Assembly: GCA_000320545.1 (NCBI GenBank)
Contig: ADNK01000640.1
Location: 3,693 to 67,692, forward strand
Direction: 5' to 3'
DNA: 64,000 bases
Source of the DNA: Bigelowiella natans CCMP2755
Lineage: Eukaryota > Protista > Cercozoa
The notes beneath the pieces were generated by a model. That model ran no database searches, was not told where the DNA came from, and saw only the letters and a program-made list of their open reading frames with translations. The translations under genes were made by a program, and so were the position numbers. Each line of letters begins with the position of its first letter. Positions within the stretch are counted from its first letter, which is position 1. Below are positions 1-64,000 of this stretch, one piece after another.

Positions 1-597
1 GCGCGCACATCAATGCTAAACATGCTAGCATAGATAATAATATCCGTCTAGCATAAGCTAGATAAGCCGTTTGTGTCATGGATCTAGAAATAATGATCAT
101 GATGTGTGAGAGACATGTGCGGATTTGCGGTCATGGGCGACAAGAGGGGCGAACATCTTTGTGCTTGAATGAGGCACAGAATTCATGGTTTTAGTCAGTT
201 TGCGCCCTCAGCGAATGATGTCAACATTTCCAGGCATGTGCACGCACTGTGCACGTGTGTGCATGTCTTTACACTTACAATTAAAAAGAGCATTCACAAG
301 GTGCAGAGATGTCTTCGTCTTCGTAATTGCAATAGCATTATCACACTGGAGCTACTCAAAACTATAATTTACTAGCGCTGCAGCTTTATAAAGGTGATGA
401 TCCATGACTTTGCCGTCTCTATCTCCCCTCGCTACTTGCACCCACGGCGCTTCGACTTCCTGAAGCGACTCTCGGCTTAACGCCGTCTGCCTTGGTCATA
501 AAATAATGCTAATCTACATATATCCCCCGAGATGAAGACACCTTTGTTGTAGGTGGCGAGGACAATACTGCTAGTGTGCGCCAGGCCGCATATCATT

Positions 598-1542
598 TTA
601 ATTCATCGTGTCGGCAATCCCTCCCCCATCGTTCTTCGTAACGCGGTAAATCTGCCCGTCCTGGAGAGTCAAAGAAAAACACCACACACTGTTAAGATTC
701 TTCTCCATGGCGGTGGTGATGAGTATAAGAACTATGATACTTCGTCCCCCCCCCTCAATAGAGGCGCACTACAGGTACATCAAACATGCTCTTTGCAACG
801 GATAAACTTCCTACTGCCACAACTGCACTGCTTCGCTATCCTCGCCGTCGGTCGTTGTCATCTTCTTTTACATGCATGTGAGTAATATGTTCGCACGCAC
901 AGATGTTCTACTAACCGGCAGGATGTTGTACTCCTTGCCATCAGTAGAAATGAACTTCGCTGAGTCGTCGGCGAAATAAATCTCTTTCGATCCGTCCTAA
1001 GAGAAGGAAACCGGGGGGAGGGGGGGAGGAGGATTGACGCATAGAGAATAGCAGCAGCATATCAGGTTTGATGTCTCAGTCGTATTCAGTTGTCTACACG
1101 TTTCAATAAGCGTCCCGCCCCCCTCCCCGTCTCCCCTCACTTTCCCTTTTCAATCACACCTCGCTATGGCATTCCAGCTGGCTATTCGAGAAGAAGAACG
1201 TCTGTTTGTATCACCGATCTCAAGTCAGAAATTAAGAAGACAGAGCGAACACCATCTGGTGCTGTCCGTAGAGGCGATGTAATGGAACACTTTAAACGTT
1301 GTAAGTTTGTATGTGTGTTCCTAGTAGTTTATTATTATTATTATTATTATTCTTATTATGATCGCCACGACCTCTTTCTTCCCCTCTGTTATCTGGGTTA
1401 TATCAGACCCAGCGTAGTGGTATAAGATCCTTCCGTCCGTAAGTATCTTCATATATCATCGCAAAAACAACAACGAGAACAACCGCGACTACATCAAGGG
1501 AAAATTTCATATACGCGCACACACACACACACACACACACAC

Positions 1543-1590
<48 letters not shown>

Positions 1591-1690
1591 GGCAGTCGTA
1601 TTAATGCTATATGGCCATAAAGAAACACTGCGTACCTCCTTTGTGTCGCCGTTTGGGAATGATACTTGCGAGTAGCCTATCAATAAATCC

Positions 1691-1724
<34 letters not shown>

Positions 1725-4595
1725 AAATAAATCAATGCTACAGCAGCCCGCGTGCTTTTACATGCATACATTACGATACGACTTACCGCTTGGGAGCATT
1801 AACTTCCTTGTACCATTGGTGAAGATTGTCTGGCAAGCGCCGTCGAGGAATACCTGGTCCCGTGCAGTTATCGTGTGTTTGTGCGTGTGTGTGTGTGTGT
1901 GTGTGTACATGTCCCTTGCACACATCTCACGACCGATTGCTTGCTCCAAAGACTCATATCACACCCACCATATTTAAATTGTAAAACAATGACATGGAGG
2001 GCAGCAGCAGCAGCAGGAGGAGGAGGAGGAGGAAGAGGATCACCTTTTCACACTTTCCGTCTTCATGCACAGTCTCACGGCGCAGACCGATTATTCTAAA
2101 GAGTAAGTGAAAGTAGTCAGTGTGAAGGAGAGCAAGAGGCGGGGGGGGGGGGAGAGAAGATGGCATCGGCGACGACGACAACAGCGACGACTATGAAAGC
2201 TTCGGTAGGAAGAACAATCAGTAAATGGTGCCAGGAGCATGCCTCACAACCCAGCCTCGTATGAACCAACATCACTACTACTACTACTACTACAACTACC
2301 ACTACCACCGCTACCACTACATCGTTGAGCTGTTTTGCTGACACTGCTACTTCTGCATACGTTCAGTACCGATGGTTGATATCTGCAAAGGGAGTGTAGC
2401 GGAAGAGTAGCAGCTCCTTGACCTTTGCCGGCCTTCTGTCACGAATGGCCTCAAGCTTGCTGCCTTTGCCACCTCCGTCCTTTCACAAAGCAGAGACGAT
2501 AGGATCACTTCAAAGCACGTGATACGTACTATATTATCCATACATGTATATCCATATATTTATATATATGTGTGTGTGTGTGTGTGTGTTTGATTTCTTC
2601 CTTACCGATGAGGTTTCGGTTGTCCTCCTCGCTATGTCCGCAACATCGTCCTGGGGATGATGAATCGATGGATCTCCCTCCCCCCCCTCTTCCTCCGACT
2701 GAAGATGCTGATCCTCGCCGCTGTGGTGGCCTAGAGCATGTACCTGCTGCCGTCTGCGAAGAATTGAGTTGCGACCATCGTCGTCATCGTCAATTCCACC
2801 GATAGCAACGCCGTCGTCTCCGCCCACAGCCCCCCCCATCCGAGCTTCACGCGCGATGCTATTTGGATCGAAACGGAGGTGCTTATGTCGGGTGATGCTG
2901 ACAGCAGCCGATGAGGAGGAGGAGGAGGCGGAGGACTCGGGGGCATAATGCTTCTTGCTACCTCTGCTGCGACCGCCTTTGCGGAGCTGCTGCTGCTGCT
3001 GCTGCTGTCGTTCATCAGATCTCCCCCCACCTCCTCCTTTTCTAGCATTCCTTCTTCCCTCCCACTGATGATGGCCAATAGCACGGCCCTCTTCCCCTTC
3101 TCCCTTGATTGCCTCGTCATCATCCTCGTCCTCGTACATGCTTTCGTCGTAGGATTGTAGTTGCTGGTGCTGCTGGTGGCGTCCAACATACTTCTTCGCA
3201 CCCCCTCGGTAGGCTGCCCTGCCGCTATTCCCCCCCCCCCCCTCCTCCTCCTCCTCCTCGTCGTCGTTGTTCTTTTCAATTGTGTTGTTGCGTGAGCTGC
3301 TGTGCCGTCCTGTTATGTCTACCACGCCGCTACCAGATGACCATGCATGCCGGACGGCCTGGAGGATGATGACGATGATGATTATGATTACGATTATGAA
3401 TATGAATATGGTGTGATAAGGGGGATTGGGGTGACGATGATAGGAAGTCAACCCACCGATGGAGGGCAGGGGGGGGGGGGCAAACCCCATAGAAGCTACT
3501 GCTTCTTCGACATAAACCATGGCAAGAAAAGAGAGGAGGTAGCGATGATGGCGCCCTCCAGCCGTTACGATCAACTCTATAGATTCCCCAATTCTTCTTC
3601 TTCTTCTTTCTACTACTATTACTACTACTTCGTATCACCTGCGGTGCTTTGCCATTGTTACGCTTGTTCTTCTTCGCAAGCGTGCACTTGAGCAGAGCTT
3701 CCTCTGCGTCGAGGCGCGCCTTTTCGGCGTCTTTTAGTTCCTGGGGGGGGGAGAGCGATTGATGATGAGGCAATGGGCGGAGGGGGGGAGAGTAAGTGTG
3801 CGGCGCACCATCAAGAGAAGAGGAAGATTAAAGAGGAAGAGGAGGAGAACAAGAAAAGAGGCGCAAGGGAGAGACTCAGTCATTGAGAGATATCTTCTTC
3901 GTCGTATTAAAGCTCATCGTCGCGCCACCTTTTTAAGAGTGACGTTCTCTCTAGTGATCATGGAATTCTGGGTTCTCAGCCTGTTAATCGTGGCCCTGAC
4001 ATGTGTGTGCATGCGGACGACGCAGACAGACAAGCACGTCACTACAACGATGATATATACACACATTTTAGATTATTCGCACACACACACGCGCACGCGC
4101 AAGTTTGCAGCAGCAAGAAGTAATATTTGTTACTGGGTCTACTTATAATGTTAAGGTACTTCATCTTCTCCTCTCGTTTCTTGGCGGCAGCCTTCGCGTT
4201 TTCGAGCTGAGACTGCGCTTCCTGAATACCATCTCTCTCCTAAAGAAGGAGGCAAGGAAGAAAAGACAAAGAAGGTAACGAATGATGTGAGGGGTATTAT
4301 GGGAGAGGAAGAAGAAGCAGCACATTCCAAAACAACTTCATCAAGGATCACGGAAAAATGCAGCAGCAGAGTGGACACTTCTCACGGTCATCTTCCTCCT
4401 CGTAAAGATTCGTATACGTTTTTCGACTATCACGACTTACCGGCACCATCAAAACATTCTTCTTCTTCTTCTTCTTCTTCTTCTTCTTCTTCTTTTGCAA
4501 CAACACACTCACATACTTGTCGGCTGGGAAGGGCCAGCAGCTGCTTCAGCCGTTTCTCCAGCTGCATTTATGCGTGCGTGTGTGTGTGTTTGCGT

Positions 4596-4641
<46 letters not shown>

Positions 4642-4974
4642 CTAAGCAGTTCGCTAATAAAATTTGACTCTGTTGTTCACTAGTATTATGATGCCCCCCC
4701 CGCATTCTCCCCCACTAGTACTAACCTTGCTTTTCTCACGGCGCAGTCTTCGGTTTTCATCGTCTCTTTGACGATGAAAGTCGTTCCTGGAAAAAGAGGA
4801 GTTGGCATCAAAGTCGGACTGCAGCAAAAAGGACGAGTAAAATGGGGGGGGGGGGGGGGGGTACCTGTCCTTTTCCAGCGCCTCGAGCTTCTGTTTCAGT
4901 CTATCCTCGCCCAGCTAAGAACGCACAAACGGACAAAAGAATGACGCATTAATATCATCATACTTTAAATAAAC

Positions 4975-5010
<36 letters not shown>

Positions 5011-5754
5011 GTTCGTCACACGCTCTCTTATGAATGTCAAGAAAGGAATAGGCGGCCAAACACCTTTGCTTTCAGTTTGGCCTCCTTTTGCAACCTCCTC
5101 GCGTGTCTCGTCTCGTTCCGATATCTGAGGAAAGTGGATGATGATGATGATGATGAAGGGGAGGGAGAGGAAGGCCCCAGTAGATTATCAAATGACTCGA
5201 AATTGGACATTGATGATGAAAAATACAAATGACTGTCGTTCTAGTCGCCATCGCTACCACGTGGAATATACCACACCCTGTCTGTCCCCCCCCCCCTACG
5301 ACTACCACCCGCCCCATCATCATGCATGTGAATGGCGACAGGGAAGGCCCACCTCGAAATCTCACGTTCCAGGCGCTTGACCTTTTCCGTTAACTCGGTG
5401 ACTACTGCTCCTCCGGGGGAAGAGGAGGGGGGTGGTGGAGCCGGGTCTGCGGTCGGGAACTACGAAATATTCACACGAAAACAGTCGGGGAAATTGAATT
5501 ACTTGACACTAATAGAATCATCCACCTCCCGCCCCGTACTCCTACCCATACAATTCAGAATTCCCCTTATTACTTGACGCTGCTGTTGATGGGGGCGAGA
5601 GGGAGATTTTCCGGTGTTGACAGCAGTCCCCTGGCGATTTCTATTGCTCCCTGTCGCCGCTGAATAATACTGCTGGACTATCCTTGAGGTGGGGGGGGAG
5701 GGAGGCGGAGCCCATTCATTGCCGATATAGGGCTTCCTGCCATCGGCTTCAACG

Positions 5755-5789
<35 letters not shown>

Positions 5790-6653
5790 CAAGCGGCTGC
5801 TGTTAAAGGAGGTCCCGCCCTCTCCATCTTCATCGTACTCGTGGGAATGGTGCTGCTCGTGCGGGAGGTTGTGGTGGCGGGAAGAGGAGGAGGATGCTAA
5901 GAACCGAGCAAATGGGTCTTTCTGTGTTGTCGGCATCTTACTCGCTGCTGCTGCTCCAGAAGATGCTGCTGACGATGATAACTGCTGCGAAGATACGGCC
6001 TCTTGCTGAGCAGTGATAGCGGGAGATGGTGGGACGGTGTCGTGCCGAGTTTGTCTCTCCATTCCATATCGCCCATCACCATCATCACCATCATCATCAC
6101 CGTCGCCTCCTCCGCCGAACCGTTGACTTCCCCCATCAATAATTTCCTGATCATGGTATTCCCGACGATCCTCTCCTAAATCGTCGTCAACACCGCCTCC
6201 TCCTTGTTGTTGCAGGAGCGCTTTGGCTTCGTGAATAGCCCTCTCCTCCTCGACTGGATCGACAGTACCGTCGTCGATGATCAAGTTGCTTCCTCCGCTA
6301 TCATTACGGCTGTTGAGATTGCCATTCGTGTCGTATCCGCTGTTGTACAGCCCCCCCCGCTCCCCTGATTCAGATAACGTATAATCTGTCTCCAATCCAG
6401 AAGACGCTGCTACATCTTTACTGGGCTTCCCCCCAGCAATTGCATCGTTATGGTCATTTTCCTCCAATATATCCTCCTCGCCCTTAAAGAAGCAATACAC
6501 ACATACACACGAGCACGAACACACAAACAGAGACACATAATCAGTCGAAATCGTATCAATGGCTGTGCAGATAAAGCCGCAGCTGTATACACCACCACCA
6601 TCATCGTCATCATCATCATGGAAGCCGTTCAGGATTGGAGAAAAGATCGCACA

Positions 6654-6686
<33 letters not shown>

Positions 6687-8169
6687 GCACGGACGGGCAA
6701 ACCGACACTCCTACTGCTCGAGAGTCATTCGTACCTGCATCGAGGCAGAGAAGCCACCATGTCGCATGGTTGTACCCATCAACCTCCTTAACCCATGGTC
6801 ACTCTTGTCCAGGCTGGCTTCACCCCGCCGCTCATGGCCAGGGGGGGCTGGACCACTGCTGCTGTCGCCAGGGCTAAACATGCCTCGTCGCGTTCCGAGG
6901 AATGGGTTTCCGTGGTCCGAAAGCGTGGATCGGTTGTGCAACACCGATGACGAAGCTCCCCCCTCTCCCTCCTAAGGTCATATGAACGAGACGTCGTGGT
7001 GAGGGCGAGGGATATATTGCAGGAAGTATATAGTGCAGAGGAAGTGAAGAAATGGAGATAACAACGAACACGACTCGGCTTTTATCAATTAAGGGGGGTC
7101 ATACTGTTCTCCCCTTTCTCTATGATGATTGTGGCGAGGGGCGGCGGGGGGGGGGGATGGTCTATAACCCTAGCCGTACAAGCAAGCATATCTACTACTA
7201 CTACTACTACTTCTTCTTCTTCGCCCTCCAGCCACTCCTCTGTGTCGTCGAAGATGATGGGTTCTGGTGCGAAATGAACGCGGTTTCCGTGCTTCTTCCT
7301 CGGTGGAATGGGCGATTCAGTCTCTTCTTCCTTCAATATTCCAGTCCTTCCTTCCTCGAAGCGTTCATTCACTGGGGTTTCTCCCTTTTGAACATGTACG
7401 CATACATGCATTAGACAGCTATCAATACTCCGCGAAGACATTTCCATGCAGACCGCAAAGAAAAGGTTGCACCTTTTCTGTAACACAGACAACTATTCAT
7501 TTACATACGGAAAAATATAGGTTTGCAAACAGACAGCCCACACTAATCTGTTCTTGATAAAGCAGCACCCCCATCTCCACCATCATCACACCTTAACTTC
7601 CCCCTGTTGAACCATCTTCTCGATTCTAGCGAATTCTTCTAGTTCGGCATCGAAAGCTGTGTTTCTTTCGCCCGTCTCACTGATACCAAGACACATATAT
7701 ATTTCGAAATGACGAAGGCCATTCAAAAGGTTAAGGAACTCCCATCAAATTTATAACATGCATGCCAGCCATCCACTCGGTATACAGCCCCATCCCCGTA
7801 CCTGTAGTTGCCACTTGGCGTTGAGAACTCTTTGTGGGGCTCCTTCTGACTTCTCAACTTCTTTGTCTCGTGTGTGTTCGTGGGACGATGACTCGGCTCG
7901 AAGTCCTCGATGCCTTTTCAAAATGGAATTGGTGTTGTTCAGGTTGGGGCAACTGCTGCAAGTACATTCGTGTCCAAAAATACGTTCAATGTGTTACCGT
8001 TTCGGGAAATTCGACTCGAGCTGGCACCAATGCTGGCCCTTCCACTCTGACGGCGAGACGATGTGCTGGGGAATTTCGATAGTTTTTGCTCCAAAAGCTC
8101 TTCGAAAGTCCTCGGCTTCCCGGCAACGCCAATGCCCGGACGTATTATCTGCTGGTCCGGGTTCATCAT
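598..8169 (-). CDS. SAS4: SAS-4/CPAP/CENPJ-like centriole assembly protein (multi-exon)
   Basis: First exon MMNPDQQIIRPGIGVAGKPRTFEELLEQKL resembles the CPAP PN2-3 tubulin-binding segment. Long low-complexity and coiled-coil middle exons (5499-6480, 2600-3330, ELKDAEKARLDAEEAL at ~3690-3740). C-terminal exons carry TCP10_C/G-box beta-hairpin repeats: VFLDGACQTIFTNGTRKLMLPSG (~1785-1860), QVSFPNGDTKE (~1635-1675), ILYHYAGSDITQ (~1390-1430), KEIYFADDS..GKEYNILP (~915-995), DGQIYRVTKNDGGGIADTMN* (598-660). Internal exon boundaries and the last exon are approximate. Confidence 0.8.
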
Positions 8170-8844
8170 CGCGCACGGAATGAAGATGTTGGGAAGTTTC
8201 TGTTGTTTAAAGACCATGAAATGAGATTTGTGATATTGAGAATCCATGTACCTACGGCCCATTTCTATCTCTGTGTTTTCATACGAAGGAAGGGATGACG
8301 ACATTACAAAGTAGCAACAGCATTCGCTCGAGAACACAAATTGCTGGCAAGAGAGGATAGTGACATGAGAAGGAGCTAGAGTCTCGTGGTAACTAAAAAT
8401 GAGACGTCCAAGTACACAAGATACAGGCTAGAGTAAAACACAAAGTCTTGCCATCCCTCCCCTTTTCGATACCACCACTGCCCACCTTCGGAGGGGAGGC
8501 GGGAGTCTCAAACAATGATGCGGGCAACTATTCCAAAGAATAGTCTATTTTCCATGTCGCTGTTTCTGATTTGAGGGCTTCCACGCTAGGTGGAAATGCT
8601 CCCCCGAAAATGACCAGAAAGCTCGTCGTTGGCGGGAAACCGTTTTGGCGCAAGCGAACAATAAGAACAGCGCATCCTTCTCGGAGAAACGCGCGATCCA
8701 GATCTTTCCCCGACAAGCCATGCGACATTTTCAACATGGAGCCATTTCCTATATTAAATAATCAGGGGGGAATTTCATTGTCGCTTCTGTTGAATTACCA
8801 CCGTATTTGAGGTATATCTTGCCGACAGGAGGCAGTTTCCGAGC

Positions 8845-9582
8845 ATGATGGCTCCCCTCTCGCTTCTGCTTGCGTTCACAGCCATTACCGAGGTTTCCTC
8901 CAAGCCCAAAGAGCATCAAATTTTGAAGCTTCCAGGGTGGGATGCCCCTCTACCCTCTGAGGTCTATGCTGGATACATTCCAGCCGGAAATGACACCCAG
9001 GTCCGAGTCACACCGCATTGATTCGATGCCCTGTTTGGAGTACTTAAATAGTTACTGATAGCTCTTTCGTGTTTTCCCAGGATGGCACAGACTACGAAAT
9101 GTTTGAACATTACATGTTCATCGAATCCGGTACGAAATCCGGAAATAGGCATACATTTGTGCGGGTGCGTGTAGCGTGCTGATAATTGTTCTGTGACAAT
9201 GTTTCAACAGAGGGAGATCCAAGCTCCGATCCACTCGTCGTGTGGACGAACGGAGGTCCAGGAGCCAGTTCGTTCTTTGGCTTGTTCGTCGAGCTAGGAC
9301 CTTTCATTCTGGATGTACCACTTTTTCCTAACCATGTGAAACAGCATATCCTTCGATTAATCTACGGCTTTCTTCTACTTTTGAACTGCTAGGACGACTC
9401 GCTCAAAACGAAAGAGTACAACCAGACAGGCATTCCCACCCTTTGGAGGAATGAATTCTCATGGACGAAGGCGGCCTCCATTCTTATTCTCAACTCACCA
9501 CCCCCAGTAGCGTCACACGAAATTAGAGCCCACATTACTACCAGTCCATTTTGTCATCATGACCTTATATAGGAATATGTGC

Positions 9583-9630
<48 letters not shown>

Positions 9631-10032
9631 CGCACTTATAATAGGTAGGCTTCTCGTATTGCAATCCCGCTGGCCCATCCGGTCTGTCAACCATTCGTTC
9701 TACCAATTTGAGCGTCAGCACTATCGTCGTACCTGCCTATATAACTTAAAAAGCTCCTCAAAATGTGCAGGAGACGGCACCTCTTGTGGCTCTTGGAATG
9801 ACTCTCGTACGGCAAAGCACAACTACGCCTTTCTCCAGAATTGGTACAGCCAACACATCGAAAGACGTCGTCTCATCACAGCAAACCCCGTCTCCTAATG
9901 CCAATGGAAAGTTTTGTTCTGAGTCTAGGCATATTGTTTCGGATTTGTCACAGGTTCAAATCTTTCCCCGAGTACCGAAAGAACGACTTCTATATCACTG
10001 GTCGTCTAATTAAAGAGGCGAATTAGAGAGAA

Positions 10033-10078
<46 letters not shown>

Positions 10079-11592
10079 AACACATGAAAGAACGTAAGTT
10101 TATTTCTTCATCCCTTTTACGCACAATCTAGGGGAGTCGTATGCAGGAATCTACGTCCCTACCCTTGCTCGCGAGATCATTGAGAACGAAAATGCGATCA
10201 ACCTTAAGGGGTGGGCCGTAGGCGATGGATGCTTAGGAAACGATATCTTGTGCGGCAGTGGCAAGGATGCGTGGAAAGGCCCATATTTTACGGTACTACT
10301 CTCCATGGTTAGATGCCTAACCGTTAAGGAATTGCAGTTGTTACGAAAACTAGCAGCGTTTGCTTTCTGTCGCTGTGTTTCACCAATGTTAGTATACCAA
10401 TACTATAACGACGAAAACATATAGATCGAGTTCATGCATGGGCACGGCCAGTTCTCTGATAAGACCTACGAAGCCATCATGGTGAGGGGAAGAAAAGGGG
10501 GCAGGGCGAGGGAGGGGTTGGGGGGAAACAATCAAGTATTTGCTGAAAGCTGGGCATGATATATCCATTTGAAAAACGATTCTAACAGTCGACAGCCATG
10601 GATGTTTTTGTCCTTCAAGCCAACTCTCTGTTCCTTCATAAAATCCTTGTTGTTGAATCTATGCAGCAATGAATGTGCAGCTGACCTATTGGTCACACCC
10701 ATCCTCCATTTTCTCACCATCCACCCCCCTTTTTTGCATCATCTCGACGAATCATCAGAGTGTGTGCTCCAAGGACGAACTCATCTATGGAGTCACAGAG
10801 AAGGCATGCTCTGATCTCATCGACAGGTATTGTTGCTTTTCCCCGCTGCCTGTTGTTGTTATCGTTGTTGTTGTTGCTGTTGTTGTCGTTGTTGCACCTC
10901 CTGAATTCAAACTCCCGGCACCACATTAGGCGATCATTGCTATAATGGTACGATACATAAAAATGTGCATATTAAAACCGTTCTATTTCCCTCTCCTCCT
11001 CCTCCTCCTCCTCCTCCTCCTCCTCCTCCTCCTCCTCCTCTCTTACAGAATGCATCAGGAGCTTGGCGGCTATTACTCGTACAACCTCTACGACGAATGC
11101 TGGTAACACGGGTGCAGTGCAGTACTTGTATTTTTGGTTCCCCTTGGCGCGAGAAGTGTCCTTGCTGCTTTTTTGTGTAAATACAGAGGTGTACTCTAGA
11201 TGTGTACATGTGCATGTGTGTGTGCGCATATATTTCTATCGCGGAGTACTACACACATCCCAGTGTGGGTGTTTGTAGCTATGCCGCTGGCAATTGACAC
11301 TGCCGAATTTGTCGTTGGCTGCTGCTGCTGCTGCCGTGTGCAAAGGTACGAGAACGACCTCATGTTGAAGGAAACGTTGGCTGGGAGCCGCAGCTACTGG
11401 GGTCCGCCGCGTCTGACGAGCACCAGTGCTGCAGGAGACGGGAAGGGTTTCAAGGCTGGACTGAACGACTATCCTTGCGGGGGTCCAGGTCGCTCCGATG
11501 ATCATCAGATCTTAAACAATGGACGATTACGATTACGACGACGACGACGATTAGCAATGATAATCTCCTTACCCTGCTTGTAACTTGATGGC

Positions 11593-11629
<37 letters not shown>

Positions 11630-13423
11630 GGAATGAGGACGATGATGATAATCCTTTGCAACGAATGGGGTATACATTAATGCATTCGCTTTTATTCTTT
11701 AAGAAATGGGAGGACGGAGGGTAACAGTAATGTGTTTGGGGTCTTAACCCCTCCACGTGTGCTTACTTTCCCTTTCTTTGATTTATTTCTCGTCATCTTC
11801 TGAGCTCCTTGCTATTACATATGAAGGGGCTCTAAAAAAGTGGATGGGTCACTCGGCTGTTAAGACTGCCCTGCACGTTCCGCAGGATGCCTTCTTCTTC
11901 AGGTGAAAGCAGCAGCTCCATCATCACCATAAAAAAACAACAACAACAATAACAACAATAACTACGTTGACGACGACAACTCAGGGGGAATGTTGGGTTG
12001 ATTTGGGAATGCATACTGCTATATCTCATCATGCATTCACAATATGACGTTCAGTGGTGACAATGGCGCCGGCTTCGTGTACAATCTTACCGAGCCGAAC
12101 CTCTCCTCCTTCTACAAAACGGTAGGAAGAAGAAGAAGAAGACGAAGAAAAAGGCATATACTTCCGCTGTTGTTGTCGCTAGTGATACATAAGTCTCACC
12201 GACCTCTCCTACATATGAGACTTTACGATATTACACTAATACCACCACAACGAATTAACTCTACTACATATTTTGTTGGTTACTGTGTGCTGCCGGGCTT
12301 CAGACGGCGGAGAAGAGCGCGTACAGGGTTCTTATCTACAACGGAGACACGGACCCCGGCTTGAATAGGTGCTGCCTGCCTACAAGTATTTTCATGTTGC
12401 CGTTGGATAAAGTGATGACGTTGATGGTGGTGTTGATGGCGATGTTGTTGATGATGATGATATTACGATTGACGGAATTGAATGATGCTGGTGATGCACG
12501 ATGATCTCGCTCACGTTGCGATGTCGGTGCAGCTTCGTCATGCAGAACTGGACCAGAGCGCTCGGGTTGAAGGTAGAATTCAACGAGGAAGGGAGAGGAG
12601 GAAGGAGGAGGTGTATCTTATATCAGGCCGCCATATCCCCTGTCTGGCGAACAATTGTTCGTGAGGCCCACATCGAAGAAACTTCCAGGCGTTTTTAATC
12701 TTATTTCATCCCCTACTCCCCCCCCCCCCCCTTTTTAGGAGGTAGAAGGCTGGCGCCCCTGGACTCTCGACGGCAGGCAACGAGTAATGTTTCCTGCGAG
12801 CCAAATTACCTCTTAGTGCGGCAGTGATATTATTCTCCTGGGCCATCACCATCTCACAATGATTCTCTCCTGATGGTGCGATTGATCATCAGATGGGCGG
12901 GTACGTGACTCGTTACGAAGGCAACTTTGACACGTTGACAATCCGAGGGAGCGGGCATATGGTGCCGGAGTTCAAGCCACGGTAAGTCAACTCGCGAGCA
13001 AGCAGCATCTGCCACACACGCCACGCATGGCACGACACTTCGTATGTGTACGATGGAAAGATACAGATATTTGGTCCAACGGCTCTTCTGTGAATCAGAT
13101 CAAATTTTGCCTTGCCCGCCAATGTCGTGCAGCAGCGGTGGGAGTGTGCGTGTCGCATCGCACAGCATCATTAGAAACTATTACAACTATCGGAGTTAAC
13201 AAGCTCTTGGAGCAGTGATAGTGGTGGTGTGATGGTGGTGGTGGTGCTGATGTGAAGTAGACTGTTAAGGGAAGCAATCATTGGAATAATCATGTTGACA
13301 TGATTATTCGAGGCGTTATGACATTACCTCACCACTCCCCACTAATATCTGCACATTAGAGCGGCTCTGGAATTCCTTTCCCGCTGGTTAAAGAACGAAG
13401 AGTGGCAGCGCTACCAAGCATAA
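8845..13423 (+). CDS. Serine carboxypeptidase, peptidase family S10 (secreted, multi-exon)
   Basis: Signal peptide [19 protein letters not shown], then [45 protein letters not shown], catalytic GESYAG (~10132), YNGDTD (~12337), [14 protein letters not shown] (~12940). Last exon [26 protein letters not shown] introns. Confidence 0.93.
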
Positions 13424-13485
13424 CTATTGTGTTCCCAAGATGATTCAAATTCACCAAAAAAAAATGTTGCGAAGTTCTCTCTCTC

Positions 13486-13531
<46 letters not shown>

Positions 13532-14553
13532 GTGTGTGTGTGTGTGTGTGTTGAAAATAAGATATAGTGTAGCTCAGTTCAAGCTGGTGGCTGATTGCAT
13601 GCCCATCAATTGTCCGACTGCTGAAATACACAACTCATCTTCATATTTCTTTTACACATATACCGCCTTGCTTCAGCGTGCGGCGCAGCGTCGGTATCAC
13701 TACGCACGCGGTGATGGTTGTGCTGGCCTATGTACGCACCGGTGCAAAGTATAAATAGCGTCCGAGACACACATATTTGCATGTATGACATCATGGCAAC
13801 AGCATCTGTCAGCTGCTGGCACTTGCTGTTCCTCCACGTGGCCATAACCTTTATGTACTGTACAACTGACACTATATATACTAGCTAGATCTGCAGGGAT
13901 TCACACCTTGCGAGCTAGTCGCTTCGTATGTCAGATGTAATTGCACATGCATGTATGCGAATGCATACCTTAGATCGAGACACAGAACAGCATGCTCATG
14001 TGGCGCACACACATGCATAGTGAGGAATCAGCTCACTGCCACATGGGAAACACGCACTGCTGAGCAAAGCATGCGCGACATTCAAGACCGAAACAACATG
14101 CACACATTTGATTGCATGAAACACATCATGCTATAGCTGGCTAGCTGGATGGCGGAGACCAATAGATTTAATGTTAGCGCTGACAACGGATGAATTACAC
14201 AGCTCAAGACAGCTAGCTACATGAGGATGACCATTGAACAAATTTATTAATTTGATTAATTGCATCCGTCATATAATCGTCTTACGTATGTAGGCCTCCA
14301 TTGTAGACTGCACTGCTTTTGTCACTTTGTTGATTCCTGCGCTCAGCGCTGATTGCTAGCCAGCTACGTACACGGCACCAATTGTTGCATGTAAAAATGA
14401 TATTGTACGTACTACACGCGGCATGAGCTATGCTTCAATCGTTCTCGAAAATGGCTACATTTGGAGTAGATTCTTGACTTTACACTTATTTTTAAATAAT
14501 TGCATAACATGACTACAGCGCTCGCGACGAATAACGACATCATCATTGATCGA

Positions 14554-15231
14554 TTAGTTCCACGCTCGACTCTCCACTGTATTGAACGCCAGGTTTGTAG
14601 AATTACTCAATTTACCCTGCGTGGAAATCACAGCCAAATATTTAGGAAAGAGTGATGGTGCAGTTGAAGGATCCCCACAGGATTATGCTCATATTACGTG
14701 TCAGATTCATGCCCTACCGTCTTCTGTATCAGTTTGACAGCATGCTTTGGTATTCCCAAGATTCCCTTATTGCCCTTCGATGCTTCAGCCTTTATAACCT
14801 ACAAATAAGATCATGTAAATGACGAGCGAAATAACCATGGTGGACATTGCAAGCTGTTTTTACGCAAATGTTTTTAAATCACAAAAGAACGTCATTTTGG
14901 GTCGAGAGACATCTATCTGGAATGTGACATCCAAGGTACCCGATAATTACAATTACGGCGGCAAATTATGTTTGAAAGCAGAAGATGAATCGTTTCGAGG
15001 TACTACCCTACAGAAAACCGGAACTTTGATTGTTTCTTCGCCATAGTCACAAAACGACCTCACAGTGATGTAGCTATTATCATCAAAAGCATTTATAGGA
15101 TCAAATGAAGCACTGTTCTTAACGAATGTCACTTAAATTCTAATCATTCCCTCCTCTCGAGATACTGTCTATCGCAACCACGGCTATTTAAATGGATACG
15201 TGGACGAATGTGGCCTCTCCGACACCAGTAG

Positions 15232-15275
<44 letters not shown>

Positions 15276-15507
15276 GGCGTCTGTTTCTAGATGTGTCTAG
15301 TGAATAATCGAAAGTATAAAAAAAGAAGAGAAGAATATTGAGTAATACAAGGAGAAGACCACACCCTGTTTTTTCTCCAGGTTTTTGTTTTCCAAAGAAA
15401 CTAACGATGGTCTGAACGAGGAGAAGAAGAGATACATCCACACATACGTGTTCATTTTACGGAAAGTATAGAGAACGGGAATGACGATGACTTGAAGAAA
15501 CGGCGAG

Positions 15508-15547
<40 letters not shown>

Positions 15548-15727
15548 ATTTTATACTCTTTTACTTGCACAGAACACTTAGATACAATACACAATATGAA
15601 ACGACATGATGCTCTCCTCCTGGCTCCAAGACAGTCTTTTTAAAGCTTCCTGAAAACGTATGTACGCGAATCAGTAAAGGGTGTATGCGTTGTGTGTGTG
15701 TGTGTGTGTGTATGTGTGTGTGTGTGT

Positions 15728-15780
<53 letters not shown>

Positions 15781-16669
15781 GTGTGTGGGCTGTGCATGGG
15801 GCATTTGAGAAGACAAGAATGTTGAAAACTCACCGTGTATAAACGGGGCCTGACGGAATGAAACGTCCACATGCAATAAGCACAAATATCTTGATTTGAC
15901 CTGCGAAGAGTAGCGATATCAATTACATGACAAGCACTCCCCATCGAGCAGCGAGCTGACAGGCAGTCTCACAGAACAACACATGGTGTAAGCATCTTGG
16001 AACAGCAACGACTTTACAGGGGACGCAAAAGTGCTGATGTATGGTGTTTTGCCGGCGCTCACCGTTATCTTATATTTGTACTGAGCGGTAGTCGAGCACA
16101 TCACGACCCCCATGTTGAGCGCCTATTATAAAGTCAGAGCTCCGTTCACATTGCTGGCGATACCAACATTGATTCTAGATTGCGGCTCGAAATCGGAAAA
16201 GGAATGTTTGTTGTTGTTGTGAGTCGTTGTCATTGTCACACGTCTGTGCAACAAAGGTCCATACAAAATAATGCAGCGGCATGAGTATCCGCCAACTGTA
16301 CACATGAGCTCTTCTCACCCGTGACTTGTATCCAAACCAGTTTGTTTTCTTCGGCCGTTTGGCCACTGAGGGGATGATGATGATCGGGTATTTAACATGC
16401 TGACTCGAAACAGAAAGTCAAAGCTGCTTGCAAGCACAGGCATGTGCTTCAACGATAATTTAAACAGACGCTACACTAAAAAGATTGGTTGTATGGATAG
16501 ACAGACGGACGGACGAACTTACAGGGTGGCAGTTGCTGGGCATTATCTCTAATATGGCGCATACATCGTAATCAGAGACGCAGAAGAACTAGCACGAAAG
16601 CATTCGAATTTGAAAGTGTCGAGAGGTGAGGGAGAAGGAAAAAAATTAATAACGGGTAGGCGATCAGAT

Positions 16670-16719
<50 letters not shown>

Positions 16720-17498
16720 GTTGAGGTCGTGTGTGTGTGGGGGGGGGGGGGGGGGGGGGGGTAAAAATTCCCTTTTTTTTTTTTTAAGAACTCCCACTAG
16801 CTATTTTTGAATCCCTTCTACCAACCTATATGGGTACGGGTCCAAAAATACCGCAACATCGACAAACTTGTTCTTTGGGTACTGCATGTGGTTATCCGAC
16901 ATAGTAGGAGGAGAAGCGACAAGAGTAAAGCAGTCAACAACCAGCTCAGATGGACTCGAGAGATTGACATGGGAACGAAGACATAAACACAAATTTGGAG
17001 CATTTCCAGATTGGGAACAAAAATACTTATGCAATTATTACTGCTATCACTAGTATATACTTCTACACACTACCTTTGCTTGTGGACTGGTGGCTTCGAA
17101 TTCAAACTGTGGAGTTATCGTAACAATCGCAATGTGAAACTTTGGAATCATTGCATCTCGGCGAAGTAGAGTTTGACAACTTTAGAGAACATTCGTATAG
17201 AAGCCGCAGTGTTCTTCGTCGTCATTTATTATCAAATAGAAGGGTAATGGCAGCATAAATTATAGTATACTGGTTTATTTACATCAAGCTGCGGTGTGCT
17301 GAGCGTGCTGTGGGTACTGCGCAAGAAATGATCCTACAAATACAGCACACAAGTTTGTGTGAAGATTACAAATATATTATTAACACACGCGATCAATTTG
17401 GACGTGTTGTTTATCGAGAGAAAGATAGAGAGAGGGAACAAGGGGAAAAGGAAAAGATGGAATAGGAAACTATTCCTTTCATGATTGTGACACACACA

Positions 17499-17533
<35 letters not shown>

Positions 17534-17937
17534 GGAGAGAGAGTAGAAGCAAGCGAAGCCAAATCCGATAGAAGATGGAAAACGCGAGAATTTTAAGATC
17601 ATATGAAATTCACCTTCGCTTCATCCAGATATTTGGCTCTTTCGACCAATGCACGTATGGAACCTGGAAGCACTGCATCAACTACTTTGGAGGACGAACT
17701 GATTTCTTCGTTCGCAGCTTCCATTGGCTTCGCTTCAGTGCCTTTTGTTTCTTCTTTAGTTTCAGTACCGCCTGCTTCTACTTCACTCGTCGTCGCCTCA
17801 GTATCTTTCTCCTCCTTCGTTTCGTTTTCTCCACTGGTCTCCTGGGCTTTGCTATTCTCCTCCTCCCCCTTTTCCACCTCTTCTGGTGGTGGATCAGCCG
17901 TTGTTTGGGCGTCCCCGCCGACGTGCTTCTTGTCCAT
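14554..17937 (-). CDS. Hypothetical multi-exon protein with acidic N-terminus
   Basis: ATG at 17937 opens an acidic exon (MDKKHVGG...LVERAKYLDEAK, GT donor). Further GT/AG-bounded exons read through (e.g. NQCWYRQQCERSSDFIIGAQHGVVMCSTTAQYKYKIT ~16065-16175; VIKAEASKGNKGILGIPKHAVKLIQKT ~14718-14798). Putative last exon ends ..SRAWN* at 14554. No family recognised. Confidence 0.5.
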
Positions 17938-18057
17938 TCTTATGTCTAAGATGAAACCCCCACGCAATCAACGAACGATGAAAGCGAATCCTCCGCCCCC
18001 AACACTCAACACAAAAAACCTGGGCAGGCTCGAATGTACAGTTATTATCTAGATTAT

Positions 18058-19601
18058 TTAAGAAACAGTTCTTAATATGCACATGCGCGTAAAGTATATT
18101 GCGACTTGACAATATCTGCATTCTTGTATTTGTTGTAATTGTTGTTTTCTTTATTTCATCAGCTTCGATACAATACGAAATAAAATCCTAAAAAGGTTTC
18201 CTAAATTAAAGGTCTTAACTAGGTTTGGTATAATTATGGTGGGTTGACTGTAGTTCTATTTTCTGTTTTACTTTTATTTTTAATCTACAGTGATCTACAA
18301 TGATTCACAGCTATAAACCCGGTCTATATTTCTTTCAAGGGTATTGTTTTTATTGTTGTCTGGTATTATTTTATATTTTTTAAACTAATATTAAAAATGG
18401 AAAGCTATAGTGATATTTCCGAATTTGATAATGAAACTAATTTATCAAACTTCTTCTTAAAATGCGCCATAACTGGAGTGCTTATATTTATCTTCTTTTA
18501 CTCGTATCTATCTCCCTTCATTTATATTTAATCTCGGGTTGGTCAAATTCCCAGAGGCTCTCCTGTGTTTTATATTTCCAATAACTGACCCACAAAAGTC
18601 TCGAGTTGGTCAAATTCTCAGAGACTCTCCTGTGTTTTATATTTCCAGTAACTGGCCCAGAAAAGTCTCGAGTTGGTCAAATTCTCAGAGACTCTCCTGT
18701 GTTTTATATTTCCAATAACTGGCCCACAAAAGTCTCGAGTTGGTCAAATTCTCAGAGACTCTCCTGTGTTTTATATTTCCAGTAACTGGCCCACAAAAGT
18801 CTCGAGTTGGTCAAATTCTCAGAGACTCTCCTGTGTTTTATATTTCCAATATCTGGCCCACAAAAGTCTCGAGTTGGTCAAATTCTCAGAGACTCTCCTG
18901 TGTTAAAAGTGGAATTAGGTAATTCATTCTGGAAACCATCCTAGTGCATCCTGCCCAGTTAAACCGGACCCATTGGACCCATTGGACCCACTTGGACCCA
19001 CTTGGACTCACTTCGAGTTGGTCAAATTCTCAGAGACTCTCCTGTGTTTTATATTTCCAATAACTGGCCCACAAAAGTCTCGAGTTGGTCAAATTCTCAG
19101 AGACTCTCCTGTGTTTTACAAATTAAGTTCAGCCCTACCTTCTACAGAAATAATCACTGCGTAACCAGGGTAGGTTCGTGGGCCAGTTTAAAATTGGAGA
19201 TATGAAACACAGGAGAGTCTCTGGAAATTTGACCAACTCGAGATAATCCTGGGATATATATTATTTTAAGGATAAGTATAAATAAAGACCAATTAATGCA
19301 AAATTATACCCTTTACACGAGTTTTATGTAAAAAGGGATATTTGCGGAATATCGAAATAAGTCAAAATTAAACCCTATAAATACCCATATTAGACAAATA
19401 TTTGAGTTTTATAGTAGATATACTGGGTACGACTCGTATATATAGAAGAAATTATTAGGTTTAGAGAGATAAATACAAAATTACAAGATTTTACAAGACT
19501 TAAAACAAATTACAGAGAAACGAAATGTAAATTTCCAAAAGCAAAATATAGTTGTCGCGGTCGTGAATTATAGACCATGCATATTAAGAACTGTTTCTTA
19601 A
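18058..19601. mobile_element. Non-autonomous TIR element (copy 1, unmutated), ~1.54 kb
   Basis: Perfect 24-bp terminal inverted repeat TTAAGAAACAGTTCTTAATATGCA (18058-18081) / TGCATATTAAGAACTGTTTCTTAA (19578-19601). AT-rich, no credible ORF, internal tandem repeats. Outer TTAA plus GA...TC termini fits a Kolobok-type TTAA target site, but the TTAA may instead be part of the terminal palindrome. Confidence 0.85.
18533..19116 (+). repeat. 67-bp tandem repeat array (~5.5 + ~1.5 copies) split by a ~110-bp insert containing GGACCCA(C)TT mini-repeats
   Basis: Unit CTCGAGTTGGTCAAATTCTCAGAGACTCTCCTGTGTTTTATATTTCCARTAACTGGCCCASAAAAGT recurs every 67 bp (18600, 18667, 18734, 18801, 18868). Confidence 0.92.
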
Positions 19602-19657
19602 CCGCATGACAAGACGACATCACCCCTCGATCCGATCCAGAGAGCATTTAGGAAACG

Positions 19658-20781
19658 ATGTACGACAACATGGAAGTCAACCGAAGCAACAGCAACGCAA
19701 AGAGCCCTACCATGACCTGGGTTTTGTTAGGGTTTGTGGGGTTGTTTTCCATCATTGCTTTGATTATTGCTTCGGTGGCTATGCATAAGGCAGGAAACTG
19801 TTCATGTAACTCCGGCAGCGACACGACATCCATCGACCGCATCTCTGGCTCAACCAGCTTCAACGCATTTACAACCTATTGGGAGGCTTATGATGGTAAT
19901 TCGTATTGAAATTCTCTCGATGAAACGGGGAAATAAACCTCCGATGATAATATTTTTAAACATTATGCTTACCATTTACAAGATACGTGTGTTATAATTT
20001 TTTTGGCATCTCCCCCATCCCCCCATCTCCTGAAGAGGCCAATTGGAAGAAGACTGTGGCCGATGATATAAAATTCGAGATCGATAAGATTCAAGGAAGC
20101 GCACGCACGGGAAAAGACAACGTCTGGAGCTTTCGAATGGGACTTTCTTCCGACCCGAACGGCCAGCTCACTTGGACCAACACGTACGATAGTTATTTCT
20201 ACGATCCCGACCAGAACACTCTTTTGGCGCGAATGATTTCGATCTTGCGCAACACCGGAGAGACGATGCAAGTTGGGTGGTGGACTTGCAAATTCAATTC
20301 TGAAGGCAAGATCTCATCAATGTCCCAGAAGGTAATCTGGGCTAGCTGGCTCGTCGGATACTCCAACCAACAGAGCACTGCGGATAAGATATCAGGCAAA
20401 TATGGTTTCAACGCATTTACGACTGCTTGGGAGAACTATGATGAAACAACTTGGAAGTCGATTGTCGCCGACGATATTAATTTTGGCATCGATCAGATAA
20501 ATAGCAGCTTCATCCAGGGCAAGGAGAATGTATGGGCATTCCGCAAGACCTTGCAAAACGGCACCAACTCTCGGCTTGCGTGGACGAACACTTATTCAAA
20601 CTTCCTTATCGATCCATCCAACTCTTCGATCCTCCATGCACAAATGACCAGCTACATCAAAGCCACGGGCCAGACGATGCAGCTTGGTAAGTGGGTTTGC
20701 GAGTTCAACCAGCAAGGGAGAATTCGCAAAATGCGGCAGAACGTCCTGTGGGCTAGCTGGTTGAACTCAACTTCAAGCTGA
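19658..20781 (+). CDS. Membrane-anchored protein with two tandem SnoaL/NTF2-like domains (one intron ~19896-20035)
   Basis: TM helix WVLLGFVGLFSIIALIIASVAM. Internal duplication: ISGSTSFNAFTTYWEAYD-EANWKKTVADDIKFEID..GKDNVWSFR..WTNTY..GWWTCKFNSEGKI..VIWASWL versus ISGKYGFNAFTTAWENYDETTWKSIVADDINFGID..GKENVWAFR..WTNTY..GKWVCEFNQQGRI..VLWASWL. The fold call rests on the F..AW..D / ADD..F / G...v / f..dGkI pattern. Confidence 0.75.
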
Positions 20782-20925
20782 AGTCAATCAAGCTGTCATG
20801 GAGTTGGTTCCAATTTTCTGTGACAGACATGCGTTAGTGCGGAATGCCTTCGATGCGATGCAATGCGATGATGTGACATGCACTGGCTAGCTAGTGCATT
20901 GAGGATGTGCGGTACTACTGACTAG

Positions 20926-21074
20926 CTAGCTAGGGCTAGAGGGTAGGATGCGCACAATAGACATGTAACTCTTCTCAACCTCATCACGAATTTTCTGAAT
21001 CCTTTCATCATTGAGAAGAAAATCAACGATATCGTTATGACACATCTCATTAGCCCAGTCCAATGCGGTTTGGC
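20926..21074 (-). pseudogene. Orphan 3' exon encoding an ankyrin repeat
   Basis: GQTALDWANEMCHNDIVDFLL matches the ankyrin G.TaLh.A...g...iv..Ll consensus. It follows a TTTTGCACTAG acceptor and no upstream exons are visible before the element at 21292. Confidence 0.55.
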
Positions 21075-21291
21075 CTAGTGCAAAAAGCAAACAACAATTG
21101 CATGGCACAACAGCAGTATCAGCCTACATCATCTAGCCAACAAATCAACCTACCATCGATTTTGCAACCACAAAACACTCAACAAACCTACTAACCACCC
21201 CAAATCCGTTTGTGTGTACTTTTTCTGCTATGCCTAATTCTACTACCACTACTACTGCTACTACTACTACTACTCGTATTACTATCCACTC

Positions 21292-22789
21292 AAAACTCAA
21301 TATTTGTCTAATATGGGTATTTATAGGGTTTAATTTTGACTTATTTCGATGTTCCGCAAATGTCCCTTTTTGCATAAAACTCGTGTAAAGGGTATAATTT
21401 TGCATTAATTGGTCTTCATTTACACTTATCCTTAAAATAATATGTATCCCAGGATTATCTCGAGTTGGTCAAATTTCCAGAGACTCTCCTGTGTTTCATG
21501 TCTCCAATTTTAAACTGGCCCACGAACCTACCCTGGTTACGCAGTGATTGTTTCTGTAGAAGGTAGGGCTGAATTAAATAGTAGGAGGGGGGTATTCATA
21601 TTTCTATACATAAAGGTCTCGAGTTGGTCAAATTTCCAGAGACTCTCCTGTGTTTCATGTCTCCAATTTTAAACTGGCCCACGAACCTACCCTGGTTACG
21701 CAGTGATTATTTCCATGGAAGGTAGGGCTGAACTCAAATGGTAGGAGGGGGGTATTCATATTTCTACACACAAAGGTCTCGAGTTGGTCAAATTTCCAGA
21801 GACTCTCCTGTGTTTCATATCTCCAATTTTAAACTGGCCCACGAACCTACCCTGGTTACGCAGTGATTATTTCTGTAGAAGGTAGGGCTGAACTCAATTT
21901 GTAAAACACAGGAGAGTCTCTGAGAATTTGACCAACTCGAGACTTTTGTGGGCCAGTTATTGGAAATGTAAAACACAGGAGAGTCTCTGAGAATTTGACC
22001 AACTCGAGACTTTTCTGGGCCAGTTACTGGAAACACAAAACACAGGAGAGTCTCTGAGAATTTGACCAACTCGAGACTTTTGTGGGCCAGTTGTTGGAAA
22101 TATAAAACACAGGAGAGTCTCTGAGAATTTGACCAACTCGAGACTTTTCTGGGCCAGTTACTGGAAATATAAAACACAGGAGAGTCTCTGAGAATTTGAC
22201 CAACTCGAGACTTTTGTGGGTCAGTTATTGGAAATACAAAACACAGGAGAGCCTCTGGGAATTTGACCAACCCGAGATGTTGTTAAGTATTGGTCCATGT
22301 TCCGATGTATTTTGATCAAATATAAATGAAGGGAGATAGATGCGAGTAAAAGAAGATAAATATAAGCACTCCAGTTGTGGCGCATTTTGAGAAGAAGTTT
22401 GATAAATTAGTTTCATTGTCAAATTCGGAAATATCACTATAGCTTTCCATTTTTAATGTTAGTTTAAAAAACATAAAATAACACCAGACAACAATGAAAA
22501 CAATACCCTTGAAAGAAATGTAGACCGGGTTTATAGCTGTGAATCATTGTAGATCACTGTGGATTAAAAATGAAAGTAAAACAGAAAATGGAACTACAGT
22601 CAACCCACCATGATCATGCCAAACCTAGTTAAGACCTTCAATTTAGGAAACCTTTTTAGGATTTTATTTCGTATTGTATCGAAGCTGATGAAACAAAGAA
22701 AACAACAATTGCAACAAATACAAGAATGCAGATGTTGTCAAGTCGCAATGTGCTTTGCGCGCATGTGCATGTTAAGAACTGTTTCTTAA
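21292..22789 (-). mobile_element. Inverted, one-end-truncated copy 2 of the TIR element, partially TpA-hypermutated
   Basis: Reverse complement of 18058-19400 with extra ~159-bp units (CTCGAG at 21459, 21618, 21778) and 67-bp units (21903-22275). Terminal palindrome at 22772-22789. The differences from copy 1 that I checked are TA>TG or TA>CA. Confidence 0.88.
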
Positions 22790-23318
22790 CTCGAGGATCT
22801 AAAGCTTGCTCTGCTCAAAGCCATGAAGGAAATTGCAGATCGGAACGACCAAATGAGAAAGAAAAAGACTTGCAACATTCACGTGGTAAACGTGCACGAT
22901 TGTGGAATGAAGTGGAATGAAGTGTTGATCAACATGTTTCATTTGACATGATTGGCACTCGGGTTTGCAATTTTCTTGCAAGTGAGATGTCATGCGCATT
23001 TGTTGCTTTGTTAGTTAGGCAGCACAAAGATGAGTCCATGACAAGGTTGCAAGAGAAGCAGCTCGAAGAGCACAGCATGCAGGTGCAGGTGTTGCAAAAG
23101 CAGCTCGATGCAGCAAGTTCACACAACGAAATTTTGAAAAATGTGCAAATTCCATCATCCCAATTTGATCGAGATTGTGCATGGAGAGAATTCGACATTT
23201 CAATGGGAACAGAAGAGGAAGAAGACAAATTCGACAGTGTTCAAAAAAAAAAATGTCAGTGTCATGATTTTGCAGTGACGTGCACACGCACAAACATCGC
23301 ACAACAAACCACAACAAA

Positions 23319-23576
23319 ATGGACCACATCTGGCATTCTTTGGAGATCATCTCACAACTGTTGATCATCATTGGAGGGTTGAACTGGGGGCTGATCGCCG
23401 TCTACGATCTCGATCTGGTTGCGAGCCTTTTTGGCCCCAAAACTGTCGCAAGCCGTTTGGCATGTGGTTTGGTGGGAATGGGGGCCATGCTCTCGGCTCA
23501 ATTCCTTTTGCTAAAGTTGACAGAGGCCCAAGATTCGACCGTCGTCGAGTCTAGTGAAAGTGAAACGGTGGCATGA
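23319..23576 (+). CDS. DUF378-family small membrane protein (hypermutated)
   Basis: LLIIIGGLNWGLIAVYDLDLVASLFG..SRLACGLVG matches the DUF378 L.IiGglNWGl.g...dlV..lfG...sriiY.lvG consensus, with Cys (TGT) at the conserved Tyr position. Confidence 0.8.
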   Translation: MDHIWHSLEIISQLLIIIGGLNWGLIAVYDLDLVASLFGPKTVASRLACGLVGMGAMLSAQFLLLKLTEAQDSTVVESSESETVA

Positions 23577-23688
23577 GCTAAAATGCGTTTCTTCTTTTGC
23601 ATTGCTAAATGTTTTTTGCCACTTTGCAGTGATCGATGGAGACAGCGATCTGGCCTTTCCTGTTTTGTTTCTGTGCGCGCCTTCCAGA

Positions 23689-26005
23689 CAATGGCCAGTT
23701 CCTCTGCATGTTCGTTCGTGGAAACAATCTGGAATGTGATCGAAAGTGCAAACAAATCAGAAACCATTGGCCTTCGCTCAAAGAAAATGCTAGAACTTTT
23801 CCATTGTTTGGATGAGAATCGTTTGTGGGAAGAACGCGCCAAGGCATGCAGAAAACATGCTCGATTTGAGGACATGGTTGTTCGCAAGATGCCACAGACA
23901 ATGCGACACGAACTGTTTCCCTGCGTCCCTTCCAAAACACAGTGCGAACATCTCAAACTGCAGCACAAATTGGGGACAAAATCAAACAGATGTGAGATGT
24001 TTTTAGAAAGCAAGAATCGATTTTGTTTTGATTCTGTTCCTCTCTTGCAAGGTGTGCGGTCATGTCATTGTCACATTGGGACGGAATCAGTTCATCGCAA
24101 AGTCACGGAGCCTTCATCAAACAAGTGGTTGGATGGCGATCCGTCGAAATTGGTGCTCACCTGTGTTCTCATTGCACAACACATTTTCAAAAATGACGTC
24201 GATTTTTTTTTTTTTTGTGAAAAGAGGACCAAGCTCTGACCCACTCCACCACAAATGTGCACAAACCTCAACCATGGGAACAAGATTGTGTGCTGGATGT
24301 GGACCAGGATCATTGCAAAAATTTGGCCCGACCAATTGAAAAAAAAAATTCCAAATCACTTGGTGAACTGAGTGCAAGACAATGCAATTGCCTCCTTGGT
24401 GAAACTCATCCTGCTGCACTTCATTCCGATCAAAACATTGAGGGATGGGCTGTGATGAGATCAGCCATCGCAAACAAATGCAAAGTGACACAAGATCACG
24501 TTGACGAATTTTGCAAAGGTGATGGAGTCTCAAAACAAGTGAAATCCAATGCAGAAGAAACCGACATGAAGAAACATGGTGGAAATTTCACTTCGAAAGA
24601 ATGGGCTGAACAATCAAAAGTGATGCAAACCCTGACTGACAGAAAATTGGCAAACGATGTAGCAAAACAAGATGAAATCCTTCAAGAAAGAGCAGACATT
24701 GCACTAGCAAGAGAACTTCAACGGAGAGAAGGGAAAATTGAAGAGGAACATGAAGAAAATGATGAAAAAAATCACAGGAACGAAGAATTTCAAAAGACAA
24801 ATTTTCTCTGCTAAACATTTTCATTTCATTTTGTCCCGTGACAAAAGATGGCCCACAGTGTTCCGTTTGCTCAGGCTTGAAGATGCAACAATGGGCACCA
24901 TGTTTCTGCGCTTCATGTGCATTGTCAGAAAACCAGAAAATGGAAAAGCAATGAAGATGAACACGATTGAAAAGCCAAATGCAATGGAGGAAGCCATCAT
25001 GGGCAGACATGAAATGCAGCGCTTCAATGCATCTTTCGATTCACATTTTGACAAGGTCGACAACTGCGAAAAAAAAGAAAGACATTTGTCAGTCTGATTT
25101 GTTTTTGTTTGGGAGCAGCTAGAGCACGGCATCAATTTGGAGGAAGTGCACACACAACATCAATGGAGTTTCAAAACCAGGCGATGGAAGACACCCGGCC
25201 TGGCCACGTGAAAGTGGGCAACGACGCCATCACAATCGTGGCGCATGCGTGTGCATGCGAAACATGCGCAGTGCATGTTGGGAAAGCAAAATTTGACAGC
25301 ATGCTCTCAAATTTGTCACTGCACCATCTTCAAATCATGGGGGCCCACTGCAACATGTTGGCAGGCCACTTGACACAAGGAACCCTTGTCAAGGCGCTCA
25401 TGACCTCCACATGCTTTCACAGTCAGTTTGACACAAGCATGGCTGTGGCCAACCACAAACACTTGGACACAAAAATGAACAACGAAACGGACGTTGATTC
25501 GCAAGTCAAGAAGATGACAGAAGAGATGTCAACGAACGATGGCTCTGGCAGTTCCAGTGTGTCAAATGTTCTGACAAATGCAAACACACAGGAAAGCAAG
25601 TCGGACAACGTTGAACCATTTGGCGCATTTAGCGAGCTAAACCCGTTCACACTGGAGAGCATTTGCGGTCCTAGGTCGATGGCAGCAATGCGCATGATTT
25701 CACAGAAAGTTCCAGGCGTGCACACCGCAGAAATGCTCAAAGAAGAACCAGATCTGCTGGACACATTTGACATTGAACTAGACCCTGTCATCGAGACAGA
25801 GCTTCGTGAAAATGGAGCCCTGAATTTCTCCGAAACCAATGAAAACCACCATGGCGCAAGCAAACTTCCGGCCGCAAAAAAGGTGTTTTCTGATCTCCAT
25901 CGGAATTTGAAGCGCATGACGACCGGGACCCACTTTTCCAGTGCACGCGAAACCACTAGGCTCAAGTGCACACAGAATCACCTAGCCAGTGCAGAAGCCA
26001 AGTGA
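23689..26005 (+). pseudogene. Frameshifted, hypermutated ORF remnants of unknown function (23583-24239, 24257-24814, 24738-25097, 25109-26005)
   Basis: Consecutive + strand ORFs with breaks near homopolymer runs. Protein-like composition but Tyr-free and Cys/His/Met-rich. Confidence 0.45.
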
Positions 26006-28194
26006 CTTTGCGTGTTCTTTGAACTGTTTTTTCTTTGAAAAAAGAAATCTTTTGCAAAACCAAAAGCACCAGAGATCAACGCATTCCTGTTGGCATCAGG
26101 CACTGGCGCCATGATCTGTTTTTGTTGATGGATGTGTCTTTTGCGTTTTTTGCTGCCCCCGCTCATTGTTGACAGTTTGTTTCTTCCAATTTTTTGATTC
26201 TTGTTCATGTTTTTCATGGCCTTTTTTGCTTGGTCCTGTGTCTGTTTGAATTCATCAGCAAACACATCAGAGACCCGCGACCATTCCTCATCTACATCTT
26301 TGGTCAGATTTTTTGCAGATTTGAAGTTCTTTGCGGTGCGAGATGACTCTTTTGTTTTCTCCAACATTTCCCCCAACAGGACCTGCGCTTTTTTCAGCTC
26401 GGCTGTTTCCCCATTTCTGTCGGCATCCTTCTCGCCATCGACCTCCTGGATGGGTTTCTTGCCACAAACAGCTTCGAGGTCTGCCAGGACGTCGCTGAAA
26501 AGTGCAAGCGCATGGAACATCGTCGTGCGTTTTGGCAGAAAGCTTTCGGAGGCAACAAGTCCCTTCAAGGTTTCCTTTGTCCGCCTGGCGATGTGGTGGG
26601 CGTCTTGTTCGCATTTGTTCTCGGTCAAGACGTTCGACATGCTCTCTGGGAGATTGTTGCCCATGAATTTGATGGCGTTCTGCACCACAAGTTCGACCCC
26701 TGCATTGTCAAGCTTTTTGCGCACATCTCTTGCCTTTTTTTTCATCACAATGGTCAGCATGGTTGAAGCGTCCATGTGATCATCGCAGCCAACTAGCATG
26801 ACGTTTTGCGCCTTTTGTGCCATGGAAGCCACCTCACTGAGACAGCTAGCGTCTTCATCATTCGTGACCTTCTCTGCTGTGTCATGCTCTCCTAGTCCCA
26901 GACCTTTCAACTCAATGCTCACATTGCAAACTTCGTCCAGCTCTTTGGCCATGAGAGTTGTTTTGAAGATGAATTCATTGAGCTTTTCGATGGAATCGTC
27001 GCTGGTGAGGCTGTTCTTCCACTCTGCATGACCCACACTCTTTGAAAACTCACACTTTGTGCATGGTTGGGTGATGTTGCGTGAGAATGTTTCGAGCAGA
27101 GGGTTGTCACTCAGTCCCGAGCCCGACACGCGAAATTGGAAGGATGAGGTGGTTTTCAGTTTGCGCTCAAGCTCTTCCATCGTTTTCGCATGTGAGTGTT
27201 GTCAATGCAGGATGAATGGTTTGGCAATCTGCAACCTTCAAAATCGAGGTCAAACGTGAGCTTGTGCAGTCTTTTGTCAGCCATGTCGACTGCCGAATCC
27301 GATTCCTTCATCTCTTTCTTTGAAAAGGTGGAATTCACCATGAAGGGAGAGGCCAGATGCGAAAATGAAGAGAAGTAAGTGGCGCTTTCAAAGAGTTGGA
27401 ACTTGCACAAGTTTTTGTTGTCAAGGTTGGCCTTCCCAGAGTGCCGCAGTCTTGGGTCAGGGACTCCCATGGTGTTCATGTTGAAGATGTTTTCATGTTC
27501 ACGTGCGCAGCTGTTGTGGGATTCATCACACAGCATTGGAGTTTCCAAGTTGGATCCCAGCAACACCATGTTGCCAATTGAATTGCACGTTTCTGCATGT
27601 GAATCATTGCGCAATGTCCCAATTGCGTGCAGGTTGCTTCGAATGTGTTGGTCTTTGCAAAGATTGAGGTCGGGATGAAAGAGCATCATTGGGAGCTTTG
27701 CTTTTGAGGTGTCTCTCCCGAACATTTGATTGCCTTGTGCTCACATGTTCATTCAATTTCCGAATCTTCATGGGATTCTCTCTCCAGGCATCAACGTGAT
27801 CCAGGGTGCCTTCGTTCATGAATTCTGCAAGCTTCACCTTGCCGTCTTCGCACCCAAACGATGAAAGCACTTTGTCAAACATTGTCTCAACACTGTGCTC
27901 ATGCTCGTCGACTTTCTCGTCTTCTCCAGGCCTGCTTTCCGTCTTTTGTTCTTCTTTTTGGTCACCTGTTTGGCATTGCAAGTGAAAAACAGGACGCAAC
28001 AACTTGCAACTGCGTCCACATTTGCCATTGACTGCAGGGGGTCTCCGTGGCACAGGTCTCACAGCCGAATTCGGTGGGATGTTGTGAAACTGTTGCAGCA
28101 GCTCACACTCACAATCCACAATTTCTTGATCAATGTCGTCATTCATCTTTCGCAATTGACAGCAGAAGAGAAGGAGGGGGGTGGGATGTAGCAA
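25978..28194 (-). pseudogene. Hypermutated ORF remnants of unknown function (25978-27180, 27156-27725, 27604-28194), possibly one frameshifted gene
   Basis: Overlapping - strand ORFs. The 400-aa ORF is helical and charged with a KKRKRH NLS-like patch. Tyr is nearly absent. Confidence 0.45.
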
Positions 28195-29146
28195 AAGAAG
28201 TGGATGGAGAGGCTTTTCAGTTCACTCCTGACAATCTTGTTTCGGAATTCTGCAATTTGTGGCATTTGCAGGCACAAAGTCATTGACGCAGGCCCCATTT
28301 CCTTGAGTTCATTTCTGAACATGACAGCAAAAATGAAAAACACATGCTCTTAGCAATGATCAAGCGCAAAATGAAAAAAACAATGCCAGGACATTTGGCG
28401 GACAAATGATTTTCCAAATGTGAAGAAAACATGCAAAAACATCATCCATTTGAAACAAGCACCTGCAAATTGCAGTGAGAATTTTCCATCCTCTGGACTC
28501 CAAGTGCACACACAGTGGCTTCAATTGTGTGCTGAAGTTGCACTCTGTTTTCCATTTTTGGCCCAGAAAGCCTGCATTTTCAAGATGATGCAAACGTCAC
28601 TGGCAAATTGCAGGTAGCTCGGCCACAGCATTGTTCAGTTGCTCACAGCAACAAAGCCAATTTGCATGAAATTGTGCTCCAGAAACGCTTTCCCGCAAGT
28701 GGAGATTTTTGCACAAAATTGGACAGGTTTGGGTCTGCAAATGCAAAAATGGACTGGGATTTGCAATCAAATGTGCATGTGTTTTTTTTTTCCGGAGAGC
28801 ATGCTCACCCAAAGCTCGAATCCCAAATTCCATGCGATCAGAGGAGCAGGCTTTCTGGTAGCAGCCTGCAGCCCAAAGCTTCAATTTGACTTTCTGAATC
28901 CCGATTTCCATCTGAGCAGGTGTGTTGTGAGACGTGGCAGCCAAGTGCTTGGAAAGGAGAATGTGAATCCACGCCCAGCCCAGAAGAGAAGAACGAGTGC
29001 GATTGCCAACATTTCGAGAGAGAAGATGGAAGAACTGCAAAGAATGATGCTCCAGAAACAAGAAGAAAGCGACGAGGAGAGTAGCGAGGACATCGTGGGT
29101 GAGAACTCGCATTTTTTGCAAACATCTGACATCAAACTAAAATGAA

Positions 29147-32100
29147 GTGGTGTTTGTGTCATTTTGCACTGTGGCAGAGGTGATGGAAGGGCAGGACGAA
29201 AAGGCATGTGACAAGATGTTGAACCCATTTGTCGACACCATCCAGATGAAGAGAAATGGGATGATCACGACTTTTGGAATCGACAGCAAGCACAGCGATC
29301 AGACAGAGGACGAGGAAAAATTTGACGCAACCAACAGAAGCCTGAGTGACGTCGCGAGGGATGGCAATTTGGGGGATGTTGTTGAGCATGTGCAAACGAA
29401 CATGTGGAGGCTGCAACGCGAAGAGGCTCTCAATCACACAGAAAGGAAAGACATCGTGGAGACAGCCGTGCGGTGCTTGCAGTTTTCACATGCACACATG
29501 ACGCTTGGCCAGAAAGGCGCAAATCAGAAATGCGGCAGCTTGAACACCACGACCATCGTGGAAGAGCTTTTGCAAACTGACATTGTCGGCTTCGACATGG
29601 AGTTCCTGGCAGGGAATTTCCAGGAGCTCATGGTCTATTTGGTGCAAACATTGTGCTTCCACGACCCGGAAAATGCCCCAAAATGCAGAAACCTTGTGAT
29701 GTTTTTGATCGATGAGGTCGGGCAGAGCTTCGACTTTGCCTGCGCAGTGGAAGAGTTCGAGAATCGCAGAAACAACCATGTAGCCTTCGAAGATTTCTTC
29801 AGTGGAGTTCCTCTAGACAATCAGATGCCCACAGACATTGAAGCCACACGGGTTTGCTGGTCCAACGACAAAGACTACGAGAAGGTGTTTCCAGTGAAGT
29901 CCAGAGCCATGGATGCTGTCATGCATCAACTTGCGCTTCGGAAGTTCAAAACTGACGGACAAGCAACATGCAGACAAGCAGAGGGAATTCACAAGCCGTG
30001 TTGCACGAAAATGAGCCCATCAGTGGGGAATGAAACGTGCTTGGAGAAACGGGGAAGTAGCGAAAAGTCGCACCTCCCCATCAAACAGTGCGTCCACAAT
30101 TGCCCCATCCCAAACCTGGCTTGCCAATCGGTTCTGAACGTCAAGCAACAAGTTGAGGCAATCGAGCAGTGCACAAGGAGAGACACACGACTCTCGACGA
30201 ACACATTTCTTTGTGACTTTGAAGCGAAGGATGCTGATGGGAGAATGACTTCCTACCTCTGCGACGCGCATGGACACGGACTCTGCAAGGGCAGAGAGCA
30301 GTCTTGGTCCTCCGTTGCAAACACTGGTGAGGGAACAGAGCTAAGCGCAAGCGAGTTCGAGGCACAGCGTTTCACAAAGTCGCACCACCACAGCGATTTC
30401 CTTGATCCTCATGGGTGTTGGTTCCATCAGAATGGCAACGGCAATTTTCTGCATTTCATGCTGCGATTCCAGGACACCACAAGCAAAGGCACGGAGTTCG
30501 AGAGAAAGTGCTTTCCATGGAGTCTCGATGAAAATCAGGTGAAATTTCAAAAGAAGCGATGCCAAAAATGGCTGGATCTTGGGTTCAAGGCTAGCAAGAA
30601 GCGTCAGAGCACTGGCAAAATGCTCAACTACAACCCCTTCTTGGTGGAGCTCCATGAGTTTTGTGGGCTAGCAATGCAGATCTCATGCAAGCCCAGAGAC
30701 ATGACCAAGCGAGAGGTGCACACAGCTCACATGGGAGAAGCCGGGTCGGGTGAAACTGCGGTGACGGAACTCCTAGCTCTGATGGGAGGGCCCGACTCTG
30801 TGGTGAAGATTGAATGCGATGACACCGAAAGCACCCTGTCATTTGACGAGCAGGAGTTGCGCAAAGACACGGTGAGAGCAATCGTGTTCGATGAAGCCCA
30901 CAAGGCCGGAGATGAAGTCAGGCAGATGATTCACAAGTTCATTGGCAACGGCGTGGCTTCTTTGAATGCCAAATTTCAGCAGCTTGTGTGCAAAAACATG
31001 GGAGGATTCCGCGTGATTGTGACAATGAACGGGCCAATGAGCGAGGACATGATGTCGAACATCGCCTCTGCTGACCGTCGCATTCTCCCTCGCGCATTTG
31101 CAAGAGGAGCAGTCAAACACGATGATGTGGTTGCCGCGCAAACTTCACGTCATTTCCACCAGAGCGAAAGGTCTGCTTTGAGCAAGCCTGGGTGGCAGTC
31201 AAACCACATGATCCACACTCTTCGCTCACCAAACAATTCCCATTTGTCGTGCACCATGGCTTTCTTTGGGGCAGACGTAGTGAAAAATCTGAAGTCGCAA
31301 CTGGATGACATTGCGCGCCAGCAGTGGCTTCTCGGTCGGACGGTGATGAAAGAGTTCATCGACGAAGGCTACCTGCAGATCTGCCCGCATTGCATCATGC
31401 CTTGCACGAACCTGAAGACCGCCTACGAGCTCTTCATGCAAAGCAGGTGCAGGGTTGGGATGAAGAAGCAGTTTCGGAAACTGAACGAAGAAAACTTTCT
31501 GCTCATCCAGAAGCTCACTGGATGTGGGATGTTCAAATGCCACCCTGATGCCAAGATGCCAGAACACACGCACTTGAAGGGTTCCAACAAATTGGCACTG
31601 GTCAGCGGAATCAACATGCCTGCTCCTGACTCTTCAGCCTGTCGATCTCTACATGCTGTGTGCGGCGAAAAAAACCGCAATGTGAACCCCATCCGAATGA
31701 ATGCTGAAGATGTTCACGATGCCCATGTGGTGGGACTTCGAGTGTCGGAGAAAGGTCTCCTTTCCTTCAAGAACAAAGAGTTCAAGAACGCGGAAAGCAC
31801 TTGCTGCAGCACCACAGATCTTGCGCATTTCGCCAAATTTTGCGCGGTTGTCGATGGCTGTGTTTCCATTGTGGACGACGAGGATTTTTGCTGCGGAAAA
31901 CGATGTGATTTTGATGAAGAAAGAGCATCCAACCCGTCAATGCAGACTGATCATGTGATGAATGTGGAAGAGACAAGGAACGTGAGGGTCATCATTGGCA
32001 TTGCAAATGCAAGTACCATGTGGGCAGAAAATGCAAAGGGAGAGCAGAAACTGTGGGAGCAGGTAAAAAAGCTCCCCAAAAAGTTCCGGATGCGTGAGTT

Positions 32101-32647
32101 CTGTGGGCATCCTCTGAAATTTTCACAGGAAGGCACCGTGCTTGACCGCCCATTGCAAACAGAGACGGTTGTTGTCTCTGAAACTCAAATGTGGGATCGT
32201 TTTGTTCACACTGGCATCCCTAGAAAAGAGCTTGCAAACCAAACTTGGCAAGAGGTCGTCGCTCGCCAAATTTTGGACAAATGTGCAGTTTTTTGTTCCA
32301 CAGAAGATCACCATGGCAACAAGATGATCAGCACACGCTTTGTTTTTCATGACACTGACGACAAGAGTGAAAGGAAAGAAAGCGCACGCCAGAAATTTTT
32401 TGAAGGGCCAGTCCAAGCGCAGCTACACCAACTTTCATGTGTCCTTTGTGCACAGTGGTGGCATCGCTTCAAACACCAGAAAGGCCACAATGACGAGGAA
32501 CGTGCCACATTGAGGAAATTTTGTGCACACGAAAGCACAAGGTTCAAGTTCTCAGACACGTGTTTGCGGAAAACCAATCATTCCATGACGCAAAGTGTGT
32601 TGCATGCAGTCATGTTGACACATTTTCATTGCAACCATGCTTGCTAG
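29147..32647 (+). pseudogene. D5-like superfamily-3 helicase (viral/Polinton-like-virus type), probably inactivated by hypermutation
   Basis: Walker A GEAGSG[E]T (30734-30757), Walker B RAIVFDE, motif C RVIVTMN, arginine-finger DRRILP.F, and a downstream LKTAYELF..G winged-helix-like segment. 1166 codons without introns. Confidence 0.75.
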
Positions 32648-32730
32648 TGCGCGATTTTGCATGCCATGAGATGTCGAAAAGTGCAACCAATGATGATCAT
32701 GATGCTTCTTGCACTTGTCATCGTGACTGG

Positions 32731-32828
32731 AACAATGAACAATGACAACAAACCACATTTCCAAAATGCAACAAGACACTTGCAGTGCACGAAACGCAGT
32801 GCCTCGAGCTAAATCTAGCGAGGTCTAA
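32731..32828 (+). repeat. Dispersed ~100-bp repeat, copy A (Helitron-3'-end-like)
   Basis: AACAATGA..CATTTCCAAAATG..AAGACA.TTGCAGTG..CGAAACGCAGTGCCTCGA..GAGGTCTAA, shared with 49681-49784 and 50151-50250. Confidence 0.7.
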
Positions 32829-32935
32829 TTTTGGGCATGACGCCATGACAATGATGCTGCAACATTGACTAGCAACGTGTGTGCATGCACATGTGTGCAT
32901 GCATGTTGAGCCTAGCTGTTTTGCTACATTGTGCA

Positions 32936-33522
32936 TCACTTTTGGTTGTCGCATGGCAAACATGTAATCGATTTCACAGTTGTGAACTTTGGCACTTTTT
33001 TGAAAAAGTGACTTTCAAAAACCTGAATCTGCTCGACCATTTTGCAACTTTGAGTCATTTTTGTGTCATTGCCACTAGCAAAGGTGCAAAATGACGGCTG
33101 CATTGTCGTCTTTTTTTTTTTTTTGAACTCTTTTCAAAAGGCAGAAATTTGCTAGTTCACTGTTCACCATTCACAACTGTTACCATGACTAGCACGTGTG
33201 ACAAACGTGGCACATTTGCTAGCAAAAATGACAAAAAGTGACACATGTTCAAATTTTTACTAGTGCATCATTCACAAGTGGAGTTGTGAATGGTGAATGG
33301 TGAACTAGCAAATTTCTGCCTTTCAAAAAGAGTTCAAAAAAAAAAAAAACAACAATGTAGCCGTCATTTTGCACCTTCACTAGCAGCAATGACACAAAAA
33401 TGACTCAAAGTTGCAAAATGGTCGAGCAGATTCCAGGTTTTGAAAGTCACTTTTTCAAAAAAGTGCCAAAGTTCACAACTGTGAAATCGATTACATGTTT
33501 GCCATGCGACAACCAAAAGTGA
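32936..33522. repeat. Foldback/MITE-like inverted repeat: ~243-bp arms (32936-33178, 33282-33522) with ~100-bp spacer
   Basis: TCACTTTTGGTTGTCGCATGGCAAACATGTAATCGATTTCACAG... pairs with ...CTGTGAAATCGATTACATGTTTGCCATGCGACAACCAAAAGTGA. Confidence 0.9.
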
Positions 33523-33701
33523 CACATGATTGCACTCAAACAGTTAGGCTCAAAGGCAATGCCCAGAGAAGGAGTTGTTTTTGTGTCATCACTACTAGTC
33601 AAAACAAATTGCAATCTGTGAGACGGATGTGATGAATTGATTGAATCTTTTCAATGGTCATCCTGATGTAGCTTTGCAAAGCAGCGGCTACAGCGCTCAT
33701 G

Positions 33702-34112
33702 TCATGTCCATTTGTCCATTCTGTCACATGTTGCCGCGAATGTGGATTGCAATCTGTCCTTGACCAATTCCCTGATTTTAGCATTTTCTACAAACAACAA
33801 CTTGCTGACATGCACTTGCTTTGTTGCGAAGCGAGCCTTGGACACCTGTACTAGAACGTTTGCCCGAGCAAAACTAGAGTTTCCAATGTGTATGCCTTTG
33901 ATTTCTTCGTCATAGACATCGGAGAAGTCAACATGTCTTGTGATGATTACCTCTGAATGCAGCAATTTATCATCATTTTGGGCGTGTTTCAATTTTTCTT
34001 TTAGTTGCTTGTTTTCGTTTTGAAGATTTTGCACAAGGACATCTTTGAGTACCTTGCATGTAGAGGTAAATAGGGGCGCTGCGTTTTTTATTGTTTTATT
34101 TGCTAAGCTCAT
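33702..34112 (-). CDS. Hypothetical protein with coiled coil (partially mutated)
   Basis: 136-aa ATG-initiated ORF downstream of an AT-rich spacer; coiled-coil segment LVQNLQNENKQLKEKLKH. Confidence 0.45.
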   Translation of the reverse strand: MSLANKTIKNAAPLFTSTCKVLKDVLVQNLQNENKQLKEKLKHAQNDDKLLHSEVIITRHVDFSDVYDEEIKGIHIGNSSFARANVLVQVSKARFATKQVHVSKLLFVENAKIRELVKDRLQSTFAATCDRMDKWT

Positions 34113-34215
34113 ACTTTTATGTTAAATTTACACATTGATGAATTGCAAGTACTGCATAACATATTAAATTTTATATTTTATTATGGAAACTTATGAATAG
34201 CGCATCAAGTATATG

Positions 34216-35325
34216 TCATGGTTTGAGAATAATTTCTGAAAAAGCTTTTACGGGTTTTGTAATACTGATGTAAACTTTATCATCCCGAATTTTGATTTTC
34301 GCGTTGTAATCTTCTTGGTGTTTCTGGGCAAACACTGCCATGTTATCTTTTCCAGTATCTTTTCTTGTTGTGTGGAGATATGCAATTCGACGTTTGCAAT
34401 TTTTGAGTTTGAAGTAAGATTCAGATGAAGAAATGCGGGAATTTGATGGCAACTTATTTATTACTTTCCCCTTATATTCGATTGTATACCCAACTTTAAG
34501 ATTTCTTTTTGTAAACAGTCCGTAACCAGCGTCTTTTATGTGTGAGATTTTGCGATACAAGTGATTAACATCGTTTTTGTATTTTTTGTGATCGAGAAGA
34601 TGAATACTGGAATTGAAATCTATAATCGACTTGACGCCTATGTAGGCATGAAGACACAGTGACAGTTCGTTACTTTTATTAGAACCTCCAGAGTGGAAGA
34701 ATAAAGGGTGCATGAAGTAAACTTTCCCAAGTTCTAATTCCAGATTGACGATCTTATCGATTGGGCAATCTTTTCGATTTATCTTATGTGAACCCGGAAT
34801 GACCCTGATAGTCCTGGCAGTTAAAGGTATTATCACACTACAAAGAACGAGCGTCTTATTGACACTCAAGTAATTTTCATACCCAAGTTCCTTTGCATTT
34901 TCCCTGTCGAAGTCAGTGTGTATTAACTGTTCTTTGCAATTTTTTTCAGTGACAATGATGCTAAGATGCTGGGCCTTGATTGGGTTTGAACAAGAAAGAC
35001 CAACCTTATATCCGTTGAAATGAGCTGTAGCAGCAACTTTTTTGACCATTTCCATGATTTCTTTTGCAGAATTGATACATGTTTCCTTTTCTGATTTTGT
35101 AAAGCCTGGCACCTTTTCTAGGTGTGATAGATAGAATATCAATCGTCTTCCTTTGTAATCTGTTGTTAGGCTGTCTTCTACATCATTCAAAACCGTATTG
35201 AATATAAGGTCACGGTCGTCACTTTTATGCAACTTTTTCGTAAAGTCTTCAATATTCTTTAGATGAAGTTTAGCCGATTCCGGTAAACTTCTATAGGCAA
35301 TTCCGTTAAGTTTCATGTTTTTCAT
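34216..35325 (-). CDS. PhyH-like 2OG-Fe(II) dioxygenase domain fused to a divergent SET domain
   Basis: QLIHTDF (HxD), IRVIPGSHK, GKVYFMHPLFFHSGGSN (distal His). Then SHIKDAGYGLFTKRNLKVGYTIEYKG (SET motif I) and YNAKIK..KVYISITKPVKAFSEII (SET C-terminal). Intronless, AT-rich, unmutated. Confidence 0.78.
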   Translation of the reverse strand: MKNMKLNGIAYRSLPESAKLHLKNIEDFTKKLHKSDDRDLIFNTVLNDVEDSLTTDYKGRRLIFYLSHLEKVPGFTKSEKETCINSAKEIMEMVKKVAATAHFNGYKVGLSCSNPIKAQHLSIIVTEKNCKEQLIHTDFDRENAKELGYENYLSVNKTLVLCSVIIPLTARTIRVIPGSHKINRKDCPIDKIVNLELELGKVYFMHPLFFHSGGSNKSNELSLCLHAYIGVKSIIDFNSSIHLLDHKKYKNDVNHLYRKISHIKDAGYGLFTKRNLKVGYTIEYKGKVINKLPSNSRISSSESYFKLKNCKRRIAYLHTTRKDTGKDNMAVFAQKHQEDYNAKIKIRDDKVYISITKPVKAFSEIILKP

Positions 35326-35682
35326 GGTAATGGGGTTTTTCTTGGTATAACTTCGAGGTTTTTTCCTACTGGGACCGGTCGCATTGACTACATCTTTTGC
35401 CTTATATATTGATGGAAAAGACTGATAAGTAAGTAATACTTTGCAAGATGCATTAAAAGGTATAAATAAATTAGTACCAATGAATAAGAATAAAATTTAA
35501 TTTATCTCATTTTGAGTTGAAGGTAGTATAGTATGACATACAATACTGTCTTGGTCATTATCAGGTAGTGGCCAAAAGCGTTTCCTTATATTCAGAGCAA
35601 ATGTTTGAGCAGCTTCTGTTATCATCTGTGGTCAATGTATGTACAGCAGTTAAATGCCTCCTATGTATAAAACAATATAAAT

Positions 35683-36634
35683 ATAGAAATATGAATACCC
35701 CCCTCCTACTATTTAATTCAGCCCTACCTTCTACAGAAATAATCACTGCGTAACCAGGGTATTAAGGTAGGTTCGTGGGCCAGTTTAAAATTGGAGATAT
35801 GAAACACAGGAGAGTCTCTGGAAATTTGACCAACTCGAGACCTTTATGTATAGAAATATGAATACCCCCCTCCTACTATTTAATTCAGCCCTACCTTCTA
35901 CAGAAATAATGACTGTGTAACCAGGGTAGGTTCGTGGGCCAGTTTAAAATTGGAGATATGAAACACAGGAGAGTCTCTGGAAATTTGACCAACTCGAGAC
36001 CTTTATGTATAGAAATATGAATACCTCCCTCCTACTATTTAATTCAGCCCTACCTTCTACAGAAATAATCACTGCGTGACCAGGGTAGGTTCGTGGGCCA
36101 GTTTAAAATTGGAGATATGAAACACAGGAGAGTCTCTGGAAATTTGACCAACTCGAGACCTTTATGTATAGAAATATGAATACCCCCCTCCTACTATTTA
36201 ATTCAGCCCTACCTTCTACAGAAATAATGACTGTGTAACCAGGGTAGGTTCGTGGGCCAGTTTAAAATTGGAGATATGAAACACAGGAGAGTCTCTGGAA
36301 ATTTGACCAACTCGAGACCTTTATGTATAGAAATATGAATACCTCCCTCCTACTATTTAATTCAGCCCTACCTTCTACAGAAATAATCACTGCGTGACCA
36401 GGGTAGGTTCGTGGGCCAGTTTAAAATTGGAGATATGAAACACAGGAGAGTCTCTGGAAATTTGACCAACTCGAGACCTTTATGTATAGAAATATGAATA
36501 CCCCCCTCCTACTATTTAATTCAGCCCTACCTTCTACAGAAATAATCACTGCGTAACCAGGGTAGGTTCGTGGGCCAGTTTAAAATTGGAGATATGAAAC
36601 ACAGGAGAGTCTCTGGAAATTTGACCAACTCGAG
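35683..36634 (-). repeat. 159-bp tandem repeat, six copies
   Basis: CTCGAG recurs at 35834, 35993, 36152, 36311, 36470, 36629. Each unit contains the reverse complement of the ~36-bp core of the 67-bp repeat. Confidence 0.93.
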
Positions 36635-36991
36635 ATAGTCCTGGGATATATATTATTTTAGGGATAAGTATAAATAAAGACCAATTAATGCAAAATTATA
36701 CCCTTTACACGAGTTTTATGTAAAAAGGGATATTTGCGGAATATCGAAATAAGTCAAAATTAAACCCTATAAATACCCATATTAGACAAATATTTGAGTT
36801 TTATGGTAGATATACTGGGTACGACTCGTATATATAGAAGAAATTATGAGGTTTAGAGAGATAAATACAAAATTACAAGATTTTACAAGACTTAAAACAA
36901 ATACAGAGAAACGAAATGTAAATTTCCAAAAGCAAAATATAGTTGTCGCGGTCGTGAATTATAGACCGTGCATATTAAGAAACAGTTCTTA
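36530..36991 (+). mobile_element. Right terminus of the element family (copy 3)
   Basis: Near-identical to 19140-19601; ends GCATATTAAGAAACAGTTCTTA. Confidence 0.88.
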
Positions 36992-37773
36992 TTATCAACT
37001 AAAGTACAGCTTGTCGCGGAGTGTGAACCGCATGTATTTTTGCTCTCATACCATTGGCCGTTACTGTCAAAATATGTAGTTCATAATTCGATTGTCGCGC
37101 AGGGAAAGTCCTCGTGGCTATGACGCCTGAGGGCATCCCGAATCTCCGACAGAATCTAGGCAAAAAATACAGGACATTTCTCATGGACGGCAACGAGCGT
37201 TTTGCTCTCAACCAGATCGCTCATTTTGACGAGGAGACATCTACGTGACACATCATGCGTTACCTTGAGTTACTTGTAGATCTACCGCCAAAAAACTCGA
37301 AATAACTCCCAACCCGAAACCTGGGGAGAACAATTTCGGCAAAGACCTCATCGCAATGAGGTAGATCTAATAACAGCAGTGTAGATGTTCAGCTCGCCCC
37401 CCATTGCTGCCCAGTGCCACTCATAGTTCATAGTTTACCATTTTGAACTCCATGGAATTCAAAGCTTCGCTGTAGACATTTTTTAGGCGTACCCCGAAGC
37501 GTTGGGGTTGCGCTGCTCATCTTGCGATCTCACGAGGCGCAATTTTGAGCAACGGAAAGAGGAAGGAGGAGGGGAACTAATTGGTCGGGAGGAGAGGGAA
37601 GTTGCGTCATTTACCTAAATTTTCTGTTTCGTTTTTCCATAACCTATCCGACAAGGAAAGCCAGGGTTATTGATTTCTACGACGAATGATCGCCCTCTCG
37701 CCATACGGTGGAGCTATCCTATTCACGTAAGAGCAACGGGGAAGGCGAAGGCAGTAGCAGGATCAGCGACAGA

Positions 37774-38092
37774 ATGAGTAGCGGTGGCAACCAACAGGCA
37801 CAATGGGCGAGAAAAATGTCTCGCGCAATTCCAGGAAACCTGAGATTAGTCCTTGCGAACAACTCAGAACCATCCCCGTGCACAAAGGTATGATGTATTT
37901 GTCACACCGCTGCCATGAGAACGTAGTGTATCAAAATGATCAGAAGGGGGGTGACAAATTATCATCGCGTTGTGGTCGACTTGATATCCATCGTGTCTTG
38001 CTGCGGGAATGGAATGAACTGAAAATACCGTTGTTATACTTGCAGCTTTTTGATGGATTGTTCATTGGAAATAGGCACGTGTCCCAGGTACT

Positions 38093-38147
<55 letters not shown>

Positions 38148-39083
38148 GATAAGATAGACTCTCTATATTATATCTATGCGTTGCGTTTGGGTTTGTGTGT
38201 GTGTGTGTGTGTGTGTAGTATGTATGAGTGTCTATCGAGTATCTATAAAGCATCATTTTCTCCTCACTTAGGACTTCCACTTTTTGCGAATGAACAAAAT
38301 TACGCACATTGTTAATTGCTCCGGTAAAAGTTTCCGTCTATTTTAAAGAACAAATCAACACAACACAACACAACACTTACCATATAAAAAGAAAAGAAAT
38401 ATATGGGGTGCAGAGGCTTACCATGTACTCAAACATTGTCTCAGAGCATGATCACGCTACTAATTTATTGACGAAACGCATCACTATCACTACAACAGGG
38501 AACAGTATACCAAACAGAGCCTCTCGGATTGGTGTCAAGTATCTTACATTTCGCTGGACTGGATCGTCTAAGACCCAGGTTGTTAGGATATTCTCTCCTG
38601 ACCACCCCCTCTTTTTCTCCTTCTTTCCGACTCTCCTATTTTTTTGCTTCGAAGCTCTGTATGTGTTGGTAGGAAAGAGGGAGAGAGAGAGAGAGAGGAA
38701 GAAAGAGAGAGAGAGAGAGAGAAGAAAGGGAAGGAAGGAGATTGAGAGCGACGTATAGTAGGGACGGTGCAAGCTTTGACATATCTTCTCTTTACCCATT
38801 CTTATTCTTCACGCAGCTTTTCGATGGAAAGGGAACGCGGATCGGCTACTTGCAAAAGTTCATAGACGCTGGCCGCCAAAACGGAACAAGTGAGTAGTGT
38901 AGAATACCTACCACACCTTCTTTCTTTCTACGCACAAGGGGGAGGTGAGGTGGTTATTGCAAAGAAGATGTGACTCTAAATGGGGGAGAGGAAATCACGA
39001 AGGCGTGTGGAAGAATTCAAGGAACCATCGTGCAATTTTCTTAGTCGAAACGACAAGTTTTATTGAATATTTTATACGTATGT

Positions 39084-39118
<35 letters not shown>

Positions 39119-41367
39119 TTATATAACGAACAGGTGTACTAATTCACTGTGAGCATGGAAATAACCGCGCTATTGTGGCAGCTGCTGCATACCTCATGAT
39201 AAAATTTAAGTGGCCACTAAATAAGGTGGTGACAGACCGTAGTGAGTGTGAGGCATTCGTTTCATAAATCACGAAAAACATGCACATTCTCCTCTTCTCT
39301 GTTCTCTTCTGCATAGAGATGAACGCACTGATACATAAGACGTGTTTGCGCCCGTGTCTGAATTTCGTGGTTTTGTGATTGTATTCTTTGATAACTGACT
39401 TAATTTTTGTTTCTCCTTCCTCCCTGTCGAAATGTCCTCTTTTCAGTGTTTGGAGCTAATATCGTTCCATCGTTCGGAAATAAACCCGAAAGGGTATTTT
39501 CTCTCCCAGCTTGCTCAAATCCAACGGCAGCTCAAAATAGACACACCTACGCCCCAGGCGAAAGTAGGAACTAATATCTAGTAATGGTTATGTTCAATAA
39601 GGCTGGATTTCCGACTCATATACAGAATATACCTCGAATTTAAACACACACACAAACACAAACACACACGTGTAAACATGCATGACTACATGCAATTATA
39701 ACATATTTGAAGAATCTGTGGGAGCATAACTCTATCATATCACTCAGACAACCTCTTCGGAAGTAGAGCAACGATGGTAATCCCAGATGAAAATCCCATT
39801 TTTAAAGCTGACGTCATTCTAGTCAACACCGAATGTATTCCGCTAAATGACTCTTCCTGAACTCACCCCAGGATATGCGGAAAACACACACACACACACA
39901 CGCTCGCACGCATGTATATTCATCCATCATCAGGTTGGCAACTCCAACGTCTAATTTAGAGGCGACTATACAAAATACCTTTATTAACGGTAAGGCATGC
40001 ACCCACACCCGTATGGCCTCGTCGGCGTGATGATTACAGCCTATTTTAACCTGTTCCGTCAAGCTTTTGCACCTATCAATTTCGATTCTCCCACTCTTTC
40101 GTTCTGCCTTTCCCCCACTGTTTACCTTGGTTGTCGTTCTCTTTCGTGCATCTTTGCCCCTGTTTTTCTCGGTTATCATACGATAAATCGGCCCCCCTCT
40201 ATGTGTCCTCTCCCCATCCTCCGCATGCAGGGCATGTCGTATTTGACTTTGAGCCAGCTACTAGTATCGCTCGCCCTTTTGTGCATCAAAGTCCGCCGAA
40301 AAGTTTCCGAATGGGTCGGGGATCGGTCTTTAAGAGAAAGCCGAAGATGAATACTTCGATGCCACAGCAAAGTAGAGTGAAATGGCGTGACCAGAAGATT
40401 ATGGTTGTCATCACGTCTAACAGATAATACAAAATAACATGCCTGCCGACAATAAACAGCTCTAAAGGGCGATTAGTCGCTGTTAATATCCATTGTTCAC
40501 GGCAATATTTTGGCAGAAATCAATAGTGATCAAATCGGGGTGCCACTATGGTGAGTTCAAGAGCGGATCGCGGGTAAGCTTTTGCACGTCCATTCATACA
40601 AGCGCACACGCACGTGTCCACGTGCATGCTTCATATGTATTCCCCGTACATTATATGATTGTACGACTTTCCTCGTGATGTGCAGCCCCATACGCCGATA
40701 TTGCGTGGAGGTAGCGGCGTGGCAGCCACATCATCATCCTTTGCTTCGGAACCTGCTGCGCCAAAGGCGGCAGTTAGGCCATCAACCCCAAAAGATTCTG
40801 TCAAGGTTTCCAGCAAGTGGAAGCCGCCAACTCTCAACATTCAATCTCCAGAGATTAAAAGAATCAGAGACTTCTCGCATAACAACAGCAACTGCCACCC
40901 TTTTGAGCCAAGGATGAAGCGGGTACTTGCACAGCATCACGCCCGATTCCCTTGGCTATAGTGCGGACGTAGCTTCAAACATTTGCCTTCGCCTGGCGCA
41001 CAGACTAGTCACACTTTGCTGAATGTTATCGAATTAATCAGGTCCAAACACCGATGCAAATAAAGTCAAGGAGCTTCACACCCATGAGGAAGAAGCAGCT
41101 CCAACCGATTAGCTTAACGCCTGAATTCGACCAGAGCGACAAGCAGAGCTCATCCTCGCCAGTGGTCTCAATGACCAACCTCACCCCCCCTCCTCTCTTC
41201 ATCGATGAGGGGGTGATGGTTGAAGGTGATCGAGTCACCGAGAAAGAACCCGTGAGGCCATCAACTCCTTTTTCATTAAAGACATATGCCGATCGTGCAG
41301 CCAGAGCGATAAATGACCGTTCTCCGCGCACACAAATTCCCTTGAGCGCTAGGTATATATATTTATA

Positions 41368-41422
<55 letters not shown>

Positions 41423-42881
41423 CATACAGTACTTGCTTGCGCATAGAGGACGATTGAACAAATCAATCCGCGTAAATAAAACTTTGAATTTTGTAAGTTT
41501 ATGTGCGGGGGTGTGTGAGTTTGTTATTGTATCTTCATCTCTCGATACTCAATATGTTGGTGATAATTTTGGAAACGCCATTCTTAGGCATTCCGCTCGT
41601 AATAGCAGCCGCCGACCTTCCAGGAGGTGTTATTTGCATGATACATATATTATGTCTGCGTGTGCGTGTGTGTAAATTTTACATACTTACGTTCTTGTTC
41701 GACGATTGTTCGTATACCTCTACAGCCGTATGACGATGTCCTGGGAGCTAAAGCCAAGTAAGGGGGAGAACGGTGTTGGGCGAGGGGAGAGAGTCAGAGA
41801 AACCAGATGTAATAGAGTGTCCCATCGAAACAGTTTAGAATTTGGACAGAAACCTCTTTTTCTCTCTCTCTTCAGGCAGTAACAAGTCTATAGAGTCCAA
41901 ACCGATCAGGAAGAAGCCGACAACAACAGAAAAAATTAGATATTCTAGTTCAGAGCTAAGTAAAATGACCGAGGCCACAAATGGGTCCATGAGGTATTGT
42001 TATATTAGCATAGCATGCTCGTTGTGGTTACACCCGTGTAGGGATGGTGGTGATGATAGCTGGCGATGTACGTTGCCACGATGATGAAGCAGAATCACCG
42101 CCTTGAGGTGGCCTCGTGCGACTCTATCCTTCTTGCTCGCTCAATTTCTTACGCGAGCGTTCTTTTGATATCAGCCCGTCTTTGTTAAGACTTAAATATT
42201 CAAAAGTCCATAGGAACGATTTAGCGCCCAGGTATGAGTCGAAAGTCCTCCAACCAAGTCAAAGAACAATGCGATGATGATGATGATGATGATGATGTGA
42301 ACGATTGACAATGATCTAGTTCGAAATCTATAACTCTTGATACAGTAATTCCAAATACTTCCATGTGCCCTTGTCCCTCACGTCTCGGGTGGAATGGCTA
42401 GTCTAATTCATCATCATGAAATGCGTTGTCAGGCTTACGCCCCAGTCGGGGAGACGGGCCCAAGTGCGATGTAGATCTCGCATTGCGCCCATGAATAGCA
42501 GAATGGCGATAAGGTCTAAACATCCCCCTCCCCTCCCCGCTTTCTTGCTTCTTGGTCTTCATGTTTCAAGACCTTCTGACGACATTTTAGAGCAGGAATG
42601 AGTGCTTGTGTGATGAATGTATTTGATACTCTTCCCATTCCCCACTTTTCCCGGTCGCAATTTGTTGCCACAGAATCGATCAAACCGATGTTCATTCCTC
42701 TGAGATGGGCTTCCCCAGTGGAACCTCCTTCTCACTGACCTCTGCTCGATTGGGAGGTGTCCAGAGCAGAAAGAATGGCGGTGGTAGCGGCATAAGCGCC
42801 AGAAAGATCAGTTCTGTTCATGGCAGCGGCAAGAAAGGCCGCCAACGTCTAGGGTTCGCTTTCCGCTCCCCGAGGAAATGA
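37774..42881 (+). CDS. Dual-specificity protein phosphatase with long Ser/Pro/basic C-terminal tail (multi-exon)
   Basis: LFDGLFIGN, D..FL..NKITHIVNCS, GVKYL, KFIDAG, VLIHCEHGNNRA (intact CX5R, ~39135-39170), AAAYLM..KW, R..INP..YFLSQL. The 3' exons and stop codon are approximate. Confidence 0.85.
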
Positions 42882-42989
42882 CAGCAGAGCAAAACGTTCA
42901 CCACTTCCTGAAATCCAGGCTTGCAACGGAGACGCAGCAGCAATGAATCGGGAAAATAAAAGGATAGGAAGATAGATCGCAATGCGAGA

Positions 42990-43990
42990 CCAGAGGTTTC
43001 ATGACAGCACACACATGCTGATGTGGTATTTCCACCTACATGCAGTTGTTCTCTATTCAATTTGAGTGCTCTCATGTTGAGACACCAGCTTTAGCTGTGT
43101 TTGCAGGATGGTGATTTGTGAACATGATCATGTTTGGCACGATAACACGCATATAGTCTATTCATCTGTTTCTACGTGCCCTCCATGCATCGTGTGGATG
43201 TGCGCGAGCTTTCTTGCTGCACAGCAATTCTAACATTTGCGACAGCAGGATCCATCGTGCAGTGATGCTGACACAGGTGATGATGCATGCTAGCATGGCC
43301 CATCGTGCTTGTTGGCAGCTACAATGCGCGTGTTGCCACTTGCACGCACATGACGGTGATCCATGCATGATAGACATGCAATACACAACACATGCCAGCA
43401 CGCTAGCGTGTCTGATGACCGGCTCCAGCAGGCAGCTAGCTAGCTAGGGCGTCCTAGCTAGCGTCCACAATTGTGCCATCGATCATGTCGCATTGATTTG
43501 GCTGACTTCACAGCCACGCACGCATGTAGCACTTGCTAGTGTGGCTAGTGCGCAAGCAAAGAACTTCAACGTGCCATCGACGTTCTTGCATTGTGCAATT
43601 GGCACAAGCATGACTTGCCGATTGGTCGATCATCTCGGGTCGATCGTTCGGATCTCTGATCTCCCTGGTTAGCTGGGGACTTTGTTTTTCAAGTGCTTGG
43701 TTTTGGCAACGACCACGCGACGTGCACGTTCTTCCAGTGCCTCTGAGTCGAGCACTCCGGACGCACCGCAGCAAGGTTTTCAAAGGTGATGCGTGCCTGC
43801 GTGATTCATCGTCACCCAAACGGATCAAGCATCTCTGCTACAACATTGCTCCTACTCACCGTGGTTCGTTGGCAAGCTCCAGTGCTACCATGTAGGAGTA
43901 GTCACTGCTCACACAGGGCCACTGATGGGGCTGCTCACACCTTGGCCAGTGCTCTCCGTCACCGGCAGCAGGGCCTTTGTGAACGAGTGA
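42990..43990. other. TpA-depleted (hypermutated) intergenic patch
   Basis: Rich in CA/TG (catgcatg, tgcacgcacatg); many of the surviving TAs are in CTAG (GCTAGCTAGCTAG at ~43434). Confidence 0.65.
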
Positions 43991-44456
43991 GAGATTTCTC
44001 GGGATTTGATTCTTCATAATCAGGAAGAATTCATTTGTCGCAGGAAAAAAACGGCCTATTAATTTCACCATCCTCTGCAGCAGCCGTTGTCAGCTCCTTC
44101 CGAAACACACACAGCATCGAACACGGGGGCCTCGGTGGCGCAGTGACCCGAGCTGCTTTGCCTGTGGATCGGGGTCAGGTTGGCTTGGGGGGGAGGCACG
44201 AGGTGTCAATCCCCCAGGCGGCTCATAGGGGGGAAAATCGCGTTGGATGTGGCGCCCGGCCTGTGTTCTTGTTTTCCTGCTTTGCCATCATTGCGAGTGA
44301 GCTAGGTCGGTAATTTCTCCAACCCCCCCCCCCCCCCTGTTCTTTATCAAACGTCTGATCAATAAATGGCAGGTCGATATCACCTCTCCTTCGACGTGTC
44401 AAGAGGGCAGGAGCGTCTGCGAGGATCATTATCGAGGAGGAGGGGGGTTCAAAAGG

Positions 44457-45185
44457 ATGGAGCGGGACCGGAAATCACCACCAGCAGTGGCAGGGTTGCA
44501 GATGCGTAGAACGTCGTGTGTTGTTTCCTCTCGATTCCGAACCATTTTTCCACGGGAATAGTAATAATCTGGATGTTTAGATGCTTGTTGAGATGATGTT
44601 CGTGCCTAAATTCTACTACTACTTACTACTACTACTACTCCTGCTACTATTTGGTATTTAAAGGCTTCCCTCCATGCCTTGAATGCGACGACGACCCAAA
44701 AGCAGGGTAGTGAGAAAAGGGGGAGGGCGCTTGCGGAAGCGCTGGAGCGTTACATTCGCCAGGTACAGAGTGCGGTGGTCCGCAAACAATTATATAACGG
44801 CGATATTTATGAAAACAATCTCCAGTACCACACCCTATGCACACACGCTCCAAGCATTTGTCCAAGTGCTCGGAGATCCTGCATTTACAAATACATTACT
44901 AGTTGTAAGCATGCCAACGTGGCATCTTCGGTGATAACCCCGCCATTACAAATGAATGTGAGATGAGTTAATGGGGGGCATGTATGGGATATCCTGCAGA
45001 GCATGGCCGAGGAAGGAATTGACCAGGAGGATGAACTTCAAAACGAGGACGGGAAGAGGGACGGAGGACTAGCAATGGCCAAGAAAAACAACGACTTCAT
45101 AAAGAATATGTGTAAAAATCTCATCAATGGATGTGCTGCGGGTAGAATATTTTGTAGCATAGCACGTGTATGTATGTATGGATGC

Positions 45186-45233
<48 letters not shown>

Positions 45234-45551
45234 GTGTGTGTGTGTGTGTGTTTGTCTGTGTGTGATGGGGACGGGGGCAAAATATCGTGGTATTGGCAAC
45301 ATTGATACTCCTTAAAATTTCTTTTCATATTATAAGCTATGGAAGACTTATTTCACACCCTGCTGCTTCTTTCTTTTTTTATTTATCAGCTACATGTGAC
45401 ACTCTATTTGATGACGATAGCAGCTGCAATGAAGGGAAAGCTCTGACAACTGGTGCATCTACAGGATTTTCTAGAGCATGTTTGTGAGCACCATTACTTG
45501 ATACGGATGAATAAGGAGAAACGGTGTTAAATAAAAGTATTCTTTATGTGT

Positions 45552-45627
<76 letters not shown>

Positions 45628-46013
45628 GATCAGATTATGATAACGGCCATTTCTCTAACACTTCCAGGGAGGGAGGTCAAGGGACTTCAGTGGCGCCGCG
45701 ATAACGAGCCTTGGACCCTCACTTGGGACGAAATGCAGGCAATTTGTTTCATCACGATGCCGTCGTCTACATTATAAATCAAGCCGTGAATTCTTCCCAT
45801 ATGAAGGGTTTTGTATGGGTGTTGATTCGATTGTTTTCATGTCCATCTGTGCGTAGTAGCGGTGCGTGCTTAGAATTTCAATCATCGCTGCGCCGCATCG
45901 TGCACTGCATGGCCATCATATGCGGCGTTGTTTTCTTAGGGGGATTGGGGAAAAGTAGCAGGAACGCATCCGTCGGAATGGGTATACACATGATTATGAT
46001 AATCATATAAATT

Positions 46014-46062
<49 letters not shown>

Positions 46063-47325
46063 GAATTAAACGTAATTCCAAACCTCTTTCTTCTTCTCCC
46101 ATTCGAACGTATATCTGTAAGCTGCATTAATAGTCCAAAGTCATAAGTGTTATAGCTTTTCGTAGCAATGATAAGACCCGCTGGAATCGCCGCGATCATT
46201 CTTCTTCTTCTTCTTCTTCTTCTTCTTCTTTTTCCCCTTTAAGGAGCTTCATTTTCCGAGGAGGCGGGACTCGCACGACTCTACCGACACATGTAGTAGG
46301 AACATTATGCCAGTTGCTGCAGGAGACATCGCTAGCAAGGAATGATGCTAGTAGGGGGGGGGGAGTGTCGCCACCAATAGCATCAACATCATGCTTAGCA
46401 TTCACAAGCACAAACACGCACATGCACGCGCGCACGCACTCTCACGAACTCGCATGATTCTTATGTGTGTAAGTAAATGTGAGACATTTTTGCAAGGTCA
46501 CTCTCCAGATCTTTTGTGAATGTGGCATTTTGCTGAAACAAGTTCTGACGATGATTCTGCCATGTCCTCCCCCCCCTCCCCGCTATCTCTGTTATTTATT
46601 TGTCCTCACGCGCGTGTACGAATTAATACGATACGTGTCGGATGTAAGCTGTGAGGGAAGAAAGGTTTCCTGAGCTGCCTCCCGAGTCGTTCCCAGAGAA
46701 TTGGCAAGGGAGAGACAACAACAACAACAACAACAATAACAATAACGACAACAACTGCGGGAATAAAATAAAGAAGCAGAGGAGGAATCACCCCCCAAGG
46801 TGAGAGTATAGTATATATACCCTTAATGTGAATTTCGTTGCAACTGGTGAAATGTGAAGAAGTGATTGGCGATAACCCAGTCTACCATACTGATTACAAA
46901 GAAGATACATATATGGATTGCAATTTATACTTAGTACACCATATCTGTGATAGGGAGGTTGTCTACGAGCAGCGACAACTGGCAAGGTACCTGTGGCTCC
47001 AACCCCACTCCGTCATCCTCGTCGTCGTCATAAGGAATAGGACGAAACTCGTCGTCCCCTCCCTTTTAGGATGCGTGTTTTTCAGAGAGAGAGAGAGAGA
47101 GAGAGGGGGGGTGGGGGGGGGGAATACGCATTTTCACAAATTATGGCACAGCGACAAAATAGTAATTAAAAGCAACGATAATAACCTCACAACCCCATTA
47201 TCCCCCTTCTTTACTTTTGGCCTGGATGATGAGCAGGCAGATGAACTTTGAGAAACGGAAAGCTCAGGTAGCAAGTATCTTTGTGTTGTGCTGCGATACT
47301 TGCGCCACCAGCAATAGCCAAAGAC

Positions 47326-47377
<52 letters not shown>

Positions 47378-47669
47378 GTATATAATTATATCCGACATAT
47401 TCTTCACTCCGATCTCAACACAACACATGTAGGGTTTCTACTGCTCCATTTGCGATGTTGCCTTTACACGGGAAAACGACGTCCAAGAACACAACGAGTA
47501 GTGGCATTAGGCGCAGTGTTAGTAATAGGAATAGTGCGAGGGAAGCAAGCGGGGGAGGACAGTGAAAGTTGCATCATCGAAGAAGTGTGAGGCATACAAA
47601 AGATCTGTGCATTGCTGCTTGACCCCTACTCCTCATCCTCGCTGTACGCAACTCATCCATTCCACAATG

Positions 47670-47707
<38 letters not shown>

Positions 47708-48620
47708 CGAAGAGGACGGCGGCATCGATCCAAGACAGAACCGTAAAGCATCATCACTATGACAGTATCTTACACACATATAGCCATGCCATGAAGGACT
47801 GTCGTTCCTTGATCTATGCTCACAAATAGTAACAAATCGACGCATCATCGCGTATGAAAGAACAAAAGTTTTGCTCCTTCCTAAGATGGAATGTGTGTGG
47901 TTGCCTGCCAGATATTGCTTGCCCTGTGACAAGTTCTTCACGAGTGATGCCCAGTTGGAGGAGCACAAGTATGTATGTATGTATGTATGTATGTGCGTAC
48001 GTATGCATGCGTGTATGTGTGTTTGTATACATACAGGAAAGAAAAGACTGTATGATATTTCGAGGAGAGAGGGAGGCGTTCTCTGAAACACCGATGATCT
48101 CAAAAAAAGAAAGATGACTTGGATATTTACGTATCGTTGAGACTGCTGTCTACACAATTCAACGAAGTTTGATAATTTTATTTTACCTCTTCTTACGCTC
48201 TCGATCCCCATCACCAAGCATCAGCTATTCTCTTGCTACATCTACTCAGGAAGGGCTCTAAGCATCGTAGTGCCGAGGCCATAGCAGCGGCAAATCCACG
48301 GGCAAAATATCGGAAGAGACCGGTTGTCATTTCTGTGCCACTTTTCATTGTATTCCCCGGCAGGGAGGGTAGAATCATCTACATTCTGAAAGCCATATGG
48401 TGTGAAACTGCCAAAGAACTACAAGGCTACATTCTACATACTAATCAAAACTTCTCAACTTTGCTTTATGCAAGATATCTGATTTTGTTCTAATCCATTT
48501 CGTCGATTAATGGGAGACTGGCAAAGGATCTTGAATTTCTATTTAATTCCCTCTTCAACCTTTGTTGGATTATGTCAGAAATTTCGGCAGGGGCTGGGCG
48601 CTAGCGGGGAGAAAGTGTAA
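44457..48620 (+). CDS. Multi-exon protein with C-terminal C2H2 (U1/matrin-like) zinc fingers
   Basis: Exons FYCSICDVAFTRENDVQEH (~47435-47495), YCLPCDKFFTSDAQLEEH (~47912-47968) and GSKH (~48253). Upstream exons e.g. MAEEGIDQEDELQ.., REVKGLQWRRDNEPWTLTWDEMQ. Start and stop are uncertain. Confidence 0.55.
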
Positions 48621-49680
48621 CACAGGATCATCGCGGGTCCTCAGTCGTTGTTACAATCTCAGATTTGTCAACTCTGTATTCGCATGCACATGGTGACAGT
48701 CTGCCTATAATTTGCCTTACAGGGTATTGTTGGGGATCTCGTAGAAAATAGAAATATTTTTGCAGTGGTTCCTTGTTCAACTAGTCAAGCTCAATGTCGT
48801 GCATGTCGATTGTGCATGCTGCATTGCACACAGAAGCAACGACTGCTGTGCTTGCTTGATGCTGTGCAATTCATCATGGCGTTGCAAACAACTCATGCAA
48901 ATTGCATGCGTTTGCTGAGGACACCGTGCTCGCAAGTTGCAGGTTTCCCCCTCTCGATTTGTCTAGTTGTCTTGAAGAGACACCTGTTCATTTGATGATT
49001 TTGTGTGTGCACCATTGGTGTGCTTTCCAAGCTAGCAAGCAACATGCACTTGATGAAGAAGACACACATCTGTTTGGTCTCACCCCAATGTCATGTGGTT
49101 GAAGGAATGACAAGACATGGAGAGAACGAACGAATGAAGTGATGCAGACTGCAAAGAATTGCAAGAATGAGACAATGAGAAGTGACAGCTTTGCGCGCGC
49201 GCGCCTGCGCACACACATGTTGCATGTGGCCGCCAACAACCTGCTGGCGTGCCACACGAGCGCTGTTTTCTTGAGACCAGCAAGCAGTGCCGTGGTGATG
49301 CTGTGATGCTTGCACTCTGATCATCATGAGCATTGTTCACTTGCGTGCTTGCGTGGGTGCACGGCTGTCTAGCTGCAGCTAGCTAGCTGAACGGCAGTGA
49401 TCACCGTCGTCATGTGCGCCTCGCGCACACGGCTAGATGATGGACATGGCAACAGCATGCACAACACACGTGTGATGTCAAGCTACAGCAAGTGTCCATG
49501 ATCTAGCAATTGACTTGCAATCGCCAATGGGAGCTCATGCTACACAAGTCGACACGCCATCACACAAGACTCTGCGGCGTGTGCGTGCACAACGAGCTGA
49601 AGTGTTGCTCCGCGTTCAAACATTGCTAGATTGTGCAAGCAGTGACACTAGCTCGATGCAACAACACCACCGTGCCACGT

Positions 49681-49784
49681 GAACAATTGACAATGATGAT
49701 GAAATGCATTTCCAAGCTGTTGCAAGATGTTTGCAGTGTGCGAAACGCAGTGCCTCGAACTGACTTCAGTGAGGTCTAACTGGT
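49681..49784 (+). repeat. Dispersed ~100-bp repeat, copy B
   Basis: Matches 32731-32828 and 50151-50250; hairpin CCTC-GA-ACTG-ACTT-CAGT-GAGG followed by TCTAACTGGT. Confidence 0.7.
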
Positions 49785-49867
49785 GAAACCAGAATTGTTC
49801 AAGAACGGCATTCTGGCCATCGAGGAGCTTGGAGATCTCCTTTTGGGACTGTGAGATCTCCTTCTAG

Positions 49868-50015
49868 GAACAATGAACAATGAACAATGAACAATGAACA
49901 ATGAACAATGAACAATGAACAATGAACAATGAACAATGAACAATGAACAATGAACAATGAACAATGAACAATGAACAATGAACAATGAACAATGAACAAT
50001 GAACAATGAACAATG
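49868..50015 (+). repeat. Perfect heptamer tandem repeat (GAACAAT) x ~21
   Basis: Read directly from the sequence. Confidence 0.95.
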
Positions 50016-50150
50016 AATGAACATTGATGCAAAGCCACACGAGCTAGACGAGTGAGAACCACATGGGAGACGTGCACAAACACGTGGCAGCGCCTCAGCA
50101 AAAATCATTGCGAGGACTTGTCAGCACCCCATTGGTGTTGAACAAGAACA

Positions 50151-50250
50151 AGAACAATGATGACGAACTACATTTCCAAAATGTTGCAAGACATTTGCAG
50201 TGTGCGAAATGTAGTGCCTCGAACTGGCTTCAGTGAGGACTGTGACTAGC
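50151..50250 (+). repeat. Dispersed ~100-bp repeat, copy C
   Basis: Matches copies A and B; hairpin followed by ACTGTGACTAG. Confidence 0.7.
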
Positions 50251-50899
50251 AAATCAACTAGCTGAAACTCAGCCAGCAAGTAACTGACTTTGCTAACACA
50301 ACAATTCCACAACAACACCACCATGATGAAATTTAGCCGACATTTTCCATCTGCGACTTGAAGATGGTGTTTCCATGCTTCTAATTCTTCCAATGCTCAC
50401 CAGGAGAGGCAGGAGACAGGAGAGGAAACTCCAAACAAAACATAAACACCCTGTTACTGACGGTCACTTGACGCCAGTGACGGATAATGACATGGATAAT
50501 TCTTATTTTCGAAGATAATGTCCGTTTTCGTTGCCTCAGTATTTCCGATTTCGTTATTTGTCACCATTTGACGAGCCATTCCTCAAAATTCGGATTATGT
50601 TTATGTCGCAGTTGGAAGAAATAAGGTATTTATGTAAAAACGGATGTAGGCACGGAATCTCGGTAGTATTGATTTCGATCATGTCTGCGATCACTTCCTG
50701 ATCGGGTTCATCCCCGTCCCAAGAGGTGCACACAGGATGAACACCAAGAGGAGGATGGCATCGGATCTGTCTGGACCAGCATGCTGCATAAGATTAGTTG
50801 TAGGAATGGCACTGCTGTTTCATGCGGCCGCTCTGCAACCGGAGAAGGAAATAATTACGGTTTGATGATTCTTCGAATAGCGCATGATTCAGATGTCCA

Positions 50900-52840
50900 A
50901 TGCTCATTCGAATTATCTTTCAGGAACATATCCAAGAGGGCACTTTAGATGAGATTGAAAGAAATTTGAGCTTTGGTAGAGAACTTAAAGCCAATGGAAC
51001 TCTGGGATTTAATAGCGATTATCAGAAAAATGTTACTACGTACGACATCGATGAGAAAGTGGTCGCCAGGTTGCACACCGCAGTCGCTAAAGGAGCGAAA
51101 TTTGTGGAAGTGGATAATATTGAAATAAACCCATCTAATTTCGGAAAAGAAAAAGAAAATACTATCGAAGTCGACGGTGAGAAAGGTAAAATGTCCTTGC
51201 GAGACCTTGTTTTTGTTTCCCGCCCCAACGATTCTTGGCTGATATCTTCAAAGGCCTTCAATAAGTTTTCTTTTGAGTCACTGACGTGTAGAAAAATATT
51301 CTTTTCTCATAGTCACAAAATTTCTTATCTAGGGAGGGATTCTCCCAAAGAGACTGTGAAGTCTAGCAAAATTGTGGTAGTTCACATGTTGAGACGTTTA
51401 ATACAACGGAAAGTTTACATCGTTTAATTGACAATTAGTTGCTCGAAGACGGAAACGCGCAGCTGCGTCTCAACACAATCTCAACGAATCTGACTGGTAC
51501 CATCCTTTTACAAGCTTTTCTTTTTGCTTGACATAGTATTGATATTGCTCTCCTCCATCACACAGAAGCTTCAGAAACGCAATGGCTGGGAACTGACGTC
51601 GTGAAAATCTCGGTAATGTAAAATTCATCATTTTTCTAAAACTCTGTCTGCAACTTAAAGCCCAGTTTCGGTCTCCTTTTCTAAATGGGGGATTGTCGTC
51701 TATTAAGGCATAGCCAAATCTAGACTCATTCGCTCATCCTTCTCCCTTTGTGTCTGCTGTGTCGTGCCTTCCTTCACCTTCTCAGATTCTCTGTTTTCTC
51801 ATTCTCGTTTCCGTCTGCCAATCGTGTTGTACGGCAGCACCATTGAGGTTGTCTCATAAGCGATGGCGTCAATTGCAACATTGGAAGCACTCGTGAGGGA
51901 GAGAAAAGGGGCGGGAGGGGGGGGGGTTGTGTGGTGACGTGTGGTTTGTCTCCTCAGCGCATGCTTCTGTAGGTACAGTCCTTATTACTACAGAAGGCAG
52001 CAAATTCCACCACAGGTGAGTGTGCGTATGCGAGTGTGTGTTGAAGATGTAGCGATAGTTGGGGGGAGGGGGGGGGGAGATTATTGGTTGGGGTTGATCC
52101 AAGTTACGCGTAACACTGTCACGATGTCGATGTGATTGGTGCAAAGCTCTTTCCCTCCCTTCAACTCCCCCCTTTTTTTGAAAGCATTGGCCTTTTTTGC
52201 ATAACCCAAAGGTGACGCTCACTGAGAAAGGCAACAGCGACCACAAGATAGCCATCCATAGGTGAATTTGATGTCCTCTTTGTTTGCCTCTCCTTCCTCC
52301 GCTTCCTTACGCCTTACGCCATTGCTTCCACCTCTTTGGATCGATCCTTAGTTTGTCTTATGATTTCGTAGGATACTGCTGGTTGGAGAGCTCATATTGT
52401 TCTTCTTTGTCATGGTAGTCGCTTGAAGGAACATCAACACCACCACTACTACTACTACTCGTATCTACATCCCTCTTACTCACGATGAAAATACGTGCCT
52501 AGTATGAAGGAGGGATTTTGGTTTACATGATTGCCAACCATCACCGTCACCACCACCACCGTCACCGTCAACGAAACCATCATCTTGTTATCGAAATGCC
52601 CTACGCTAGCATTGTTACGCAAATACACACGGCCGGCCAATGCTGACGTTCGTCGCACGCAAATACTCAGGGAGCGCACGAGCCTATATTCCTCGGACCA
52701 GAATGGTTTATCGTGGGGCTCTGCATGACGAACGTACTACTTAGTTTCTGCTACTCAAATAGTAAATTAAGACATGCCGATTATTGATGAAAGAACAAAA
52801 CCAGCATATCCATTGAATGCGAAGACGGTTGACACTGATA

Positions 52841-52881
<41 letters not shown>

Positions 52882-53420
52882 CTACATCAACTGACCAGGT
52901 AATGCTGAACTTCGCTTTCGGGTACGTGGGCTTTATCACCGGAGCTTCTTCCTCGGTCACCAAGAAGCTCGGCAATGAGGAGGATGTGGTAATGAGCAAG
53001 TCAAAGGGGGGGGAGAGAAAGAGGAGGAGTTGAGGGGGGGAGGAGAGAAATTGCTTGATGATTAGACAATGACCATTTAATTAACTCCCAACGATGAGCT
53101 CTGAACCTAGCAATTTTTGCAATGAAGCTGTGACCTAGAGAGTTGACACTGAACCCCCCCCCCCCCCCTTTCCCTTTTCCGTCCTACTTCTCCCCTTAGT
53201 TGACGGTGCAAACATCATACACTACCATAACCTCTCTCTTCGCCATCTTCGTTGGATCGTTCATGATTTGCGCGCTGCTGTCCGACCGGCGCATATTCTT
53301 GACGCTTATCTTGGGTGCAAATGTCATCGGTTTTTCCTTGCTCGGATACCTATGGCTCTCGTCACATATTGGCCTGCTTCGGGTGCTAATAGCAGGAGAT
53401 TGATAGATTCGTTGTTGTTC

Positions 53421-53459
<39 letters not shown>

Positions 53460-53575
53460 GTGTTGTGTGTGTGTGAAAATGCCGTTGTTGGTTCTGTTGA
53501 TGGTGATGATGGTGATGATGATGCCGTCGATATGTTCGAAGAGGGCGCTAAATTGCAGAACGACTATATTATATG

Positions 53576-53616
<41 letters not shown>

Positions 53617-54741
53617 CAACTCTCTCCCCTCTTCTTCTTCTTCTTCTTCTCCAGTTGCTCACCTCCACAGATGATAAAGATATGGAAGCGAAGACCGCTA
53701 TTCTAGGTGTGGTGTGTGCATAGAAGATAGAATGCGTCATACTCCGCACTCTGTCGCAAGTGGCGACGATTATAATCGCCTGTTGACTGTCATCAAAACC
53801 TGTTTCTTTGTTGATTATGACGCTGATTAATGAATAGGGCCGGATGCATTCCACACCCCTCGTGCCCCTTCTCCCCACCCGGTACAGCATCGTCATAATA
53901 ATCCGCTCTGCAGATTCTGTCCGTCATCCCTTCTTCTCGTCCTCACGTAATTTGTTTTCAGATGACGGGAAACAGGGGATCTGCACAGCGCATTCCTAGC
54001 TACCTTCAACAGCGACGCAAGGCGAGAAAGGGGGAGGTGGAGAGTCGCCTTCGGTAGTTATTCTAGTATTCAAATTTATACAGTGGCAAGAAGTAGCGGC
54101 ATATGAGCTATGAGCTCTGAGGGAGAGACACGAAGACACACATACACATACAGAGATAGAGAGAGGGGGGGGGGGGGGAAGGGAAGGAAGAGAGAGAGAG
54201 AGAGAGAGAGAGAGGGGACTCAGCGACTGAGATGAAGAAGGGCAAGGGAATTGATGAATCTGATGATTCAACAAAATCAGGTCAATGCTATGGATTCTGG
54301 CGCCTTGTTTGATGATGTACCTCCTGAGCACGCTCATTCTGATGAGCGTCTCCGTTAACGAAGACTCTACAACAAGAGTAATACTACCTACCTAGAAAAA
54401 TGATGATTGTCACCATCGTCAAAAGAACTAGCGCAGCACCGTCAGCAGCAGCGGCAGCAGCTGATTGGTTTGATGAGTGTGTGGGGAAGCTGGGATGTTT
54501 TCTGTGAGGTCTCCTGTCTGCCTTTCTTCCTTATGTGGTACATGATGTTGGAAGTTGATAATGATGGCGGCCTTGATTCACCCTCCTCCTCCTTCTTCTG
54601 TTCCTCCTCCTCCTCCTCCTCCTCCTCCTCCTCCTCCTCAGAATTATGTTCGAAACAACAAGTACAAGTATAGCCTTGCCTTCGACATGTACGTGTGGAT
54701 GATTCTAGGTAAGAAGTCTCATGTTATTTCCCACATATGTG

Positions 54742-54811
<70 letters not shown>

Positions 54812-55179
54812 GCAATACATGTATTATATTTTTACACGTGTGAATTAAGAGAGAGGGAGAGAGAGAGTTTGTTTCCTGCTGCTAATTGCCTCACCAATCT
54901 CAAAAACCATTATTATCATCATCATCATTATCAACAGATTGATAATCAATGAATATCTCTTATCCTCTTCTCCTCCGCCCCCTCAGGCTTCTATGGAGGC
55001 ATTGTGAATTGGTCATACGTGCCAATGTGCAAAGGATTCCAATTTGTCACGAACGACATCCAATATTCGGGGGAGGGTGATGACAACGATATGGGACGAC
55101 AAAACAATGAAGGTGGTAGCGTGGCTCTTATTTGTGTTGTGAACTTTACTTTGCCAGTAGCAACACTAGATTATATGCG

Positions 55180-55217
<38 letters not shown>

Positions 55218-55444
55218 TTATATCTTGTAAATTTTATGATTGGCTACTGCTATCTACGCACGTACATGCTACATTACGAACATACACACACTGTGCGGAC
55301 AAACAAAGAAATAAGCGAATACTATGCGTACACCTGGCCTCTTTCCGCTCGCACCACATAACGCACATATTTTCAACACTAGGTAAGCAGCTGGTAGTAG
55401 ACGGCGATGACAAGGACACGAAGAAGGCTGAACTAGATGAATAA
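50900..55444 (+). CDS. Multi-pass membrane protein of unknown family (multi-exon)
   Basis: Hydrophobic exons ILCFLILVSVC, ILLVGELILFFFVM, WFIVGLCMTN-VMLNFAFGYVGFITG, ITSLFAIFVGSFMICALL, MLWILAPCLMMYLLSTLILMSV, YSLAFDMYVWMIL-GFYGGIVNWSY; last exon ..DTKKAELDE*. Start is uncertain. Confidence 0.55.
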
Positions 55445-55709
55445 CCACCGGAAGGAACACGTTTTTTAATAGAAGATAATACAGAAGCGCGGGATTTATT
55501 TTTAGAAGGCGATTATTATCGTCTACGTTCTTGCCGTTAGAATCGCAGGTTCGACGCTTCCAACATCAGTTTTACCAGAAAACTGTTAGGCCTCCTATTA
55601 TTGTTTAACTCTAGGACTATGCACTAATAAGATGCATACATGAATGAATAAAATAACAACAAAATTTTTATTAGACTTATTAAATCCTCTCATTAGCACT
55701 ACATACCTC

Positions 55710-56650
55710 ACCATGTTGCGGGTTTCACGCATTTGGAGCTTGTGAAATGTTTGCGTGTGTAGTTTTGCAATTCTTGGGCAATCATACATGCTTGCAGTAG
55801 ATCCGATGGCAAGCATCGCGCGCACGAAAGTGTATTTGTGCATGTTGTGCGATGTGCACATGCATAGATCATGCTTGTTTTGTGGGCACATGCAACGCGC
55901 ACGTGCTCATCAGGTGGACTAATGGAACACAATGGAGGCACACGCAGCAACGCACACACACGTGCTAGCGTGCATGTGCATGCACGCACACACATGTCCA
56001 GATGTGCGTGCGCATGAGGCCGTGCGCGTGCGTGCATGGCGCTGAGCACACCATGTCAATGCGAGCTTGGCTTGCCGAAAACTTCCATCACTGCACAATG
56101 TCCACTTTGCTCAACATTGCTAGATTGCTACATTGCACCGCCACAACCTTCTGTTTGGCAAAAGGCACCTGAGACTCGCTGTCTAGTGCTTGGGCAGGCA
56201 GCCGGCGATGCTTCGTTCTGTGTGGCGTCAGCCATGATGTCGGGGTCTGCTGTGTGTCATGCATCGCTGGAGTCTCCCGTTTGTGTGGTGTTTTCCAAGG
56301 AATGTCTCCTGCTGTGTCTCGCTTGGGTGAAAAACAAACAAAACAAAAAATGAGGACTTTCGGGTCACTCAGCACCGCTGCACTTGCTTCGACACTGTCT
56401 AGCTGTGCGTGATCACCCCCTGACCCAGTGACCCCAGCAGGCCCACGACCAAAGGTCACGGCGGGGAATGAATGACAGGGAGCACTCGTCCCTGTGAACC
56501 CATCGCCAGTGAAACCTCCCACAATCTGCAGGCCCCAATTGGCAACCTCAATCAGCAAGACTCATCACTGTGAAAAGCGTTGGAACGAAAGAAACTTGAT
56601 GCTGATGGACCACATGACCAAGGTGCTCGTTTGGATGTCAAATGCCTGCG
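55710..56650. other. TpA-depleted (hypermutated) intergenic patch
   Basis: CA/TG-rich; many of the surviving TAs are in CTAG/CTA. Confidence 0.65.
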
Positions 56651-56998
56651 ACATATGGAATTTCTTGTCTCAGAAAGCAAATATCATGTCGTGTGATGTT
56701 TTCGTTCGGAGGGTTGTTTTCGAAGAAAGCATTTTGTGACTTACCCCGAATTCATTTGAATTCTGTTGTCGCAGGGAAGGAATTCTTGAAAATTGGTCCC
56801 CTTTTTCTGGACATTGAACATCTGTGTAGTTCTCAAATCCGCCATTTTTTGCTCGGTATGAGAAGCCTTGCTTTACCTGCTTTCGGCCATCGTGCGTAAA
56901 CACGCCTTCAAATCGCGAGGACGCAGCTACTTCAGTGTAGGAAAAGGTGACGCAGCACACCTCAAAGGGGCATTGGGCAGCTCCAGATCCATGGGTTC

Positions 56999-59411
56999 AT
57001 GGCGCGAGACCAAAGCATGACACCTCTACCCTCCAGGGAACCGGTTATTGACCCTTTCAAAGGCTTGCGTATCAAGGTGCGTTTTGATGAGCCAGCTGAA
57101 TGGTACTGGGGTACCATCACTCAATCGCAAAAGATTCAAAGAGAAGGCCCATGGAGGTTCCAGATCGCATACGACGACGGTACAAGAGACGAGATTTCGT
57201 ACTTGAAAAACAACGACGCCGTTTCTGTGGATGCGCCCCTCCTTCCAGGCGATCTACTGCTCATCGAGTACAGCGGGGAGGGAGAGTATTTGTGCAGGTT
57301 GTAAAAAGGACGAAACAATTTTCATAATTTACAGTACAGTCTTAGTGCACCGCCTCTGACGTTGTCGGCGCATCGGTTGATATCGCTCGCTAATGTTTAG
57401 ATTGATTGTTCGGGACGAATTCTGGCATGTAGAGTCCGCTGATGGGCGTTTCGAGGAAGAGGTCAAACCTCGCCTAATAATAGCTGCCGAATTGCTTTCA
57501 TCGATTCTATTTCAGCAGTGTTTTTCATTATTACAATCATCATCATTCCCCAACAAACAGGTTCCTTTCGACCCTGACAAGGACACGTGGAAGCGAGTGA
57601 AGTTCTCCGTCAAAGAGAAGAAGGACGTCGTAAGGAGGGTTTCTGAGCTCGGCGGATCGGTAGTTGGACACCCTCACCTTGCTTACTGAATATTTTAGTT
57701 TGAGAGATGACTTACCTCCTTCATTCGAGTGAGAAACACATTGCATAAGTATATGTATGTATGTGAGCAGGCAGCTGAGAGAGTGCTAGAGATTGTACGC
57801 AGAACAAGTGCGCATCTACGGCCGCTGGTCTCCGAGGAGCTGTTGCAGCAACATCGGCAGCGGAAGAAGCAGCAGCCATTTCGTATCCGCCTCAGTCAGC
57901 TAGCAGACCTCACATTATGGGAAATCCAAAAGTTTTTGGCAAAGCTCAAGACGAAGGCGGCGACTACGGCGAAACATAACGGGGAGGGGGAGAGAATGAA
58001 CAACCACACGGTAGCAAGCGATAGCGAGCTGTCCTCTTCAGTGGCGTTGCCGTCAACATCGTCGTTGGTATCTTTAATGAAGCAGAAGAATAAACCGCAA
58101 CAGCAGGATGATAAGAATGAGGATTTTGAGACAAACACACCAGGTTGCACCACCCCTCCTGGCATCGATAACGGTGGCGACAACAACACGGGCGGCGATA
58201 GCAAGAACGCCTCGGATAAATTAACGATGGAGGACGAGAAGGGAAACATCAGGGAAGTAGAAACAGCCACTGCATATCGGGCGCTTACAAAGAACACGAC
58301 GACAACGGCGGTGGCCATAGATGCTGCGAGCAAGGCACAGAAAGTTCAGACGAGACAAAAACGCCATGCGATGAAGACTGCTTTGCCCGCTTCTTCTTCT
58401 TCTTCCTCTTCCTCTTCCCATGTTGGTATCATTGCTAAGTCAGCGTCGATATCATTGTCCTCCTCCTCCTCCTCCTCCTCATCATCATCATCACTTAACA
58501 AAATTATTGTAAATACAACGACTGCGTCTTCGAAGCAGCAGCCGCAGCATCCGGGGGGGGAGGCAACAGAAAGGTATAATAGGCGAAAACGTTGGAAGAG
58601 TGAACAAGTGGACGATGACACAGCAACAAGCATCAGCAGCAGACTGAGGAAGAGGAGGAGACGTACGTCGTGTGTGCGTATGATAATTGTGAAATGCGTC
58701 GTTGTCCGCATTTGTTAAAATGACGACGTGCGTTGTGCTAACGCGTGCTCCCCCTATGCTTGCCATCGGTGCAGTAAGTGGTCGCACTTTCGCCATGACC
58801 ACCATCACCATCACCATCTCCATCTCCATTATCATCATCATCATTATTATCACCACCACCACCGATATCCATCACTGCAAAATGTCTGACAACCAATCTG
58901 CTGCCTTCAGCCATTCCATCCTCGAGCTCCCCTAGAGATACGAGGGAGAAGACGGATACGACAGCAGCCGCTGCTACTTCCTTCAGTGCTCCTGAGGATG
59001 ATGATGATGATGATGATGAAGATGAGAACATCTTCGAGGTAGAAGCTATCATGGGAAAACGGCGGCAAAAAGACGGCAAATTGGAGGTAATGAGCTGTCA
59101 GCGCTCTCTCTCACTCTCCCTCGCTCTCGCTCTCGCTCCCTCTTTCTCAATAATGGATATTTCCCCTCTTTCTTCTCTTTATCCCCTCCTCCTCCTCCTC
59201 CTTGACATTACATCCTCCCCTCTTCTTCCTCCTCCTGTCACGGCATTAGTATCTGGTGAAGTGGCTGAATTTTGGCCAAGAATACAACACATGGGAACCC
59301 AAGGTACACTTAAAAGGCGTTCAAGAAATGGTTTCTGAATTCAATCGGAAGAACGGCGGGAAGAGGAAGAACGGCGGCCATAAAGCAGGAAGAGCAGCAG
59401 CGGGGATGGCC

Positions 59412-59443
<32 letters not shown>

Positions 59444-60006
59444 GTCTGTACATGTAATATACAAATACACACGTAGCGTCAACGTGCAGATGAGAGAGTC
59501 GAAACGAGAGGTGTATCGATCTCGATTTGATGGCTACATTTGTGATGAGCGTCGCCCATCTCGTCTCGTTGCTGTGCACCTGTTTCTTCAGACCCAGCAG
59601 CCTCGTCCCAAACTGTCGCGGGAAATAGCAAAGGTCGGCTGCTTCGCTGTAGGAGTCATAATCGGCACAGTTACAATGCATCATCGTCGCGTATGTCTTG
59701 TTTCTCCACGTTATTCGGAAACACTTGAGCGGAGACACCATCGTCTCCGACCCAAGCCGAACGGAAAGCTCTATTTTCTCCAGGATTAATGATGATAATG
59801 CCGTGACGATGATAGTGATGTAATGATGGTGATGATGACGTATGTTACTTCCCACCGCCTTGCAAACGTTGTGTATGACAGGTATGGGCCTCTATCCGCA
59901 GCATCGTCTCGCAGTTAAAGAAACATCCCGCCTCCAAGGCCTTCATCGAGCCAATTGACTCTAACGGTGCGTAGCTGGAGGGATTATACCGATGACTGAC
60001 ATACGC

Positions 60007-60055
<49 letters not shown>

Positions 60056-61308
60056 TATAACTAAATACATGATGTTTGTAGATAAATATTTATTCTGAAG
60101 ATATCATCATCGTCGCCATAATCGTTTTAATCATATGATGCTTTCAAAAATTTCACAACCAAGCACTGAATCAGCGGTGGCTATACTCGAAGTTTCTGCC
60201 CCCCTCCCTCCCTCCCTCCCTCCCCCTCCCTCCTACTGCTGCTCTTCTAGCCTCATTTGCTAGGGAATACGCGAGAGTTATAAAGAAACCAATGAATTTA
60301 CGGTGAGCTCCTCCCCCCCCTCCCCTCCCGCTTTTCTTTCTGCCCCGGAAATAACGGCAAGAATTCTCAGGAAATAATCAAGCATCTTTACTTCGCACCT
60401 ATGCCACGAACCCGACGACGACAACACGAACATTACTAATATACCACTACTGCTACTACTGGCTGCTGTATGGCTGCTGTATGACTGCTAATGCCTTTAT
60501 AACAGCGAGATCAGCCACCGATTGGAAAAAAACGGACCTGGATTTCCCAGGATTTATAAGGCTCCGAGAGAGATGTTTGATGACGTCTGCCTCGTTTGGC
60601 GGAACGCTAGGGTGATGATATGTACTTATAGTCGTCGAGCAGGCATGCTCATTAGGATGTGGGAGATTCAGATCTTCACCGGCTGCTTTTAGACGTTAGA
60701 AGCGAAATCGTTCATGTCCACCTTGCCTCCCCCCCTTTCCTCTTCTTGTTGTTGTCTTTTTTCTTCTTCTTCTTTTTTTTCTTCTTCTTCTTCTTCTTCT
60801 TCTTCTTCTTCTTCTTCTTCTTCTCCGGTCTGTTCTTCCTTACGCTGCGCTGTCATCCTCCAGACGTTCAATCCAAAGGGCCACTGGATTTGCGAGCAAG
60901 TAGACGTACTAGAGGATGCCTTCGAGTCGATGTGGTTGAGCAGCCAGATCGATGTGCGGTGGGCCTCGGCCAACAACCTGCCCTACCCGGAGGAACTTGT
61001 GGATGCGAAGAAGAAGAAGAAGATACGAGCTGGGGGCGTGGGACGTTGGCGGAGGAAGTACGTGTATCATCATGATTGGTGCTGCGAAGGAGCTGGGGGG
61101 GGGGGGGGGTAGAGAATCTGAAGAACATTCAGACGTCATATGTGATAGCAGACCTGCTCCTTTCGCCTCAAAAAGAGGAAAGGGGATGATAGCTGGTGTG
61201 GTTATGGGGGTATTAAGGCTTGTACAGTGAAGAGATACTATGATCTTTGACTACGTCACTGCGCACTTGCCTGTTTTCTCTTTGTAAGATGGTGTCCTCC
61301 CCCCCTCC

Positions 61309-61370
<62 letters not shown>

Positions 61371-61990
61371 TTGTGTGTGTGTGTAACAGGATGGAGGCTG
61401 AGCTGCAGCTGGCTACCGCTGAGGTCCAAGCGACTGTGATGAGTCGTCTTGAGGTGATTTACTACTTTCAATACAATGTTCCCTAAAGAACATAATAGGT
61501 TCTTGTCATTCGTCGCAGTACGGCACTTGCTGACATCTGCCCTTTCGACTTTCCTGGCATGTTCTCTCATCATTTCTTTGCCGCCATCGCCATCGTCGTC
61601 AGGGTAAATGGCTGTGCAACCCGCGGAACTTCGGCTACATCACTATCAAAGGCAACGAAGGGATCTATGCGGGGGGGGTGGGGCGATTGACAGAGATGAA
61701 GGTGCTCAGGGACGAATGCATTACGGCGTTGTGGAGCAGGAGCGACATCGATGGGGCCAGAGGAACACTTAGATTCGGGTGGGTGGTGAGTGGGTAGCGC
61801 CCCTTTTGAGTGATATCGTCCTTGTATTGGTCTATGAGGGATGAGACGACGTACTATAGGGAAGAAGGGGGGAGGGGGGGAGGGGGGGCATGTGTATGCC
61901 ATGTGTCCAATACGTGTATCACCGAACGGTTGAGGGGGGACGAAGCCGCTACGTGGAACTTTGGGTTTGAGGCATATAATATATAATATG

Positions 61991-62024
<34 letters not shown>

Positions 62025-62163
62025 CGTCATCAGATTGTCAGTGGATGGAAGATCTTGGAAGGGAAACTGGACTACGTACAACGGTACAAGTAGGCAGCAG
62101 CAAGCCCTCTGTAGAACAAGGAGAAGAAGAGACGATACGAATGAATCCAAAGTGCCTTCTCAT

Positions 62164-62205
<42 letters not shown>

Positions 62206-62611
62206 GCATCATTACCTGCTGCCGTCGCCGCTCGCTATTGGCATTCCTGATCTTTCCCCTCCCTTCCTTCCCCAATCCTTCTGCTACCCCTCACTTCGTC
62301 CTCAGGAAAGCCTTTCGGGAGATGGGATGCTACTCGTGTGGACGATGATGGAGAAGGAGAAGAAGCAGAAGAGCAAGAAGAAGAAGAAGAAGAAGAAAAA
62401 GGTGCAGAGGGAGCCGCTCTTCCCTGTAAAGATAATGCGAGTCAGCGAAAGGGGGGAGAAGGGGGGGGGGGAGGAGGGAGGTGAAAGAGGCCTGTTGGCC
62501 ACTACGAACAATGCAATGGGAGGCGGGAGGCAGGATAGGTCGTCACCTCATAGGCAAGTAATGGATGAGATGGAAGAGGAAGAAGCTGATAGGCAGTCAA
62601 AGAGCAAGTAG
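56999..62611 (+). CDS. Chromatin reader with Tudor-like, chromo and bromo domains (multi-exon)
   Basis: GLRIKVRFDEPAEWYWGTI..FQIAYDDG (Tudor/Agenet-like). FEVEAIMGKR..LE-YLVKWLNFGQEYNTWEPKVHL (chromodomain, 59030-59340). LKKHPASKAFIEPID..YARVIKKPMNL..MFDDVCLVWRNAR-TFNPKGH (bromodomain, 59880-60940). Confidence 0.85.
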
Positions 62612-63280
62612 TAATGATGAGAATAATGGACGCGAAAAGGGATTATGCACTAAATAATAACACAGGAGCTGCTGATGACGGAGACGGTGGCGGATGAGGA
62701 AGAAGTAGAGGAGGAGGAAAGGAGGAGGAGGAGCCATTAGTGCAGCAGCAGCAGCACGCGTTCCTCTGTAAGGCATATTTCTTGAATTTATATTTATTGC
62801 TTTATATAAAACTGTTTCGATCCATTGATACGTGTTAGGCTAGAAATGGCGAGTGAAATGACATAATGATGACCACTGGTCTCACTAATGGTGTTGTTGA
62901 TGGCATGAGCGCTGATATTAGCACTAGACATGCGTGCACAGCTACAGCCATGCAATGAAGCGCCCGAAGAAAGAGCTAGAGCAATGAAGCACGCAGCGTA
63001 CAATGTACCTGCTGTGATTATATGACGTAGCGAGTAGCTGTGCATAATGAGCGACGTGCGCCATTGCATGTCGCATTGCATCCTGATGCCAGTTAGTTCG
63101 TCTAGTTACATGGTCCTATCGATCGGCAAGCGCATGCTAGCATGCTGTGAAGCACCATGCGAGCATGTGCGCGAATATGAATGCACAATGGTACGGCCGG
63201 GCTGCATGGACAATATGGCACATACTATAGCACTACATCATAGAACATCATAAAGCTTTTTGCTCTCTCAATGTTGTGAT

Positions 63281-64000
63281 CTAGCTGCACTGCCGCCCAC
63301 AGGCCAAAGTCATGGCAGCAGATTCCAGGATTTGTAGAATAAGACCGTTCTGCATCATCAATCCGCAGAGTCGCGGGGAGATGCGAGCTGCGTCTCCTCG
63401 GATGCTGCTACCTCCACCACGATTGTGGATCGAATCACCGATACAAAGGCCTTGTTTACAAATTCCCAGGACTTCATTTCGCTTGATTTCAGAGCTGGGT
63501 CTGCACATGTGACCGTAGTAGAAGTAGTAGTAGTAGTAGTAGTAAGAAGAAGAAGAAGAAGTAATAGTAATAGAAGTAGTAGTAGTGTATGCATGCAGCA
63601 GCAAAAATGAATGTAGGGTCAGCAGATAGAGAAAGTGACAGCATGTACAAAATACAGAAGGAAGCCCAAAAAAGCACTATGTCCCTCTTTGCTTCACTTA
63701 CACATGTAGAACAAGGGGAAAGGGGAGGGGGGGGGGGGGGGGGGGGGGGTTTTCTCAGGGGGTTTTCGCCCCTCAGGAAGAGGAGGGTGTAGAATCTTTG
63801 CCCCATTATCTCCTGGATGATACATTTGACTGGGGGGCCTTTTAAAAACAGGTGTCCGAGGACTACGGATATGTCCTAAATACCCAATATAGCGTAATAA
63901 TTTTTCCGGGATTTGACCAATGGGCTGACACACAAGGGGGGGCGGATCCTTCCCCTCTTCTTCACGTATGATTGAGGCGGGACGGGCGAGCGAGAGCAAA
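63281..64000 (-). CDS. 3' part of a hypothetical multi-exon gene running off the window
   Basis: Complex-sequence ORF segments at 63770-63970 and 63281-63500, separated by microsatellite-rich intron-like DNA. Confidence 0.35.

What the first reader, a model, noticed from the sequence alone, without database searches (positions are those of the whole stretch)
21292..36991. Unclassified ~15.7-kb virus-like or composite element with SF3 helicase and no recognisable transposase, polymerase or capsid
Seen: long inverted arms with tandem repeats enclose intronless genes: DUF378, a large D5-like helicase, a 2OG-SET fusion and several unknown ORFs. A 1.5-kb relative with the same ends sits 1.7 kb away. 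The left arm is itself an almost complete inverted mini-element with its own terminal palindrome facing inward (22772-22789), like an IS flanking a composite transposon. Established: Polinton-like viruses and virophages are of this size with TIRs and often SF3 helicases; KolobokP elements are composite-like with TTAA targets. Inference: a new element family, or a transposon that captured viral DNA. Hallmark genes may be hidden by hypermutation.
Basis: partly seen in the sequence, partly recalled or inferred. Interest (0 to 1): 0.8.

Follow-up and report, generated by a model that had tools for sequence, protein, structure and literature searches.

The report
Dead helicase element in algal genome

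Summary
The structure is real, but it is one locus, not a shown family. The host is Bigelowiella natans. The inverted arms, the 1.5-kb relative and the inward-facing palindrome are confirmed. 'Intronless' is wrong: RNA contigs skip four GT-AG introns in the interior. Short-read contigs show no second copy of the interior and no arm end on a new flank. The helicase is D5-like SF3 with Glu in place of the Walker A lysine. Its only relatives found are two intact-looking proteins at 23% identity, one on B. natans scaffold 10. No capsid, packaging ATPase, integrase or transposase was detected, by weak tests. The interior is nearly stripped of TpA, a process reported in a 2026 preprint and noted by this scan on other DNA of this genome. 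The locus adds a paired control: the left arm has 24 of 59 TpA sites changed and no other difference from its twin 4 kb away, which has none. Best reading: a decayed virus-derived TIR element with local end duplications (0.5). Main rival: small TTAA-type transposon ends nested round older foreign DNA (0.3).

The parts
18058..19601 (+). 1.5-kb module M: 24-bp terminal inverted repeat including TTAA at both ends, unique left part 'a' (to 18530), 67-bp array, 10-bp array, partial 159-bp unit, unique right part 'b'; unmutated at TpA; 34.5% GC
18058..18075 (.). Palindrome P1 (7-bp arms, centre ACAG)
   Evidence: junction spanned by a contig of X5
19584..19601 (.). Palindrome P2 (centre CTGT)
   Evidence: spanned by contigs of X5, X7, X14
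19658..20781 (+). Expressed one-intron gene with a weak SnoaL/NTF2-like hit, host-like GC (46%), lying between M and the left arm; probably not part of the element
   Evidence: (E 5.5e-4, below cut-off); no viral or prokaryotic relative found
21292..22789 (-). Left arm M2: inverted copy of M, truncated at the b end; 42 of 136 TpA sites changed relative to M or the right arm, more near the interior
22772..22789 (.). Palindrome P3 facing inward (centre CTGT)
   Evidence: spanned by a 10.1-kb contig of X5 and a 10.1-kb contig of X7
22790..33900 (.). TpA-stripped core: 81 TpA left in 11.1 kb, 30 of them CTAG; 46.5% GC now, about 38-41% before mutation (estimate)
23319..23576 (+). DUF378 membrane protein gene, inside a weakly expressed transcript (23018-24898) with three introns
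25052..26005 (+). Open frame of 317 aa, no family assigned
25978..28221 (-). Run of three open frames (407, 194, 205 aa) pointing away from the helicase; possibly one multi-exon gene (inferred); no family assigned; no RNA cover
28801..32647 (+). D5-like SF3 helicase gene (public model Bigna1/70503, 1255 aa); Walker A lysine position reads Glu at 30752; Tyr 0.5%; no RNA cover
32730..32830 (.). High-copy short host repeat, itself TpA-mutated here; two more copies in the window near 49.7 and 50.2 kb
32906..33553 (.). Fold-back (long inverted repeat) insert with at least one other genomic copy
33608..33702 (.). Very high-copy short host repeat
34216..35325 (-). Expressed 2OG-like plus degenerate SET-like gene (369 aa), almost unmutated; one upstream intron at 35399-35477; one Tyr-to-Cys TpA-type change against a public allele
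35682..36992 (+). Right arm R: six 159-bp units, part b and palindrome P4; 1 of 52 TpA changed, 4 other substitutions and 1 gap against M
36975..36992 (.). Palindrome P4: centre ACAG (flipped relative to P2) and last base T
   Evidence: spanned by contigs of X5 and X14

Best explanation
This is an AT-rich, roughly 16-kb island between inverted tandem-repeat arms in the Bigelowiella natans nuclear genome, seen only at this locus, and it is likely the dead remains of one virus-derived linear mobile element of the Polinton-like/virophage type whose D5-like helicase was likely disabled by the host's TpA mutator. Steps: (1, inferred) a linear element with long terminal repeats (part b plus 159-bp arrays) inserted once; (2, inferred) it stayed in the nucleus long enough to have spliced genes and to collect host repeats at 32.7-33.7 kb; (3, shown as structure, inferred as event) its left 1.5-kb end module, bounded by the same palindrome at both ends, was copied next door as M, and the left outer end was deleted; (4, shown) after that duplication TpA-to-TpG/CpA changes saturated the 11-kb core and spread with falling density into the left arm, while M, the right arm and the expressed 2OG-SET gene were nearly spared; (5, inferred) the copy can no longer replicate or move. 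How it originally integrated is not shown; a recombinase or transposase supplied from a gene now unrecognisable, or in trans, is assumed.
For: Host identity. GC 34-38% in arms and right end, about 38-41% estimated for the core before mutation, against 46-47% in the flanks. D5-like assignment: the unmutated relative P0003 (E 1e-14 over query 495-1142) gives DUF5906/Pox_D5/D5_N clusters at 0.94-0.96 with 10 of 10 best hits in one family or clan; Walker A, Walker B and motif C positions align. Size and TIR length fall in the range given for integrated virophages (5.5-21.5 kb, TIRs 0.2-2.3 kb; PMC8547959). B. natans is known to carry integrated virophage, PLV and giant-virus DNA, and such DNA is the reported target of the TpA process. 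One locus only: unbranched 10.1-kb contigs with 0 differences over the core at flank-level depth (a like contig), and the unique arm part resolves into exactly two contigs, mutated and unmutated, in 2 of 2 DNA runs. Mutation: 24 of 59 TpA changed in M2, 0 reverse, 0 other substitutions in 473 columns; 14 of 28 nearest the core falling to 7 of 30 at the far end; 23 of 449 helicase mismatches to P0005 fit the TpA rule against 9 for a control rule, the Walker A lysine among them.
Against: No capsid, packaging ATPase, integrase or polymerase was found in 57 of 108 interior ORFs scanned with Pfam, 13 with PHROGs or 12 with NCBIfam (interior ORFs and gene models). Spliced introns are unlike described integrated virophages, whose genes have none. 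No relative of the helicase, the 2OG-SET protein or the ends was found in viral contigs or metagenome contigs, and the one DUF378 hit is weak (48% over 39 residues), so the viral origin rests on one protein family that also occurs in phages and bacterial elements. The 2OG-SET gene has a near-identical allele in a public contig and 95-98% relatives in a marine metatranscriptome, so it may be an ordinary B. natans gene or a widespread insertion. The 1.5-kb module has transposon-like ends that this model explains only as a secondary feature. The ends of the 15.7-kb unit do not match and have no target duplication.
Confidence: 0.5

Rival explanations
1. M is a non-autonomous cut-and-paste transposon with Kolobok-type ends. 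Three local copies (one whole, two partial), made by local hopping or aberrant transposition, happen to bracket an older patch of foreign-derived genes, so the 15.7-kb unit never moved as one piece.
For: M has TTAA at both ends, 5'-GA...TC-3' termini and a 20-bp TIR inside them, with a 67-bp core repeated in opposite orientations in its two halves; TTAA plus RR..YY is the Kolobok signature (PMC9587614). M2 has its own TTAA end facing inward. M2 is young (0 non-TpA substitutions in 639 unique columns against M) and is far less mutated (41% of TpA in part a) than the core beside it. The interior is patchy, with introns and host repeats.
Against: All copies lie within 19 kb and none was seen elsewhere: of 13 loose ends shown (7 more not shown), none joins an arm end to a new flank. 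No parent transposase was found. The right end has a flipped centre and TTAT, which a plain TIR and TTAA duplication would not give. The TTAA is also part of the palindrome, so it is weak evidence of a target duplication. The lower mutation of M2 fits a fading domain edge as well, since the right edge of the core also fades inside a gene.
Confidence: 0.3
2. The real unit is 18058-36992 (18.9 kb): a circular or hairpin-ended replicon whose palindrome is a recombination or resolution site. P1 and P4 are directly oriented, and joining the b end of R to the a end of M gives a 32-bp site with perfect 14-bp arms round a 4-base centre (or 13-6-13, as in simple tyrosine-recombinase sites); flip and flop centres are also what hairpin-ended viral genomes show.
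For: Centres read ACAG at P1 and P4 and CTGT at P2 and P3. The last 14 bases of b in R are the exact reverse complement of the first 14 of a (sequence). Tandem arrays next to an AT-rich terminal hairpin plus a D5 helicase recall poxvirus-like ends (recalled, not tested).
Against: P2 is then the odd site out; three different outer flanks carry the full 7-bp arm, which needs four look-alike targets under a recombinase model. No recombinase or resolvase gene was detected. The gene between M and M2 has host-like GC. The palindromes are short and fold only modestly (z -0.7 to -2.8). A 4-base loop can flip by template switching (general knowledge).
Confidence: 0.12
3. No mobile element: lineage-specific host or transferred genes plus local inverted duplications of an AT-rich bidirectional promoter region, or a mis-assembly.
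For: RNA contigs begin about 40 bp from P1 and about 12 bp from P2, pointing away from M; genes have introns; everything is confined to one locus.
Against: All four palindrome junctions and both versions of part a are present in independent short-read contigs, so the pieces are real (only the orientation across the long repeats is untested). A 24-bp inverted repeat at both ends of M, inverted subterminal repeats, a D5-like helicase and selective TpA stripping are not features of ordinary host promoters.
Confidence: 0.08

Closest known systems
TpA hypermutation of integrated viral DNA in Bigelowiella natans (Mettrop et al., bioRxiv 10.64898/2026.01.13.699255; parts 1-3 of 5 read, supplements closed)
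   Same: Same species, same change (TpA to TpG/CpA), foreign-looking target, multi-kb cluster.
   Different: The main text does not mention scaffold 12, a helicase or inverted repeats; its cluster table could list this region. This locus is near saturation (o/e about 0.05 against 0.45 for their giant-virus region) and gives a mutated/unmutated pair of copies and a gradient.
Integrated virophages and Polinton-like viruses (EMALEs, PMC8547959, passages read; B. natans provirophages, Blanc et al. 2015, not held, known only through citing papers)
   Same: Size, long inverted ends, low GC against the host, helicase of the SF3/D5 type, targeted by the host mutator.
   Different: No capsid, ATPase, protease or integrase detected; spliced introns; an inner end-palindrome; no target duplication; seen once.
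PLV-Bnat, the former B. natans 'transpovirons' (PMC5499653, passages read)
   Same: Same host, linear TIR-bounded architecture.
   Different: They are defined by a Tlr1-like SF1 helicase fused to an inactivated polymerase plus MCP, mCP and A32 ATPase; this locus has an SF3/D5-like helicase and none of those detected.
Kolobok and KolobokP DNA transposons (PMC9587614, Background section and passages read)
   Same: M has TTAA flanks and RR..YY termini; a module with its own TIRs occurs both solo and at the edge of a larger unit.
   Different: KolobokP modules are direct repeats, found in animals, round a DDE transposase and His-Me nuclease; here they are inverted and incomplete, longer, with tandem arrays, and no transposase was detected.
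Fungal repeat-induced point mutation (RIP) (general knowledge; named in the preprint's discussion)
   Same: Dinucleotide-specific hypermutation of invading DNA.
   Different: Opposite chemistry (A/T to G/C), and here only one of two near-identical copies 4 kb apart was hit, whereas RIP is recalled to hit both.

Membership tests
Polinton-like virus / virophage | Double jelly-roll major capsid protein and minor capsid protein | tested here: inconclusive
   No hit in Pfam (57 of 108 interior ORFs), PHROGs, NCBIfam; these libraries also missed the unmutated helicase P0005, so they are weak here; no usable fold was obtained for any unknown ORF
Polinton-like virus / virophage | A32/FtsK-like packaging ATPase | tested here: inconclusive
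   Same scans, no hit; hypermutation lowers sensitivity
Polinton-like virus / virophage | Integrase (rve or tyrosine recombinase) or pPolB | tested here: inconclusive
   No hit
Polinton-like virus / virophage | Linear 5-40 kb genome with terminal inverted repeats | tested here: met
   15.7 kb; 608-column inverted match at 95.7%; left end truncated
Polinton-like virus / virophage | Compact intronless genes (as in EMALEs) | tested here: not met
   Four spliced segments in the interior against none in EMALE genes; later intron gain or cryptic splicing after mutation not excluded
Polinton-like virus / virophage | Target site duplication at both ends | not testable with these tools
   Left outer end is deleted; no empty site available
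PLV-Bnat / transpoviron | Tlr1-like SF1 helicase fused to inactivated pPolB | tested here: not met
   Helicase is D5-like SF3; SF1 fusion is the stated hallmark
KolobokP | Long terminal DIRECT repeats, each with its own TIRs | tested here: not met
   Arms are inverted and neither is complete; an inversion through the 159-bp arrays could in principle convert part of the layout, untested
KolobokP | DDE transposase and His-Me finger nuclease in the interior | tested here: inconclusive
   No hit
Kolobok (module M only) | TTAA flanks and 5'-RR..YY-3' termini with TIRs | tested here: met
   TTAA|GA...TC|TTAA with 20-bp TIR; TTAA is part of the palindrome, so duplication is not proven
Kolobok (module M only) | Dispersed copies or an autonomous parent with a Kolobok transposase | tested here: not met
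   Two versions of part a only, no new flanks among 13 of 20 loose ends shown; strongly diverged copies could be missed
TpA-hypermutated foreign DNA of B. natans | Directional TpA to TpG/CpA change, TpA depletion with TpG/CpA excess over several kb | tested here: met

The most novel reading that the evidence does not exclude
Chlorarachniophytes carry an undescribed family of capsid-less, intron-containing linear DNA elements that replicate with their own divergent D5-like helicase (with a shared C-terminal extension of about 400 residues found nowhere else in these searches) and end in short palindromic hairpin or recombination sites; this locus is a mutator-killed member, the 1.5-kb module is its minimal cis-acting unit, and the scaffold 10 gene belongs to a living member.
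Probability: 0.2. Interest if true: 0.75.

Novelty: new variant of a known kind. Interest (0 to 1): 0.42.

Why it matters
As it stands the locus is a decayed foreign insert in a genome known to hold many, hit by a process already in a preprint. It adds two useful things. First, a natural paired control for the unknown TpA mutator: one copy has 41% of its TpA sites changed and nothing else, its twin 4 kb away has none, and the density falls with distance from the saturated core. That points to a mechanism limited to a chromosomal domain rather than one that pairs repeats, and gives a defined place to look for the boundary marks. Second, a very divergent D5-like helicase lineage found so far in only three sequences; if its intact member sits in a similar arm-bounded unit, B. 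natans has a fourth kind of virus-like element besides giant-virus, virophage and PLV inserts.

Tried and rejected
No whole genome is held, so copy number rests on short-read contigs. Structure prediction failed for both proteins tried (P0003 with a 2-sequence alignment, pLDDT 30; the 2OG-SET protein alone, pLDDT 36); the fold search on the second gave nothing at E below 0.001; neither says anything about the folds. ESM Atlas gave no usable hit for the 407-aa ORF. PDB sequence searches: nothing significant, including a stretch with a motif that looked like a 3'-5' exonuclease motif (recalled), so that idea is dropped. Viral contigs: no relative of P0003, P0005, their alignment, the 2OG-SET protein or the SnoaL-like protein; one weak DUF378 hit. 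Metagenome contigs: no helicase relative; 11 matches to the end pattern and 1 viral match share nothing else with the element by blastn or tblastx and are treated as chance. Phage and plasmid collections: no match. Prokaryote genomes: no SnoaL-like relative. Rfam: 0 matches. Weak Pfam, PHROG and NCBIfam hits on unknown ORFs (RNB, NifH, zf-TRM13 and others) are below cut-off and ignored. Runs X22 and X23 gave one contig each on the neighbouring host gene and no empty site. P0005 and P0003 show no directional TpA signature against each other (10 vs 11), so neither is a mutated copy of the other. Similarities between outer flanks of the palindromes were mostly at chance level. The scan's earlier notes held nothing near or like this locus.

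Full report
HOST AND SETTING. The large ORF at 29141-32647 is identical to the public protein jgi/Bigna1/70503 (fgenesh1_pg.12), so the window is from the chlorarachniophyte alga Bigelowiella natans, by that label scaffold 12. No whole genome is held. Fourteen DNA-type runs of one organism hold 96-97% of the sampled words of 26000-35650; four probable RNA runs hold 18% and two marine metatranscriptomes 6%.

ANATOMY. Four copies of an 18-bp palindrome (7-bp arms, 4-base centre) lie at 18058, 19584, 22772 and 36975; 0 of 100 shuffles give four. Between the first two is module M (1,544 bp): unique part a, a 67-bp array, a short insert with 10-bp repeats, a partial 159-bp unit, unique part b. Its two ends share a 24-bp inverted repeat that begins with TTAA. 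The left arm (21292-22789) is an inverted copy of M with 35 extra bases, three 159-bp units, and the last part of b missing; it stops at a (CTA)n run. The right arm (35682-36992) is six 159-bp units plus the whole of b and a palindrome whose centre is flipped relative to M's and whose last base differs. The inverted match between the two arms is 608 columns at 95.7%. All four palindrome junctions are spanned by short-read contigs. The junction of the interior with the right arm is passed by only 13 bases, and the orientation of the interior across the repeats is not tested.

COPY NUMBER. In run X5 the core 22664-32777 is one 10,114-bp contig with 0 differences at depth 67, and 33675-35695 one contig at 70, against 67-74 for the flanks; X7 has a like 10,096-bp contig. 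In 2 of 2 DNA runs the unique part a (18178-18316) resolves into exactly two contigs, one identical to M and one with the 7 changes of M2. Of the 20 loose ends, 13 were shown; those at arm ends match junctions already in the window, and none joins an arm end to a new flank. The tool warns that contig depth is not a copy number and that records are filtered, and copies below about 80-85% identity would be missed. Within those limits, interior and arms occur only here.

GENES. DUF378 is solid (E 4e-15). The 2OG-like and SET-like hits are just under Pfam's cut-offs; the HxD...H metal motif is visible and the SET part lacks its usual terminal residues (motifs recalled). The helicase has no Pfam hit as a whole (AAA_5 at E 0.013 on a piece). 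A full HMMER search found one relative, P0003 (699 aa, 24%, E 1e-14), and the two-sequence profile found P0005, Bigna1/69888 on scaffold 10 (874 aa, 88% to P0003, 23% to this protein). Both have an intact GTGKS Walker A and normal Tyr content (4.3-4.5% against 0.5% here). ESM Atlas places P0003 with DUF5906/Pox_D5/D5_N clusters at 0.94-0.96. Homology runs about 650 residues, well past the ATPase domain. The D5-like SF3 call is therefore supported. Pfam scans of 57 of the 108 ORFs of 60 aa or more in 22790-35700, PHROG scans of 13 interior ORFs and NCBIfam scans of 12 interior ORFs and gene models found no capsid, packaging ATPase, polymerase, integrase or transposase. These libraries also missed unmutated P0005, and both fold predictions failed, so absence is not established. 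The genes are not intronless: contigs of X15 skip GT-AG segments at 23566-23629, 23991-24052, 24151-24224 and, on the minus strand, 35399-35477; a fifth lies in the left arm (21390-21452). Each rests on one contig of one run, one also on 2 raw reads; cryptic splicing in mutated DNA is possible for the first three. RNA covers 22.2-24.9 kb and 33.8-35.4 kb; 24.9-32.2 kb, including the helicase, has no X15 cover and at most 0.33 reads in a 6% sample of X21 (a weak negative). Two high-copy host repeats and a fold-back element lie at 32.7-33.7 kb and are themselves TpA-mutated. The 2OG-SET protein differs by one residue (Tyr to Cys, TpA type) from a public allele and has 95-98% relatives in a marine metatranscriptome.

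HYPERMUTATION. TpA observed/expected is 0.01-0.27 per kb over 23001-34000 against mostly 0.5-1.1 elsewhere; 81 TpA remain in 11.1 kb, 30 as CTAG and none as TTAA, ATAT, ATAA or TTAT. Against M, part a of the left arm has 24 of 59 TpA changed to TpG or CpA, 0 in reverse and 0 other substitutions in 473 columns; part b has 6 of 26 and 0 others in 166 columns. In 250-bp bins moving away from the core the counts are 14/28, 10/31, 2/9, 3/14, 6/24, 7/30 (the 159-bp part compared with the right arm). The right arm has 1 of 52, plus 4 other substitutions and 1 gap against M. In the helicase 23 of 449 mismatches to P0005 fit the rule against 9 for a control rule, including the Walker A lysine. This is the process reported by Mettrop et al. 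(bioRxiv 10.64898/2026.01.13.699255; parts 1-3 of 5 read) and noted by this scan on other pieces of this genome, including the sparing of CTAG. Using their counts (211 changes, 6,169 TpA, 3,132 generations), 41% loss would take about 48,000 generations if the mutator ran at that rate throughout, a span in which 0.02 ordinary substitutions are expected in 639 columns, in line with the 0 seen; M and R would have parted about 1.7e7 generations ago at the background rate (rough inference). The preprint already notes that its main target is single-copy; the pair here adds that an almost identical copy 4 kb away is untouched and that the effect fades with distance.

MECHANISM. Best reading (0.5): one virus-derived linear element with long inverted ends and a D5-like helicase inserted once, aged in the nucleus, had its left end module duplicated next door and its left tip deleted, and was then inactivated by the TpA process. 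Shown: structure, one-locus occurrence within the limits above, D5-like helicase, broken Walker A, direction and gradient of mutation. Inferred: viral origin, movement as a unit, order of events, loss of function. Rival 1 (0.3): M is a Kolobok-like non-autonomous transposon (TTAA flanks, RR..YY ends; PMC9587614) whose local copies bracket older foreign DNA. Rival 2 (0.12): the palindrome is a recombination or hairpin-resolution site of an 18.9-kb replicon. Rival 3 (0.08): host genes plus local duplication.

COMPARISON AND NOVELTY. It is not a PLV-Bnat or transpoviron (SF1 helicase fusion; PMC5499653, passages) and not a KolobokP (direct modules). It resembles integrated virophages and PLVs in size, ends and composition (PMC8547959, passages) but fails their intronless pattern and has no detected morphogenesis genes, so I do not file it as a member. 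Paper searches listed no description of this locus or of this helicase lineage, and the preprint's main text has no mention of scaffold 12, helicase or inverted repeats. But Blanc et al. 2015 is not held, the preprint's supplements are closed, and the supplement of the ChlorV paper (PMC13196603, passages read) could not be read; any of these may list the region. PMC7909515 (passages) reports 35 putative viral regions in this genome without naming this one; PMC6905037 and PMC5127031 (passages) and a supplement search of PMC5294986 added nothing.

VERDICT. A real, decayed, apparently one-off foreign element in a genome where such inserts and their hypermutation are already known. New variant of a known kind; interest 0.42. 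The open lead is the intact-looking helicase on scaffold 10, whose neighbourhood decides whether an undescribed element family exists (probability 0.2, interest 0.75 if so).

Noticed in passing
window 49001-50300 and 56001-57000: Two more TpA-depleted patches (o/e 0.18 and 0.22); the first holds a (GAACAAT)n array and two copies of the repeat seen at 32730-32830.
   Followed up: partly
window 33608-33702: Very high-copy short repeat present at the ends of many RNA contigs; 52 raw RNA reads carry a poly(A) tail after 33660. It may be a SINE-like or 3'-end element.
   Followed up: no
window 34211 (run X19): In a marine metatranscriptome contig of the 2OG-SET relative, that same repeat, in unmutated form, directly follows the gene end, without the 0.5 kb that lies between them here.
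   Followed up: no
window 20335-20940: The SnoaL-like gene has a second, partial copy elsewhere in the genome with many A-to-G and T-to-C changes and indels.
   Followed up: partly
window 18018 and 19613: RNA contigs of the two genes flanking M begin about 40 bp and 12 bp outside its end palindromes and point away from it, and another crosses the inner palindrome (22242-22885), so the module's ends may act as outward promoters.
   Followed up: no
window 36934-36959 and 37001-37027: A 27-column imperfect direct repeat straddles the right palindrome (15 of 1000 shuffles score as well), and AACCGCATG follows both P2 and, 40 bp later, P4; unexplained, possibly chance.
   Followed up: partly
window 19592-19624: A 33-bp stretch covering half of P2 and its flank matches a contig from another locus with different sequence on both sides in 2 of 2 DNA runs.
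   Followed up: no
window 21000-21130 and 21240-21274: A moderately repeated element and a (CTA)n run sit at the truncation point of the left arm.
   Followed up: no
window 58799-59789: Two adjacent ORFs read like a spliced chromodomain protein (motif recalled).
   Followed up: no

What the first reader, a model, noticed from the sequence alone, without database searches (positions are those of the whole stretch)
34216..35325. Element-borne 2OG-Fe(II) dioxygenase-SET fusion sitting where the hypermutation stops
Seen: an intact HxD...H triad and PhyH-type IPGSH motif are fused to a SET domain with a good GxGLF motif. The NHS motif is degenerate (FAQKH), the terminal Tyr is missing, and the usual 2OG-binding Arg is not obvious. 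The ORF is unmutated though adjacent to saturated DNA. Established: 2OG oxygenases include histone and nucleic-acid demethylases/hydroxylases, and chlorovirus vSET methylates H3K27. Inference: a possible chromatin- or DNA-modifying anti-silencing factor of the element. A link to the mutator or its boundary is speculative.
Basis: partly seen in the sequence, partly recalled or inferred. Interest (0 to 1): 0.75.

Follow-up and report, generated by a model that had tools for sequence, protein, structure and literature searches.

The report
Mutator-hit oxygenase-SET cargo gene in alga

Summary
The fusion is real. The 369-aa ORF has an N-terminal double-stranded-beta-helix oxygenase that matches PhyH-type enzymes best and a C-terminal SET domain. 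It belongs to a small unnamed family (6 relatives). The host is Bigelowiella natans. The neighbouring TpA hypermutation is already in a 2026 preprint and was noted by this scan on other pieces of this genome; the gene was not. New here: the canonical strand-8 Arg is Ser222 in 11 of 12 aligned sequences, and the same 11 have Arg171; the outgroup has the reverse, so the 2OG anchor has likely moved. SET decays across the family: intact in one member, degenerate or lost in the rest. The anti-silencing or boundary idea is not supported. Near-identical family copies differ only by TpA-type changes (24 of 24 pairwise differences, against 13-18% in divergent pairs), one B. natans paralogue has no Tyr left, and this ORF itself carries one or two such changes. 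Other mutated islands in the window end as sharply without such a gene. Which element owns the gene is unresolved.

The parts
34216..35325 (-). ORF, 369 aa, PhyH-type Fe(II)/2OG oxygenase fused to a degenerate SET domain (P0001); GC 0.34-0.37, no intron within the ORF
34627..35325 (-). Oxygenase domain, residues 1-233: H136, D138, H211 triad; IPGSH; Arg171/Ser222 in place of the canonical strand-8 Arg
34228..34527 (-). SET domain, residues 267-366: GYGLF kept, FAQKH where MLL1 has FINHS, ends EIILKP with no Tyr
35326..35496 (-). Open frame upstream of the ATG with a basic patch (SRKKPR); the JGI model Bigna1/70504 splices onto it. True start untested
33702..34112 (-). 136-aa co-directional ORF of no known family; the hypermutation border runs through it
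22790..33850 (.). TpA-saturated block (rho TpA 0.07-0.24; 83-100% of surviving TpA are CTA/TAG), virus-like
29147..32647 (+). 1166-aa ORF; residues 400-800 resemble D5-like primase-helicases (ESM Atlas features 0.94-0.95; a lead without alignment)
32648..33701 (.). Debris between the helicase and the gene: high-copy short repeats (depth hundreds of times single copy) and a 187-bp inverted repeat 32936-33522
35682..36991 (+). 159-bp tandem array plus right end of a TTAA/TIR element (copy C), 1 of 51 TpA lost; no matching left end found between 22790 and 35682
18058..19601 (+). Complete short TIR element A, TTAA-flanked, GA...TC termini, unmutated reference copy
21290..22789 (-). Copy A' of the short element, graded TpA loss (14/28, 10/31, 4/23, 6/26 from the core outward)

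Best explanation
The gene is likely a passenger of foreign mobile DNA that encodes a predicted Fe(II)/2-oxoglutarate hydroxylase fused to a SET domain that is likely inactive in this copy, and it lies at the fringe of the host's TpA mutator, likely as a lightly hit target and not as the cause of the border. Shown: both folds, the metal triad, the Arg171/Ser222 swap in sequence, the SET decay series, and TpA-type scars in the family. Inferred: Arg171 on strand 4 points into the pocket and binds the 2OG carboxylate in place of the lost strand-8 Arg; the ancestral fusion (as in P0004) hydroxylated and methylated one protein substrate, either element/virus protein or host chromatin; the oxygenase is the retained core. 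Inferred: the mutator spreads from the silent virus-like core and decays with distance, and this gene mostly escapes because it is transcribed or joined the block late.
For: Fold: Foldseek 156 matches at E<=0.001, led by AndA, TlxIJ, OkaE, AsqJ; VIA-align best EvdMO1 Z 12.8, rmsd 3.7, 186 aligned. SET profile hits MLL1 E 0.004, EZH2, PRDM9. Arg171+Ser222 in 11 of 12 rows, Thr171+Arg222 in outgroup P0024; PMC2938197 states classical enzymes use a strand-8 Arg and JmjC a strand-4 basic residue. SET series: P0004 YINH...CY intact; P0003 NQ...C; P0001 QK, no Tyr; P0006 middle deleted; P0025/P0008 cut; P0005 lost. Mutator scars: 24 of 24 pairwise differences inside two clusters are TpA-type (11 pairs, not independent) against 13-18% in 5 divergent pairs; P0025 to P0008 22 against 4, p 5e-4, P0008 has 0 Tyr in 249 aa. 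The preprint reports that this mutator targets viral and other foreign DNA. Graded loss in A' shows spread from the core, 14/28 against 10/49, p 0.01.
Against: No relative with genomic context was found, so no intact element is shown to carry the gene. It is single-copy and separated from the helicase by repeat debris. The substrate is untested, and the best structural matches are small-molecule biosynthetic enzymes. The HxD region of the model has pLDDT under 50, so pocket geometry was not checked. The swap rests on one outgroup. Of 9 listed differences from RNA contigs 6 change the residue, which does not suggest strong constraint. Transcription in this strain was not shown.
Confidence: 0.55

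Rival explanations
1. The protein is an anti-silencing factor that removes or writes chromatin or DNA marks and so stops the mutator at this border.
For: The right border is sharper (about 250 bp) than the left (over 1.4 kb of partial loss), and copy C beyond the gene is almost untouched (1 of 51). A basic patch lies just upstream in frame. Relatives occur in transcriptome records. An oxygenase plus SET pairing is typical of chromatin enzymes (JmjC-SET fusions listed in PMC2938197).
Against: The fold is PhyH-type, with AlkB/TET rows at Z 10.0-10.5 below the top rows and no JmjC in the top 50. SET motifs are broken in this copy. Relatives are mutated, one to saturation. Islands 48755-50281 and 55833-56654 end within about 200-300 bp with no such gene. 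A diffusible protein would not explain a border on one side only.
Confidence: 0.1
2. The gene is a decaying relic: both domains are dead and the ORF survives only because it is young.
For: No strand-8 Arg, broken SET, 6 of 9 listed differences from RNA contigs are non-synonymous, including L199P; SET truncations recur in the family.
Against: The triad, IPGSH, HP and HSGxSN motifs and Arg171 are kept across members only 24-38% identical; the frame is intact; RNA contigs cover most of the ORF in 2 runs of one study.
Confidence: 0.15
3. The gene is an ordinary small-molecule or lipid hydroxylase (host-domesticated or viral auxiliary metabolic gene), and SET is an irrelevant remnant.
For: Best structural and profile matches are biosynthetic PhyH-type enzymes; giant viruses and phages carry many 2OG oxygenases (73 BFVD matches at E<=0.001); SET is dispensable in P0005.
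Against: The fusion is present in most lineages of the family and intact in P0004, which points to a shared protein substrate (inference); low GC and mutator scars argue against an established host gene.
Confidence: 0.2

Closest known systems
PhyH-type Fe(II)/2OG dioxygenases (PF05721; EvdMO1, AviO1, SnoK, KanJ, AsqJ, OkaE, human PHYH)
   Same: DSBH fold, HxD...H triad, RVIPGSH-like motif, HSGxSN after the distal His
   Different: Strand-8 Arg replaced by Ser with a family-specific Arg171; C-terminal SET fusion; identity 9-17% to solved chains; below the Pfam cut-off
SET lysine methyltransferases (PF00856; MLL1, EZH2, chlorovirus vSET)
   Same: GxGLF, EYxG, and NH plus terminal Tyr in family member P0004
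   Different: This copy has FAQK for FINH and lacks the Tyr that PMC3914023 describes as conserved and catalytic (Y105 in vSET); no specific kinship to vSET was found (not among the 20 PDB hits)
JmjC (KDM4/JMJD2)-SET fusions listed in PMC2938197
   Same: Oxygenase and SET in one chain; a strand-4 basic residue as likely 2OG anchor
   Different: The oxygenase here matches the classical PhyH-type branch, not JmjC; no chromatin reader domains
TpA hypermutation of integrated viral DNA in B. natans (bioRxiv 10.64898/2026.01.13.699255)
   Same: Same species, same TpA to TpG/CpA signature on both strands in virus-like DNA
   Different: The main text has no mention of an oxygenase, of spreading or of boundaries; here a gradient into an adjacent insert and scars in transcript records are shown
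Kolobok-type DNA transposon ends (PMC9587614)
   Same: TTAA flanks, RR...YY termini and TIRs in short element A
   Different: No transposase seen among the window ORFs scanned; linkage of the gene to this element is not shown

Membership tests
Classical Fe(II)/2OG dioxygenase (PhyH-type) | Double-stranded beta-helix fold | tested here: met
   Model residues 1-233 match at Z 12.8, rmsd 3.7, 186 aligned; Foldseek
Classical Fe(II)/2OG dioxygenase (PhyH-type) | HxD...H iron triad | tested here: met
   H136, D138, H211; complete in 10 of 12 rows (P0003 lacks the N-terminal part, P0008 has R at 211)
Classical Fe(II)/2OG dioxygenase (PhyH-type) | Conserved Arg on strand 8 binding 2OG | tested here: not met
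   Ser222 in 11 of 12 rows; Arg171 is a likely substitute
Classical Fe(II)/2OG dioxygenase (PhyH-type) | Pfam PhyH score above the curated cut-off | tested here: not met
   21.2 bits against 22
Classical Fe(II)/2OG dioxygenase (PhyH-type) | Fe/2OG-dependent oxidation of a substrate | not testable with these tools
   Needs an assay
SET domain methyltransferase | SET fold homology and GxGLF | tested here: met
   Pfam E 3.9e-4 over model positions 1-101 of 105, 21.3 bits against cut-off 22.4; profile hits MLL1, EZH2, PRDM9. The SET part was not folded alone
SET domain methyltransferase | NH motif for SAM binding | tested here: not met
   FAQKH against FINHS in MLL1; P0004 keeps YINH; role of the motif recalled
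SET domain methyltransferase | C-terminal catalytic Tyr | tested here: not met
   Protein ends EIILKP; P0002 ends the same way
JmjC histone demethylase | Best structural match to JmjC | tested here: inconclusive
   No JmjC among the 50 rows shown; PhyH-type rows lead
AlkB/TET nucleic-acid oxygenase | Best structural match to AlkB/TET | tested here: inconclusive
   ALKBH5/7, FTO, NgTET1 at Z 10.0-10.5, about 2 units below the top rows
Cargo of a virus-like element (PLV/virophage/NCLDV) | Gene lies inside an element with replication and capsid genes and defined ends | tested here: inconclusive
   D5-like helicase 1.6 kb away; no capsid identified; repeat debris intervenes; no relative on viral contigs
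Kolobok-type transposon | TTAA duplication and RR...YY termini | tested here: met
   Short element A only; copy C lacks a left end and has a variant terminus
Kolobok-type transposon | DDD/E transposase | tested here: inconclusive
   No DDE hit among the 14 window ORFs scanned against Pfam; mutated ORFs could be missed

The most novel reading that the evidence does not exclude
A previously unnamed family of mobile-DNA enzymes in chlorarachniophyte-type algae couples a PhyH-type oxygenase with a relocated, JmjC-like 2OG anchor to a SET domain and edits host histone or DNA marks to keep element DNA out of the chromatin state that recruits the TpA mutator. It would be the first counter-defence against this hypermutation system and a handle on how the mutator picks targets.
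Probability: 0.1. Interest if true: 0.85.

Novelty: new variant of a known kind. Interest (0 to 1): 0.42.

Why it matters
The architecture (PhyH-type oxygenase plus SET) and the reciprocal Arg swap were not found in my literature searches and give a clean biochemical test of an alternative 2OG-binding solution. The locus also offers a measurable gradient of the B. natans TpA mutator (two copies of one short element, one graded, one untouched) and shows mutator scars in transcript records, which bears on the open question of how the mutator is targeted.

Tried and rejected
No whole genome is held. Single-sequence searches were nearly empty: only the self record among 1622 candidates, 0 PDB hits, P0004 found only itself, NCBIfam 0 and PHROGs nothing under E 0.17. 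Single-sequence AlphaFold failed (pLDDT 32). ESM Atlas gave only 0.79, a lead. Context searches found no relative: viral contigs, metagenome contigs (the 9 pattern hits gave one 16-residue match and no family member), and the viral record behind L010 (L010 itself is a 25-residue weak match to the helicase). NvfE, the top profile hit (E 0.0026), is a cosubstrate-free isomerase (PMC6030086 passages); I considered a 2OG-free reaction but the hit is weak and ties with OkaE and PHYH. Codon-junction TpA in the ORF is 35 against 46 +/- 4 in shuffles; I did not count this as mutation because host DNA is also TpA-poor. RNA contigs do not cover the mutated core, but absence of cover is no evidence. The top BFVD hit (Yasminevirus A0A5K0U7Y0, 473 columns, rmsd 24.6) could not be examined. 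Blanc et al. 2015 is not held. A full list of RNA-versus-DNA differences over the ORF was not obtained, so the selection estimate rests on 9 sites.

Full report
Observation. The ORF is at 34216-35325 on the minus strand and encodes 369 aa. Pfam finds SET (residues 267-366, model positions 1-101 of 105) and PhyH (173-219), each at E 3.9e-4 and each about 1 bit under the curated cut-off. A named cluster member of the near-identical record P0002 is the Bigelowiella natans gene model Bigna1/70504, whose last 369 residues are this ORF, so the host is B. natans.

Surroundings. TpA is almost absent from 22790 to about 33850: rho(TpA) is 0.07 in 22790-29146 and 0.09 in the 1166-aa ORF, against 0.74-0.79 in host flanks and 0.64-0.67 in the oxygenase-SET ORF; 90-94% of surviving TpA in the core are CTA or TAG against 34-35% in the flanks. 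The CTA/TAG split was taken from earlier scan notes and holds here. Residues 400-800 of the long ORF resemble D5-like primase-helicases by language-model features (0.94-0.95; a lead without an alignment), so the block is likely virus-like. The right border fades over about 33850-34090, inside a 136-aa ORF, 130-370 bp past the stop of the gene. The process is already described in this species (bioRxiv 10.64898/2026.01.13.699255; I read parts 1-3 of 5 of the text, and a word search found no oxygenase, boundary or spread; supplements not seen).

The window also holds a short TTAA-flanked TIR element in three pieces: A (18058-19601, complete), A' (22789-21290, truncated) and a right half C (35682-36991) directly upstream of the gene. 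A has GA...TC termini, the signature that PMC9587614 gives for Kolobok (passages); no transposase was seen in the 14 window ORFs scanned. In the left end, 23 of 23 substitutions between A and A' are TpA losses in A'. The loss is graded away from the core, 14/28, 10/31, 4/23, 6/26 (nearest segment against the two far ones p 0.01), while C has lost 1 of 51. In 2 DNA runs the gene and the core are at single-copy depth and the element ends at about two copies (these runs may be the source of the window), so this is a local set of ends and not a large family. Whether the gene belongs to C, to the virus-like block or to neither is unresolved; its GC (0.34-0.37) matches A and C (0.34, 0.37) better than host flanks (0.46-0.47).

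The family. A full HMMER scan of 1.84 billion representatives gave 7 hits at E<=0.001: the self record and 6 relatives; a profile search added P0025. Sources are JGI/IMG and Logan contigs, MMETSP transcript records and a second B. natans gene model, Bigna1/137252 (P0008). With a 12-row alignment the model reached pLDDT 62.7, pTM 0.56. Residues 1-233 match 2OG oxygenases: Foldseek led by AndA, TlxIJ, OkaE and AsqJ; VIA-align led by EvdMO1 (Z 12.8, rmsd 3.7, 186 aligned), AviO1, SnoK and KanJ, with ALKBH5/7, FTO and NgTET1 at Z 10.0-10.5 and no JmjC in the 50 rows shown. The SET part was not tested structurally, but a three-row profile hit MLL1 (E 0.004), EZH2 and PRDM9 among 20 PDB sequences at E<=10.

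The missing Arg. PMC2938197 (passages) states that classical 2OG oxygenases anchor the cosubstrate with an Arg on strand 8, whereas JmjC enzymes use a basic residue on strand 4. Here the strand-8 position is Ser222 in 11 of 12 rows, and those same 11 have Arg171; the stand-alone outgroup P0024 has Arg at 222 and Thr at 171. The 11 rows include near-duplicates and stand for about six lineages. Arg171 begins the strand 171-175 of the model, which I count as strand 4. I infer that the anchor moved. This rests on one outgroup and on no geometry, since the HxD region of the model is under pLDDT 50.

The SET decays. P0004 keeps YINH and a terminal CY; P0003 has NQ and C; this copy has QK and stops at EIILKP; P0006 lacks the middle; P0025 and P0008 are cut short; P0005 has lost the domain. 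PMC3914023 (passages) describes the terminal Tyr as conserved and catalytic (Y105 in vSET); the role of the NH motif is recalled. P0002 ends like this copy, and an RNA contig spans the stop with only a 3-base gap elsewhere, so the truncation is likely shared with relatives. This SET is likely inactive.

Is the gene protected from the mutator? The evidence says the family is a target. Among near-identical members, all 24 amino-acid differences over 11 pairs are reachable by TpA to TpG/CpA (pairs are not independent; 3 pairs had no difference), against 13-18% in 5 divergent control pairs. P0025 to P0008 shows 22 such changes against 4 in reverse (p 5e-4), and P0008 has no Tyr in 249 aa. P0003 has no Tyr after residue 200. 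This ORF differs from P0002 at one residue only, C112 against Y, a TpA-type change, and 1 of 9 listed differences from RNA contigs is a synonymous TpA loss in the window. So the gene is lightly hit, not immune. These scars are also the best evidence for foreign origin, since the preprint ties the signature to viral and other foreign DNA. Two other islands in the window (48755-50281, 55833-56654) end within about 200-300 bp with no such gene, so a sharp border needs no special factor. Against my reading: the right border is sharper than the left and C beyond the gene is nearly clean, which the anti-silencing idea would predict; transcription or late arrival explains it as well but is untested.

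Expression. Contigs from 2 marine metatranscriptome runs of one study cover 34211-34889 and 35073-35320 (X15) and 34285-35312 (X16) at about 94-99% identity. Contigs cannot prove transcription and come from relatives, not this strain. Of the 9 differences shown within the ORF (40 of 129 rows were printed), 6 change the residue: no sign of strong constraint, on a small sample.

Novelty. Three literature searches for the architecture found nothing or only PMC2938197, which lists SET fusions for JmjC KDM4, not for PhyH-type enzymes; most subscription papers are outside the library. PMC5499653 (passages) covers B. natans PLVs and has no mention of dioxygenase or SET. Verdict: a real, apparently unnamed PhyH-type oxygenase-SET family with a likely relocated cosubstrate anchor, likely carried by foreign DNA and scarred by a known mutator. 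New variant of a known kind, interest 0.42; the counter-defence reading has about a 10% chance.

Noticed in passing
window 18058-18074, 19585-19601, 22773-22789, 36975-36991: Four exact copies of a near-palindromic 17-mer with an asymmetric 4-base centre (0.24 expected). At the right end of copy C the centre is flipped relative to the right end of A, so 18058 and 36975 form a direct repeat 18.9 kb apart, like a recombinase core site. Either a second insertion into the terminal TTAA or site-specific recombination; unexplained.
   Followed up: partly
window 21290-22789: Copy A' against A gives a direct measure of mutator spread: about 50% of TpA lost next to the core, about 20% at 1.0-1.5 kb.
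   Followed up: yes
window 34211 and 33620-33643: An RNA contig leaves the window 5 bases after the stop codon; its loose end is the reverse complement of the high-copy repeat at 33620 with two TpA intact. A wild relative may have that repeat inverted or inserted right behind the gene.
   Followed up: partly
window 33617-33702 and 32730-32860: Short repeats with contig depth hundreds to thousands of times single copy; related pieces at 49681-49779 and 50146-50241 lie in another TpA-depleted island.
   Followed up: no
P0005 and P0006 clusters: Transcriptome-derived copies differ from each other only by TpA-type changes, suggesting the mutator also acts in the unnamed source organisms and on genes that appear in transcript sets.
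   Followed up: partly
window 19960-20781: Unmutated host-like gene with a duplicated SnoaL-like domain (E 5.5e-4) lying between elements A and A'.
   Followed up: no
window 43382-44311, 48755-50281, 55833-56654: Three further small TpA-depleted islands.
   Followed up: partly
window 59250-59789: Chromodomain exon (Pfam E 1.2e-8) in a host gene.
   Followed up: no
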